Shown: positions 1-64,000 of the stretch, piece by piece
How the letters are laid out: each line of letters opens with the position of its first letter
Position numbering within the stretch: position 1 is the first letter of the stretch
NCBI RefSeq assembly: GCF_021869535.1
Contig: NW_026262734.1
Location: 59,210,001 to 59,274,000 of the forward strand
Direction of reading: 5' to 3'
Length of the DNA stretch: 64,000 bases
DNA from: Mytilus californianus
Taxonomy: Eukaryota
Program-made: the position numbers and the translations under genes
The notes under the pieces: model-generated
What the model saw: only the letters and a program-made list of their open reading frames with translations
Told to the model about the DNA's origin: nothing
Databases searched by the model: none

Positions 1-239
1 AAGCAAACAGTGATAATGGTTTTTTTTTGCGTTTGCTAAATGATATACTCATTCTTGTAATAAACGGAACAGAGTTGTTATTACTGCTATCAATGTCTGC
101 CATATATTCCTGTGTACTGAAGGCACACACAGAATTTATACAGCTCCTGTAAAATTATGTAACAGGAATGAAGTTTACTCTACCGTAAGTTGCTGTGGTG
201 ATCTATAAATTTCAACTCAATTTCATCCCATTCAATTTT

Positions 240-1740
240 TAGGCAAATGAGCCGTTTAAAGGTGCTTGTTGTGACATTATCGATCTTAACCGAACCCGTT
301 CTCTGATCAGAAACCTGGCTGTACCCTTCATGGTATCGCTAGGCTCCTATACAATGCAAGAAATAACTGACTCGATTGTGCTGTTTTGATGTTATTGTTG
401 AATACGTGCAAGGAAAACAGATGGTCGTTCACTCTGTTGAAAAACCCGTCAACATACCACGATGCTGATTTGCAAGCCGCAGATATCATTACATTGTTTG
501 TTGACTTGATCACGAAGACACAGCCCATTTCCAATGTGAAAATGAAAGATATAAGACTCGAAATCGAGCGTAACGAAACCTTAGCTTAAGTGTTGAATTT
601 GACGAAAAAATATGAATAACTATTTTGTATTGTGAAGAGAATTTCCTGCTTATAATTGACTATTATAATTCGCGAACTGTATCGTTTTTCCGGGTATACT
701 CGTGCGAGATTGCTTTAAACAATCCATGATGGTATTACAAAGTACTGCGAACGGGATGGTACATCAGTATGGTAGCCAGCTAATGCGTTGACATTTCAAG
801 AAAGGTGGAAACTTGTGAATTTTGTCAAATCCACAAACCGTCTGAGCTAATAAAACAACTCAAAACAACACCGCTGTCAGGTCGTCCCTTACAAAAGGTA
901 TCCGCCAACTTATTTGAGATAAATGACAATCGATACTGATTGGTTATGGACTACTTTTGCACGCTTCCAAGAAATTGCAGATCTAATCAACATCAAAATT
1001 CACACAGTGATTAAAAATTAAAGACCATTTTCGCTAGATGGGGAATTTCCGAAGTTCTAGTTTCCGATAATGGAACCCAATTTAAATCGCAGATCTTTCA
1101 ATTCTTTGCGAAGGAGTACAACTTTGTACAGTCGTTATTGAATCCACATTATCCTCAGGCGAGCGGAGAAGCCGGAAGCGCAGCTGAGATAGCAAAACAT
1201 ATTAAAGTCTCAACTCTAGTTGCTGCAATTGGTATGAGTCCATCAGAACTGTTTATGGGACATCGCAAACTCTGTCTAAGTCTTTTAAACCAAAGGCATG
1301 AAAGGGTCCTAACCTAAAGACCATCCTCGACCGTTACAATAGAAGCGAGGATTGTTACAGATATTATTTTGATAAACATCGATCTTTATCTTCGTTGAGG
1401 AAGGGTAAAAACTTACTGCTTGACAATGAAAATAAGTGGACAAATAACGTGGTCATTACAGAGGTTAATTGCTACCGTAGAAACGCAACAATACAAAAGA
1501 AAACCAAACGTAGACACATTAAGATGGCAAAATTAAAAAATCCGGAAAACAATACCCCGAATGAAATTGTAGACGGTGATACTAAAATTTCTCGACCGTC
1601 ATCAAATGAATATAATGATGTTTCTGATTCTGTTTCAAGTACACCAGTTAAAAGGTACAATCTTCCACTGTGATCGCGATCCGGATTAGAGGTATAAAGA
1701 CCTGCAGGCTTTAAGGAGTATGCAATTGAAAATGTCAACT
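240..1740 (+). mobile_element. Decayed Ty3/Gypsy LTR-retrotransposon pol remnant (RNaseH tether + integrase)
   Basis: Frameshifted or stopped segments resemble Gypsy pol: EYVQGKQMVV, the tether VDLITKTQPISNVKMKDIR, and integrase PLQKVSANLFEIND..VMDYF, FARWGISEVLVSDNGTQF, PHYPQASGEAGSAAEIAK. A possible PPT (agaaaggcgg) is followed by TG at ~1862. Confidence 0.85.
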
Positions 1741-4700
1741 AAGAGACAGTTCAAGCGGTTAGAAACATTTTGTAACTTAAATTTTAGTATTTTAGGCTAA
1801 TAATTGAGCTTAGCAACTCATTAGAAAAAGATACTTTGATTTTGAATTTAGTAGAAAGGCGGTGCCTATGTTATTTTCAGAAAAAATTATAATTCGAGTC
1901 ACTGTTGAGGTCTTTTCAGATTCTAGTCTTCATTTATACAAAAGAAAAAGAGATGTGACATCATTGATCATAACGGAATTCGCATTCCCTATTTATTCCG
2001 GTCTTTATTTCAGTATTGACGTTGATCTGTATCATTACTCTTTTTTGTTTTAATAATCATATCGTTTGTTGAACGTTGTGTCTTTGTTTTGAATCAGCAT
2101 GATTTTACCATTTAGCGACCTATTGATTTGTTACACGTGTTTACAGCCGTTAATCGGGTACACACTTGCTGTAGCTTTTTGGTGTCGAACAAAGATTGTT
2201 TGTGACAGCGTTTAGTTTGAGTTTTGGTATAAAAGTCATAATGTTTTGACCTGCAGTTATCACAGTGAGCTTCTAAATCATTTAGGACACATGATATTGT
2301 AACTCTAGCAAGGATGAAAAACGAAGCCCAAACTAATATTGACCTAATCGAATCTGTTATGTGAATTGATAGCAGCTGTAAAAAAAAATCGGATATACTA
2401 TTTATGAAAGCTCGATAAAAGGCGCGGGATTTTTTCTTTATCATCAAAACGTGTTACATGCTTGAATAGATGATCATACAGAGATGGTCAAATTGTTTGT
2501 CAAGAATTTTATGGATTAACAGTCAGATTAGAGTTGTCTACGGCTCTGTGTCTCCAATAAATGCATAACTTCATAATCATATTGCATTCGAATATTAACT
2601 AACTTTAACGCTTATAAACTGAAAAAGATTGTAACCCCCTCTCTTCCCCTAAAAAGCAAACAAAGGAAACTTTGTCTAACGTAATCTGTAAGGGATATTT
2701 TGAATATGAAAGTTTTTAATGATACTTTAAACATGCGAAAATTATATACTTCTACATGGTAGTCCAGTAGATATGCATTTCATTGCAGATTTCGAGTTTG
2801 CAATAATTATTATAATTGCATTGTGTCAAGAAAAATATGCAAGCAAAAAAGAAACGTAAGCTCTTTTCCATATCGAATGCGCTTTATAGGATCATGTTTT
2901 GGGTTGTAAACATGCACTCAAGTAAACACATTAAACAGGTAAGCTGTTCTAGAGTATAGATATAATGTAAAAAACCCCGCTCGATACATTATTAACACCA
3001 CGGCATTTTAATAATACTGTGACCTTCTCCTGATGTCTGCTTGATGAAAACATGGTTATCAACACTTATTTGTGTTGATTAACTTTAAGTCTAATTTTTA
3101 TTTATTCTAAACATTTTTCAGGTGTGTACCATTAATTCGCTATTTACCGGTGGTGTTTTAAAATATGAACTTGGGTGCGAATTAAAGACAGTAAGTACGG
3201 AAAATAATAAACCAAGACAGGCGAAAAATACATTCAATCTCATAAGTCAGAAATAAACTGACAACGCCATGGCTAAAAAGGAAAATGACAAACAGACAAA
3301 CAACCGTACACAATCCGAATCCGAATAAAATGTTAGGTTTTGTCATTACTATTTCGTTCTTATTTCAGTTCAATTCAATGCTAACTACTGGTAAATGTGT
3401 AAGTCTTTGACAACAAAAAACAGTTTTAATAATCTAATGAATTGCTTCAATGAAGAGTGCGAGGTTTTACATACTAGGTGTTTACTCATTTCTGTGCCGG
3501 ATGCAATGGTATCCGTTCCTCTGATAATTAGAATCATTCTTGCATATGTGATATGATTGACAGTGAGACAACTCTCCACCAGAGAGCAAATGAAGTAGAA
3601 ATTAGCAACCACAAGTCACTGTGCGGCCTTCAACAATGAGCAAAACCAATACCGCAAAGCAAAGACCTCAAAATGACAAATGTAAAACTATTCAAAGAGA
3701 AAAACTAGAGGCCTGTTTTAAAGTTTTGTTTTGCTTATTTTCCCCTTTTCACTAATAAGTTTGCGCTTTTATTGAAATATTTAAGACTATATCAAACATG
3801 TTAACATGGCTCCGAAGGTGGTTTGATACAATGCATGTACTACCTCTTGCTTTATTCATATTCTCATCCTTTTATTTTGACATAAAAGTCAAAGCGTTGA
3901 GATATACTGTTTTTATTAGTAGTCCTATTTTTATTCCAGTAAGTGATAATTCAATAATGTTAGCATGATCCATTTTAAATGAAACTTTATTAACAGATAT
4001 ATAATTTATATTTGGAGGTAATGCATTATATTTTTGTACATGTTAGAGACAAACTCAGAAAATCTAATGTAATGTTTAGTACACTGTGTTATTTTAGATT
4101 TGCGACGCAACTTTGAAAATATACAAGGGATCTCATGGAAAACGAGCTAATAATGGTCATCTTGTTTTATGTTCAGCATGTTGTACCGGAAAAAATTGTA
4201 ACACGAAGGGTGATTGCTCTACCCTTATCGGAAGTACGTTCATTTAAGCAAATAATATTGAAGCTATAGTATAAGACTGGTTTCATTGGCTATACATTTT
4301 TCAAAGATAATTCAAAGTCGTTGCCATTTACACATGCAAACTCATATTCTTGTATGATTGATTCAATTCAAATTAGTATTTCAATTAAAGTAAATGCATG
4401 GTAACGGAATTCGTCCTATAACTGATCATGTGATCACTAGAAAGGCCCGGATGTAAATTTAAAGTTCATGCTAAAACCTTAGCTTTGTCGACGTCAAAGT
4501 TTAACTAAATGTCGCAAGTTAACTGCCGAAAGAAGGTGATCCGTGATCCCAGGCAAGCTAGCATTTATTTAAAGCATGATAATGATGAATCCTATTAATA
4601 ATGAAATGCAATACTGTGTATGGTTGATGGTCATAAATTGATATAATTTACCCACGAGAAACTGCGATCGGTTATGTATTTATATGTTGTAACCACTATA

Positions 4701-7402
4701 TGGACGCAACTCGAATTCGTCTATATCCAACACAAACTAAACATGCTTTGACATGTCCCGAAACCGTTATTATAAGAAAAAACAGGGATATTTTTATTTG
4801 AAAGTTGAGGTTGTTACATGTATAAATTAACAAATTATACAGATCAAATTGAATAGTGTTGTGTTTATTGATTTAGAATGTATTGTTATCCCTTCAATAA
4901 ACTTGATATGAACATATACTTTTCCGTACGGTTTACGTTTCGGTATTTGTATTTTTCAGATCAGCCTTGTTTTAACACTACAGTTTGTGGATGATAATAT
5001 TGAATTTTACTCAATAAAAACAACCTTTAGTTTTATACACTGTTTCAACCTATTAGAAAGAGGATATACTTCTATGATCCCTGATTTATGAGGTTATCAG
5101 TAGATTAAAATAAAAGCAAATATTGTTTTCTGATATTTAATGAACAGAATTACTCTCAAATCATACCGTTGATTGATTTTGTGGTATATGACAGAATGTA
5201 TACACTAGGTAAATTGAATTGATAACCCTTTAAAAAGGAAATGTGATAAAAAATAAAACTCATCAAAGATACCAGACTTATAATTTTGTAGGACAAAGCG
5301 AGTGTCGTCTACAAAAGACTCATCAGTGACGCCCGAAAAAAAATTTCCCAAATAAAGTTCGACGTTGATAGCATTAAAGACTAAAACTTCATTTTTTGCC
5401 CAGGTAATCTATTCCTGGGGTAGACACACCTTAGTTTGTCGAGCAATTCAAAGTTTTGTTAACAGTGGATTTATAAATATTACGATAGTAATGATAATTC
5501 ATGTAAGCACACAAGTGCAGACTTTTGGGTTGCAACTATCTTATAAAAAATTAAGCTGCTTTTCTTATGCCCTTTAATGCTCTATGAAGTTTTGTATCAT
5601 TGGTTTACCAATTTTGTTTTTATTTCGAGTGTACCGGGCACAAGCAGTATTATTGTGTGTAGGAACAGCGACATGTGTATCGTGGAGGGAGAATAGAAAC
5701 AAGTGTTTTACGTCATACATTTCTTTTTTCCTGATGATGCAGGTTAAATCACTTTCAAATGTGTTTTCTAGCTACAACATAAGCTTGAAACGGCGGCCGA
5801 TTAGATAGATAGAGAATGCATTGGTTTGCTTGTAACTGGAATTCTATTTTTGGGTACACACATTTAATTCTGTTCGAAGACAACTCTTTACAAATCAACA
5901 AAACTTTTAAATAGTAACGTGGAATTAAAACATCTGTTTCGAACGGATAATAAAATTTAAGAGACAGGCATATCGTTTCAAATATATTTGATATGCATTG
6001 AAACAGAGTAACTTAATTGTATTATCTGAATAAAATGAAGATGTCTTATCAACGATGGTCCTACTGAGTTTGGGCACAGCTTTTCAATTTGTTTTCAATG
6101 AGCTTCAACTTCGTAATTTATTTTTTCCTAAAACTGTTTTAATTTGAGATTAAGCAAGAGTTTTTATAATAACTAGGTAGAAGCTACTGCAGATGGTTAA
6201 TTCGTCCAAAGGATAACATCAGCTCAGGAGTCTACACTTCTGTGCTGGCAGGAAATATCATTGTTACGGATTTCTTTAAATTTTCTGTTCATAAAACTTA
6301 AATCATCCGAAACATTAAGTGTTTTTGACACCCAGACATAGCTTTGAGACATTTTTGGTATCATAACTCTCCAACTTTGTAAATGACTTGGTCTGTTAAC
6401 CATTATTATTTGAGTGTCACTGTATGTAGACGAAAAGTGCGTCTTCCTGACAATTTTTTTCCTAAACCAAGAGATACTTGTGCCGCACAGATTCATACTG
6501 AACATATATCAGCCACCTTAAGCACACAACTACCGACATATTTGGGGAGTGCAAAGTATCGTATGAGGCTAGCAAATGATGATATATCAATGTTAATCCG
6601 AGTGTTTGATTACTGCTAACTCGACTTAATGATAACAAATTGTATATACCAGTATGCACTTAAGACAATGTAATACGTTTGCTTCATGTCATTTCCTATA
6701 TCAGAAAAATGTTGTTACTAAACGCTGATTTCTAACGCCATATAAATATTATATAAGCAAACCGGATTTGTATATCTTTGAACTCACATGTTCGTTAGGT
6801 CCGCTTTTAAAGTAGCCGTCTTTATTCGAATATACATATTCAACCCTACAGAAATATATTTATCACATTGATCGAAGCGGCAATATGGAACTCAATCCCA
6901 TTAAGATATGCACACCTTTGCTAAACGTACTGGCTTAGATTATCTGCCCAGAACAAACGTGCAATTGACGGTGTGTAATATAACGTCGTGTCAAACTAAA
7001 TAATTTCAGGAACAGATAACGATTGAAATGAGCCATTTTGTGCATTTGCTTAATATGTTTTTTACAAAATACATCGAAACAAAATACTAGTATTAAGAAA
7101 GAGTTTAAATCACAGGCGTGTCCAGGATATAAGGTTTTTGGGCATAAATGAAAATAACACTTAATGTATTTCGTGCTTTTGAAAAGCTTTCAGGATTTAT
7201 CTTTTTAAGGAAATTTAAAGCTCAACCCAAACATTTGAAAACCAGATATGTATAATAACAGAAAAAAGTTTGGAGAATCTGATCAAAACGGACCTAAAAT
7301 GATTAAAAGCCAATTTAGAAAGTCATCTAAGGTCAACTTTGCAATAGGGAGTTAAAAATCGATAATTAACGTTTTAAGCGAATTATACCTAGAATTACAT
7401 TA

Positions 7403-7541
7403 TCGGTTTGTTCTTACACCACTGTTCTAGCTATATAGGTTAGGAGGAGAGTTGAGTCCTCACAACCATTTTCGATGGTTGTGAGGACTCAACCCTCCTT
7501 CTAACCTATATAGCTAGAACAGTGGTGTAAGAACAAACCGA
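7403..7541. repeat. 139-bp near-perfect palindrome (67-bp arms, 5-nt loop)
   Basis: tcggtttgttcttacacc...cacaaccat / tttcg / atggttgtg...ggtgtaagaacaaaccga; 2 mismatches. Confidence 0.95.
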
Positions 7542-7740
7542 CTCATCAGATCGTCACGTAGCACAAAAACAACTATTAAATAGATATGGTCTTTCCACAC
7601 TTAAGAATCACTCAGTACGCATCTAACGGATATAGTGTAAAGACGTCAAAAACAGTCTTGAGAAAAGCATGGCATTGTGCAATGCCAAACTATTAGTACA
7701 TAATATCGATAGAACGTAGGACCAAAATTTTATTAAAGTA
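7542..7740. mobile_element. Fragment of the non-coding 3' region of the Penelope-like element also seen at 15946-16300
   Basis: Shares actcatcagat... and ...tagtgtaaagacgtca.aaacagtc..gagaaaa.catg.cattgtgcaatgccaa with 15970-16245. Confidence 0.7.
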
Positions 7741-8645
7741 TAGCAAACCTTTAATTGTTTTTTTTTTATTTATAAAAAAAAAATCAACGTAAGTATTCTT
7801 TGTTTTTCAGAAATATTTCGTAACGATGCAATTTTTTTCTGAGGATCCAATACTTTTATTGACTTTGAACCCAAACTCTAAGTTGATTGAATGTTACCAG
7901 ATTATATCCAAAAAAAAGTTAATTATAAGCTTTACTAGTGTGACAGTTGGCTGACTAATATTTGATCGATTGCTATTGCAAAGTGTTTTTGTAATCTACC
8001 ATATTCTTACGACTTAATGTATCCCTAATATAGTCTTATTACATTGTTGTCATTTAAATTCAACATAGTTGAAACTAGATGTGATATATGTTCAAAAAAA
8101 AATGGAGCTGTCAATTTTTTTAAACAATGTATGAATTTTTCAATCTTTTTTTTTTTATTGATTGTTCCGTGCTTGAGGTATAGTAGCAAATATTTCAAGC
8201 GTTTTCGGGGAGAGAACAAATGTTACAATTAATACAATAAATAAGTCAAACTGGAGGAAGGCGGGAAATTTGGATTGCCAAAGCAAAAATTTGGTTAAGG
8301 TGGATAGGGTACAACATATCATTTCAACAGGTCACCTATTGAAAAATCAAGAGTTTCTGCTATGGTTCTTTAAAAAACTGCAGGGATTGCTTGGCACTCA
8401 AATTACACGAAGAAATCGGATTTAACGTTCCTATTCCAAACGAGAACATGGCTGCGTATTAATGCATCCCGCACAGACAAACGGACGTCCAATATAGCAA
8501 TGTTTCACTGCCGGATGGTAGAAGTGTAGAGATGACTATATTTCTATATCCCAGTCAACCATCTCATAAACCGCTATAGACACATGATAGAAATGCTTTA
8601 TTTTTGAATATTTTTATTACCGTCGTTCTTAAAACTACACATACC

Positions 8646-8825
8646 NNNNNNNNNNNNNNNNNNNNNNNNNNNNNNNNNNNNNNNNNNNNNNNNNNNNNNN
8701 NNNNNNNNNNNNNNNNNNNNNNNNNNNNNNNNNNNNNNNNNNNNNNNNNNNNNNNNNNNNNNNNNNNNNNNNNNNNNNNNNNNNNNNNNNNNNNNNNNNN
8801 NNNNNNNNNNNNNNNNNNNNNNNNN
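8646..8825. other. Assembly gap (180 N)
   Basis: Run of n characters. Confidence 1.
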
Positions 8826-8933
8826 ATGATGAGTAAATTTTAACATCAGAAGTAATTTCTAATCCCCGATGTGCGTTTGAATGTGTGCATGTGATCTAAG
8901 GCTATTTTCATATTACCGACTTTTGACTCTAGA

Positions 8934-9219
8934 TTATATAATTTTTCGACAGGTAACCTACTCTGTGGTCAGACATCCTGGTACTCGATCAAGTGAGAGC
9001 AACCAAAAGAAGTAAAATCAAACATATAATCGGTGCAATTTGGGGGAAAAGTTTACCGTTTTCTGATGATTTTGTCGTGTAAAGAAAACAGAAAACAGAA
9101 AATTTTCGCCCCGAATTTTACCAACTGTAAGCTTGGTTTTTATTTCTTTAAATTGCTCTTACTTGACCGAGTACCAGGATATCCTACCACAGAGATGGTA
9201 ACCTGTCGAAACAATATAA
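8934..9219. mobile_element. MITE with ~65-70 bp terminal inverted repeats
   Basis: Left ttttcgacaggtaacctactctgtggtcagacatcctggtactcgatcaagtgagagcaa is the reverse complement of right ttgctcttacttgaccgagtaccaggatatcctaccacagagatggtaacctgtcgaaa; TA-rich flanks. Confidence 0.85.
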
Positions 9220-11934
9220 ACTCCGGAGTCAAAAGTCGGTAATATGAATATAGTCTATTGTTATAAAATGTTTGATGATAGGATCTTTATACACTGGAAG
9301 ATAAATAAACTTTAATAATTATACTGATAGCAAATAAAATGTCAGTAACCTAATTTCAATGAATACATACGTCACGCATGGAATATATAAATGAATTGTT
9401 GGAGCTTTAATTCGTATGTTTGAACCTCTATTTATATATGTGTTGTTTATTATAAGAGGCAAATAGTACATTTGTGTCATGTCAGTGAGATATTGTTTAA
9501 TTACTTACAAGTATGAGTTTTTCGTATGAACATCCAGTTTTAAGGTACGTTATATATATTCGTATACACAACTAGCCGTTTTATTTAATACAATCATCTT
9601 TCTTCGTCCCGTTGATGTTTAACACAACTTACATTCAATTTGTTACTTCGCAATGTTCGTATTGTTAACTCCAAGGCAAAACGACTAGCATTTTAAAGAA
9701 GCCTTTACAGTCCTTTACAAATAAAAAAAAATATTTAATTGTTAGACGTGATAGACTAAATCGCTTTTAAAAGCAATATCATAAGATTAGCCTGTCGAGA
9801 AAAATAAGTAGAACTGTACTGTAGTGCGTTTTCTTGTCAAGATCAGTATTCACAAAATACATGACGGAATTTAATAGTCAAAGTAGCAAAAAACTATAGA
9901 GAGTATGCTAATTGGAAGCAGAAACATACTAGATTTACTAATAGTAATGGACACAAAATCAGAAATGTCTGTAGAGATATTAATCTTAAATTGGCCTATC
10001 AATGTTTGGTGTGTCGTTTTCATTGATGGGTATAGCATCTATATTCAATATTATTATTATGTTTAAATTAACTCAATATGCGAGTTACGTGCTACATGTA
10101 GTTAATTTCCAACGGTCATTATTTAACCATTTAATTATGTCTATCCCAATAATGAGGGGGTATTATTGTAGGTTAGACCCCGTTAACACTTGGACATTAA
10201 GATTGAAACTAGATTGGTTTTACTTTAGATCGATTCAAGTCCAGAACGCATTGAATCGATCTAGAATCGGTCTAAAATTGCATGTTTACTGGTAGTGTGA
10301 ACGCAGTGATTCACATTAGACCGAATCATAATTGAAGGTAAATTGACGCTAACTGATTTTATTTAGATCGATTCAAACAAATGCAAGTCCGCCAATGACC
10401 AACAGACAAAATGTACTCAGCTATAGATCACAGTACGGTCTTCAACAATGATCACACATTTGCTTTTTTCATAAATATTCATTTTCTTTGTGTTTAAATA
10501 TTCTAAAAAATTATTTGTCAAAATCTTATATTATGATTGCCTTCGGGTCACTGAAGAAATAAAGGTTTGTAAATATGATACCAGTTTATTTTAATGAAAC
10601 GATATTGATATTCTATTGCAGAAAAGAAGACTCATTTAAAGGTCAGTAAACAAAAGAACAAATATAAATGTCGTAATGAAATGAAAGCGGAAATTTGTTT
10701 CAAAATGAATAGAAATCATGTAGACATTGTAAATAGTACAGAGTCATTTCAAGAGAGGCTTAGAAAAGAACATTTCCCACGAGTCGCAACGTGTAACAAG
10801 CGATATCAGAACATTTGGTGCTGATTAAATATTGGTTGATAAAATTAAAGCCATTACATATATTTGTCATCTGAAAGTGCAAATAAAGTATAAATCATCT
10901 AATTGCTTATACCAACGTCATGTTGACGCTGTTGGATAGATGTCCCTTCGCGATCATCCAACATATCGTTATTTTATACCTCTTCAATCCTTTAAAGATT
11001 AGGTTGATTTAATTGACGAATGAAAATACTGATTTAGTTTTGCAGATATGTCATTTGCAATATCACTGGCATACAAATGTAACCATAAAGTTAACATATT
11101 TGACCTAAACTGACTGTTTTACATCGTTTTTGGTCAAATTAGATTGACGAAAGCCTTACCCCTCACCGATCGTTTAAAATTTATTCCCTTTAAGATCTTT
11201 AACAAAATATCTATTTGGTTGTGGCTTAAGCTTAATATGGAATTATTTTACTATTAAGTCATATGCAGATCGGCACTTTTTGCAGTTTTTCTTAGTATAA
11301 GAGGTTTTGAAGCCATATGAAACTTCAAATTAAAAAAACAGAATGATTTAAACACTTGAATGGTTATTTTTTACTATAAAACAAGTGTACGTGAACTTTC
11401 TTGTAAAAGAAAATCCTTTATATCACCAAAACCTTCATAAATGTACTTTCCCGTACACTAATTCGCCGATATTTTCCCGTATGTAGTGATCTGAGCTTCG
11501 AGACATCTCGTTAGAAATACGGCCACCGTACAGCGCAATCGCGAGGGGGAAAACGTGATGAAAGAATGTAATGAAACGTGCACTAGAAGGTAAACAGTAA
11601 TAACTGATTCTGAAAGAGATTTAATACAACAAATCATTTAACAACGGTTAAGGAAAAGTTTAATTAACAAATGTGAACGCATGGAAGATATAAAAATAGA
11701 TATCATGGCTCTATCACTTCTTTTATTTGTCGCGAGCTCCATGTTCTCTGTGTTGATTGTATCCAGTAAACTTCTGCAACATACTCGAAAATTGATTATC
11801 TCGCTATCAACGGATAAAATATTATTCGTCGATAATACGTTATAGATTCATAATGAATATAAGAATAAAGTGCATACAGGACTTAGTTATTAATATATGC
11901 ATTCATTGGTTCAGTATTTTTAATAACATTGAAA

Positions 11935-12045
11935 TTTCAAAAAAATTCGTTTGATGTATTTGAGCTTTTGATTTTGCCATTTGCTTAGGGACTTTCCGTT
12001 TAGGAATTCCTCGGAGTTCGGTATTTTTGTTATTTTACTTTTCAT
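11935..12045 (-). repeat. Partial copy of abundant 'aaaataccgaactcc' interspersed repeat
   Basis: Matches copies at 33510-33720 (-), 54215-54425 (+) and 26760-26900 (-). Confidence 0.8.
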
Positions 12046-14471
12046 TTGACTTTGAGGTCTACACCAAAATTGTACGTGTAAGACAAAATGCGAAGACATA
12101 AAGACTGACACGTGACAAACAAATTACTTGTGAAATTCTGTTTTTTTTTAATTGAAATCGTCAATTTTTTTAATCCAACAAATGGCTTTATATCATATCT
12201 CTTACCTCAGGACGGAAACCATACGGTATTAGTGAACTCTAGATGTGTCAAACATCTCAGAAAAACTCACAACAGCTTAATCATTGAACTTTTACCGATT
12301 AGTACCAGTAAAGGACTAAGTAAATGTTACAATTTATAAACTCCCAGTGGCGAATATTTCATGAAAATTCAGGACTACGACAACAATTTGTCACTTGATC
12401 TTATGTGTAGATTATGCAGAGCGGACGACTGAGATAAAGGATGGAAATTTTGACTGTCACTGGAAAACATGGCTGTTTCGTAAAGGATCGTATGGGCCAC
12501 ATACAGACTCATCGAAAGGGGTTTGTAAGTTCCATGAGCGTGTCATTTTCCCCTCACGAGATATCGAAGTTTACGCCAAACTCCGATCGGGCGTGGCTAT
12601 GTTTTCATACATATTTTAGAGGTAAAAGGATACCCGCTTCAGTCTGAATTTATTTTCAGAAGCAAAGAAGTCAGGAATTATAATATCCCAATCAGCCTTA
12701 GGGGTTTCCCATGCTGTGCAAGAAACTCATTCATAACTTTTAAAGTTAAAATGTTCGGACAGCAACGTTTAATGTTAAATTACTTCTTTTTGGTAATGAG
12801 ATATTACAAAACCTTTTAAAAAGACAATAACTGTAAATTTTCAATTTTATTATCAGAAAAGAAGCCTGCATTTCAAACGCAACGAACGAATTTGACACAT
12901 AAGGGTAAGCTAAAAAAAGATTTTAATGGGTGTTTATCTAAGAAAATTCCGTCATGATTCATTTTCAAAGAAATTAAAAAAAAACTCTTTTTTTTCCATT
13001 TTTCTCTCTTTTAATTTGTAAAAGTTTAATATGCAACATCTGTGACCGAATCCATTTGAATAGAACTTGACCTAAGATGCTTGTGAAATAAGATGCTTAG
13101 AGAATATACTTCAAAGACAATATAAGTGTGTTGTATTTTATATTCTAATTCTCTGTTTACTTTCTTTAAAATCTTAATTTGTGAATACGTGTCCTTTATA
13201 TTTCGAAATGAATATTCACATTTAAAGCAATAGTACATAAAAATATCTTGTTGATTTTTCAATGCATTATTTGAACATTGTCAAGGATAGAACGTGCAGT
13301 TATACATGTAGCTGTTGTATTCTAAACAGAAATAAAATACGAAATTGAAATGACTCGCGATTATTGTCAACCAATCAAAGTTACGGATTCTAATGAAACA
13401 TACATGTAATTTAATTATATATTAATAAAGTGCATACATTTACGTTTTTTTAAATCTTGTTTTGTAGCTACGAATCCTGAGTACAAGTATATCGAACGAG
13501 GTAATATGTTGAAATTATGATGCCATTGTAAAACTATAATCATGGTAAAAAAAATCAAAAATGAATTCTGCAACTTTTTAATTCGATAGAAAAAGAATGA
13601 GTTTGTAAACGTTTGAGAACAAGTTAAAACTGCAAATTTAAAATATTATTTTCATTAGATGCACGGAAATAAGAAACACATTGTCATAATTACTATCCTT
13701 ATGGCCCTATAAATAGAAAAAAACAATGTCTTTAATGGTAAAAACAACAAAAATTGAAGTTTTTAAAATATATTTTTTTAGTTATAACAAGCACTTCGTG
13801 TACAATCTTGTATGTAATATACAATCGATTTGATAAAGGAATGTTTTATTCATTCTATTATAAATGTACATCGATAAATCGGCGACCAATGTGTCTTCGT
13901 TTATGAAACATACATGAAATCTTAGATAGAATAATTTTCAGGCATTATACAGAACGACTGAAAAGTCATAAACGTCTTATATTAAACAGAGATATTTGAA
14001 TTTCACTGTCATATCCATTATTTTATCAACATGTATAGTAATGTTGTTATATATTTAAAAATGTACATTTACAACTCATGTTTCGTCATTAAACCAAATA
14101 CACCTATACATTTCAGATGCAGTTAGTTATTCTGTTGCAGATAGTATAGAAGGTACAGTTTGATAAATATTTAAATAGAAAAAAATACTTATATTCTACT
14201 TTGACACGTGTGATGTTGTGATTTTTAAAAGTAAATTGGAAACAACTTATATCAGCATTTAAGGCGGTTAATCTTTGTAAATGAATTAACATTTGGTAAC
14301 ATTTGGGCGAAGTGCATGCAAGTTATTTGGTACAATTCACAGAGCGAAACAAATTTAAAGTAAAAACGAATTATGCATGAACAAATTGCTTAACTTTCTA
14401 AAGGTTAATACTTCTTACCAATATTGGTATTATATCTTTTTATTAAAAGTAAATATCCATGTAACACGTAC

Positions 14472-14505
<34 letters not shown>

Positions 14506-14994
14506 GTTCGAATGATTTTGAGAACGCTTGATATTGAGTGTAAATGAAGTATCAAATCGTTTAAGCTTACAACAAAATAACAAAAACCAACATCAATTAA
14601 AGCTCTGAATCATTTTAGTTTTGGGAAATCTGAAATACTCCTAACCCGAATATTTCAGTCCCTCCCCGTAGTCGATATTTCCTACATGAGATAAAGTAAT
14701 CGTAGATCAGCGGAATATAACGACTGAATTATTCAGGAATTATATTCATGCGATATATACCTGGAGACTCCAAATGCTTAGCTGTCATATACTCCATTTT
14801 ACGCTCTTTTGATACTTCTCCGGCCCGTGGTGATAAATCTAAAGACAAGCTGTTTTAAGATTATCTTATTATATAAGACTGCCATGACACGTGTTCAAAT
14901 GTTAAAGAAACTTTTTTTGTTGCTACCATATTTATACAATAGTAGACAGGCAAAATTTGCATATACTTTCATACCTCAGAAATATACTGGTATA

Positions 14995-15945
14995 AAAAAG
15001 AAGATGTGGTATGATTGCAATGAGACAAATCTTCACAAGAGACCAAAAGACATAGAAATTAACAACTATAGGTCACCATACGGCCTTCAACACAATGAGC
15101 AAAGCTTATACCGCATAGTCAGCTATAAAAGTCCCCGAAATGACAAATGTAAAACAATTCAGACAAGAAAACGGCCTAATTTATGTACTATAGGATTAAA
15201 CACATTTTTTCTAGAGGTTATTGATGTGTAAACTGGGGCGATTAACTCACAAACTGAATAATAGTCCTAAGGACTTTTATGTAAAGTTTGTGAGTAAGCG
15301 ACCCAGTTTACACATCAAAAACCTCTAGAAAAATTTGTTTAATCCTATTAATTCTTAGCAAAACATTCGCAATTATTGATTACATTTTTTTCATTCATTG
15401 GATTCTATTTACTATCAAATGCACAATAGACATGTGTCGTAACTAAAGAGTTAGCCGCCATAGTGACTTTCTGAAATCCATAAATGTGCGATTAATGCAA
15501 TAGAATCTAAAATGAAATTTCATACATATACCAAGCTTGAATGCATACAGTTTTTTTCTATGCATAAATAAATTATGTAATTTGTTTTTCAATGTCAATT
15601 TGCTTAGTAACCCTGGATCACATGCATGTGTATAGCGCATGAATAGATCACAGTGAAAGTAGTTTCGGCAACATGGTTTATCGAAGTGTAAACTAAGGAA
15701 AAACTTCAAAAGGATCAACCTAATTCAAGTATTTGTAGATATGCAAATCATAAAAAAATTATAAAATAATGAACGAAAAACAAATGTGTAACACAGCAAC
15801 AAACGACAACCACTGAATTACAGGCTCCCATTTTGGGACAGGCACATACAGAATGCGGCGGGGTTACACATGTAGCCAGGCGCCGAGCCCTCCCCCTAAC
15901 CTGGGACAGTCGTGTACATTTGTAACAGTACAACATAAGAACAAA
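14995..15945. repeat. Abundant 'gatgtggtatgattgccaatgagacaac' interspersed repeat, split by an insertion (15189-15750)
   Basis: The 5' half ends at cggcctaatttatgtac (15188). The 3' half resumes at aatgaacgaaaaacaaat (~15765) and ends at ccctccccctaacctgggacagt. Full copy at 16978-17315. Confidence 0.85.
15190..15348. mobile_element. Small foldback/MITE with ~62-bp inverted arms
   Basis: ataggattaaacacattttttctagaggttattgatgtgtaaactgggg...ctcacaaact vs agtttgtgag...cccagtttacacatcaaaaacctctagaaaaatttgtttaatcctat. Confidence 0.85.
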
Positions 15946-16560
15946 CTATAAAAATCTGTTAAAAAGGCTTAACTCATCAGATGGATACAAATAGAAATAC
16001 ATCTAACAAAAATACAGAGTAGACGTGGCGGGTACTTATACATCCCAACAACAAAAAGACACTCAGTACAGATCCGAGAGTGCTCGCAGTTACTGACATC
16101 TATTTCAAAGCCAATAACAACTAATAAAAAAAACATGCATCAAAGACTAAATTATCAATCAGTACACATCCAACATCCAAAGGATTTAGTGTAAAGACGT
16201 CATAAACAGTCAGAGAAAAACATGACATTGTGCAATGCCAAGATACAGGTATCGACAAATTGTAGAGCCATGAATGTGCATATATGTATATAACAATATT
16301 ATTTAGTTTGCTTTTAATTTACTGATAACAAAATCAATATTTATACCAATAAAAACAATATTAAAAGATCTAATTACAGTGTTGAATTGGTAACCTTTTA
16401 GAAAAAGTTTATTTAAAGGGTCGATAAGTTTACCCGGATCGTTTCTAAATTTCCGTGCTCGGTAAACAACATTTCCGTTAAAATGAGGATGTGCTATTCC
16501 GTTTGAAATAAGTTTTCTAAGGTGCAACCAAATTTAAAAACATTGATTCAATATAAAAAG
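15946..16560 (-). mobile_element. 3' end of a Penelope-like RT retroelement (C-terminal RT-associated domain + 3' UTR)
   Basis: ORF 16303-16527 HLRKLISNGIAHPHFNGNVVYRARKFRNDPGKLIDPLNKLFLKGY..TVIRSFNIVFIGINIDFVISKL* resembles the C-terminus of abundant bivalve RT ORFs (recalled, not searched). It is 5'-truncated. Confidence 0.65.
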
Positions 16561-16946
16561 ACATTCCAATTTGAAAATCTAAATTGACTATGCACTATCA
16601 CGCATTATAACGAATAAAGTGTTTCATTAAAAAGCTTGTCATGTATGTTTAAAATATAAGGTATACATACATGTTTAACATAAAATATTGTCCCCAATGA
16701 AATATTGTCCGTCGGACAAAATTTCATAAAAAACATTTGTAAAATATTGACCGCGGACACTATTTCATAATGAAATACTGTCCAAGACAATATTTCATTA
16801 TGAAATAGACAGTAAATAATAATAGTGTCTTTGTCCATGAAATTTTGTCATCTCCTTCCGGACAATATTTAACAATGAAATTCTGTCCATGACAATATGT
16901 CACTGTGAAATTCTATTCATGACAATATTTCGTTATGAAATATTAT

Positions 16947-17434
16947 AGTGTTATTAACTGGCTGTTTCTGTATTGGATATAAAAAAGAAGATGGGGTATG
17001 ATTGCCAATGAGACAACTCTCCACAAGAGACCAAATGACACAGAAATTAACAACTATAAGTCACCGTACGGCCTTCAACAATGAGCAAAGCCCATACCGT
17101 ACAGTCAGCTATAAAAGGCCCCGAAATGACAATGGAAAACAATTCAAACGAGAAAACTAACGGCCTAATTTATGTACAAAAAATGAACGAAAAACAAATA
17201 TGTAGCACATCAACAAACGACAACCACTGAATTACAGGCTCCTGACTTGGGACAGGCACATACATACAGAATGAGGCGGGGTTAAACATGTTAGTGGGAT
17301 CCTAACCCTCCCCCTATAGCCTGTTATAGATTCGATGTTAGCTGTAATGGACCCGAGACTCGAAGAGTCGAGGGCCAATACAGCTGATCGAGAATCTATT
17401 ACAGGGCCAATATAGAAACAGCCAGTTCATAACA
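16947..17434. mobile_element. Long-hairpin foldback element with a nested repeat copy (16978-17315)
   Basis: Left gtgttattaactggctgtttctgtattgg is the inverse of right ccaatatagaaacagccagttcataacac. Internal hairpin at 17330-17404 centred on gagactcgaagagtcgag. Confidence 0.8.
16978..17315. repeat. Full-length copy of the 'gatgtggtatgattgccaatgagacaac' repeat (other copies ~3545-3712, 24125-24360, 36225-36375, 37790-38100, 42590-42775, 44735-45022, 47955-48065, 57225-57444)
   Basis: At least 9 recognisable copies in the window on both strands. Probably a non-autonomous Helentron/MITE-type element (inference). Confidence 0.9.
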
Positions 17435-18040
17435 CTTTTATTAAATGATTTTAATTCTTTCACTGAAATAAGAAACTTACCGGAAGATACAAAAATTCAT
17501 ATCTGAACTTGTCTTTTTCAGTTTTTGTAATAACGATGGATTTTTTGTCAACATTGATGTGATTCATGATTTCTCGTCCAAGTACTAGTACAAAATATCA
17601 AGCCATTACAATTCATTATATCTAGCATATATAAAGTAGCTTGGAAGAATAAATCAGACATAGTATTCATCTGTGAAATATTGTCTATATGCAGACACAA
17701 TTTCACAATAGAAATTTGTCCTTCTCTGGACACTTTTTCATAGATGAGGACAATATCTCATGAAGCATAGTCCTGAAATATTGTCTATGGGGACAATATT
17801 TCATAGGACAATATTTTGCTTTTCAAGTACAAGGCGGGATTAAAAAGTTTAACATAAATTATCAACAAGAGAAACATTTCACTTTTTTGGAGAGCCCAAT
17901 TTCATTAAGTGAAGATATACTTTATGAAAACAATTTGGTGGTGAGTTATAACACAGGTCATCTATTTGATTATTATTTTTTTTAATCTTTCAGTTAATGA
18001 GAATAATATGAAGACTTTAAATATTCGATTTCACTTGTAG

Positions 18041-18630
18041 ATAATGACGAGCTCCGTCTAGTTCTGTTTGGAACTAAACAAAGTGGTAAAAGCTCGACAG
18101 GAGACATGATATTAGGAGAAGCTAAATTTCCATCGCAATGATTAATAAAAAGCAACACATCGACAAATATTCTTCATAGAACAATTAGGTGTGGGAAAAC
18201 AATTTAAATCGTAGAAACTCCTGGATTTAGAATCGGTGAATTGGCGAGGGAAGAAGTCAAGGTAAACGTTGTGAAAAATATCAACTCAGCAACCCAACAA
18301 CTCGGAGAGGAACCTCATGCATATCTGTATATTATTTCATCAAAAGCATATTTAGATCAAGAGTCGAAAGTGATCGATCTCATATATAGAAGATTGCGAA
18401 AATTAATAGATAAAATAATTATAGTCTTTACTAGGTTTGATTTTCTGCAACTCAAGGGTTATCGCGCTTTACGTATCTTGAAAGTCTGCCAGACAAATTT
18501 AAGACTTTTGTTGCGGACTGTAATGGTGAAAGCAGCATAATATTGTTTGATAATAGCAGACCTTTTAATGAAGCTTTGGCACATACGTAAGTATCAAAAC
18601 TGATCAAAATCGTCGAGACGCTAAATTAAT
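18041..18630 (+). pseudogene. GIMAP/AIG1-family GTPase pseudogene (main GTPase exon)
   Basis: Acceptor ttcacttgtag| then DNDELRLVLFGTKQSGKSSTGDMILG (G1), I*IVETPG (G3), PHAYLYII, IIIVFTRFD (G4). After a frameshift: YLESLPDKFKTFVADCNG..ILFDNS..T*VSKLIKIVETLN*. Three in-frame stops plus one frameshift. Confidence 0.9.
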
Positions 18631-20652
18631 GTATGTGTGATATACAAATTAAAATAATGAAAACTGAAACAGTTTTACTTAACTGTATTACTAATATTTT
18701 GTTTTGTTTCTGTCATATTGAAATAATAATAAATTGCAACATACTGCTCAACGAAGCGTCTTTTGTCTACTCCTTGATAGAGAACATCATCAGGTTCACC
18801 TCACGAATTACAGACAAATAGATATAAGAAGATGTGGTATGAGTGCCAATGAGACAACCATTTTCCATCCAAGTCAAAATTTATAAAAGTAAACCAGCCT
18901 ATTTTAACGTGGGATTTGTCAATTGGGGTTTGCATTAAACTTTTAAAATAAAGTAATTAATGTCAAAAAGAACAAACATATTTTTTGTTTTCTAATAAAC
19001 TCATTCATCATCAGGTTCACGTTCTCTGAATCTCTCTGCTTGAAGGCAAATCACACTTAAGCGTAGCGAATAAAACTTTGAAAAAAGTTTGTAATATTTG
19101 CATTAGGAAGGCTAAACACAAAAAATTGTGTTGATGGACGAAATACAAAAAATACACCCAAAATAAGTATCCGTTTTCAGGTCCACATTCCTATGAAAAC
19201 CGGTTGGACATTGTTTTACAAGGATTTTTGTTTGTTTGTAATTCTATGCAACCCTAGTGAACTTGTAGCGAAAAAACAACCTGGTCTCTTACAATGGAAT
19301 ATGTGGGCATTCAAAACAAATTGTACCTTTTGAGCGGATAATTTGTTATGTATTTACCGTGCTTCTTGTCACCTTCTCTCCCATTTGTTTGGATAAAAAG
19401 AAGATGTTGGATATATACTTCTATGTGTCAGCCTGCTAGTAAACATTTAACACATGTATACTGCGAATGCCTTTCTTTCAGAAGAATACAAATATGCAGC
19501 TGCTAACATAATTTATTCATTAATTGTCTTTCGTTTATGTATGTGATCTTTGTTTCCGTTAACATGGTTAATTTTTTCTGCAAAACTCAGATCGTTGTTT
19601 TCTCGTTTGAATCTTATAATAATTTGCATTGTATGGGCGCTTTGTAGCCTACTAAACATTCTAAATGGATATCTCATTGATAATGGCCGTACGGTGGCCT
19701 ATAGCTATACATAGTTCCTAAAATCCACGTCTTTAGTTCAATATTGAAATTCTTCAATTGCTCCTGAAGCAAGAATGAATTAACAAAATTCGAAATAAAG
19801 ATTTAGTTGTTGTATGATGGGAGAGATCTTTGCCTTATAACTTATAATTAATTAAAAGTGTAACAAAAAAAAAGATAAAAAAGAAAAATGCACAGAATAA
19901 CAAACAAAATAGATAAAGGTGTGAATATAATGATAACAATAGAAATTTGTTCGAAGAAACTAAAAAATACAGCAAAGTGTCTTAAAAACAATTAAGTCAA
20001 TACAAAAATACCACCACACACAAATATCCAACCCTCGTACATATGTAATTTTTTGCCTCAACTTTCCACCAAGTACCAATAAAGTGATAAAAATACGAAG
20101 TTATTTAGTTGACCGTTTCTGCTATCCACAAGTTAATAATAGATATAAGTTTGTACAACAATTTATCACGTGATTATAATGCTATTATAATTATCAAATA
20201 TAGTAATACATTATAAAATAGTATTATCTTAGTTAACCGTGTAGGTAAAACATTTATGCAATATTGATGTGGTCATGTAGTATTTAAATCGGAACAAATA
20301 ATGTTATTAAATCAATGTAAATGAACTCTGATGAGCACAACTTCATGCATGACCTACATTTTATTATCAACAAATGAATTATGTGTATGGAATACACGTC
20401 CTACCATAATTATCGATTCTCAAAACATGGTTTTTTACTAATACTCGGATCGAAACAGGATAGAAATGCTTAAAATATTGGAATACGGAATATGTACTCA
20501 TGTGTCAATAACAATAGAAACCATCTGTTGACCAGTTCTTGGAAAATGGAATGTTATAAAGTTACCATTTTAGTCACCCAAATCATTCGGCAAATATAAA
20601 AGAAGGCTTTTGGGTTTGGCTAACACGGTATATAATATCAGCAACAACAAAA

Positions 20653-20740
20653 ATGAGAATGAATGTATTATTCTTTGCTATTTCAGTTGCTAATTTCCCA
20701 CCAGGAATATTTGTTGAGAAAGTTCACGTCGCAGAGAAAA
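20653..20740 (+). CDS. C1q-domain protein exon 1 (putative signal peptide)
   Basis: aaaATG context; MRMNVLFFAISVANFPPGIFVEKVHVAEK; phase-1 donor |gtaagt joins in frame to the downstream exons. Confidence 0.75.
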
Positions 20741-21616
20741 GTAAGTAGACTTTTATATTTTTTTTAAAGGAAATATATTAGCGTTCTGATGTAATTGAAA
20801 ATCTGGCAATAACGGATCCGGACGCTAACCTCAATTTTTCTTTTAATAATATCATATACGTCTTTTCGAATGTGCTAATGACGAAAATGGGGTAAGATTC
20901 TAACGACCTTTTATTTAGGAAATTTTTTTTCATCAGGAGAAACAGTTTTTATCTTTATAACACTTTGATAACAAACTCAGCCCATTGCATTTAATAACAA
21001 AAATTTTTTTTTTTCATGCAATTAATGTTGTTTTTTTTTTCTAATTTTAAGAAAATTATCAGTTTTCAAAAGAAACAAAAGGATGAATATCAATTCCCTT
21101 TTGAAAAAAAAAATCTTTAAAAATTTAAGAATCAACAATTTTTGTCTTAACCAAAACAAAATGAGAGACGGAGAGATTACTATAATTGAATTTAGATAAG
21201 AATAATTTATTTTAATTTATGAATTTTCAATAATTCCATTTTTTAAACACTGTATTATCAACACCGTTTAGCTTCTTTTACAGGAACATTTTACGGAAAC
21301 ATAATGACAAGTTATTGATACAGCCAAAAAAAAAAATATTTCGTTAGCAATTTAGCACAAAAAATGTTCTGTTTAAATTTAGATATGTTACACACACTTT
21401 GGAAATACTGAACATTTGAATTAAATTAGCAGAGGGTCCTTGTCAGGAAAATGTTTACAAATTCCGAAGATAATTGTTAGGAATCCAATTTGGTAAACAA
21501 ATCAACGTTTACAAGAAAAGTAAAGGCTAATTTTTAATTGGTAAATTATTTTGACTAGGATACAGGCACGAATAAGACTACATACATAAAGTCATTGTAT
21601 ATTGATTAATTTGCAG

Positions 21617-21691
21617 GTGTCTGTTTTCATGGAAGTGCTGCTGATTGGGTCAAACATAACTCTGAAAATGGCGCGGATACAAGTAGTTCTG
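21617..21691 (+). CDS. C1q-domain protein exon 2 (linker)
   Basis: aatttgcag| ... |gtaagc; 75 nt, phase 1-1, open: SVCFHGSAADWVKHNSENGADTSSS. Confidence 0.7.
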
Positions 21692-23345
21692 GTAAGCTTT
21701 TGATTTATGCAAATGTGTTACCATTTCGGTAAGTGTCATTGACGTGAACTGAGAACAAGAATTAAAGGATTTTAAATACACACTGTTCAAGCTTTCGTGT
21801 ATATTTTTCAAACCATTGCACATTAGTGTATTCAAACACGATATACATTTTCACGTTAGGGTGCTTTAATTTGATTTTACGTTTATGTTTCATCATTAAT
21901 ATTTTGCATTCTTCAACATTATTATCCATCGATCTGAATTTTAAGTAATAAATGAGGCTCATTGCTTTGTCTTGATACAGCAACTTTAAACTATTTACAA
22001 GGTTAAGTTCAAAGGAAAGTTCATCCCTCGTGCATAACTCTGATTCCCTGTCTGCTTTTGTATTTACTTTTTGTCCTATTTTGTCCTATTTTGGTTTTCA
22101 ACTTTTGTATTAGTTTTCAAATATTTTCTGTTTGCTTTTTTTTTTGTATGATCCACCACTCTTGTATTATTGGTTTATTCATTATCTTTATAAACCGTTC
22201 AAAATCAGAATGTATACTTTTATACTTCTGTCCTTTACACAATTTCGTTGTATTTTTCAATGCAATTATAGGTCATATTTTTTTTTATTAATTGTACCAT
22301 CATGTTTCATCAGGTTATTCTTTACCGTACATATACGACCACGAGGGGGGGGGGGGGGGGGGGGGGGTGAGGGGTGTGACACTGTCACTTCCTATTATTG
22401 GGTGTACGGGGATGTGCCAAAAATATGGGTCATAATTTGGCAAGATTTTATATAAAAATGACCCACCTTTTTAAAACATCCTATATTAAAATGCATTTAC
22501 GTTTGATAACTGTATATTATATTGGGGTATACATGATATATAAATCATATATAAATATGCTAGTCGGAATCTTACATTATTAATGGTCAACTACTATATT
22601 AAATTAAATCAATTCAAATGAAAGTTCAACTTTCAAATAAGTTTCCAAATGAACCCCTGAATTTGTCTCCTGATTTGTATATAAGTATAGGTCATTCTTT
22701 CTTAAATATTTATATAACTGAAGGTACTGAATTTTTGTGAATGTTATATTAAAAAGGGTACTTTTTTTAAGGCAAAAATTGCTCATTCGTACCAAAAATG
22801 TTTTGAAGTAACCTCCCGTATATATGACACGTTGTTATATCTTTGAAATATCACGAAAATACATATAAAATGTTCCTTTTTCTAAGCAAGTATAATATTA
22901 AACTACCTTTTTATATATTAATACTAGAATATACCGCGACATCGCCTTCTTTTTAGCCTGGATATTAAGTATTCGTATTGTCATTTGATAATGTCATGCT
23001 TATTACATGTATAAGATGCACAGTTTTCTCTGCTTTCGAAATCATTATGTTGGAACCCGTCCTGGTTTTCACACTGCAATATAGTAGTGGTACTCCAGAT
23101 AGTGGAGGGACGAATAAAGAACTACATGTGACATATACTATAATTGGTATCGGTATCGGATCTGACCCGGAACTTGTTAATTATTGGTAATATTAATTAT
23201 TTTGAAAACAAAAGGACATGGAATGGTTTAATTTTTAATAAACACCATTGTCTTATATTATTTACATATAAAGTTAATTGTTTCCTGTATGCGATTGTAT
23301 AATAAATTGCATGAACAATAACTCAAGTACATGTTGTCTATACAG

Positions 23346-23749
23346 GAAAGTCAAAACCAGCATTTTCTGCCTTGACTGCCAGAGATACTAGCTTCGAAGC
23401 CGGACAGATATATAAGTTTACTTCAATTAAATTAAATGTTCGAAGCATGTATAATCCCATCGACGGTAAAGCAACGATACCTTCCAATGGTAACTACGCA
23501 ATCTCATGGCATATCCTATCTAATGGAGGATATGCTGTTTATCCATATCTGAAGGTAAATAATAAATACCAAGGCTACACTGCGTGTGATGCTAGAGGAT
23601 CCAATGGAGTACGAATGTCATGTGGAAATTTGGTGGTTCTTCCATTAAAGAAAGGAGATAAGATTTGGATAGAGGAGTCGACGTCAAATACAAGTGGCCG
23701 TAAAAATGTGCAAGGTGGATTTTCGTCCTTTTCTGCATGGAAAATATGA
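23346..23749 (+). CDS. C1q-domain protein exon 3 (globular C1q domain, stop)
   Basis: ctatacag| GKSKPAFSAL...YKFTSIKLNVRSMYNPIDGKATIPSNGNYAISW...LKVN...GNLVVLPLKKGDKIWI...GGFSSFSAWKI*: the typical gC1q pattern. Spliced CDS is 567 nt, 188 aa. Confidence 0.93.
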
Positions 23750-23755
23750 AATAAA
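23750..23755 (+). promoter_or_regulatory. Candidate polyadenylation signal AATAAA of the C1q gene
   Basis: AATAAA immediately after TGA; a second copy at ~23829. Confidence 0.45.
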
Positions 23756-26239
23756 ATCTAAAATGCTTCTTATTATTTGTTTATTTTTTCTTAATTGGTT
23801 TAAACAGATTTACAAATCAGCTTAACACAATAAACCTATTATTAAGATAAAAATGAAATGAGCTTCATTTCACTTGGATATATTTAACTCAGGTTAACAT
23901 GATTAATCGTACTGTTTTCTTAATCGAATCAAACAAATGTGTTTATTCTGAATGTTCAATATGAAGATCGTTTGAAGATATTTCCTTCTGACGTAGCAAG
24001 TATATATAAACATTGGTTTTGGAATGAATTTAAGCAAAACTATAGTACATTTGTCACTCCCTCTTTATCGATCATCCGGATTATTGTTATGTGGTTTTCA
24101 AAATGTTAAGAATTACTGATATATAAATAGGAAGATGTGGCATGAGTGCCAATGAGACAACTCTCCATCCAAGTCACAATGCATATATGTATACAAAGTT
24201 AACAATTATACGTCAAAGTACGGCCTTCAACATGGAGCCTTGGCTTACACCGATCAGCAAGCTATAAAGGGCCTTAAATTGACTAGTATAAAAAAATTCA
24301 AACAGGAAAATCAACGGTCTAATCTATATGAAAAACGAGAAACGAAAAACGAGAAACACCTATGATATGCTTTTATTGTAAGCCGATTTATTATTTTGGA
24401 CTAATTTCCAATATTGTTATATATGGATATAAAAGACAAGAGAAATGTACGTAAACATTTAATGAGAAGGAAACATTTTCAATAAGTGTCAATAAAATGC
24501 AACAAATGACATTTAGAGGCAAAATCCAGAAATTGAATACAGAGATGAGACTATAATTAATGTCGAGGTCTTAATAGTCCCATGTTTAAAAATGTTGTTA
24601 ATAAACTAACACATGTAACAGAAGAATCAAAGTCCGATCGTTAACACCTAATTCGAAAAATAACATTTTGATATTACATACAGCATTCCTTAAATGTACA
24701 ATTGTATCAGTGTTTTACGTACATGGTGAACTTACCTTTCCAATAGAACTTTGTTCATTCAAAGTTTCATGTCAAATAAAAGGGATAATACAATTTTATT
24801 ACAAAAGTGTAATCAATGATCATGTTGACCCATATTTCAGTTCTTCTCAAAAGGTGAATTTTAAAAACTACCAAATAAAAATTTAGCATGAAAATATTAA
24901 AATAATGAAATCCGAAGCGAGAAGTTTATCTCTTTTTTTGTTTTTATAAGTTTTAACGTTTAAAAAGTAGATTCCAACACACCCGAATGTAAAAGGTGTA
25001 CGCGACTAACTTTAAAAAAAATTTTCTATAATTTCATTCAAGATAATTTGACAGAAATTTATATCATTAATACATTTATCAAATAGTATTTTTTTAGCCT
25101 TCAACTATAGTAATGCATGGGACGAGGTTTTTGGTCCATGTACACCTAAACGTGCACTCGCAAATACATGGGTAGAAGGCATACTCCCCCCTTTCGATCG
25201 CCAAATAATTTTGAAAATCTCACGTTTTCCAAGTTATCTATACAAATGTTTAGTATATAATCGTCTAATTTTTTTCTCTCGTTGCTCCGCTCGGCAGTAT
25301 AAATGCAATTATCGGGAACTATGCCCTCTTTCAAATATCTTGGATCCGGCCATAATCACAAATTGTATGGCACCAAAAAGAAATTAAACGATTGTCGTTT
25401 GACTTCACCATGTCATCATGACGTCATAAATATTTTAGAACTGACAAAAGGGTCAACACATGTTAATGTATATATCTCTTCTGTTAAATTTGTTTTCACG
25501 TAATATTCTTATTAACATTAATAACAATAATTTTGAGGGCCCGAAAAGAAACATTCAAAATAAAATTCAATTTACTATGCGTTTATATCATACGGTAGAG
25601 AACTATGTCCAATTAATCTAGAAGTTTGTTATTAAAAAACTTTGTAATTTTCGAATTCAAAGGAGGTAATATTACCTGAGTTAACTTTTGAATTATCTCA
25701 ATCCAAATGAAATATAAAATCTCAATAGTTTTCATATAAAACAAATTACGTACTTAAACATATAAATCAAGTTAGTAAATGCAAGCTAATTCGATTATAC
25801 AGTGAAAATATGAACTAGGCATAATAGAAACAACTGAACCTGCGTAACAAATAGTTACTAAAGATTACTTTATTTTCATGTTAATCAACCTTTAAGATTT
25901 GTGACAAAATAATCAAAACATACATGTAGTATAACAAACATAAAATGTATAAATAATAAAAATAAAGCATGACTTTTTGTATAATTACACAAAATAGTTC
26001 AGTTTATAATTCAATTGCGTACCCGCAACTATTAGTACTAATGACTATTTAATAAAGAAAATCATCGTTTCTATTTTTTTGTATTGATGCCAGTTCTATG
26101 GTTTTAAATATGAAACAGAAAAACAATCAAACACATTAAAAACACTTCAGATAACTTTGATTGTTTCGAAAACTTTTCAAAACAAGTGAGGGAGATAATA
26201 TTGAATGATATAAACGAATAACGTATTGTCCTGAAATTG

Positions 26240-26409
26240 CTACAACTTTGATTCATATCTAGTCGTCTCTACACAGCCAGTATCAAGACTGCCGGGGTTA
26301 ACGATAGATTTTAGCTGCAATTTGTTGTACTGCATTCTTTCTTTGTAAATCTGTTCAAATTCAGCATTTTGTTGCAATGTAAAATAAGATTTCCAGTCGT
26401 CTTCTGTAC
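26240..26409 (-). CDS. Sulfotransferase A exon 5 (last; ends -SKL)
   Basis: ttttatatag| (G)TEDDWKSYFTLQQNAEFEQIYKERMQYNKLQLKSIVNPGSLDTGCVETTRYESKL*; 170 nt. Confidence 0.93.
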
Positions 26410-28045
26410 CTATATAAAACAACAAGATATCATATACATATATTGTTTAAATAAAAATATATGGTGTCTGAAATTTGCCTGTAGGTTTCCTTTATCAATG
26501 TTTCTCCTACAACTCTTTGTGCTTGGTAATATGTTTCATTGTACATTTTCAGTGCGGTCACTTTAGTGCAGAAAATTTGAACATGACGACACAAACATGT
26601 GAAAATAGGGTAATTAAATGGCAATATACATGTTTTGTCTGATTAAATTGGATATAAACAACACTTTACGAAAAAATCTATTTTCTGGATCTTGAACTGC
26701 TTGTATCTTTCATTTGCACCGGAATGCATTCATTTATTTAACCAATCATTTCCTTTAAACAATGCCTGTTCAATGTCAGGAGTATGACAGTTGTCCATCA
26801 TTCGTTCAGTTGGTTGATATTGTCTTACGTTTGATTTTTTGTCATTTTTTATAGACTTCCCCTTTTTTTAATTTACTGTGGAGTAAAGTATTTATAATAT
26901 AATACATTTTTATTAGGGGTATCTAAATGGGGAGCTTCATTCTGCTCAACTTGTAGCGTTCTGAGCAGTTAAATGTCATTCTAGTAGAAGCTTGTTGGTT
27001 GACTGGGTTTTTTTAAGCAGTGGTATTATTTGTCCTTTCTTTGTAGTTTCTAACTGCCACATTGGTATATTCTTGTCTTTTCACACTCATGGCTTCGTTT
27101 TTTATGCGAAAATTAGTGGTACGATCTTTTTGGGGAGGGCAGGGGTTTTGCTTACATCTAAGTATCGAAAAAGCAATCAGAATACGAGGTAGTATTTGTA
27201 ATTTATTATAGTCCCTGCCTCCAACAAATGAACAGACTAACACACATACAACAGTCGAAAATACACTTTACATACTGCAGAGTACCCATGAAAAACCAGG
27301 ATGAACTGATGTTCTCCGCAAGGATCGACAGTTCCCGCTCTATTACTCCCGTTTAAAGAGTCATATTCCTTTAAATGGCACCAGCAAAAAGGGATATTAG
27401 TTATGTATCTTATATATCTTAGCAAGTTTGAATAAATAATATATCTACATTTGTACTTAAAGTAAGTCTCTAAGTACACTGTAGTATCGATTATATTTAC
27501 AACATGTATCTTATTAAGCTTTGCACAGTACATAGTACATGAAACTGATACAATAGACAACGCCATTGAATACTGCCATAACTGCATTGAATTAATTCAA
27601 AAGTTTGATAACTGTAGGGTAACCATACTGGAAACGCCAGTCTAATCCATATACCATTGGAACAAAAAAATAACAAAACAACACAAAACTCCAGACAACT
27701 TTATTACACAAGACAAAGAACTAGCAGAACAAGATGTCCTATTAAACAACAAAATCAAAGAAATAAACAGCACAATAACATTGTAACAGCCATCATGATC
27801 AAAATATAAAAAGAAGCATATCGAACCGAAACAGTCAGAGGCTATTACAACTTTCAACTTTATGCAGTTTGACCTTAAGTGTCAGGTGAGCTAACAATGC
27901 TAAACACTTATCGGTATTAAAAACAAATCAGTTTAAACTGAAAATATTGACATAAAATTCTATTTATGTCAGTTCCTACACTGTGCATACTGTTGTTAGT
28001 ATAAGTTCGCACGGGAAACATACTATAAAATAATTATAAACTGAC

Positions 28046-28226
28046 CTTTCCGATATAAAGGATATTTATTGCCTGCAAATGCGTTTCCTAAACGGAGTCC
28101 AATGGCCACCTCTTTGGATGTTTTTATTTCCGAAAACTTTGTATTTTCTGCAATGGTCATTATCATAGATTCTTTTACATCTAGCTGAAGAAATCGAGCG
28201 AGTCTTTTAAACTCATAAAATGGATT
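28046..28226 (-). CDS. Sulfotransferase A exon 4
   Basis: tttttgcag| NPFYEFKRLARFLQLDV...KYPLYRKG |gtcagt; 181 nt, phase 0-1. Confidence 0.93.
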
Positions 28227-30024
28227 CTGCAAAAAGAAAATATATTGGACATCAGAATCAACGCAGCCATACTTTATTTTTTTCCTTACTAAATAGATTA
28301 TAAGCAAATACAGCAAATGCAAACCTTTGCCTGAAACATGTTTAAGCGGGAAACACGCAAATACTGTTTTTTTTAAACACACAAGAGAAATACAAATATT
28401 TATTATTTGAATTACAATTGTATATGACAGATACTAGATATACAAGAGACAAACAACATCTAACAAGATGTCTGAGATAAGACATCTAGATGAACGGATT
28501 GCACGTATAGTCAAGGAAAACAATGCTTTTCATTTGCAAACACAAATTGAATGGAAACAGTGTTGGCCACTGAAATGTAATGTACAAAACGTATTTATTT
28601 TGATACTCCAAGTTACATAGAAATGAAAAGTAAAGGAAAGATGTCATATGGACATTAAAGCCCTGTAGTAAAGCAATAATATAAAGTATTTTCAAAGATA
28701 GACCAAGTTTTAAACATTAATATGTGATACATTATTTTAATTAATCAATTAGCATAAATATGTTGTGAAATATTTCTTTGCTTTTTTCAACTTTGGCTTT
28801 TTAATGACTGTTTCTCTATTCCTTAATACATAAAGAATACGGATTGGTTGATTTTTATGTATATGGATTTTCAAAGGCCTTATAATTGCTTCCTGGTGTA
28901 TTTAATCAAACGTAGATAGTTTGCACGGTTAATAACATAAACGGTACTATTTTCTGCACCAGATGCGCATTTCGACAATCAATGTCTCTTCAGTGATGCT
29001 CGAGTTCAAAATATTAATCGTCAATAAGAATTGTTTACTGGCAGAAATTCAAATCTGAATACAATATTTATTATCGCTATTTTGTGTATTTTTTCTTTGA
29101 TCTTGTTTTGTGATAATTTTTAATGTCATGCTTCTCGCTTGAGAAAGAAAATTATCGCCTGAAAATAAGGGCGTACATGCCGTTGTCAATTTAAAGATCA
29201 ACGTTGTTATAGTCAAAATAGCGGTAAACAGATTACTAATGGTCTTTTAAACTCGATGTTGTTCGGTCACATCTCATCTCAGGGCTGTCGCCCTTCGATG
29301 AAATTGTAGCACAAGCAATATCCTTTCGCTTGAAAAACCATTAATAATCTATCAATATCAATATACAATTTGATTTTTATATCAGACATTTTCATGGTTA
29401 TCTTATACCAAACGGACTTTTTATTTTCCTGTTGTTATTATTCTTTTTTTTAATTGTCTGGTCTTCTTGAGTAAACATGTCAGTGTTGGTTTGATTTATA
29501 CATGTTTGCCAAAACGTCTAATAGATTTAAATGAACGATATCAATGAACGATTACCGTACTAATTCCAGTATTAAAAATTATCCAAATATATTTTTGTTT
29601 AAAAGATTCAAGAAGAGGTACTGGGAGCAAAGTTCATAAAGTGATACCCCCTGTTTTCAAAGTCCATGCTTTGCTAAGGGAAACCAAAATAATAATTCGA
29701 AAAAAGAGATAAAATATGAGATGAACCGGCAGTATATGGTGACGATTCAGAAAAAGTTTTAAAATTCTTATTATGAGTTTAGTAAAAGAAGCGATTAAAA
29801 ATATCTAATAAAGTGTACTGAATTTTACTAATGTCACAGAGACCATTTTGGTGCGAAAGCAAATACAACACAACAAGTCGGATACAAATCTGGGACACAA
29901 GGACGGAAACCTCTTACTGTATATCGACCGCATAAAGAAACAGGATTGGGTGTATGATTTTTATTATGTCATAATGTCATAATCCTCGGTTCATAACTCC
30001 AATTATATAAATACTAAAACATAC

Positions 30025-30128
30025 CTTTTTTGCATCTTCATAGGACAGAATATGTATGGGATTATCAGGATTGTTTTGTCTTACCCTCTCCCATAATTGT
30101 GTATGTTGAAACCAGTCGTTGAACAGAA
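30025..30128 (-). CDS. Sulfotransferase A exon 3 (not in ORF track)
   Basis: ctacttaag| VLFNDWFQHTQLWERVRQNNPDNPIHILSYEDAKK |gtat; 104 nt, phase 1-0. Confidence 0.92.
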
Positions 30129-30882
30129 CTTAAGTAGACATGTACTATTAGTTAATAAAACAAGATATTAAACTGTAAATGTATGTTATATAGATACAAT
30201 GGATAAGCGTGGATTCTTGAAAAAGAAACCATGAGCCCGGAGGGCGAATGGTTTGTTTTTCATGAATCTACGCTTATCCATTGTATCTATAACTTAAACT
30301 ATTGTGTTAATTTCTTTTCAAAATTAAAGCCTTTTCTTAATTAGAAGGTATTGTAAGTGAGTTTAAATAACCATGTCATCGTGTCCAACGATGCATTGAT
30401 AAATCTCAGATCACAATTAATTGGTTAACAATTAAAATACAAATATAACACTTCTACCTTTAAAGATCTTTATATTACCAGGCATAAGAATATTATCTGT
30501 TTATACAAAATAAGACATAATCGAAATTATTTCTAATAAAATTGAAAATAGAAATGGGGAACGTGTCAAAGAGACAACAACCCGACCAAAAAGCATATAT
30601 AAATTAAGTATATATAATAAGTATGTTATCGAAATTTTTCTAGCACTCTAGGCACATCACGATTTTCTTGCATAGGAATTTGCGAACAAACCTTTGTAAA
30701 ATTATGTAGTAAATCAGATGAAATCATACTATATTTATAAAACAAAAATTGACAAATATAATGTAATCATTTTTGTTTCAAACATGTGAAATAGCCAATA
30801 ATAATTAAAAAAAACCGGTAAAACTCGCTATTATTACAAAAATATCCACTATAACATGCAAAATTAGAAACAACAACAGAAT

Positions 30883-30990
30883 AAAATAAGAATTGGAACA
30901 ACAGAGAGAATACAGGGATTCGAACCTAACCGACAAATCCCTATCTTTAACTCATTGATTTTAACCATGCTCACCTCGCGGCTACCAACT
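30883..30990 (-). ncRNA. Candidate Pol III ncRNA, type 1 copy 1 (vault-RNA-like layout)
   Basis: Minus strand: AGTTGG-TAGCCGCGAGG (boxA-like) ... GGTTCGAATCCC (boxB) ... CCAATT-cttaTTTT. The 5'/3' terminal stem is AGTTGG/CCAATT. A TATATA lies ~30 nt upstream (31017-31022). Confidence 0.45.
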
Positions 30991-31107
30991 CATACTATAC
31001 GACTGCCTATTGTGTCTATATAAAGGAACAAGCCCTGTGTGTCCGATGAACCGATGTATATCAGATGTTCATTTAAATATATAAAATAGACATCTATAGC
31101 GTAACCC

Positions 31108-31225
31108 ATTGGTAGCCGAGAGGTTTCGTCGATGTGTTGATGTCAGTCACACATAACAGATTTCAAGGAAGGGTTCGACTCCCAGTGAAGGCGTATAAAA
31201 ATTACAAAATTAAAGGTAAGTTTTT
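31108..31225 (+). ncRNA. Candidate Pol III ncRNA, type 2 copy 1
   Basis: TATATAAA at 31078; ATTGG-TAGCCGAGAGG (boxA) ... GGTTCGACTCCC (boxB) ... TTTTT at 31221-31225. Confidence 0.45.
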
Positions 31226-32087
31226 AAATTAATTCCATTAGTGAACAGAAATCAGTAAATTAGCCAATTCAAACTTAATGAAATTAAGCACACAAAGGAA
31301 ACAATTGAATATAATTTGGTGAGTCAATTTCAGCGGCAGATTTAGGAAGCGTTGATTCTAGAAAAAGAATCCACGATAAATGAATAGGCTGACGTCACCA
31401 CAATGGTTTAAGTTATATAGATACAATGGATAAGCGTGGATTCTTGAAAAAGAAACCATGAGCCCGGAGGGCGAATGGTTTGTTTTTCATGAATCTACGC
31501 TTATCTATTGTATCTATAACTTAAACTATTGTGTTAATTTCTTTTCAAAATTAACGCCTTTTCTTAATTAGAAGGTATTGGAAGTGAGTTTAAATAACCA
31601 TGTTATCGTGTCCAACGATGCATTGATAATTCTCAGATCACAATTAATTGGTTAACAAAATACAAATATAACACTTCTACCTTTAAAGATCTTTATATTA
31701 TCAGGCATCTGAATATTATCTGTTTTTACAAAATAAGACATATTCGAACTTATTTCTAATAAAATTGAGAACGGAAATGGGGAATGTGTCAAAGAGACAA
31801 CAACCCGTCCAAAGAGTATATATAAAGTATATATAATAAGTATGTTACCGAAATTTCTAGCACTCTAGGCACATCACGATTTTCTAGCATAGGAATTTGC
31901 GAACAAATATTTGTAAAATTATGTAGTAAAACAGATGAAAATCATACTATATTTATACAACAAAAATTGACAAATAGAATATAATCATTTTTGTTTCAAA
32001 CATGTGAAATATCCAATAATAATCCAAAAAATAAACGGTAAAACACGCTATTATTACTAAAATATCCACTTTAACATGCAAAATTAG

Positions 32088-32201
32088 AAAAAAAAACAGA
32101 ATTGGGACAACAGAGATAATACAGGGATTCGAACCTAAACCGACAAATCCCTATCTTTTAACTCGTTGATTTTAAGCATGCTAACCTCGCGGCTACCAAC
32201 T
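32088..32201 (-). ncRNA. Candidate Pol III ncRNA, type 1 copy 2
   Basis: Same layout as 30883-30990, with terminal stem AGTTGG/CCAATT followed by ctg and a 9-T run. Confidence 0.45.
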
Positions 32202-32299
32202 TATACTATACGACTGCCCATTGTGTATATATAAAGGTACAACCCCTGTGTGTCCGATGTTCATTTATATATATAAAATAGACATCTAAGTTGTAACCC

Positions 32300-32418
32300 A
32301 TTGGTAGCCGAGAGGTTTCGTCGATGTGTTGATGTCAGTCATTCATAACAGATTTCAAGGAAGGGTTCGATTCCCAGTGAAGGCATATACAAGTTACAAA
32401 AATTAAAAGTAAGTTTTT
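32300..32418 (+). ncRNA. Candidate Pol III ncRNA, type 2 copy 2
   Basis: TATATATAAAA at ~32266; ATTGGTAGCCGAGAGG ... GGTTCGATTCCC ... TTTTT at 32414-32418. Confidence 0.45.
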
Positions 32419-32867
32419 AAATTAATTCCATTAGTGAACAGAAATCAGTAAATTAGCCAATTCAAACTTAATGAAATTAGACACACAAAGGAAACAATTG
32501 AATATAATTTGGTGAGTCCATTTCAGCGGCAGATGTAGGAAGCGTTGATTCTAGAAAAAGAATCCACGGTAAATGAATAGGCTGACGTCACCACAATGGT
32601 TTAAATTAGTTTAATTGCCTTTTTAAATACCTTATCACAGTAAGGTCAATATCTTTTCATATATAGGAAACTGCCTTTAAATCCTTAACAAGTTATTTGA
32701 ATTAGTATTATACTATGCTTAAAATTATTAGTTGATATAAGAAAATCATCACGTGCAATACTGATGACGTCTCTCTGTTGAGATAGCTTTTCTGGTCATG
32801 TCAGTAGCAAATGTCCTAAATAATGTTAAAGGAAGTAAAATAACAATTTAATTTTATCTAGTGCAAA

Positions 32868-32965
32868 TTGCCAAATTCCGAAACATCGGTAACGTTGTTT
32901 TGCTAAACTCGATGCACCCTAGAAAGAACGACGTAACCACTGTTTCTGAGTTTGGCAAATTGCTT
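32868..32965. repeat. ~95-bp hairpin element (second copy 51688-51775)
   Basis: aattccgaaacatcggtaacgt...acgtaaccactgtttctgagtt; 51688 copy aaactccgaaacagtggtaacgt...acgtcaccactgtttcggagttt. Confidence 0.75.
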
Positions 32966-33019
32966 TGTTGTTTTGTAAGTGGCAAACACAATATGTGATT
33001 CTTCCTTGCTTGTTTAGAG

Positions 33020-33265
33020 GGCCTCGGTTGCCTAGTGTTCTGAGTAGTCGAACTAAAGTATCACTAGCCTGTCAACACCGAAGTTGCAACTTCGAAGCCC
33101 GCACGTAGCAGGTGCGCTCGACTCCAATCTTTATTGACTATGATTATCAGTTTTCCTACCGAAGTCGGTGGCTTCCTTCACCAATAAAAACTGACCGCCA
33201 CGAAATAGAACAACAGTGCTGAAAGTGGCATTCATTACCAATATATCAATCAATTAATCTTATTT
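33020..33265 (+). mobile_element. tRNA-headed bivalve SINE (MetaSINE-like)
   Basis: Head ggcctcggttgcctagtg (boxA) ... acttcgaagccc (boxB); core cagttttcctaccgaagtcggtggcttccttcaccaataaaaactgaccgccacgaaatag; atcaat tail. Confidence 0.8.
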
Positions 33266-33509
33266 GAACCTAAATCAGCCCGACATGTGCGAGACTGTTC
33301 GGAGAAAAGTTGTTGATCTACTTTCGTGATAATAAATATTGCTCATTCTGTAGCTTAAGCATGATGTTGTGTAAATTCTTTTTAACAATATTCTTTTAAC
33401 GATTAAATAAGTTAGTTGTACATTTGCAGATTTGAAAAGCATAATCTTTCAAAACTACGAAAGAAATAATCGATAATTGTATATTTATAGAAGTGCATTA
33501 ATTGAATTT

Positions 33510-33720
33510 GATGAGACTGTCGTACAAGTGAGAGGTTTAGCGCTATAAAACCAGGTTCAATCCACCATTTTCTACATTTGAAAATGCAAGTCAGGAATAT
33601 GACAGTTGTTGTCCATTCGTTTGATGTGTTTTGTCATTTGATTTTGCCATGTGATTAAGGACTTTCCGATTGAATTTTCCTCGGAGTTCAGTATTTTTGT
33701 GATTTTAGTTTTTAATATTG
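33510..33720 (-). repeat. Copy of the 'aaaataccgaactcc' interspersed repeat
   Basis: Reverse complement of 54215-54425. Confidence 0.85.
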
Positions 33721-33757
33721 TAACCATCGAATGTTTATATTACAATGTAATTCTTAC

Positions 33758-34078
33758 CTTTACCGTCTAAAAATAGATTCAGATAACCAGACCAGGTACC
33801 TTTCCATTTAGTTTCTTTTAGTTTGTTAAAGAAATGAAAACTTGAAATTGCTACTGCTCTTGGGTCTCTTATAACATTAATTAGTTTGCATTTCTTTTGC
33901 CTGATTGAAACAGGAAGTTGTTCGTAATACAAATGGCTTCCGAGAACTCTTGGTGGTGGCGACTGTTGCATTTTTCTAACAGCCCCAAATTCTAAAATAT
34001 ATTTCGCTGGTATTTCCTTTGAAATATCCGATGTGTTATTAATTAGCATTGTCACTACTTCCCATATCCAATGGAAAC
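33758..34078 (-). CDS. Sulfotransferase A exon 2
   Basis: gatttcag| GFHWIWEV...PPPRVLGSHLY...IRDPRAVAISSFHF...YLNLFLDGK |gtaaga; 321 nt, phase 1-1. Confidence 0.95.
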
Positions 34079-34477
34079 CTGAAATCATAATGTATTACTC
34101 ACAGGTTTTTGTTTGCTTTACGTTCCATCTATGCCGAAGACTACATGTATATCAAATAGCGAGCATAAAGGTATTAAAAAAATAATGTTTGAAACAGTAA
34201 CACTTAAACATGTTAAATGTTTCTATTGTTTCTGTATAATTTACTTTTGGGCATTGTACAAAATCATGCCTTCCTGTACTGTTTATGACGTACATGTATT
34301 TGTATGAAATCTTCTATCAATACGCAGTGGTCAATATATCATACTGCTAAAATATATCACGGTATTGTACCCAATGAATTTAGTTGATATATAACTTACA
34401 GTATCTAGTAAGAAATGAACCTACTAAAGAAAATCTAATTTTATCCATTGAATCACCAAATTAAGGTCAAGTTCAGA

Positions 34478-35210
34478 TAAATAAAGGCAACAGTAGTATA
34501 CCGCTGTTCGAAACTCGTAATTCGATAGAGATAAAAACAAATCCGGTTAAAAACTAAAACTGAGGGAAACGCATCAAATATAAGAGGAGAACAACGACAC
34601 AACAAAAACACAACATTAAAATGTAACACACACAGAAACGAACTATAATATAACAATGGCCATTTTCCTGACTTGGTACAGGACATTTTAAGAAAAAAAT
34701 GGTGGGTTGAACCTGGTTTTGTGGCATGCCAAACCTCCCGCTTTTATGGCAACGTCAAACACAACACCAAAACGACAACATCACATGACAGGACCACAAT
34801 ACAAATAAATGGGAGAACATATAGGACAAAGAAACACACGAATAATAGCTTACAAAAGGTACTAGGCCTAAAATTCAATACGCCAGACGTGCGTCTCGTC
34901 CACACAAGACCAAACAGTGACGCTCAGATGAAAAAAGTTTGAAAGCCAAAACAAGTACAAAGCTGAAGAGCACCGAGGACCAAAACTTCCAAAAAGATGC
35001 GCCTAACACGGCCAGGGTTTTCTGCCTGGGACAAGAACATCCTTATTATTTAGAATAATTTATAATTTTGCAAACAGTAAATTTTATAAAATTACTATAT
35101 AATAGATATACATGATAAAACCGCAGTTGGGACTAACTACAGAATAAAAACGGATACAATACATACAACAACTTAATCCTCAACGCACAAGTGACGTCAC
35201 ATTTGAAATT
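34478..35210 (+). repeat. Abundant 'aaataaaggcaacagtagtataccgctgttc' interspersed repeat (other copy 61834-62240; partial 5250-5470)
   Basis: Shared 5' ~100 bp with 61834; the internal part is shared with 5250-5470. Confidence 0.8.
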
Positions 35211-35499
35211 CTAAAAAAAACACACAAAGTGAGGTCACATTTGAATTTGTAAAAATATTTCCCAAAAATAAGATAGGATTAGGATTAGGATTGATTCAAG
35301 ATTAGATTTGTAATACTGACATTACATTGATTAATAACAATGAAAATTACAGTACTTATTAATATCAAATTGTGGTAGTATTTAGATAATTAATTGTATT
35401 ATTTAGCTATGTTGGTGTTTCTTCTCAATCAAACTGTAAACCAAATATATCGTATAAATTTCGTTGAACTAAAAACTAATAAATGAAGGGGGTGATTAA

Positions 35500-36130
35500 T
35501 TATCTTTACCATAACACACGAATATAACAGAAAAGACGTTAAGACATTTGACAAAATCCGACGAGAATAACAAATATGACATCAAATTAAATACATGAAT
35601 TTGGGATAGAAAAGTACCGTGACACGTCTTATAGCAATGCGGTTTCACACTCAGCAAAACAGTCACAATCGGGAATAAGTCACGTTTGGTAATTATAAGA
35701 TCAGACGACGTAATGACAAACCACAATCTAACACGTGGTAAAAATGTCCTTAGTTAGTTTGGACAAAGACACATCGTATGGATCAACCAATTCGTGATGG
35801 TGTCCGTAAAATTTACGGAGTGTCATTTTTAATCTGTCCTTCTCATAACTTTGTTGGAGCAGTTTCTGCGTAAGGAGCACACTCCTGTGTATGAAGTCCG
35901 TATAGTGTGAACAAGCACGAGAATAACGTATCAATTGAGATATGTAAACACCATACGAAGGGGCAGAGGGTATGTTACTGCTGAGAAATGGGAAATTGAT
36001 AATTGGGAAGTTGAAATCGACCGGTTTATCATAGATTTTCGTGTGAAGTCGTCCATCTGTGTCAATATTGAGGAAAAGATCAAGGTATGAAGCAGTCCTT
36101 CTAGTATCAGTAGTATCCTTAATAAATCCG
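35500..36130 (-). mobile_element. 5'-truncated Penelope-like RT retroelement fragment
   Basis: IKDTTDTRRTASYLDLFL..DGRLHTKIYDK..DFNFPIINFPFLSSNIPSAPSYGVYISQLIRYSRAC..Y.DF..R..LLTQKLL..Y....L...LRKFYGHHHELV: RT thumb and C-terminal pattern of PLE-type RTs. Confidence 0.8.
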
Positions 36131-36394
36131 ACAGACGGAAATTCACTGTATACATCATAGTTTGAGCATTTATTTACTAGATCTAAAAAAAACGGACATG
36201 ATCTTGAGAGTGTACATAGTGGCTGTCGTTTGTTGCTGTATATTATATTTGTTTTTCGTTCATTGTTTTGCACATAAATCAGGTTTGAATTCTTTCACAA
36301 TTGTCATTTCGGGGCTTTTTATATCTGTCAATGTGGAATAAGTCTCACTCATTGTTGAGGACCGTACGGTGACCTGTCTGAATTGCAATCATAC

Positions 36395-36752
36395 CACATC
36401 TTCTTTTTTTATGTAATGGAACAAACAAACCAAGAAAATGAGGTCAAGGTCAGACGACCCCTCTCTGGCGGACATTTTTACTTTACAATCACGATATTCT
36501 TCAATATAGCTGACCTTTTACTCACAGTATCTCTGAGAAGAAAAAAACCACAAAAGTTTGACTAAGATATGGAATCACATCTTCTTTTTTTATGTAATGG
36601 AACAAACAAACCAAGAAAATGAGGTCAAGGTCAGACGACCCCTCTCTGGCGGACATTTTTACTTTACAATCACGATATTCTTCAATATAGCTGACCTTTT
36701 ACTCACAGTATCTCTGAGAAGAAAAAAACCACAAAAGTTTGACTAAGATATG
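36395..36752. repeat. Near-identical 181-bp tandem duplication
   Basis: Units 36395-36571 and 36576-36752; contain the aatgaggtcaaggtcaga motif also seen at ~34460 and 55730/55860. Confidence 0.95.
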
Positions 36753-37536
36753 TAATGAAACTAAGTGCAAATGAATGATCTTTGACACGTTTAATGCCTA
36801 AGCTTGCAATAATTATATATCCTAAATATTGGCCTATTACTGATAATTTTTGAAAAATCACGTGATGAAAACAATTTAAACGGTTTGTTCTTATTTGAAT
36901 TGTTCCAATTGTACCAGATTAGGGGTAGTGTTGGGCGCTCACAAACATGTTAAATCCCGGCATATCTTTTCTGTGCATCTTCCAAGTAATTAGTCTATAA
37001 ATCAGTGGTTGTCGTTGGCTGTTGCCTGTTAAATATGTTTTTCATTCCTAGTTGTAGTATAAATCAAGCCGTATGTCCGGACCTTTTATAACTAACTATA
37101 TGTTGGTTTTAACTCATTGCAGAAGGTCACACAATGACCCGTAATTGTTAAACTATTTGTTTGCCCTTTTGTGTTTATGTTCTCATTAGCAAAAATACTA
37201 CATATCGTTATTTTTATACGTCGTTTTTAAGCGATTGAATCGTGAACAGTGAAAATAAGTCGAGGACAACTGGTCTATTCTTAATGGAAACTAATCATTA
37301 TACCACATATGGATTATACATATATGCAGCTGGTCTGCACTCTTGAGATATAAAACTTGATACAAAAAGAGCACGCCGTTGCTGGATAAGCGTCTTTATG
37401 TTTGCATCCTGCGATTTTCAGGTAACGTAATACCTCATTTCAAAGTGGTAATACAAAACACAAAAAATTCACAGTTTGGTTGAGACATGATTTTTGCGTG
37501 TAAGAAATCTTTCAAACCTGCCGTTAAACGAAATAC

Positions 37537-37708
37537 CTGATTTCGGATATGAACAAATAATGACATCATTGTCATCGGCATCAAATGACTGCATATGTTT
37601 CCACTGTGAAGGTATATCTGGAATACTTGCTGGAAAATAACGTCCTTCATATTCTTTTACAGTTATGGATCCAGCTAAATCACTATCCGCAACAAAAGTT
37701 TTTAACAT
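37537..37708 (-). CDS. Sulfotransferase A exon 1 (ATG)
   Basis: ttttcatag|aaATG MLKTFVADSDLAGSITVKEYEG...DDNDVIICSYPKSG |gtattt; 172 nt. The five exons sum to 948 nt = 315 aa + stop. Confidence 0.93.
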
Positions 37709-39974
37709 TTCTATGAAAATAAATATAACCATATTATTACAATGATTTATCTTAAGTCTTATTACATTGTCGAGAGTCATGGCAACTATAAGGCTTATAA
37801 AATAAGTTGTGGTATGATAACCAATAAGACGACCCTCACAAGTGACCAAATAACTTATGAATTAATAAATATAGATCACCGTACAGCCTTCAACAATGGA
37901 AAAAACCCATACCCAATGGTAAGCTATAAAAAGGCCCCGACATGACTTATGTTAAACAATTCAAACGAGAAAAACAAACTGCCTGATTTATGTACGAAAC
38001 AATAAACGAAAAACAAAGATGATATACAGCAACAAACGACAACCACTAAATTACAAGCACCTGACTTGGGACAGACACATACAAATTGTGGATATGGCAT
38101 ATATGAATAGACCTGTCTTATGACATAATACATTTCTACATAGGCAAGATATTCATGTAATTGTTTTATGATTTTGTTTTATCTGAACATAATTATAGTT
38201 TATTTTATTGAAATTATAAGTAATAACACTTGCCAATGTGACAAATATCATTCACAAATCAACGGACAATGATGTAAGCAACTATAGGTCATCGTGTTGC
38301 CTTGAAAAAATAGCAAACGAAAATGAAAGAACATGGAGTAAATGTACATGGGACAAAATCGCGGACCAATACATAGAAAAATAAAAAAAATATCAAGGAA
38401 CAGGGCTTTTATTCCATCTATTTTATTCTATTTAAGCCCATCTATGCCGTATACTAAGCTATAAAAGATTCCGGTATGACAAAATCCGAAACATTTCAAG
38501 AGACTTGAGGTGCCTGATTTTTGCTAAAAATAATTATGAAGAACTTAAAGCAGTATGACGGACAGTAGCCAAGAACAACCACCTATTGTATGATATACTT
38601 ATTAAGAATGTGGTGAATTTCATTTTTCGTCTATTCACGGTCAAGAATTCTTTTTCCGATCAGGAATATTTCAATGAGCATTTAAAGAGTTTAAACTATA
38701 ATTGCTAGCATGTTTCAAAATATCTAATTATTAGCGTATGGCTGGTCTTTTTAGCATAAGACTGTGTCCTATCCCAAGTAATACTTCATGGGTGCATGTC
38801 CATCACTGAATTTCGACATGAGAGTTGATACATGTATCCGTATTTTCCACCTGCTCCCCCTTGGAATAGAGATGTATTGGTAAAACAAACTCTTATAAGA
38901 AGCTTCTAAAAGGTCCTGGTGGGCCTGTTGTGAATAACAATTCTTACTTATCCAATGGCAGTCCAATTATCATCCCGGTCGATCCACCTTTGAAAACTTA
39001 CCTATCGTATGAAATGTCAATTTGTTCTCGTCCTGAATAATTCCAACTGGACGTTACGAAAGAAGCAGGCAATTAATCTTTGAAGAGTGTTCAGTTGTAT
39101 TTATGAAATCGCATTGACCAGAGAACCAGCCATTCATCTTTCGGCAGGGACGGGTGTTTTTTTTCTAGGTACACATTTATTTCGACTGTTTGACTCAAAA
39201 ACAAAGTATAATTTCAATAATTAACATATAGGAACAAGGTGTTTGTTAAAAAATCGAAGTTATATTTACCCCCTCGTTTATGTCAATGGAAACTTCCCCA
39301 ATTGGTCATCCAAGACCAAAGAAAGGTTTTACTTATTAAGTTGACAGCATCTGCTTTCCGCAAGTTTATATTTTTTTACATGTTATAGTTCACAACCATT
39401 TATCTCGTGATTGATTTATTTGGGTACATGTATAGTGCAACTAATTGCATATCCTGCACCTAGTATAACATTGTAATGTAGTCCTAACAATGTCCAGAAA
39501 CTTAAAAAAATGTATCCAATGACATGTATAAAAGCCTAATTTTATCTAGGTGAAGTCGGTCACAAGTTTATTTATTATATATATAGATATGTGTACTTGT
39601 AAAATATCAAGTTGAACAAATTTAACTAGAAATGCATAAAGTTGGTAAATAAAATGATTTATCAGTAAAATCAATTACAAAATTGACATATAATTCATAT
39701 AACGATCATTTGTAATAGTATGTGAAACAAATTATAATATAAATAACATTACCTTTTGGATAAATAAATTCACAATTACATATAGGTCATACAGTTAGGA
39801 TACATAACATATAACAACATTCTATTAATAACATCACAATGATATATGGAATACCAATCGTATCAAAATTATCTACAACAACGTTTATCAGTTTACACAT
39901 AAGGTATATGTGTTTGGACAACTTTACCAATAGAGTTTTTAATTCTAGCAATATACAATTTAGCAATATATAAA

Positions 39975-40490
39975 CAATTATCTTACCTCCTATTCATTTC
40001 TAGGAATATGATTGGTTAAAAGCAACCGCGTGGAGACCGTGTATATGTCATATTAGGTAAGTAGGCGGGGCTTATTTCATTACACGGTTAGTAGTGGTGT
40101 TACGTCCCTATATAAAAACAACACGGTGTTGTGGAAAAATCTGAAAGGTTTCAACAGACAAAGAAATTGATGATGAACGATTGAAATAAATTCATAAAAC
40201 ACATTTAAAGCTAACAAGTTGTTAATGTTGGCATTTGTTTTTGTATAGACAAATTGAAGTACGTTCTAAATGCTAAGTATTGAAGACTTAATCACTTTGA
40301 TAGGCCACTAGTCTATATACCATATGTTAAGATAGTCGATAAGATAAATTCGTTTCACAGTATGCTAGTGACCTAATACGATATATATGGGTTCAGTTAA
40401 TTCCATATGATGATTCGAGATTCGCTCTCACCCCATATGGAATTTACTGACCCCATTTATATCGTATTAGGTCACTAGCACACTATGTAA
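39975..40490. mobile_element. Hairpin-ended element with promoter-like motifs (deleted second copy 43365-43620)
   Basis: 39980-40200 aligns with 43370-43560. The terminal hairpin at 40352-40490 (ctagtgacctaatacgat...atcgtattaggtcactag) collapses to gtgacctaa..ttaggtcactag at 43570-43610. Confidence 0.7.
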
Positions 40491-40772
40491 CTAATAATAT
40501 GTATTGAACGTATTTGTTTTCCCTTATATTCTATTTATATACACAACAAATAATTAATGTCTACCATAAGTAGGTTATAATGTGGCAGAAACGTCTTAAA
40601 AATGTCATGGTTACTATAAAAATGTAAAAAATGTTCCCTATTGGAATTTTTCAAAACAATAGTAGTCTTTTTGTTAAATTTCTAATCTTCTTCAACACAT
40701 GCACGTTCGTCTATTTTTGGAGGTCGGGTTAGAGTTAATGTTTCTCAATTTTTTTATTTGCTGTGTAGTGTA

Positions 40773-40869
40773 GTGTGAAGTCGTCCATCTGTGTCAATAT
40801 TGAGGAAAAGATCAAGGTATGAAGCAGTCCTTCTAGTATCAGTAGTATCCTTAATAAATCCGACAGACG
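40773..40869 (-). repeat. 97-bp exact copy of 36041-36137
   Basis: gtgtgaagtcgtccatctg...ttaataaatccgacagacg is identical at both sites. Confidence 0.95.
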
Positions 40870-41171
40870 ATTGTCTGATCTAGGTTTGGTCATGTTGTCT
40901 GTCTATTTTGTCTTATAGGTTATGATTGAATTTTATCACTTGACTTGACATAAAGTAATGTGATCTTTTTTACAAAAAAGATAAGTATATTTTATATACT
41001 TGGATAATTAGGTTTAACCATAAGTACGTTTACTTACTTGCTTTTGTTTATCCAATCTTCAGAAATGTGCTGCTTTTTATAATAAGTGTCTCCCCGTACT
41101 CTAATTCGTCAAAAGTTCTTTCGTATGCAGTGACCTTAAGTGTGACATCTCTTGCTAGTTTACGGCAATCA

Positions 41172-42321
41172 CACAGCACAAGTGCGAATGGGAAACTGTG
41201 CTGAACAGTTCTAGAGCAGTTTTACATTTATAACACTGTAAGAATCAGTTCTAGGGTATCAATGTCATAATCCGTTCCAGAGTACAACTTTTTAGATCTG
41301 TTTACGAGTAGAACTGTCAGAATAAGTTCTAGGGTAGAACTGTCCGAATCCATTCGTTAATAAGACCAGTTCTCTGATTGTCATTTAGAATAAGGACATT
41401 TAGCTGGATTTTTCCAGTCTATCATATTTTAGTCAAACAAGATTAAATACTAAGAATAAGAACAGTCTTTGATGTATGTTTTAGTTCTGTTATTTCTCCA
41501 TGTTTATCATTTATTTTAAATCAAAAATCATTTTGATTGTATACAATGTAATGCTTAAACAGTGAGGAAATACACTTCTGACATTTCTGCCATTATTATT
41601 ACACATACAAGTAATATAGTATTTAGGAAGACAATTATACAGGTCACGGATATCTTATTTAAATATGTTAAATAATTGGAATGTGCACTACTTGTAAATT
41701 TTGTTAATTATACTGTGTCAATATTTTTCTTGGGGAGTGTTTTTATATCCGAGTTAATACATATACCTGAAATTACATAATCTTATGAAATGATCCATAT
41801 GTATGACTTTTGAATTATCTCAGTCCAAAAGGTTTAATACTAGTATTATTGTGTAAATTTGTAGCATGCGCTTATATTAACAACAGCTCATAAAGCTAAA
41901 GGACAGAAAAAAAGACAATATCAATAATAAGCATGTAAAGTAACAACGATGTATTTTGTTTGAAATGATATAAAAAAAAGAAAAGAAAAAGAAAAGAAAA
42001 GAAATAGATCAATAAATAAATGAAAAAAATAAACAAATTCATAAAAAGAGTAAGAAAGGTAATAAAAAATGAAATAAAATAACATAAAATAGATATTAAA
42101 TAGATTTGAAAAAAAAACTAAATAAAAAGCTAGAGCTGTCTGAGACTGTTCTAGAAATGTTGCTATTAGGATCTGTTCTAATCGCGAACGGCCTAAACTG
42201 TTCTAGGGTAGTACAGTAAAACTCTGTTATAGGCCAGAACTGTCAAAACTTTTCTAGGTTAGAACTGTCCCAAACTGTTCTATGGTCTACAGAAACAAAA
42301 CAAAAAATAATTTGTGCAGTG
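41172..42321. mobile_element. Putative non-autonomous CACTA/EnSpm-like element with subterminal repeats
   Basis: Ends cacagcacaa ... ttgtgcagtg (CAC(A/T)GCACAA, inverted). Clustered ctgttctag / agaactgtc motifs at 41190-41350 and 42135-42290. Confidence 0.55.
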
Positions 42322-44279
42322 ACTTTTGTTTTGCTTTGTTTGACGGTTTGTCTTTTACCTTTGGCAATGAGAGTGTCTATCTTTGTTTTGTAGTTTTTTA
42401 TTTCCTCATTGGTGTCTTACTACCTTCTGGTCATTGAATGACAACATCATGCATATGTTTTATAAAAAAAACTTGTGAAAAATTCTGAGTGGGAATTAAG
42501 TGCTGTTGCTCATATCTTAGTACGAATTGGCAAACAGACAATTAAACAGCGTTTTCACTTAACATGTTTATTAACATAAATTATACAAATTGGTTTTTCC
42601 GTTTGAATGGTTTTACACTAGTAATTTGTTGGGGCCCTTTATAGCTTGCTGTTCGGTGTGAGCCAATGCTCCGTGTTGAAGGCCGTACCTTGACCTATAA
42701 TGGTTTACTTTTATAAATTGTAACTTGGATGGAGAGTAGTCTCATTGGCACTCATACCACATTTTCCTATATCTATTTGAGAGTCAAAAAAGAAACATTT
42801 CTAATATAATTCAATTTGCTATGCGTTTATATCTTACGGTCGGGAATTATGTCCAGTTAAATTATAAGTATGTTATTTAAAAACTTTATAAATTTTGAAT
42901 TCAAAGGAGCAATTATTACCTGAGTTGACTTTTGAATTATCTCAGTCCAAAAGGAAATTAAGTATTGTGAGCCATTGATTTTTTTTTTTTTTTTTTTGGT
43001 TTTACAAAATCTAGCGTAACAGAAACGAATTCAGAGTTGAAAACATTAGGCATAATATCACAGTTACAAGAATTAAACTACGATCTTCCATTATCTTATA
43101 AGGGCATTAATCTGAAAACCGTGTTTACCTCCAAACATATATTTGATATGTATTAGTCTTAATGTTGTCGAATTCAAACAGAAATTGAGATGTTTGTTGT
43201 AAATAGACATGTACATGTGTTTTGTTTTACCAAATTAAAAAAAAAAACATATACAAAATTGGTTCATATAAAACCATGAATAGAAGAGAAACTACACATG
43301 CCCTGACAAAAAGAAACAGACGAACAGACATACACCAGTCAAATATACACTACACAGAAATCTTATTATCTGACCTCCTATTTACTTCTAGGAATTACAC
43401 TGGTTAAAAGCAAACACGTGGAGACCCTGTTTATTTTATATAGGGCTAGTGGGTGTGTTTTATTTTAATATACGGTAAGTAGTGGTGTTACGTCCCTTTA
43501 TAAAAACAACACGGCGTTGAGGAAAAATCTGAAACGTTTCGCCGGACAACAGATGAAGAATTTGAAGCCAGTGACCTAACACTATGTCCCTTATTAGGTC
43601 ACTAGTACAATGTGTAACGGCATGTAATAATATTGAGTAGGATAGTCCCCATCAAAAACTGTGGTGAACTGATATAATCCAGAATAACCAACAGTCCCCG
43701 ATGGATGACCAGTTAAAATGAGTCATATCCGCCTATAGGGCATCATAAAAAAGAAAGATAGCCAAAATATGAAATATCATACTTTTCATATAATACAAAT
43801 CATTTACTTAAACATATTATTCAAGTTAGTAAATTCAAGCAAATAAGATTCTACAGTAAAATTATGAAGTAGGCAAAATAGTAAACAACTGAACATATGT
43901 AACAAATCGTGACTTAATATTGCTTTATTTTCATGTTAGTCAACCTTTAAGATATGTGACAAAGTAAACAAAACATAGCATAACAAACATGTATAAATGA
44001 TAAGAATAAAGCATCTATAATTAAACAAAATAGTTCAGTTTATAATTCAATCGCGTCCCCTTAACTTTTAGTACTAACGACTGTTTCATATATAAATTGC
44101 TTTCTATCTTTTTATATTGATGCCAGTTTAATGGTTTTAGATATGAAACAGAAAAACAATCAAACCTATCAGAAACACTTCAGATAACTCTGATTGTTTT
44201 GGAACATTTCAACATTTCAAAATAAGTAAGGGAGATAATAATGAATGATATAAACAAATAATGTATTGTCCTTCAATTG

Positions 44280-44449
44280 CTACAACTTTGATTCATATTT
44301 AGTCGTCTCTACACAGCCAGTATCAAGACTGCCGGGGTTGACGATAGATTTTAGCTGCAATTTGTTGTACTGCATTCTTTCTTTGTAAATCTGTTCAAAT
44401 TCAGCATTTTGTTGCAATGTAAAATAAGTTTTCCAGTCGTCCTCTATAC
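44280..44449 (-). CDS. Sulfotransferase B exon 5 (last; ends -SKL)
   Basis: ttttatatag| (G)IEDDWKTYFTLQQNAEFEQIYKERMQYNKLQLKSIVNPGSLDTGCVETTKYESKL*; 170 nt. Confidence 0.93.
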
Positions 44450-47340
44450 CTATATAAAACAACAAGATATAAAATACATATTTATGTTAAAATAAAAATA
44501 TATGATGTCTGAAATTTGCCTATGGTCTGCCTTATCAATGTTTCTACCACAAAACTTTATACTTATTAATATTTCTCATTGTTAGATGAAAGGGATAATA
44601 CATGGTCATTTAAGTGCACAAATGTAATAATTATGTAACAGTGACGACATAAACATATAAAAATTGAAAATGGTGAGTTGCATCTGGTTTTATAGCTAGC
44701 TATACCTCCCACTTGTATGACATTTTTGTATATATAAAAATAAGAAGATGTAGCATGATTGCCAATGAAACAACTTTTCACAATAGATTAAATGACATAG
44801 ATATTAACAACTATAGATCACCGTACGGCTTTCAACAATGAGCAAAGCCCATACCGCATAGTCTGTTATAAAAGGCCCCGAAATGACAAATGTAACACAA
44901 TTCAAACGAGAAAACTAACGGCCTAATTTATGTACAAAATTATGAACGAAAAACCAATTTGTTATACAGCAACAAACGACAACCACTGAATTACAGGCTC
45001 CTGACTTGGGGCAGCCACATACAGTTATAGTTAATATAGTTCTGTAATATTTACAAAACTTGGTGAGCAATCCAAACATCATACGTAAATGTGACAATAA
45101 TTTGGATCCAGCAGCAAAAACCAAGTAAAATATAAAAATAGGTCAACAAAAACAAAACCAACACTATAGAAACCTCTTGCGTCCGAATCGCTATTCTGGC
45201 ATCGTTTCACAAAACTTCGTACCAAAAATCTTAAATCTTCCGTCGGTCGTATGTTTAAACGTAAGATTTTGACCGTTTCATAAAAAATCGAAAGTAAGAT
45301 TTTTTCGTAGATTCGATCGTAAACTTACGAGTCGTAAAAGGTAGTAGTAAGTCGAATCGTAGTGGTTTCATATGTTGACATTTTGTTAAAATCAACAACT
45401 TGTCATTATCAACAGAAAAAGTAAAATAACAAAAATACCGACATGACCGAGCTCCAAAGAAAATTTAATTTCCACGGAATAAATAAGAATACATGTACCC
45501 ATGTTATTTTGTCCCAATCAAGAGTTACTGAAAATTTAAACTCCTGAGAAAATCGTAAATTTACCATTCCTAAAAATACAGGCCTTTTGAGTTTATTTTA
45601 AGTGAACTAGAAGCAGCACCTAGCTTCCAAAAGTCCCCTTAATTGACCATTGAAAATAGAAGTGATCGAGTTTGATCAACTCTAGAGGGACATCCTCTTT
45701 TAATTAAGGAAGATTGGTACATTCCTTGCATTTTTGAATCACTGAATATTCCCAAAAAATAAAACACGAAACTTTTATTTACTAGTTCTTCAGTCGTATG
45801 TCATACGCAGTATACACCCAGCTTGTGGAGTTCTACACGGTGATTTTGAAGGTAATAATGAATAAATACGCCAAGCTAAAAATACAGTCATCCTCATTGA
45901 ATGCATGGCCTGGTGAATGAAAATGAAACTGATTAAATCAAGCAATTCATGCAAAAATCCATAAGGAGAAAAAAGCTCTCAAAAGTACATTAAAAGTGCA
46001 ACAGATGATTTATCAAGGCAACCCCTTATGTCCCGCCGCTATGTTTTAGTAGTAAAAATATCAGCTCGAACTAGTATCAATTTCGCTATTGCTCATGTTT
46101 ATTTTCCCCTCTAAAAAGTACTGAAATGTTTTTTTTATTAGTCGAATAATATGTATATTACTCGTGATATACTGTACATTAAGTGAAACACTTTTTTTAA
46201 CCGACATCAGGCCATAATTGCGTGTATGCCGAAAATCCAATGTACATGTATACATGTATACATAATTAAGTGACGCGCATCTGTGGTAGGAGACATGATA
46301 AATAACAGCAAATAAAAAATAACAGAAAACAGAATATTTGTTTTCGTGCGATAGATTATTTTCCCTCGAAATACTTTTCTGTTCCCTCGATTTATCCATT
46401 TAGGTATTCCCTGTAAATACATCTGACTTCGTCAAAAATATATTCGATATATAAAATTCCATTAATTACAATGTTAAGACGGTCCCTAGCATCGTCGATC
46501 ACGGTACATCTATGAATAAAAGAAAACAGTATATATAGGTTGATTATATCAACAAATACTCCCATAAATGCTCAGCAATTTCATCGCAAACAATAGAGTT
46601 ATAGTAAAGTATAAAGTCATAAAGATATTAGTTAAATATTTTTGCAGGAAACTGTATGATTGATTGATGTTCCGTGTTGAACATACAGTTGCAATATTTC
46701 ATGCATACGAAAACAAAATGAATCGATTCTGCAGATTTGTCGGCAAGTAACAATTTCTCTTTTTAAAAAGTGTGTGTTGGAAAGGGCAGAACATTTTCAT
46801 TGCAACAGGCCATCAACAGACCTCTAATAGCGATATTACAAGTATTCGTTAACGCGCTGAGAGTATGGCATTCGCCTGCACGGGGCATCGGATTTAACGT
46901 TTCCACTTCGACCGGACGTGGCTGCGTATTTATACATCCAGTACATCCGAACTGACTCCAGCAAGGTTTTACTTCATGACGAGACCAGACAGTACAATAT
47001 TTGTTTCTACCAGTCAATTCATTGGGCTGAAATAATAAGTAATGAAGGAATTGATCGGTTGGACATGTTGTTTGCATAACATGCCTGGTGACAAATAGGT
47101 TCAAAGAGAGAAAGTTAAGTAGTCGTGAAAGTACAAAAGTATACACCTCATGAATGGGAAAACATTTTACAGGCTCCATCTAACAGAGAACAAAAAATGG
47201 AAATACCGGTTGTATGAAAAAATATATAATGTATGGCATGGATGTTTGAGCTCATTAAACAAATATAATGATGAGCGATTAAAAGCATAAAAGCAAAGGA
47301 TATATTTTATTCCACGACAGACTCTTGAAGTTTAATGCGT

Positions 47341-47600
47341 TAATTTGATTGATTGATTGATTGCTCATGTATAACGCCACTTTCATTATTTTGTGCTACA
47401 TCGTGGCCGCCAATTGTTATTGATAGGGGCAGTCGAAGTGCCCGAGGAGTACCACCGAATTTTAGCAGGAAAACTGGCAATCCTAGTCACTGAATGGTCG
47501 GAGTCCGGCGACTGCGCCTGCTAAGAGCGGGGTTCGAATTAACCACCTCACGACAGTGTTAACATGCTAGTGATCGCTGTAGTTGACTTACTTATACAAC
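47341..47600 (-). mobile_element. tRNA-headed SINE (same family as 33020-33265); a more decayed copy at ~53925-54110 (-)
   Basis: Minus strand ggggacctcggtgtccgagttg ... aattcgaaccccgct ... gattgccagttttcctgct ... ccacgatgtag ... with a (caat)n tail. Confidence 0.8.
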
Positions 47601-49289
47601 TCGGACACCGAGGTCCCCATTCTTTGTAAAATTATGAGAATTACTTGTTTGCCTATAGTAGTGGTTGTTGATAATATTGAAATGTGTTTCCTATCTTTGA
47701 CATTTTCTTTCGAGTTAATTATATTTACAACATGCATCTACATGTATCCGTTATGATTCCAAGTATTTCAAAATTAAGATATAAAAACGTTTGCCGTTGC
47801 TTCTGGAAAAGTTTAGTTGCTTTGGATCATTTACAACAATTCTGCCTAATAGTATGCACCTAATTTTGTGTTACACTTAGAGAGCATATAGATTATAAAT
47901 GTCCTGTTCACCCGGTAGCATCTGTAATAAATTCAAGCTGAACATTAATATAAAAATTAGGAGATGTGGTATGATTGCCAATGAGACAACTATCAACCAA
48001 AGTTCAAATGGAGTGGATGTTAGTAATTATAGGCAACCGTACGGCCTTCAACAATTAGAAAAACCCATATTCATTAATTTAATCACCCCCATTATGTTGC
48101 TCCGAGCAAATATATATATAAAAAACATGTCACCATTTTTCGAAGGTTACAAGATATCAAATTCATTGATAGTGGCGGTGGGGCCATAAACGGTTCTTAA
48201 CATCAGTTGTCCTAATGATTGCAAGGGTCCGTTTTCAAAGAAATAGGAAAAGTCAGTTATAGCGTGTATAATAATAAATTTTTGGTTTAAGTTACTCTGC
48301 GATTACATCAAAATGAAACTGTGTACGCATGTTCATTATGTAGAGAACGGTTTAACATAATGCTATGCAAACTTCACATTGATATGTAATAGTGCTAGCG
48401 GGAATTGCTGTCCTATGGAATATTTTCTTTGCACAGATTCTGGTTAATGTATCGCTTTTTAATTATTTAAGATTAATGTTTTCGAACACAAAATGCTGGT
48501 TATTTGAGGGTCAGAATGGGGTTTACAGAATAGAGAATATAGGACTTGTATTACAGAAAAAACCGACCCCATATATATAGAACAGGAAAAATAGGACAAA
48601 ATAATATAGAATACAGATTAATCAGGTGAAGTAATATAAAGAATAAAGAATACTTTGCAAAATTAATAAAGAAAAAAGAAAAAAATGGTTTAAAAATTAA
48701 AGAATACAGAATTAAAGGAAACCCTCCTCGGACCCTATAATATTATTGATATTTTAATCTATAGTTACTAAACTCACGACCGTAGTGCACTCGTTAAGAA
48801 ATTGAGGCAAACGGGGTCTGGGTGATGTGGCCCCAGTGAGATTTAAGATACACCCTAATAGATACACAAATCAGTAATTTCAAATTGATTTTTGTCATTT
48901 ATGTGAATGAGAAATTTTGGGGAACTCTAACCCCAAGATACAAAAAAAATATGTACAAATGTATGCTTGATAATTTAATATCTCCTGACGAACATTATAT
49001 TCTAGGGTACAATAGAAGCAGATGCATAGTATTAACAATATGCGACGAAATGAACTTCTAGAGCTACATATCATGTTAATGCATAGATATTTCACTTTCT
49101 TAGCGTTGTCTAGACCGAATAATCTGTCTCTTGTGTGTTTATATTTGTCATTCCATATTTCCTTTTAATCATCTAGACTTGAGTTTATATATAAACAAAA
49201 CCCAACTGATAAACAGGGTGTATGAAATGACAAATAGGAAAACAGAAACTAGATGCTTAATGAAATTTCTACCACTTCATAATTAACCT

Positions 49290-49520
49290 TTGATGAGAGG
49301 CGAGGGATACCAAAGGGACATTCAAACTCGTCGAAAATAAACTGACAACGTCATGACTAAAAAAGAAAACAGAAAAACAGGAAAGCAACAGTACACAAAA
49401 CACAACATAGAAAACAAAAGACTGAGCAACACGAACCCCATCAAAAACTGAGAGTGATCTCAGGTGCTGAGGAAAGGTAAGCAGATCCTGTTCCACATGT
49501 GGCACTCGTGATATGTATAA
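49290..49520. repeat. Abundant interspersed repeat 'gataccaaagggacattcaaactc' (related pieces ~3190-3310, 27230-27330, 50450-50580)
   Basis: Shared aaataaactgacaacg.catg.ctaaaaa and aactgatgttct...acagttcc motifs. Confidence 0.6.
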
Positions 49521-51274
49521 TTTCACTCACACAATTAAGAAGTTCATTTTGATTTGGTTTAATAAAGACCGAAGTCCTTTTGTCATTCTTAATCATGACA
49601 AATATCAAAAACAGATCCAGCTTGTAAAAAAACCCATCTTGAGGCAATTCTCCTAATAAAACCAAAAACGATCAAATAACTGAAAAAAATAGACTGGACA
49701 CTTACCTCTCAAAACCTTTTCACCATACCAAAAAACCTGACGAAAATTTTAAAATACGATTTTGAAAGCTGACCTGAGAATAATCTGTGATTTATATTTT
49801 ATTCGGGTTTTAAAAGAAAGATTCTTTTAGACATTGACGTGCCTGTGTAAGAGAGTACATTTATTTCCTTGTAATCGTAAGTTTACGTTTCGAACACCAT
49901 TGCAAAACACTCGAGGTGAAATCTTACGAAATTCGTAAGTATATACGTAAACGTAAATCGTTCGATCTTTAGCGAAACGCTAGCCTGGATCCACACCTGG
50001 AACGCCCAAATCCAAAAACCAAAATCAATGTAAATGTTGTGTCTTGTTAAATTGAATATGAACAACAAACGGTTTATGAAAAAATATAATAAATGGACTT
50101 GGAACTGCTTGTATACTTCTTTGCATCGTAGTTCACTAAGTTTTGAGGGATAACATTATGGGAGGGGTCATGCTGCTTAACTGGTAATGTTCTAAGCAGT
50201 GAATTGTATACTGTTGTTGGAATATTTTGTTTTCTTTTGGCAACGGTGTTTACTGTCATCCCTTTGTAGTTTCTTATTGCCGCTTTGGAACATTTTCCTG
50301 CTTTTGACACTTGTATCTTCATTTTTTATGAGAAAAAGACAGATCTCTTTTCGTGGGGATAAAAATGTTGCTTACATCTGAGTATTGATGAGAGCAATTA
50401 GAATATGAGGCAGTATTTAAGTTAATAATAGCCCATGTCCTGATCATCGAAACAGACACAGTCAAACAAAAACAGCCCACAATACACTACACAGAAATCT
50501 AAATATTGAGTAGCAGAGTCTCCATCAAAAATTGGAATGAACTGATGTTCTGCGAACGATTCAACAGTTCCTCCCATTAAAAGAGTCATATCCCTTTGTA
50601 TAACATCATTTAAAAGGGAATTAGTGAATTCATTGTATCTATCTTATCAAAAGTGAAATAAACAACAATTCAATACACTGTATGTCCATTTGAACCCTAA
50701 GCATTGGTACTATCTAAAGTAGTTATCTTGCCAAAATATCTGCTGCTGACTTTCAGTAAGGTTCCAAAGGGAATTTTTTAACGCCACTGCCGCCATGTAT
50801 ATTCCCCAATCAAAATTGAATCAGTACAATTTGTTGAGAGGCTTTCAAATATTATTCACTTGCCGTTTCAAAAAAAAATGTCTCAAAGTTGAAAGGAAAT
50901 GCTAATTTTCTAATTTTCCAAAACCAAATCAAATATTGCCTGTGACGGCCTGGTTTTTATTCTGATTTTAATAAGATATACATAATTTTTAAATATTTGG
51001 TTTACATTGGTTAAAAGATTCCATAGAAGTGAATGAAAATATGAAAGATTAACTGAAAAGAGACGAATGGCCAATTGAGATAATAATGCTAAGTGCTTAT
51101 CGGAGTTAACAAACCAGTACATGCAGTACAAACTGAAATTGTGTTTAAATGTTTGACACATTCTGGCTTCGCAAATCCTTTATATGAAACTGTTCATGTC
51201 CGTTCCTACACTGTTCGTACTGTTGTCAGCATAAGTGTCTCGAGAAATATACTATAAAATAATCATAAACTGAC

Positions 51275-51455
51275 CTTTCCTGTATAAAGGATATTCATTG
51301 TCTGTAAAAACGTTCCCCATACGTTGTCTAATAGCCGCATCTTTAGAAGTTTTCATATTCAAAAACTTTGTTTTTTCTGCAATGGTCCTAATTGTAGAGT
51401 CTTGTACATCTAGCTGAAGAAATCGAGCGAGTCTTTTAAATTCATAAAATGGATC
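51275..51455 (-). CDS. Sulfotransferase B exon 4
   Basis: tttttgcag| DPFYEFKRLARFLQLDV...EYPLYRKG |gtcagt; 181 nt. Confidence 0.93.
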
Positions 51456-52982
51456 CTGCAAAAAGAAAATGTATTGGACATCAAGACACCAGAATCAACA
51501 CAGCATTGCTTTTTTCATATATCTTACTAAATAGGTTCAAAGCAAATAAAGCAAATGAGAACGTTTTGCCGTAAACATAAGAAAGTTGGATACACAAAAA
51601 CACTAAGAAACACACAAAAGAAATAAAATCTTTTATATTTGAATAACAATTATTGATTGTAGATAGTCAGCAACTCAGCTACGAAATCAAACTCCGAAAC
51701 AGTGGTAACGTCCTCCTTGCTACGCTACGTGATAGTTTAGCAAAGCAACGTCACCACTGTTTCGGAGTTTGCTACTAAATATAATTATGAACATTTCTAT
51801 AGAGTCGTGTAAAACATATAGGAGAACAATTTGCCTACGCCTAATCGGTTTCCCTCTATTTATGTGTTGTTGTTTTATTGGCGTTTAACCTGAGGTGGGA
51901 CATCAAGATAAACAGATTGCACGCATAGTAATGGAAAACAATCATTGGCAGTTGCAAACACAGAATATATAAGAACAGCGTTGATCACTAAAAGATAATG
52001 TACAAAAAGTGTTTATTTTGTCATTGAAATTACATAGAAATAAAAAGTAAAGGAAAGATGTAATATGGACACTGAAACCATGTAGTAGAAACAATAACAT
52101 AATGTCTAATCAAAGAAAGACCATGTTTTAAAAATTAATATGTGCTATATTATTTTAATTAATCAATTAGCATAACTATGCTATGAAATAGTCCCTTTTT
52201 ATTTTATTTGTTTGGGGCTTTTGAATGAGTTTTACATATTTTAAAAAATTAAGATTCATCTTACTGACAGAAAATCAAATCGGATTTTAATATATAATAT
52301 CAACATACAATTTTATTTTGATATCAGACTTTTTCATGATAATCTTATACCAAAAGTAATGATGATAATTTTCCTACTGTTATTAGTCTTTTTCTTAATC
52401 TTTTTGGTTTTCTTGAGTAAACATGTCTGTGTTTGTTTGATTTTTACATGTTTGCAAACACGTCTCGCAGATTTCAATGAATGATGACCGTACTACATCC
52501 AGTATTAGAAATGTAAAACGGATCCAACTATACTTTAGTTTAACCCATTTAATTATAGGTACTGGGGCCAAATTTATAAAATGATACCTTATTTGCAAAG
52601 TTCATGATTTGATTATGGAAACCAAAATGATAATTTGGCAAAAAACGATAAGATATGATATGGACATGGCATTACATGGTGACGATTCAGAGAAAGTTTG
52701 CTGTTCCTATTATGGGTTTAGTATAAGTAGCGATCATTGCAAATGTCTACTTTGTTACTGATGGGACAGAGACAATTGTATGCGATAGCAAACACAACTA
52801 GTCCGATACAAAAGGTGGACACAAGGACAGAAACATCTTACTGTATACTGACACTGTAAAAATACGGGATTGAGGGGGGAGGGGGGGGGGGGGTGGGGGG
52901 GTGGGGGCGATAGTTATCATAATATCATAGTATCATAATCCTTGGTTCATATCTCCAGTTACATAAAATTACCAAAACATAC

Positions 52983-53086
52983 CTTTTTTGCGTCTTCATA
53001 GAACAGAACATGTATGGGATTATCAGGATTGTTTTGTCTTACCCTCTCCCAGAATTGTGTATGTTGAAACCAGTCGTTGAACAAAA
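52983..53086 (-). CDS. Sulfotransferase B exon 3 (not in ORF track)
   Basis: ctacttcag| VLFNDWFQHTQFWERVRQNNPDNPIHVLFYEDAKK |gtat; 104 nt. Confidence 0.92.
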
Positions 53087-53333
53087 CTGAAGTAGATATG
53101 TATTATCAGTCATTAAGGATGTATTCATGTCAGGTTTAGGACTTTAGTCAGATGTAAGAACTCATTGTGTTTTACCTACGATACTGCGTAAAATATTTTG
53201 CCCCATATCACCCACTTTTCTTTTCATAGAAGACTTCTATAACTCTTAGAAGGTCATTACCAAAATTTAAGATTCTTGATTTCCTTTCTCACGATTTGAG
53301 AAGCAAATAATGCCAATACTAAATATAAGGTAA

Positions 53334-53720
53334 AAACATAAACGGTACCAATTTTTCTGCACCAGATGCGAATTTCGACAATCAATGTCTCTTCAGTGAT
53401 GCTCCAAGTCAAAATATTTGAAAATCCAAAGCTTATTTAAAAGATGAAGAGCTATAAGCCAAAAAGAACAAAAAAGTATAGCCAAAGCCGGGCAGGGAAT
53501 CAGAGCTTTGCATGAGGGAGATACATTCCTTAATTTTAAATAATTTCAAACATTTTGTAACAGGAAATTTCGATAACACTAAATCCGTATTTTCATGCCA
53601 GTACCGAAGTATTGGCTACTGGGCTGGTGATACCCTCGGGGACTATCAGTCCACCAGCAGAGGCATCGACCCAGTGGTAGTAAAAACATAAACGGTACCA
53701 ATTTTTCTGCACCAGATGCC
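53334..53720 (+). repeat. Interspersed element bounded by a 37-bp direct repeat
   Basis: aaaacataaacggtaccaatttttctgcaccagatgc at ~53334 and ~53683; a partial copy at ~28936-29010. Confidence 0.8.
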
Positions 53721-54707
53721 CAAGTCAGCCTTTTACCGCCAATTGAAAAAAATCATCAACCTCGAAAAGGAATTTCATAATATATCAATATTTCAGTTTA
53801 ATTTGTTCCTTAACTAATGCTTATGATTAATTATCAATTCTAAATTCCAGATTTTTTAAATTTCATCTGACTATTTTCTTAAAAGAAAAAGTTTTTTTCG
53901 ACAAAGACATTTGGTTGACTTTTTAAATTGTCGATTTATTGATTAATTATTGTTTAACGGCACTTTCAGCACTGTTATCTATATAGTGTCGGCCAGTTTT
54001 AATTGATAGGTAGCAGCCATGGTGACTTGAGAAAATCAACGAACGTCAGCAGGAAATCTGGCTTTCGTTGTCAAATAAAATCGGAATCGAACCGATCTGC
54101 CATTTGAATTACCTTATTACAATAAAGTAAATATTTTGTTTATGGTTTGAAACTGCCTTTAAATCCCAAGCACGTACTAGTAAGTTGAATAGATATGTCT
54201 TTTATGAAATGATGTGAAAAGTAAAATAACAAAAATACCGAACTCCAAGGATAATTCAAAACGGAAAGTCCTTTATCAAATGGTAAAATCAAACGCTCAA
54301 ACACTTCAAACGAATGGAAAAAAACTGTCATATTCCTGACTTGGTACAGGCATTTTCGTATGTGGGAAATGGAAGATTAAACCTGGTTTTATAGCTAGCT
54401 AAACCTCTCACTTGCATGACAGTCATAATGAATTTATATTGCATGTTGATATTAATACAGCTATTGAGCTCACTGATAACTGATGTAGCAATTTACAGTA
54501 ACAATGTTACAAGAAGTAAAAAGAACAATCATCTTTTCAGTGGGTTTTTTCTTCATGTCTATGACGATTTAATAAGCTATTTGTACATTTGTGTACGCGT
54601 ACAGTATAAATTTTCAAAGCTACGAAAGAAAAAAAAATAAGTATATATTAATAAAAAGGCATTCATATTGCAACTGTAGAATGTTTATATTACAATTGAA
54701 TTCTTAC

Positions 54708-55025
54708 CTTTACCATTTAAAAATAGATTTAGATAACCAGCCCAGCTACCAGTCCATTTACTTTCTTTTATTTTGGTAAAGAAATGAAAACCCGAAACTG
54801 CTATTGCTCTTGGGTCTCTTATAACATTGATTATTTTGCAGTTCTTTAGTCTGATTGAAACAGGAAGTTGTTCATAATACAAATGGCTTCCTAACACTCT
54901 TGGTGGTGGTAACTGTTCCACTTTTCTAACCCCAGCTTCCAAAATATATTTAGCTGGAAAATCCTTTGAAATATTTGATGTGTTATTAACTAGCATTGTC
55001 ACTACTTCCCATATCCAATGGAAAC
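54708..55025 (-). CDS. Sulfotransferase B exon 2
   Basis: gattttag| GFHWIWEV...PPPRVLGSHLY...IRDPRAIAVSGFHF...YLNLFLNGK |gtaaga; 318 nt (one codon shorter than A). Confidence 0.95.
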
Positions 55026-55047
55026 CTAAAATCGTGATGTATAAATT

Positions 55048-55346
55048 GGATCATTCCATTTAATATCAGAAAAGGGAGGGTTTTTTTTTCTGAAGGGTAT
55101 CAAAGTCATTTCTCAGGGGAACTAATTGGCTCATAATATAAGTGAGAGGTACCCATTTTTTGTGTTTCTGAGGGGTATTTTTTTGTCTAAATATGTAAAA
55201 ATGAGGGATTGGTGGCTAGATTTGATATCTGAGGGGTTTTTATCCAAGCATCCGAGGGATTGAAATCTGTCTGAGAATTTTCTTAAGAGGGTCTTTGACA
55301 AGGTACTCATCCCCCCTTTTGTTATAGAAACTAAATGGAATGGCCC
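55048..55346. mobile_element. PIF/Harbinger-like MITE, ~15-bp TIR, specific to SULT-B
   Basis: Left ggatcattccattta vs right taaatggaatggccc; absent from the matching SULT-A intron position (~34100). Confidence 0.65.
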
Positions 55347-56362
55347 ATCAATGACAGATTGGTTTTTCTTTCTTACGTCCCATCAATGCAGAAGACTATA
55401 TCACATCGAGAGCATAAGGGTATTAAAAACAATAAAACCAATAAAGTGTGAAGCCATAATACAAACATGTTTCTTTTGTTTTTGTATAATTTTGTTTTGG
55501 ACATTGTACAAGATCGTGCCTTTCTTTCCTGTTTATGGCGTAATGTTCTATGAATACTCAGTGGTCGATATATCATAGTGCTTAACTACAATACCATTGA
55601 CTTTTTTTTTTGCCCCTTCTATGACGGTATTGTAGCCAATTTATTTAGTTGATATATAATAACTTACAGTATCTAAGAAACGGACCTATTCAAGAAAACT
55701 TCATTTTAACCTATTGAATCATCAAATTTAGGTCAAGGTCAGATAAATCCGTCAGACGAAAATGTATTGCATATATAGAATATTGTTGACATTTTAGTTA
55801 AAAGATTTTAGAAACGAACGTTATCTTGACAGTATAATGTTGACAAACTAACCATGAAAATAAGGTCAAGGTCAATTGAACCTTATTTGGCGGACATGTT
55901 TACCTTAAATCATTTTATACACCAAGGAACATGTTAAAACCCGGCACATCGTTTATGTCCATCTTCCAAGCTTCAGTGGTTGTCGTTGGCTGCTGCTTGT
56001 TAAATATGTTTTTCATTTCTCGTTGTAGTATAAATCAAGCCGCTGGTATTCTCTCATATTTTGTCATGTCGGAACCATTTATAACATACTATATGGTAGG
56101 GGTATAAATCATTGATGAAGGTTGTACAATGACCTGTAATTGTTTAACTATTTGTCTTCGGTCTTTATAAATAGTTATCTCATAAACACAAAATCACCAC
56201 ATATCCTTATTTTTGTTTATCCTCGTTGCTGGAAAAGCGTCCCTATGTTTGCATTCTACGATTTTCAGGTAACTAAGTACCTCATTTCAAAATGGTGATA
56301 CAAGTCAAATAATTCACAACTTCGTAGAAACAAGAATTTTGCCTGAAAGAAATCGTACAAAC

Positions 56363-56534
56363 CTGATTTCGGATATGAACAAATGATGACATCATTGTCA
56401 TCGGCATCAAATGACTGCATATGTTTCAACTGTGAAGGTATGTCTGAAACACTTGCTGGAAAATAACGTCCTTCATATTCTTTTACAGTTATGGATCCAG
56501 CTAAATCACCATCCGCAACAAATGTTTTTAACAT
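56363..56534 (-). CDS. Sulfotransferase B exon 1 (ATG)
   Basis: cttttatag|aATG MLKTFVADGDLAGSITVKEYEG...IICSYPKSG |gtttgt; 172 nt. The five exons sum to 945 nt = 314 aa + stop. Confidence 0.93.
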
Positions 56535-56580
56535 TCTATAAAAGTAAAAATAACTATTTAATTACAATAGTGTATCTTAA

Positions 56581-57200
56581 GGGCATACAATACAGTTACA
56601 GGGGAGGTAATGACGTTGCTAACGTAAATTGTTATTTTCGCGACGTCAAACTGTGACTTATCGGGAACAGATGCAGTTTTCGACTGATTTTTATCATTCA
56701 AACTGATTTAACTTGAAAACGAGTTCATGGACCCTTCTTTTTTAAAATGACATTTGGTTTGATTACGTATGAAGATTATGTGTACCAATTTTCATGAAAA
56801 CGTCAATAGTGCAATTTTTTTTAATTTGATAAATATACAGCAAAAAACGACGTTTTTTTCCTACAATCATGAACATTTGATAAATATGAGTTATTTGTAA
56901 AAATATAATGTACAAATTTATAGAACATTTATATAAAACAGAAATTACAAATAATTTAACAAAAAACAGCTTGTGTTTATCTTTTAAAACAAAAAAGTTC
57001 TGTGTTTTTGTCGAAAGGAAAAATACGTCAACAAATCTTAATTTTGAGCAAATATCTGAAATTTTGACCTCATTTTACTCAAAAAGTAGCACATGACGGT
57101 ATATTTTTTATTACATATTTGATTTAATCAGGTGAAAAATAGCCAATATGCAAATTTTCATCAAAATTTCATTATGGGATCAAAACTGTATCGTGAGCCC
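56581..57200. mobile_element. 620-bp MITE with TTAA TSD (Kolobok-like)
   Basis: ttaa|gggcatacaatacagtt ... aactgtatcgtgagccc|ttaa; the paralogous empty site tatc-ttaa-gtct is at 37748-37759. Confidence 0.9.
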
Positions 57201-57444
57201 TTAAGTCTAATAAGGGTTATAACAATAAGAAGATGTGGTATGATTGCCAATAAGACAACTCTCTCCAGAGACCCAATAACGTAGAAGTTAACAAATATAC
57301 AGCATCGTGCGGCCTTCAATAATGGGCAAATCCATACCCAATAGTAAGATATAAAGGGCACGAAATGACAAATGTAAAACAATTCAAACAAGATACCAAA
57401 CGCCTGGTGTATGTACGAAATAATAAACGAAAGATGATATATAG

Positions 57445-57589
57445 TGTTAACAATTTAGTTCAGTAGTTTAGTTATTAAGTTTAGTTTTTAGTTCTATGTG
57501 TATGTATCTTTGTATTTACAGTTTGTAACTTGGTGGGTTTAGATTAAAGTTGTACAGAGAACATTTTAGTCAATTAGAGCCATTTAACA
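57445..57589 (+). repeat. 5' LTR (145 bp) of a GalEa-type Copia element
   Basis: TGTTAA...TTAACA termini, directly followed by the PBS. Confidence 0.85.
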
Positions 57590-57590
57590 G

Positions 57591-57602
57591 TGGTAGCAGA
57601 GC
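57591..57602 (+). promoter_or_regulatory. Primer-binding site complementary to the tRNA-Met(i) 3' end
   Basis: TGGTAGCAGAGC, 1 nt after the LTR. Confidence 0.88.
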
Positions 57603-60600
57603 TCACAACATCCGGTGAGATGGCGACTGCTCTGAGTCATAAGAACCCACAAAGTTTGACAACAGAGAAATCATACCAGCGATGGAAGAACGAAGTGAAG
57701 ATGTGGCAACTGGTTACAGAATTGGACAAGAAGAGAGGCCTAGCACTTGCGTTGTCTTTACAAGGAAAACCAAGAGGAGTAGTGTTAGAAATGACACCAG
57801 AGAATCTGAATGTTGATGAAGGAGTTGACAAATTAATAACAGAATTAGATAAATTGTTTGAAAAGGACAAGATAGATCAAGCTTATGCAGCATATACAGC
57901 TTCACAGGGAGTCTTCAATAAAAATGTGTGACTATATAATTTAGTTTGAACAGAAGTATAACAAGTGCAAGAAATATAACATGGCACTTCATGATGCAAT
58001 ATTAGCATTTAGGACTTGGTCAAAGTGACAGGCATTTCGCTTTAACGACATGTTCTGATTTAAAATTTAATACCATGAAGGCAGCCCTTAATAGAATATT
58101 TGCATCTAAATCACAGAGTGATAATGATATAGTTACTGTAAAAGAAGAATCTGCATATGTAGGAGAACATCTGTTTGATAGAGGGCGTAGTTCAAGGAGA
58201 TTTGGTGCACGCAATCGCATAGAAAGATAATTTAATCAAAGAAATGCACAATCCAGACTGAATCCAACTATAAATGGCAGCATATCTCGTTGTAGATGTT
58301 GTGATTCAAAATATCACTGGTTTAGGGATTGTCCACAAAAAACATGTAAAACATATGATGTTAAAATGATAAATACAGAGGAACAAACAGACACATCTGA
58401 AACTGTAAACATAACTCTGATTACAACTTCATACTAAAACATTACACCTCAAGAAATGTTTGTAGCTGATGCATTTAATGCTGGAGTTGTAGATACAGCA
58501 TGGACCAAAACAGTTTGCGGGTCTACATGGTTACATCAATTTTAAGACACTTTTGACACTGAAAATAAAGAAATAAAAAGCAAGGAAAGTCATACAGCTT
58601 TCAAATTTGGTGATGGTCAAACAGTGTATTCTTATCAGTCTGTAAAGTTACCAGCCACAATTGGATCTCTAAATTGTTACATAGAAACAGAAGTAGTTGA
58701 TTGCGAAATACCTCTATTATTGAGCAAAGATTCTTTGGAAAGAGCGCAAACAGTTCTTGATCTCCATAATGATAAAGTGACTATGTTTGGAAAACCAGAT
58801 GATGTTCATTTCACTTCAAATGGTCATAATTGCAAAAACATTAAAGAAAAAAGAAATAGACAGAAAAATACTGCAGTGAGTGAGGAGGAAATCCTTAAGG
58901 TTGATTCTAGATTCTCTAAGAAAAGAAAGAGGGATATTATATCAAAACTGCATACACAATTTGGTCATGCCTCATCTGAAAAGTTGCAAAGGCAATAGTG
59001 AATGATGTTTGCTCAAAATGCATTGCCTGTTTCAAGTTTCAACGTCAAAAGCCAAAGCCAGTGGTGGCATTTTCCCATGCAAATGATTTTAACCAAATTG
59101 CTGCTATGGATGTACATGAAATTGATCACAATTTCTACTATTTGCACATAATTGACTTGTTTAGCCGTTTAAGTGCAGCAGCCATAAGACTAACAGTTAG
59201 TTGTTGACAAATTCATGCAGATGCATGGGTTAGTGTATATGGTGCTCCTGAAGTTGGAGTATACACTGACAATGGCGGGGAATTCAAGTCTCAATTTTTT
59301 CGTGATCTGGCTGAAAATCTAAACATGTCAGTTACATGTAAGACCAGGATAATTCCCTAGTCAAATGAAATTGTAGAACGACATAATGCAACTCTAACTG
59401 AAACAGTTAATAAAATCAGAGAAATTTCCAATCTATCTTGGGAAACTGCTATTTGCTGGGCTGTGAATGCCAAAAATAGTCTTGTAAATGTGTATGAATA
59501 TAGTCCTTATCAGATTGTGTTTGGGAGACATCCTAACTTGTCAACAACATTAGTGAATAAACCTCCAGCTCTGGAAGGAAAAACAATGAGTAAAACAATG
59601 GGAAAACACTTAGTTGGTCTTCACGAGGCAAGGAAAGCATTTGTAGCATCAGAATCCTAAAAACAATTAGACGTGCTCTTCGAAATCAGGTTAGTCCTTC
59701 AGGTGAGAAATTCAGAAATGGAGATAAAGTATACTTTCTTAGAGAACATCAATGAAATGGACCAGGTACAGTTATTGGACAGGACAATGTTGTTGTGTTT
59801 ATAAGGTATGGGGGAACGTATCTAAGAGTGCATGAATGTAGGACAAAATGAAAAGAAAAACAAACTGCAGGAAAAGAGGGCAACATTGAATGAAAGTCTG
59901 AAAACTCAAAACTTTGTCAAGAATAAGGCTGAACATGAAGACCTTTGTTATGATAGTGATGATGAGGAACACTCACATGTAAACAATAAGTCAGTCAATG
60001 AAAGTGACAATGGAGCAGAAGAAGGACATGAATCTGAATTGGAAAGTCAGGCAGATGTCTCAGAATTAGACAGTGATAATCCGATGAATAATCAAGGGCA
60101 TGCATCTGGAGAAGTAGGTTAATCAGGAGCTGACTCTGAACTGGAATATGATAATCCTACAAATCAAAGGCATGGAATTACTCTGGATCATGAAAATACT
60201 CCAGTGAGCAAACAGAGCAACGAGCAAGAAACTCCTATAGGGTCAGTAGAAGTGTTGAATCAAAAAGTAATAAGGCTACATTTTAAAAAAGGACCAAAAA
60301 GTGAACTTTAAAATACCAGATGATGATAATCCACGAGAAGGAGTTGTTCTGAGTAGAGCTGGTAAAGCATCTTAAAATACTAGGAATTGGTACAATGTAG
60401 AATATAGGAAACCAGAAGACCTTAGAGGTAACAAAATGTCCATAGACTTAAGTACGGTTGATGAATTGGAAGTTCTAAAGTCTGACACGGATCAGGATAT
60501 AGAGGATGACGAGGAATCAGAAGAAGCATTCTTCAATGAGATTGACTTTTGTGATGCTCGTCAAGCTGAACTTGATAATTTGAAGAGACATAATGTTTAT

Positions 60601-61833
60601 AAAAAAGTTGAAGACTTTGGTCAGTCATACGTATCCAGTAGATGGGTATATACTATAAAAAAAAAAGGCAGATAATGAAATACACCGGAAAGCAAGACTC
60701 GATGCAAAAGGTTTCGAAGAAGATTGTTTGGATAAAATACAGAAGAACTCTCCTACTTGTGACAAACAATCTCTTAGACTCATTCTAACAATGATAATGC
60801 AAAAGAAATGGTTGATCAATTCCATAGACATTTAAACTGCTTTTCTACAAGGAGAGAAAAAACAAAGAAAAGCTCATCCAAGGAAGTTTATGCTAATGGC
60901 AAAATCTGGCTTTTAGAGAAATGTGTTATGGTCTTGCAGATGCCCCTTTTTTAAATGGTATGGAAAGGTTAAGAAAACCATTAAAGAATGTGGAGGTACT
61001 GATCTAAAGTCGATCCAGCAGTATTTTACTGGCACGATTCCAATGGTCTGGTTGGGGTACGAGCAGTTCATATTGATGATTTTATGTGGGCAGGAACCAA
61101 TTTGTTTGAAACTGAGGTTATATTGAAAATAAGAGAGGAATTAATTGTCGGAAAAGAAGCTGCAGAATCTTTCAAATATTTAGGACTGGGTCTAAGCCAT
61201 GCTGATGATAAAATTATACTGAGTCAGACAGATTATGTTGAAGTGTTAAACACATTATCAATAGATAGAAAAGGGTATGGGATTCTCAGCTTTTGTCAGT
61301 CGAACAAACTGTTCTAAGATGAAAAGTAGAACAACTGCTGTTGCTTGCAAAACAAAATCGTCATGACATTGCTTTTGACATCGCTATGATTGCATCAAAG
61401 TTAAAGACAAGCACTATTGAAGACCTGAAAAGAGTGAACAAGCTATTAAGGAAAGTTAGAAATGATCCAGTGTCCCTTCATTTCAAGGAACTTGGAGAAC
61501 ATGTTGAACTGTTATTATATACTGATGCTTCTTTCGGAAATCTTTCAGATTGGGGAAAGTCAAGGAGGGTTTGTGATTATGGTACTTTGAGAAAATGGGA
61601 AAATCAACCCAGTTACATGGCAATCTAAGAAAATTAGCAAAGTCGTTAGAAGTACACTACCTAGCGAAACACTAGCTTTAGCAGATGATATTGATTGTGC
61701 TACATCACTAGCTACTTTGTATAATGAGCTAATTTTCAATAAATGTACTTCAGATGGAGGTATTCCAGTTCGATGTGTGATTGACAATAAGGACCTTTTT
61801 GAGGCCGTACATTCAAGGAAAAATGTATCTGAA

Positions 61834-62240
61834 TAAAAAAAGGCAACAGTAGTATACCGATGTTCAAAAGTCATAAATCGATTGACAGAAACCAAATCCG
61901 GGTTACAAACTACAACCGAGGGAATCACACCAACTATATGAGGAAAACAAAGGAACAACAAACATAAAACTATTTGAACAAAGAAAAAATAAAATGGCAT
62001 ATAGACACCCTATAAACCAAGTACATAAGAAAAAATGAAAGACAAGAATACAAAAATGTCGATAGCACAATAACACACGGGATGTAGAAATACCAAGCCA
62101 CGCCAAAAGTATATTACCAAAAATGGACTAAACAATAAAGGTTAAAAATATACAAAGACAAATAAAAAGAACGTTCACCTTAACACGTAATTAAGATGAT
62201 AAACCACGTCAGTGCCTAGAATCTATACATCAAGACCATT
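61834..62240 (+). repeat. 'aaaggcaacagtagtataccg' interspersed repeat truncating the Copia RNaseH
   Basis: Homologous to the start of 34478-35210. Confidence 0.8.
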
Positions 62241-62815
62241 ATGACAGTTTATGCTTTCCCTACATCATATTTTATACATTTATCACGTGATTAATTTGTT
62301 TTTTATATAATAGTGAAACTAATCGCATATCATTAACCAGTTTAATATTGTAATGTAGTCTTAACTATTTTGCAGACAACTTAAAAAAACAATTAGCCAC
62401 TGATATGTACAAGCGGTGAAGTCGGTCACGAGTGTATTTATTAAATATATATGTGTGTACTCGTGTTAAAATATCAAGTTCACAAAATTAGAAATTTAAA
62501 CAGTTGGTAAATATAATATTTTATCAAATGCAGTATTGTCATACAATTCATATAACGATTGTTTGTAATAGTTTATGATACATATGATATGAATAACATT
62601 ACCTTTTGGATAAATGACCTTGCAATTATATACAGATAGCATAATACATAGTACATAACCCAATTCTATTATTTACTTCACAATAATATATGGAAAACCA
62701 ATCGTATCATAATGATCTACAACAACGCTCACTCATAAAATATCTGTGTTTCGACGACTCTACCAATACGGTTTTTAATTCTAGTAGTATACAATGTTCG
62801 TAATATTATTCAATT
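62240..62815. repeat. Paralogous upstream block of the SULT duplication (matches ~39340-39980)
   Basis: Shared runs atttatc.cgtgatt, gtgaagtcggtcac, aataacattaccttttggataaat, ccaatcgtatca, gtttttaattctag. Confidence 0.85.
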
Positions 62816-64000
62816 ATTGACTTTTGATGAGGTTGAAAAATCATTGTATCAACTGAAATCAAAGGTCAACAATTGTTTTATCATATGACTTTTTATCCGT
62901 TTCCAATTTTCTAGTATTTGCTCAAGATCATTTTAAAACTGCCTCCTCTTTTTAACTAACTATATCATCTGTTTTTGCAGTTGCTTTTTCTCATAAGTTA
63001 AAATATTCAATAAAGTTTACTAAATAAATACACCGAAAAGAAGAAGAGAAAGAATACACCGAAAACAATGAGAAAAATATATGACGTCATAAACCTACGT
63101 CATTGACGTTGTCTTGGAATATCTATATTTAGGTACACGGACGATGTTCCAAATCTTATATAAACCTCTCGTGATTGTTGCCACGGTGAATACAATGTTT
63201 AATCAAAGAGGATTTCATATGCTTTTAGCCAATGAGAAAACAGAACATTTATAGTCATATAATAAATAAAAAAATACTAATTTTACGTATTAGTCTTCCT
63301 TTTTATCTATGATTTATTTACGGCTATTATCTCGGATATTTGCCGGTCTTGACGCAAACTAGCGAACCATTGTCATGATTGTAGTGACAATTATCCCGTA
63401 AACAATTAAAAAGTAGGAGGTATAACTAAAGACCACAATTTCACATAAGAGAAACGCATATTTTTCGAGCTAGCGAAAAATTATATCGACCCAGCGAACA
63501 ATTGAGCAATGAGAATACATACAACCAACAAAAACGAGAAAAAAAAATAATTTAAAACAAAAGGGATACCATATTTAATATATAAACAAAACAAAGCTTT
63601 TTTCTCCGAACTAAATAAATCCATGTTAAGCTTCAATAGACAGCTGGATTACAAAAATCATAGGTTAACAAACTGATACAATACATGTATAATGCGATTT
63701 GGTGAGGGGAGGGAACTCTTCGTTGATCTTTTGACCAATTTATACAGATTGTGATGGACAACGACTTCAAAGGTGATGTAGGGGAAACATTACCCACAAA
63801 ACACAAAAACATTCCTACAATGTTCCAGTAATGTTTTGATTTTGTTCAGAGAACGTTATAAAATAACGTTCCTAGGACGTGGACTCCCAGTTGGGTTCCC
63901 ATTGGTTCCAGGAACATCGTGAAAAATTTTCCGGAACATTAAAATAACGTTCCAGTATGGTTATAATAACGTTTCTACTGGGATGTTGTGAAATTGTTCT

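What the first reader, a model, noticed from the sequence alone, without database searches (positions are those of the whole stretch)
26240..26310. Sulfotransferases with a C-terminal extension ending in -SKL: candidate peroxisomal SULTs
Seen: both paralogs (also 44280-44350) extend ~20 aa beyond where SULT-fold proteins normally end (..KLQLK-SIVNPGSLDTGCVETT(R/K)YESKL*). The tail is nearly identical in both copies (one R/K change and one synonymous change). Established: C-terminal SKL is the canonical PTS1 bound by PEX5, while soluble PAPS-dependent SULTs are regarded as cytosolic. Inference: a peroxisome-targeted sulfotransferase lineage, implying peroxisomal sulfation or a different reaction on lipid or xenobiotic substrates. 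I know of no description of this, but cannot search. Glu just before SKL may weaken import.
Basis: partly seen in the sequence, partly recalled or inferred. Interest (0 to 1): 0.8.

Follow-up and report, generated by a model that had tools for sequence, protein, structure and literature searches.

The report
Mussel sulfotransferases with peroxisomal SKL tail
Two neighbouring, expressed sulfotransferase genes of the California mussel carry a conserved 19-22 residue C-terminal tail ending in Ser-Lys-Leu, the classic signal for import into peroxisomes; no enzyme of this family is described there, but localisation is only predicted.

Summary
On the minus strand lie two intact five-exon SULT genes, g1 (26240-37708, 315 aa) and g2 (44280-56534, 314 aa). 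Both end in YESKL followed by a stop codon. They are identical to the Mytilus californianus proteins XP_052073208 and XP_052073211, which NCBI labels 'sulfotransferase 1B1-like' and '1C2-like'.

The tail runs 19-22 residues past the end of human SULT1B1 and of the nearest tail-less bivalve homologues. RNA data confirm the E3-E4 and E4-E5 splices and an unspliced read-through of the stop codon.

All 21 Mytilus relatives recovered end in Y[E/G]SKL. They come from five species and at least four paralogue lineages. A relative only 49% identical, probably from a deep-sea bathymodioline mussel, keeps the tail but ends in PKL, with synonymous changes in the Lys and Leu codons. The tail arose once. 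AlphaFold leaves the last six residues unstructured.

So this is a real, constrained tail with a canonical, probably exposed PTS1. Import is plausible (about 0.5) but untested. Three things count against it:
- SKL invariance alone is not statistically exceptional.
- An inner GCVE block is equally conserved, which hints at another role.
- No peroxisomal PAPS supply is known in molluscs.

I found no paper describing a PTS1-bearing SULT. The nearest precedent is a PTS1-bearing firefly PAPS synthase.

The parts
37537..37708 (-). g1 exon 1 (ATG at 37708; ends within the PKSG codons of the 5'-phosphosulfate-binding loop)
   Evidence: Gene model with GT/AG sites; product identical to XP_052073208
33758..34078 (-). 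g1 exon 2 (FHW of the PSB loop, catalytic His106, Arg128/Ser136)
   Evidence: Pfam PF00685 E=1.6e-18; model
30025..30128 (-). g1 exon 3
   Evidence: Splice 28226->30025 seen in RNA contig X1 and 5 raw reads of X21
28046..28226 (-). g1 exon 4 (ends in the RKG codons)
   Evidence: Splice 26409->28046 seen in X1 contig
26240..26409 (-). g1 exon 5 (last exon: end of the SULT domain, the tail and the stop codon)
   Evidence: stranded RNA depth ~10-12 on this exon with the intron silent; X1 contig 26083-26335 has 0 differences across the stop
26243..26308 (-). g1 C-terminal extension, residues 294-315 (SIVNPGSLDTGCVETTRYESKL)
   Evidence: Lies beyond the end of the SULT1B1 alignment; absent from sister clades
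26243..26251 (-). g1 Ser-Lys-Leu codons (TCA AAG TTG), candidate PTS1; stop TAG at 26240-26242
56363..56534 (-). g2 exon 1
   Evidence: product identical to XP_052073211
54708..55025 (-). g2 exon 2
52983..53086 (-). g2 exon 3
51275..51455 (-). g2 exon 4
   Evidence: tblastn; model
44280..44449 (-). g2 exon 5 (last exon with the tail ...TTKYESKL and the stop codon)
   Evidence: most X21 reads laid on g1 exon 5 carry g2-specific letters, so g2 is transcribed too
44283..44348 (-). g2 C-terminal extension; the SKL codons are at 44283-44291

Best explanation
g1 and g2 are two members of a small tandem family of PAPS-dependent, cytosolic-type sulfotransferases specific to mytilid mussels. In the mytilid lineage the ancestral C-terminus (...KS-x-L, then stop) was extended by 19 residues, most simply by loss of the old stop codon (inferred). 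The extension has two parts. The inner part (P-G-x-x-[DE]-[TS]-G-C-V-E) is predicted to pack as a short hairpin against the last strand of the domain. The outer part ([RKSQ]-Y-[EG]-[SP]-K-L) is predicted to be flexible. In Mytilus it ends in the canonical PTS1 tripeptide SKL. The proposed mechanism is that PEX5 binds this free C-terminus and imports at least part of the folded enzyme into the peroxisomal matrix, giving a peroxisomal or dual cytosolic/peroxisomal sulfotransferase. Shown here: the genes are intact, spliced, transcribed and conserved; the tail is coding and constrained; the SKL ending is invariant in Mytilus. Inferred: PEX5 recognition, import, catalytic activity, and availability of PAPS in the organelle.
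For: Both genes have intact five-exon ORFs with GT/AG splice sites. They match PF00685 and have a SULT fold: the model has pLDDT 87.8, the top Foldseek hit is human SULT1B1 3ckl at E=9e-23, and the top phmmer hit is mouse SULT7A1 5x2b at E=5e-49. The catalytic and PAPS-binding residues are kept: Lys56, His106, Arg128, Ser136 and the Arg-Lys-Gly at 258-260. Stranded RNA reads cover the exons only, both splices into the last exons are confirmed, and a contig runs without a break from the tail through the stop into the 3'UTR. All 21 Mytilus proteins end in Y[EG]SKL; they come from californianus, galloprovincialis, edulis, trossulus and coruscus and from at least 4 paralogue lineages, including every annotated isoform. 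The tail clade is monophyletic with SH-aLRT 99, and its sister clades lack the tail. Against a 49%-identical relative, 12 tail residues are kept despite 7 synonymous codon differences, including Lys AAG/AAA and Leu TTG/CTT at the last two positions. Between g1 and g2 the tail is 97% identical while the flanking intron and 3' flank are 80-83% identical. The last six residues have pLDDT <50, so the end is predicted to be free. Tyr at -5 and Arg/Lys at -6 are favourable PTS1 context, and YQSKL is the model PEX5 ligand (my own knowledge: Gatto et al. 2000; Neuberger et al. 2003). In plants SKL overrides moderately inhibitory upstream context and PKL is an accepted weak PTS1 (PMC9542071).
Against: There is no localisation or binding data. 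SKL invariance within Mytilus is not exceptional: 49% of domain columns and 42% of the other tail columns are also invariant, giving p ~0.07-0.12 for three columns. The inner GCVE block and Tyr311 are equally invariant, which a mere linker would not need, so the tail may be kept for another reason. The distant relative has Pro at -3 (PKL), which is non-canonical for animal PEX5. Half of the paralogues have Glu at -4, and acidic residues at -6 to -4 reduce targeting in plants (PMC9542071). No PAPS synthesis or import is known for mollusc peroxisomes. Low dS in exon 5 (0.07, against 0.22-0.33 in exons 2 and 4) means the g1/g2 tail identity may partly reflect gene conversion.
Confidence: 0.5

Rival explanations
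1. These are cytosolic enzymes. The extension is conserved because it forms a structural or regulatory hairpin on the SULT body (the GCVE strand, perhaps a redox-sensitive Cys or a lid or dimer contact). The SKL ending is then incidental or only weakly or never used for import.
For: G304, C305, V306, E307, P298 and Y311 are invariant across Mytilus and the 49%-identical relative. AlphaFold places a short strand at 305-307 after strand 290-292, with pLDDT 68-74. The terminal Ser is replaced by Pro in the distant relative. SKL invariance is statistically unremarkable. All characterised soluble SULTs are cytosolic or nuclear (my own knowledge), and no paper in the library describes a peroxisomal one.
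Against: The terminal Lys-Leu is kept through synonymous codon changes over deep divergence. The last six residues are predicted to be unstructured, so a structural role does not explain their conservation. SKL is the strongest PTS1 and is usually sufficient when exposed.
Confidence: 0.36
2. The C-terminus is a different short linear motif, for example a class I PDZ ligand (S/T-x-hydrophobic-COOH) that tethers the enzyme to a scaffold.
For: S-K-L-COOH formally fits the class I PDZ consensus (my own knowledge). The tail-less sister clades also end in S-x-L.
Against: The PKL variant breaks the PDZ class I rule but not the broad PTS1 rule. An S/T-x-L/I ending is a family-wide feature of the last SULT strand (SEL or TEI in human SULT1s), so it is not evidence of a motif. 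No scaffold partner is known.
Confidence: 0.07
3. The tail is an annotation or assembly artefact, or a non-functional read-through.
For: None found.
Against: There are two copies in the window and independent NCBI models in five species. RNA contigs and reads support the exon. The amino-acid sequence is conserved despite synonymous changes.
Confidence: 0.02

Closest known systems
Vertebrate cytosolic sulfotransferases SULT1B1 / SULT1C2 (PDB 3ckl, 3bfx) and mouse SULT7A1 (5x2b)
   Same: Same fold and domain (PF00685), 30-32% identity, same catalytic His and PAPS-binding Lys/Arg/Ser/RKG residues. SULT7A1 shares the His in the PKSG-x-H-W loop.
   Different: The vertebrate enzymes end 19-22 residues earlier and have no PTS1. 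Mytilus has Phe instead of Thr after PKSG, and DDWK instead of GDWK. Both changes are shared with the tail-less bivalve sister clades.
Firefly lantern sulfation system: luciferin sulfotransferase plus a PAPS synthase (ASKSA) that carries a PTS1 (Fallon et al. 2018, PMC6191289)
   Same: It is the only published suggestion I found that PAPS-dependent sulfation chemistry may take place in an animal peroxisome, also inferred from a C-terminal PTS1.
   Different: In fireflies the PTS1 is reported on the PAPS synthase, not on the sulfotransferase. Here it is on the sulfotransferase, and the PAPS synthase of mussels was not examined.
Canonical PTS1 cargo (firefly luciferase -SKL; PEX5 model ligand YQSKL)
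   Same: Identical terminal tripeptide, Tyr at -5, basic residue at -6, flexible C-terminus.
   Different: Glu at -4 in half of the paralogues. The upstream 'linker' holds a conserved GCVE block. Import has not been shown.
Tail-less bivalve homologues (Mizuhopecten, Pecten, Sinanodonta, Potamilus; 34-39% identity)
   Same: Same SULT subfamily signature (PKSG-L/F-HW, RKG-xx-DDWK) and the nearest relatives in the tree.
   Different: They end at ...KLTSML...LRSSL and the like, with no extension.

Membership tests
Cytosolic-type (soluble) sulfotransferase, Pfam PF00685 | Significant match to the Sulfotransfer_1 profile | tested here: met
   Exon 2 alone scores E=1.6e-18, 67.5 bits against a cut-off of 22. 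The full-length relatives carry PF00685.
Cytosolic-type (soluble) sulfotransferase, Pfam PF00685 | SULT fold | tested here: met
   AlphaFold model with pLDDT 87.8 and pTM 0.88. The top 50 Foldseek hits are all SULT structures, TM 0.7-0.87.
Cytosolic-type (soluble) sulfotransferase, Pfam PF00685 | 5'-phosphosulfate-binding loop PKSG-T-T/x-W with the catalytic Lys | tested here: met
   The loop PKSGFHW is present with Lys56, Gly58 and Trp61 kept. Thr is replaced by Phe, or by Leu in the sister clades. The effect on PAPS binding was not tested.
Cytosolic-type (soluble) sulfotransferase, Pfam PF00685 | Catalytic His and 3'-phosphate-binding Arg/Ser and RKGxxGDWK | tested here: met
   His106, Arg128, Ser136 and R258-K259-G260 are invariant or nearly so in the 51-sequence alignment. 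The Gly before DWK is Asp in this clade.
Cytosolic-type (soluble) sulfotransferase, Pfam PF00685 | PAPS-dependent sulfonation activity | not testable with these tools
   Needs a recombinant enzyme assay.
PTS1 cargo of PEX5 | C-terminal tripeptide [SAC][KRH][LM] | tested here: met
   SKL in g1, g2 and 21 of 21 Mytilus relatives. PKL in the distant relative.
PTS1 cargo of PEX5 | Free, accessible C-terminus | tested here: inconclusive
   Residues 310-315 have pLDDT <50 in the model, and residues 294-309 have pLDDT 68-74. This is a prediction only.
PTS1 cargo of PEX5 | Permissive residues at -4 to -6 | tested here: inconclusive
   Tyr at -5 is invariant and Arg/Lys at -6 is usual, both favourable. 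Position -4 is Glu (unfavourable) or Gly and toggled about 4 times on the tree. No PTS1 predictor was available.
PTS1 cargo of PEX5 | Conservation of the signal in orthologues | tested here: met
   Invariant in five Mytilus species and at least 4 paralogue lineages. Lys-Leu is kept with synonymous changes in the 49%-identical relative. The statistical strength is modest, p ~0.1 within Mytilus.
PTS1 cargo of PEX5 | PEX5 binding and import into peroxisomes | not testable with these tools
   Needs experiment.

The most novel reading that the evidence does not exclude
Mytilid mussels have a dedicated peroxisomal sulfonation step. A SULT lineage acquired a PTS1 by stop-loss extension and works inside the organelle on lipid, sterol or bile-alcohol-like substrates or on xenobiotics. 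This implies a peroxisomal PAPS supply and PAP removal route in an animal. It would be the first sulfotransferase shown in peroxisomes, in a tissue (the mussel digestive gland) where peroxisome proliferation is already used as a pollution biomarker.
Probability: 0.3. Interest if true: 0.75.

Novelty: new variant of a known kind. Interest (0 to 1): 0.55.

Why it matters
Soluble sulfotransferases are textbook cytosolic phase-II enzymes, and PAPS is made in the cytosol and nucleus. A conserved, exposed SKL on a SULT lineage predicts a new compartment for sulfonation, or a PAP/PAPS-related function in peroxisomes. It gives a simple test with reporter fusions with and without SKL. It also links to the single earlier hint of peroxisomal PAPS metabolism, in fireflies. 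In mussels, digestive-gland peroxisomes respond strongly to organic pollutants (my own knowledge). A peroxisomal conjugating enzyme would therefore be relevant to ecotoxicology. If import fails, the finding is reduced to a lineage-specific C-terminal hairpin of unknown role on an otherwise ordinary SULT.

Tried and rejected
- Word search with the last-exon peptide alone found no candidates. The length filter and the need for shared words make this blank uninformative.
- A metagenome-contig scan with an alignment of last-exon peptides confirmed no relative, so I got no independent genomic copy of the PKL tail.
- I tried to name the organism of the PKL-ending transcripts from their run accessions through the literature, without a useful hit. 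The bathymodioline assignment rests only on genomic fragments of the same 90% cluster occurring in a hydrothermal-vent metagenome.
- Translating the pectinid-like transcript L001 through its stop codon, to look for a relic of the tail, showed no similarity. The stop-loss origin therefore stays an inference from the alignment.
- I considered using the g1/g2 identity of the tail as proof of selection, but did not rely on it. Exon 5 as a whole has low dS, so the outcome depends on the neutral baseline chosen.
- Earlier notes of this scan held nothing on PAPS synthase or on other SULTs with a PTS1.
- No PTS1 predictor was available. I did not type the spliced protein into any tool; the identical database protein P0151 was used instead.

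Full report

The reported coordinates lie on the minus strand. Reverse-complement translation gives open frames ending ...KLQLKSIVNPGSLDTGCVETTRYESKL* at 26240 and ...TTKYESKL* at 44280.

From the stop-to-stop frames and the splice signals I built two five-exon models:
- g1: 37708-37537, 34078-33758, 30128-30025, 28226-28046 and 26409-26240, giving 315 aa.
- g2: 56534-56363, 55025-54708, 53086-52983, 51455-51275 and 44449-44280, giving 314 aa.

All introns are GT/AG and both ORFs are intact. A tblastn of g1 against the window finds only these two genes.

**2. What are the genes?**

Exon 2 matches Pfam Sulfotransfer_1 (PF00685, E=1.6e-18).

An exhaustive profile search with exon 2 returned a 315-aa protein, P0001, and then a steep drop to relatives at or below 40% identity. 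Word searches seeded with P0001 and with an alignment, plus cluster look-ups, gave the family.
- g1 is identical to XP_052073208, 'sulfotransferase 1B1-like' of Mytilus californianus.
- g2 is identical to XP_052073211, 'sulfotransferase 1C2-like'.

The window is therefore M. californianus, and both genes are already in NCBI's automatic annotation. A third paralogue, XP_052073210, lies outside the window.

A model built on a 51-sequence alignment has pLDDT 87.8. Its best structural matches are all cytosolic SULTs, with human SULT1B1 3ckl first. By sequence the best solved relative is mouse SULT7A1 (5x2b, E=5e-49).

The catalytic and PAPS-binding residues are kept: Lys56, His106, Arg128, Ser136 and Arg-Lys-Gly at 258-260. 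The unusual PKSG-Phe-His-Trp loop and the DDWK motif are not specific to the tail-bearing genes. The tail-less pectinid and unionid sister clades have PKSG-Leu-His-Trp and DDWK as well.

**3. Is the tail a true extension?**

phmmer aligns the last exon up to its residue 35 (Ser294) with residue 296 of the 298-residue human SULT1B1. The nearest bivalve homologues end ...KLTSML...KLTSLL...LRSSL or ...LKSSL. That is exactly where Mytilus continues with ...LKS-IV-NPGS....

The extension is therefore 19 residues beyond the ancestral stop, or 22 counted from Ser294.

In a tree built without the tail columns, the tail-bearing proteins form one clade (SH-aLRT 99) nested among tail-less bivalve SULTs. 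This indicates a single origin. Loss of the ancestral stop codon is the simplest model, but it is inferred. The 3'UTR of a pectinid-like transcript shows no relic of the tail.

**4. Is it transcribed as predicted?**

Four public runs were laid on 25900-30200.
- The stranded raw-read RNA run X21 covers exons 3, 4 and 5 at depth about 6-12. All of this coverage is in the orientation expected for a minus-strand RNA.
- The introns are silent, apart from two repeat-derived patches covered on both strands.
- The junctions 28226->30025 (X1 contig plus five X21 reads) and 26409->28046 (X1 contig) match the model to the base.
- An X1 contig (26083-26335, no differences) runs from the 3'UTR through the stop and the tail. 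No alternative splice removes the SKL end.
- Most X21 reads over exon 5 carry g2-specific letters and a minority carry g1 letters, so both copies are expressed.
- One contig of another species label (X13) joins exon 3 directly to exon 5. This would shift the frame, so it is a minor isoform or another paralogue.

All NCBI isoforms recovered also end in SKL.

**5. Is the tail, and the SKL, conserved?**

Twenty-one Mytilus proteins all end in Y[E/G]SKL. They come from californianus, galloprovincialis, edulis, trossulus and coruscus and from at least four paralogue lineages that predate these species.

A relative with about 49% identity is known from RNA contigs of four runs. Genomic fragments of the same 90% cluster occur in a hydrothermal-vent metagenome, so it is probably a bathymodioline mussel. 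It keeps the tail as ...TPGSLETGCVEVAQYGPKL.

Codon by codon against g1, twelve tail residues are identical despite seven synonymous differences. These include the terminal Lys (AAG/AAA) and Leu (TTG/CTT). The tail is therefore translated and under purifying selection over a deep divergence.

Between g1 and g2, exon 5 is 97% identical while the adjoining intron and 3' flank are 80-83% identical.

Two cautions apply.
- Exon 5 has low dS (0.07) compared with exons 2 and 4 (0.22-0.33). The g1/g2 identity may therefore partly reflect gene conversion and is weak evidence by itself.
- Parsimony counts on the tree show that the tail evolves about as fast as the domain (1.18 against 0.96 changes per column). 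49% of domain columns and 42% of the other tail columns are invariant in Mytilus. Three invariant terminal columns thus have p of about 0.07-0.12.

The most conserved tail elements are Pro298, Gly-Cys-Val-Glu at 304-307, Tyr311, Lys314 and Leu315. Position -4 toggles between Glu and Gly about four times.

**6. How does it most likely work?**

AlphaFold predicts a short strand at 305-307 (Cys-Val-Glu) after strand 290-292, with moderate confidence (68-74). The last six residues (RYESKL) fall below pLDDT 50. The tail thus looks like a small hairpin followed by a free end.

A free C-terminal SKL, with Tyr at -5 and a basic residue at -6, fits the PTS1 recognised by the PEX5 TPR domain. YQSKL is the classical ligand (my own knowledge: Gatto et al. 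2000; Neuberger et al. 2003; Brocard and Hartig 2006).

About half of the paralogues carry Gly there. In a large plant study, SKL overrode a moderately inhibitory upstream pattern and was blocked only by an all-acidic upstream peptide, while a single acidic residue at -6 to -4 gave partial targeting of weak tripeptides. The same paper lists PKL as an accepted weak PTS1 (PMC9542071). These are plant data and may not transfer to animal PEX5.

My best reading, at about 0.5, is PEX5-dependent import of at least part of the enzyme pool.

The main rival, at about 0.36, is that the tail is kept for a structural or regulatory role and the enzyme stays cytosolic. It is supported by:
- the conserved GCVE block;
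- the Ser-to-Pro change in the distant relative;
- the lack of any known PAPS source in mollusc peroxisomes.

**7. Comparison with what is known, and novelty.**

The phrase 'peroxisomal sulfotransferase' occurs in none of about 8.4 million full texts. Searches combining sulfotransferase with PTS1, with peroxisomal targeting signal, with SKL, or with Mytilus gave nothing that describes a SULT with a PTS1. I read only the relevant-looking hits.

The closest precedent is in fireflies. There the lantern-enriched PAPS synthase orthologues are the only paralogues carrying a PTS1, which led the authors to suggest that sulfoluciferin and luciferin levels are regulated within the peroxisome (PMC6191289). 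In that case the signal is on the PAPS synthase, not on the sulfotransferase.

Among the 150 nearest cluster representatives of this SULT exon, only this family ends in a core PTS1 tripeptide.

The genes themselves are annotated. The tail and its possible meaning appear undescribed. I class this as a new variant of a known kind.

**8. Verdict.**

The tail is real, expressed and constrained, and it ends in a canonical and probably exposed PTS1 throughout the genus Mytilus. Whether it drives import, and what chemistry would follow, needs experiment. Interest is moderate to fairly high (0.55). The idea is surprising for the field and cheap to test, but it rests so far on a three-residue motif whose conservation is only modestly significant.

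Noticed in passing
window 26240-26409 vs 44280-44449: Exon 5 has a much lower synonymous divergence between the paralogues (dS 0.07) than exons 2 and 4 (0.22-0.33). On the domain tree, g1's closest relatives in M. galloprovincialis carry a different tail variant (NN..EDT..GSKL), while g1 shares its variant with g2. This may be a short gene-conversion tract over the last exon.
   Followed up: partly
P0156, P0159, P0160, P0038, P0023, P0162, P0014 (tail-less sister clades): The tail-less bivalve relatives end in SML, SLL, SSL or SFL, often with Arg/Lys at -4. All four tripeptides are listed as verified weak PTS1s in plants (PMC9542071). This is probably just the family-wide S/T-x-L/I ending of SULTs, but I did not examine it further.
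   Followed up: no
window 28924-29355 and 26764-26907 (introns 3 and 4 of g1): These patches show very high RNA depth on both strands in all four runs, with many variants and loose ends. They look like interspersed repeats transcribed from elsewhere, not part of the SULT transcript.
   Followed up: no
window 36041-36137 and 40773-40869: A 97-bp stretch is 100% identical between intron 1 of g1 and the intergenic region. It lies inside ORFs that share a peptide (35728-36273 and 40735-40893), probably fragments of one mobile element family.
   Followed up: no
window 26409 -> 30025 (run X13, another species label): One contig joins exon 3 directly to exon 5, skipping the 181-nt exon 4. This would shift the frame and remove the SKL end. 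It is a minor isoform or a paralogue in a related species.
   Followed up: no
P0155, P0189, P0161 (M. edulis, M. coruscus, M. galloprovincialis paralogue lineage): One paralogue lineage has a three-residue insertion in the tail (GCV-MCV-E), an apparent tandem duplication of the Cys-Val motif. The SKL end is kept.
   Followed up: no
P0181 (M. edulis XP_071177695, 651 aa): This model is about twice the normal length, sits in the same 90% cluster and ends in YESKL. It is probably a fused gene model of two tandem SULT paralogues.
   Followed up: no
window 8646-8825: A run of 180 N (assembly gap or masked). I left it untouched.
   Followed up: no

Follow-up and report, generated by a model that had tools for sequence, protein, structure and literature searches.

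The nonautonomous Helentrons known as HINEs, which include DINE-1, the bivalve pearl elements and Cg_HINE of the Pacific oyster, share a characteristic signature: a 5′ subterminal inverted repeat (subTIR) whose partner lies immediately on the inner side of a 3′ palindrome, the absence of a target-site duplication and of coding sequence, and a frequent arrangement of whole elements in tandem (PMC4067079, PMC7492417). Neither of these two papers mentions tRNA-like RNA polymerase III (Pol III) cassettes (the word "tRNA" occurs 0 times in both). Pol III promoters are a feature of certain retrotransposons, such as the Helenus and Cassandra TRIMs, whose LTRs contain tRNA- or 5S-derived Pol III promoters and of which Helenus is present in Mytilus (PMC10886601). 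The literature consulted here contains no firm case of noncoding RNA (ncRNA) cargo in elements of the Helitron superfamily (PMC10701932). A tRNA-Cys cluster in Arabidopsis, with intact and expressed tRNA genes, overlaps annotated Helitrons and would be the first such cargo of a Helitron if the annotation were true, but prediction tools could not confirm the Helitron identity of the cluster (PMC10701932, 2023).

Here we describe a locus from Mytilus californianus, contained in a stretch of 64,000 nucleotides (GCF_021869535.1 NW_026262734.1:59210001-59274000; herein referred to as the window, from whose first letter all positions are counted), at which two adjoining 1.2-kb units each contain a pair of divergent, Pol III-like cassettes. 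We consider it probable, although by no means assured, that the region is a dimer of a HINE-like transposon in which two divergent type-2 Pol III units, similar to tRNAs and to the heads of SINEs, form a fixed internal module. Such a cargo of Pol III units seems not to have been described so far for the Helitron superfamily, and a DNA transposon that keeps two putative tRNA-type promoter units would be unusual.

A high-copy transposon in tandem

Unit 1 (30185–31411, canonical orientation minus) is a 1,227-bp copy of a HINE-like, nonautonomous element of the rolling-circle type, and unit 2 (31412–32604, minus) is a copy from another subfamily that is joined to it head to tail; the two are 91% identical, and repeat finding returns ~2.0 copies of the 1.2-kb unit. 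That each unit is a transposon copy is evident from its ends (GTTATATAG...CACAATGGTTTAA, also given as GTTATATAG...GGTTTAA), which recur elsewhere, are sharp and are identical across single copies. Single 1,227-bp copies with the same ends occupy at least 28 other loci at 92–98% identity and with unrelated flanks, and there is no target-site duplication in the 28 copies that share these ends. No open reading frame (ORF) of at least 70 amino acids is present within 28382–33735, an interval that covers the element.

The start of the element is formed by the 5′ subTIR, TTAAACCATTGTG (31399–31411, minus), which is constant in all copies and is adjoined by a perfect CRE-like motif, TGACGTCA (31390–31397). 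Its 3′ partner (30294–30306, minus) is complementary to it, in our reading of the sequence, at 12 of the 13 positions and lies directly internal to a terminal palindrome of 103 nt (30189–30291) with 50-nt arms that are 90% complementary. This palindrome ends 4 nt from the 3′ end of the element and is repeated at 31416–31518; the Rfam matches to it are generic, hairpin- or miRNA-like and all below threshold. Because the subTIR pair, the 3′ palindrome, the lack of an ORF and of a duplication and the precise tandem junctions match the published signature, the architecture, as far as it can be read from sequence, fits that of a nonautonomous Helentron (HINE). Matches to the Helitron_like_N model number at least 126 in the genome, in frames of up to 2685 amino acids, some exceeding 2000.

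The flanks, when compared as insertion targets, have no preference on the 5′ side and are biased on the 3′ side to WKAA rather than TT. We rejected a piggyBac-like TTAA element as the identity of the units: TTAA is invariable on the 5′ side only, young copies having a variable 3′ flank (WKAA), and the absence of terminal inverted repeats further rules it out. A core motif of ~60 nt inside the element (30535–30595) is common to far more abundant repeat families, with read and contig depth there 50–100 times that over the rest of the element and with reads that continue into an unrelated consensus. This core is probably the conserved block of pearl/BIV160-type repeats; a search of the main texts of the literature for the core motif and for bivalve SINE consensus sequences returned no match.

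The family is both numerous and widespread. A whole-genome BLAST search with the cassette region yielded at least 1414 candidate copies, the best 40 of which are 95–100% identical and are spread over many chromosomes. The pattern GGTAGCCGNGAGGT-N36-54-GGTTCGANTCC has 1057 matches in the genome, whereas its reversed control has 0; this combination of boxes is therefore not a product of chance. Exact matches to it amount to ~530 per cassette type, which agrees with the neutral decay of roughly 1000–1700 copies at 3–5% divergence (a figure that is our own estimate). Contigs from two further organisms contain the family at ~97% identity (one such contig, of 505 nt, has 11 differences), and it is therefore common to related mussels.

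The dimer in the window is a heterodimer of two subfamilies, type 1 and type 2, and the same heterodimer is present at a second locus (L028) between different flanks. The tandem junctions, AAC|TTAA, in which the end of one element is joined to the start of the next across the same TAA, are also found in contigs of another organism, and such end-to-start junctions are consistent with rolling-circle read-through. A preliminary description of the locus had noted that the cassette pair is present twice; two units do exist in the window, but the repetition is trivial, since together they form one tandem dimer of an element with many copies. In its genomic context, the dimer is situated between exons of a sulfotransferase gene, one of which (33735–34088, minus strand) is confirmed by Pfam.

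Paralogous cassettes with conserved geometry

In each unit, two cassettes of about 110–125 nt face outward from a shared spacer, which measures ~115 bp in unit 1 and 96–100 bp in unit 2, where 19 bp have been deleted. The order of parts is the same in all of them: an AT-rich TATA block, an interval of ~25–30 nt, the box A block TTGGTAGCCG(A/C)GAGGT, the box B block GGTTCGA(N)TCCC at 59 nt from the start of box A, and a terminal T-run. The minus cassette of unit 1 (30883–31024, minus strand) comprises a TATA block at 31016–31024, box A (TAGCCGCGAGG) at 30974–30984, box B (GGTTCGAATCC) at 30916–30926 and a T4 run at 30883–30886, just before which CCAATT (30891–30896) pairs with AGTTGG (30985–30990) in a terminal stem. 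The plus cassette of the same unit (31078–31225, plus strand) has its TATA block at 31078–31087, box A (TAGCCGAGAGG) at 31113–31123, box B (GGTTCGACTCC) at 31172–31182 and a T5 run at 31221–31225, and also closes a 6-bp stem of its own (CAUUGG/CCAGUG). The corresponding positions in unit 2 are 32226–32237 (TATA), 32185–32195 (box A), 32125–32135 (box B) and 32088–32096 (T9) for the minus cassette (32088–32237, minus strand), and 32266–32279 (TATA), 32305–32315 (box A), 32364–32374 (box B) and 32414–32418 (T5) for the plus cassette (32266–32418, plus strand). The minus terminator of the family consensus is a T8 run, ~20 nt downstream of the T4 position in unit 1. All of the features that the preliminary description had attributed to the head-to-head cassettes could thus be located in both units, including the spacer sizes and the minus terminal stem, and neither a SINE body or tail nor flanking repeats are seen around the cassettes, as it had also noted in regard to the body and tail.

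Type-2 Pol III promoters have the consensus TRGCNNAGTGG at box A and GGTTCGANNCC at box B. Box A agrees with this consensus at 10 of 11 positions in the plus cassette and at 9 of 11 in the minus cassette, and box B is a full match in both. With a TATA block ~25–30 nt before the expected start, 59 nt between the starts of the two boxes and an oligo-T run at the end, the cassettes have the boxes, the spacing, the upstream element and the terminator of a predicted type-2 Pol III unit. The minus box A does lack the conserved A, as had been remarked before, yet this is not disqualifying: the same variant, GCCGCGAGG, is found at the head of a multi-copy, SINE-like family in unrelated metagenome contigs, where GGTAGCCGCGAGGT is followed 66 nt later by GGTTCGAATCC, and Pol III-dependent elements can therefore have a box A without this A.

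The box A region of the cassettes resembles the D-arms of class-II tRNAs, mussel tRNA-Leu having GCCGAGTGGTCTAAGG and bacterial long-arm tRNAs in metagenomes GGTAGCCGAGAGGT. ARAGORN detects 0 tRNAs across the window and a set of 27 loci, in keeping with the earlier observation that the cassettes have no cloverleaf fold. Rfam provides no match to Vault, Y RNA or tRNA at the gathering score in the window, and none to Vault, Y RNA or tRNA (RF00005) at E ≤ 10 in 30700–32700 and six diverged copies; nor do other Rfam models recognize the cassettes. The cassettes are hence best described as candidate Pol III promoter units of the tRNA or SINE-head type.

The relationship between the two cassettes was examined on a family consensus built from 44 copies. 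Their upstream 50 nt can be aligned with a score that 2 of 5000 shuffles reach, the box A blocks are identical at 16 of 17 positions, the box B blocks are conserved, and the T-runs align together with the TAATT that follows. The interior between the boxes is exactly 46 nt long in both cassettes, with 14 of 45 positions identical (31%, versus 27% expected), which upholds the earlier statement that the middles are unrelated; likewise, box B and the T-run are exactly 49 nt apart in both, with 2 of the 34 intervening positions identical. Judged by this alignment, the cassettes are old paralogs, generated by inverted duplication of one ancestral unit together with its upstream region. That only the Pol III-defining parts and their spacing have been kept is our main argument that selection of long standing was on their function as transcription units and not on any particular RNA that they encode.

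Exact 16-mers from box A occur 743 (plus) and 650 (minus, despite two CpGs) times genome-wide, compared with 505 for the plus interior, 706 for the flank downstream of the plus cassette, 355 for a comparator from the left half of the element and 0–3 for controls; the boxes are among the best-kept words of the element, but not uniquely so. Across subfamilies (77–98% identity), the boxes are no better conserved than the cassette interiors or than the downstream flank of the plus cassette, and for this reason recent conservation is not box-specific. Per-site divergence among the 44 copies is uninformative as to box conservation, because the family is young and the sample was chosen in part by the boxes themselves.

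The cassettes are confined to the transposon wherever we sampled them. Of the pattern-match loci, 30 were sampled in genome order, and all 30 lie inside this family at 77–98% identity to unit 1, almost always as a head-to-head pair; an nhmmer profile of both cassettes detects nothing else that is cassette-like in ~180 kb of flanking and window DNA. Taken with the genome-wide counts of pattern matches and BLAST candidates given above, this bears out the suggestion in the preliminary description that these might be transposon-borne Pol III genes, in so far as every sampled cassette belongs to one nonautonomous transposon family; their use by Pol III is itself inferred.

Other classes of mobile element were considered as the source of the cassettes. 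An origin from Helenus LTRs was rejected, as the tRNA part of the published Mytilus Helenus LTRs is of another kind, class I; the motif GGTAGCCG does not occur anywhere in the published set of Helenus sequences. The cassettes do not belong to a TRIM of the Helenus/Cassandra type either, being inverted and not placed in direct LTRs. We also dropped a reading of the plus cassette as a solo LTR (TGTTCA...TGAACA, with flanking ATCAG), since the left repeat is absent from unit 2. Membership in a SINE family is contradicted by the lack of free copies among the loci and flanks sampled, of a tail and of flanking repeats around the cassettes.

Possible expression and function of the cassettes

Four runs were mapped on unit 1, two of which are raw RNA-seq from two organisms (X21 and X22). 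RNA-seq depth over the element is low and fairly even (~10–50), with 10–30 reads over the cassettes, and any of the more than 1000 copies may be the origin of the mapped reads. There are no pile-ups of transcript starts or ends in the two RNA-seq runs, which are poly(A)/cDNA libraries and poorly suited to Pol III RNAs of 120 nt. On the expected strand of each cassette (strandedness being assumed), both runs exhibit a local 2–6-fold rise in depth with a drop after the T-run. For the plus cassette, depth is 15.4 and 14.5 in X21 (31125–31206; 3.7–3.8 upstream and 7.8 downstream) and 17.8 and 18.5 in X22 (31084–31165; 3–4 upstream and 2–5 downstream); for the minus cassette (30879–30960 in both runs), it is 21 and 25.3 in X21 (~10 on both sides) and 12.5 and 10.1 in X22 (0.1–5 beside). 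These rises are compatible with weak cassette transcripts that end at the T-runs, but are no proof of them.

We hypothesize that TFIIIC would bind boxes A and B and that TFIIIB would be positioned over the TATA block, such that Pol III would produce two RNAs of ~120 nt, outward from the shared spacer. Since it is the geometry of a transcription unit that has been preserved and not an RNA product, the cassettes are interpreted as promoter modules of the transposon and not as host genes for vault-like RNAs; they might act through chromatin that is open or bound by TFIIIC, or yield RNA as a by-product. Both the use of the cassettes by Pol III and any benefit to the element are what we infer, and as a DNA transposon needs no RNA intermediate, a benefit of Pol III units is only putative. 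A stronger version, which we advance tentatively and regard as rather doubtful, is that a Helentron-type family has kept the divergent tRNA-type Pol III pair under selection in its replicating lineages, with possible uses in open, TFIIIC-bound chromatin, in a shield from silencing or in the supply of single-stranded DNA for the Rep nuclease.

The most serious alternative is that the cassettes are inert cargo, decayed remnants, in inverted duplicate, of a tRNA-like gene or a SINE head that the element once captured, with no Pol III activity today, and that their apparent conservation stems from the youth of the family and from a slowly evolving right half of the element. This explanation is a real contender, albeit an unlikely one. 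Captured host fragments are known from Helitron-superfamily elements (PMC7492417, PMC10701932), and inert relics would account for the lack of a cloverleaf, of an Rfam match and of discrete RNA ends, as well as for interiors and a flank that are as well conserved among subfamilies as the boxes. What decay leaves unexplained is the selectivity of survival between the paralogs, in which TATA, box A, box B and T-run alone persist, at exact spacings of 46 and 49 nt amid a randomized remainder; nor does it explain the strand-matched RNA bumps in two runs.

The same inverted arrangement could instead be structural, with the cassettes pairing, in a single-stranded intermediate of transposition, into an extended, imperfect hairpin required for rolling-circle transposition. 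A large palindrome is already in use at the terminus of the element, and a fold of the single-stranded DNA does pair box A with A′, box B with B′ and the TATA blocks with each other (minimum free energy −38.4 kcal/mol, z = −2.15 versus shuffles). We nonetheless consider a structural role improbable: the stabilization is modest, no compensatory changes were seen, and a hairpin provides no reason for the kept blocks to coincide with Pol III elements, promoter distances and a T-run.

Less probable again, to the point of being difficult to sustain, is the proposal that two SINE copies were inserted into the ancestral element and then carried along. The cassette heads resemble those of tRNA-derived SINEs, which are numerous in bivalves (PMC11481361, PMC4758252), and the metagenome SINE-like family shares the box A variant as well as box B. 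However, there is no SINE body, tail or flanking direct repeat at either cassette, there are no free-standing copies among the 30 sampled loci or in the ~180 kb of flanks, and the homology between the cassettes reaches ~45 nt upstream of the transcribed part, into sequence that a retroposed SINE does not carry.

The suggestion in the preliminary description that these are undescribed mollusc Pol III ncRNAs of a vault-like kind, and with it any reading of the cassettes as host genes for single-function Pol III RNAs (vault-like, Y-like or of a new class) that merely reside within repeats, is largely refuted, for although the TATA, box A, box B and T-run, the length of ~110–125 nt, the predicted terminal stems and the fold of the minus cassette (z = −2.3 to −3.6 versus shuffles) would suit it, the fold of the plus cassette does not stand out from shuffles (z = −1.1 and −0.1), the terminal stem weakens in older subfamilies without covariation, the RNA bodies are unrelated between paralogs, the RNA-seq reads define no discrete transcript ends, the more than 1000 copies lie, where sampled, all within one transposon, and the Rfam comparison with Vault, Y RNA and tRNA came out negative even at E ≤ 10.

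Should a Pol III pair under selection prove to be the true explanation, this would be the first element of the Helitron superfamily known to bear Pol III promoters. If the cassettes are active, more than 1000 paired Pol III/TFIIIC sites are scattered through Mytilus genomes, where they could serve as insulators, chromatin boundaries or sources of small RNAs, and the range of promoter modules derived from small-RNA genes would extend from SINEs, Cassandra and Helenus to a DNA transposon. If they are inert, the locus calls for ordinary repeat annotation and carries a warning, namely that a TATA block, the two boxes and a T-run in mussel DNA are no evidence of a host ncRNA gene.

Comparison with described systems

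As an element, the mussel transposon is most readily compared with HINEs such as DINE-1 and pearl, with which it shares a noncoding sequence, the layout of subTIRs and 3′ palindrome, the absence of a target-site duplication, a high copy number, the occurrence of whole elements in tandem and a module common to abundant bivalve repeats. It departs from them in its 3′ palindrome, which is 103 nt long as opposed to 5–20 nt in the described families, in having no central satellite-like array or microsatellite, in carrying the two cassettes and perhaps in its target site, the 3′ flank being biased to WKAA where insertion at TT would be expected of a HINE.

The cassettes themselves have their closest counterparts elsewhere. 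Like the heads of tRNA-derived SINEs, they have a box spacing resembling that of class-II tRNAs, a degenerate cloverleaf and a head motif, GGTAGCCGCGAGGT...GGTTCGAATCC in the minus cassette, that is identical in the repeated family of the metagenome contigs; unlike them, they lack target-site duplications as well as any body or tail derived from a LINE, were never found free-standing, and move inside a DNA transposon with a conserved upstream TATA block included. The resemblance to vault RNA (RF00006) consists of a Pol III unit of ~100–140 nt in which boxes A and B are internal, a TATA-like element lies upstream and a terminal stem may form, but is set against the lack of a covariance-model match, thousands of transposon copies in place of one to a few and the lack of a conserved RNA body. 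With Helenus and Cassandra, the mussel element has in common that a mobile element other than a SINE retains nothing of a small-RNA gene but its promoter part. Those elements are, however, retrotransposons with direct LTRs, a PBS and a PPT, whose life cycle includes transcription, whereas the cassettes are inverted units on a rolling-circle DNA carrier. Finally, the tRNA-Cys cluster of Arabidopsis also places tRNA-type units in tandem DNA annotated as Helitron; there the tRNA genes are intact and the transposon identity lacks confirmation, whereas in the mussel the identity of the transposon is clear and it is the tRNA-like units that are degenerate.

Setting and ends of the transposon dimer

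An open reading frame on the minus strand at 33735-34088 matches the Sulfotransfer_1 domain (E 1.6e-18), and the transposon dimer is therefore situated between sulfotransferase exons or genes. In each of its two units, a perfect palindromic CRE-like motif, TGACGTCA (31390-31397 and 32583-32590), adjoins the 5' subterminal repeat of the element, a position that it occupies in essentially all element copies. RNA-seq depth in the column that reports the minus strand peaks over the element's 5' end, where it reaches 38-50 as against 2.5-10 in the other column.

Several models of miRNA precursors match the 103-nt terminal palindrome (30189-30291 and 31416-31518) below threshold, the highest-scoring at 42.7 bits where the gathering score is 140; the matches are generic long-hairpin hits. 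Being present in more than 1000 copies, the palindrome could nevertheless give rise to small RNAs derived from its hairpin. A sub-threshold match of another kind, to the hammerhead type I ribozyme (27.7 bits against a gathering score of 34), occurs at 2973-3016 of L034, a locus with a diverged element copy, at a distance of ~1.2 kb from that copy, and is probably part of retrozyme-like repeats.

tRNA-like and SINE-like repeats elsewhere

Beyond the window, intact tRNA-Leu(CAG)-like genes form a long array in the mussel genome (sequence C26, 84-53759), repeated in tandem with a period of ~404-458 bp; identical copies appear by the dozen among the pattern-search matches. A dispersed and diverged family in the same genome has a class-II-tRNA-like head, GCCGAGTGGTCTAAGTAGTCGAAC...GGGTTCGAATCC, for example at C1:45874205-45874274, C2:49347251-49347320 and C13:2281365-2281433. 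Its box A and box B are separated by 59 nt, near the 57 nt of the outward-facing Pol III-type cassettes of the element, and the family is possibly a mussel SINE head and possibly a relative of these cassettes.

A SINE-like repeat was also encountered, as diverged copies, in ~20 contigs from several metagenomes (L061-L088; e.g., L061:771-836 and L083:3370-3435), with the head GGTAGCCG(C/T)GAGGTCTAAGG...GGTTCGAATCC and a conserved part downstream of it (...GGCATGGATGT...TGTGTGTTGT). The contigs that contain it are presumably host (eukaryotic) DNA in the metagenome samples.

A core motif shared with more abundant repeats

Within the element lies a ~60-nt core (30535-30595 in unit 1 and 31758-31815 in unit 2) that contains ...AAATGGGGAA...CAAAGAGACAACAACCCG..., and in each of the four runs the depth of reads and contigs is 50-100 times greater over the unit 1 core than elsewhere in the element. 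Because of this depth, and because reads over the core run on into a different consensus (...GAAAACAGCCGAAGGCCACCAATGGGTCTT), the core is common to repeat families that are far more abundant than the element itself. It may correspond to the block that is conserved in pearl/BIV160-type repeats of bivalves.
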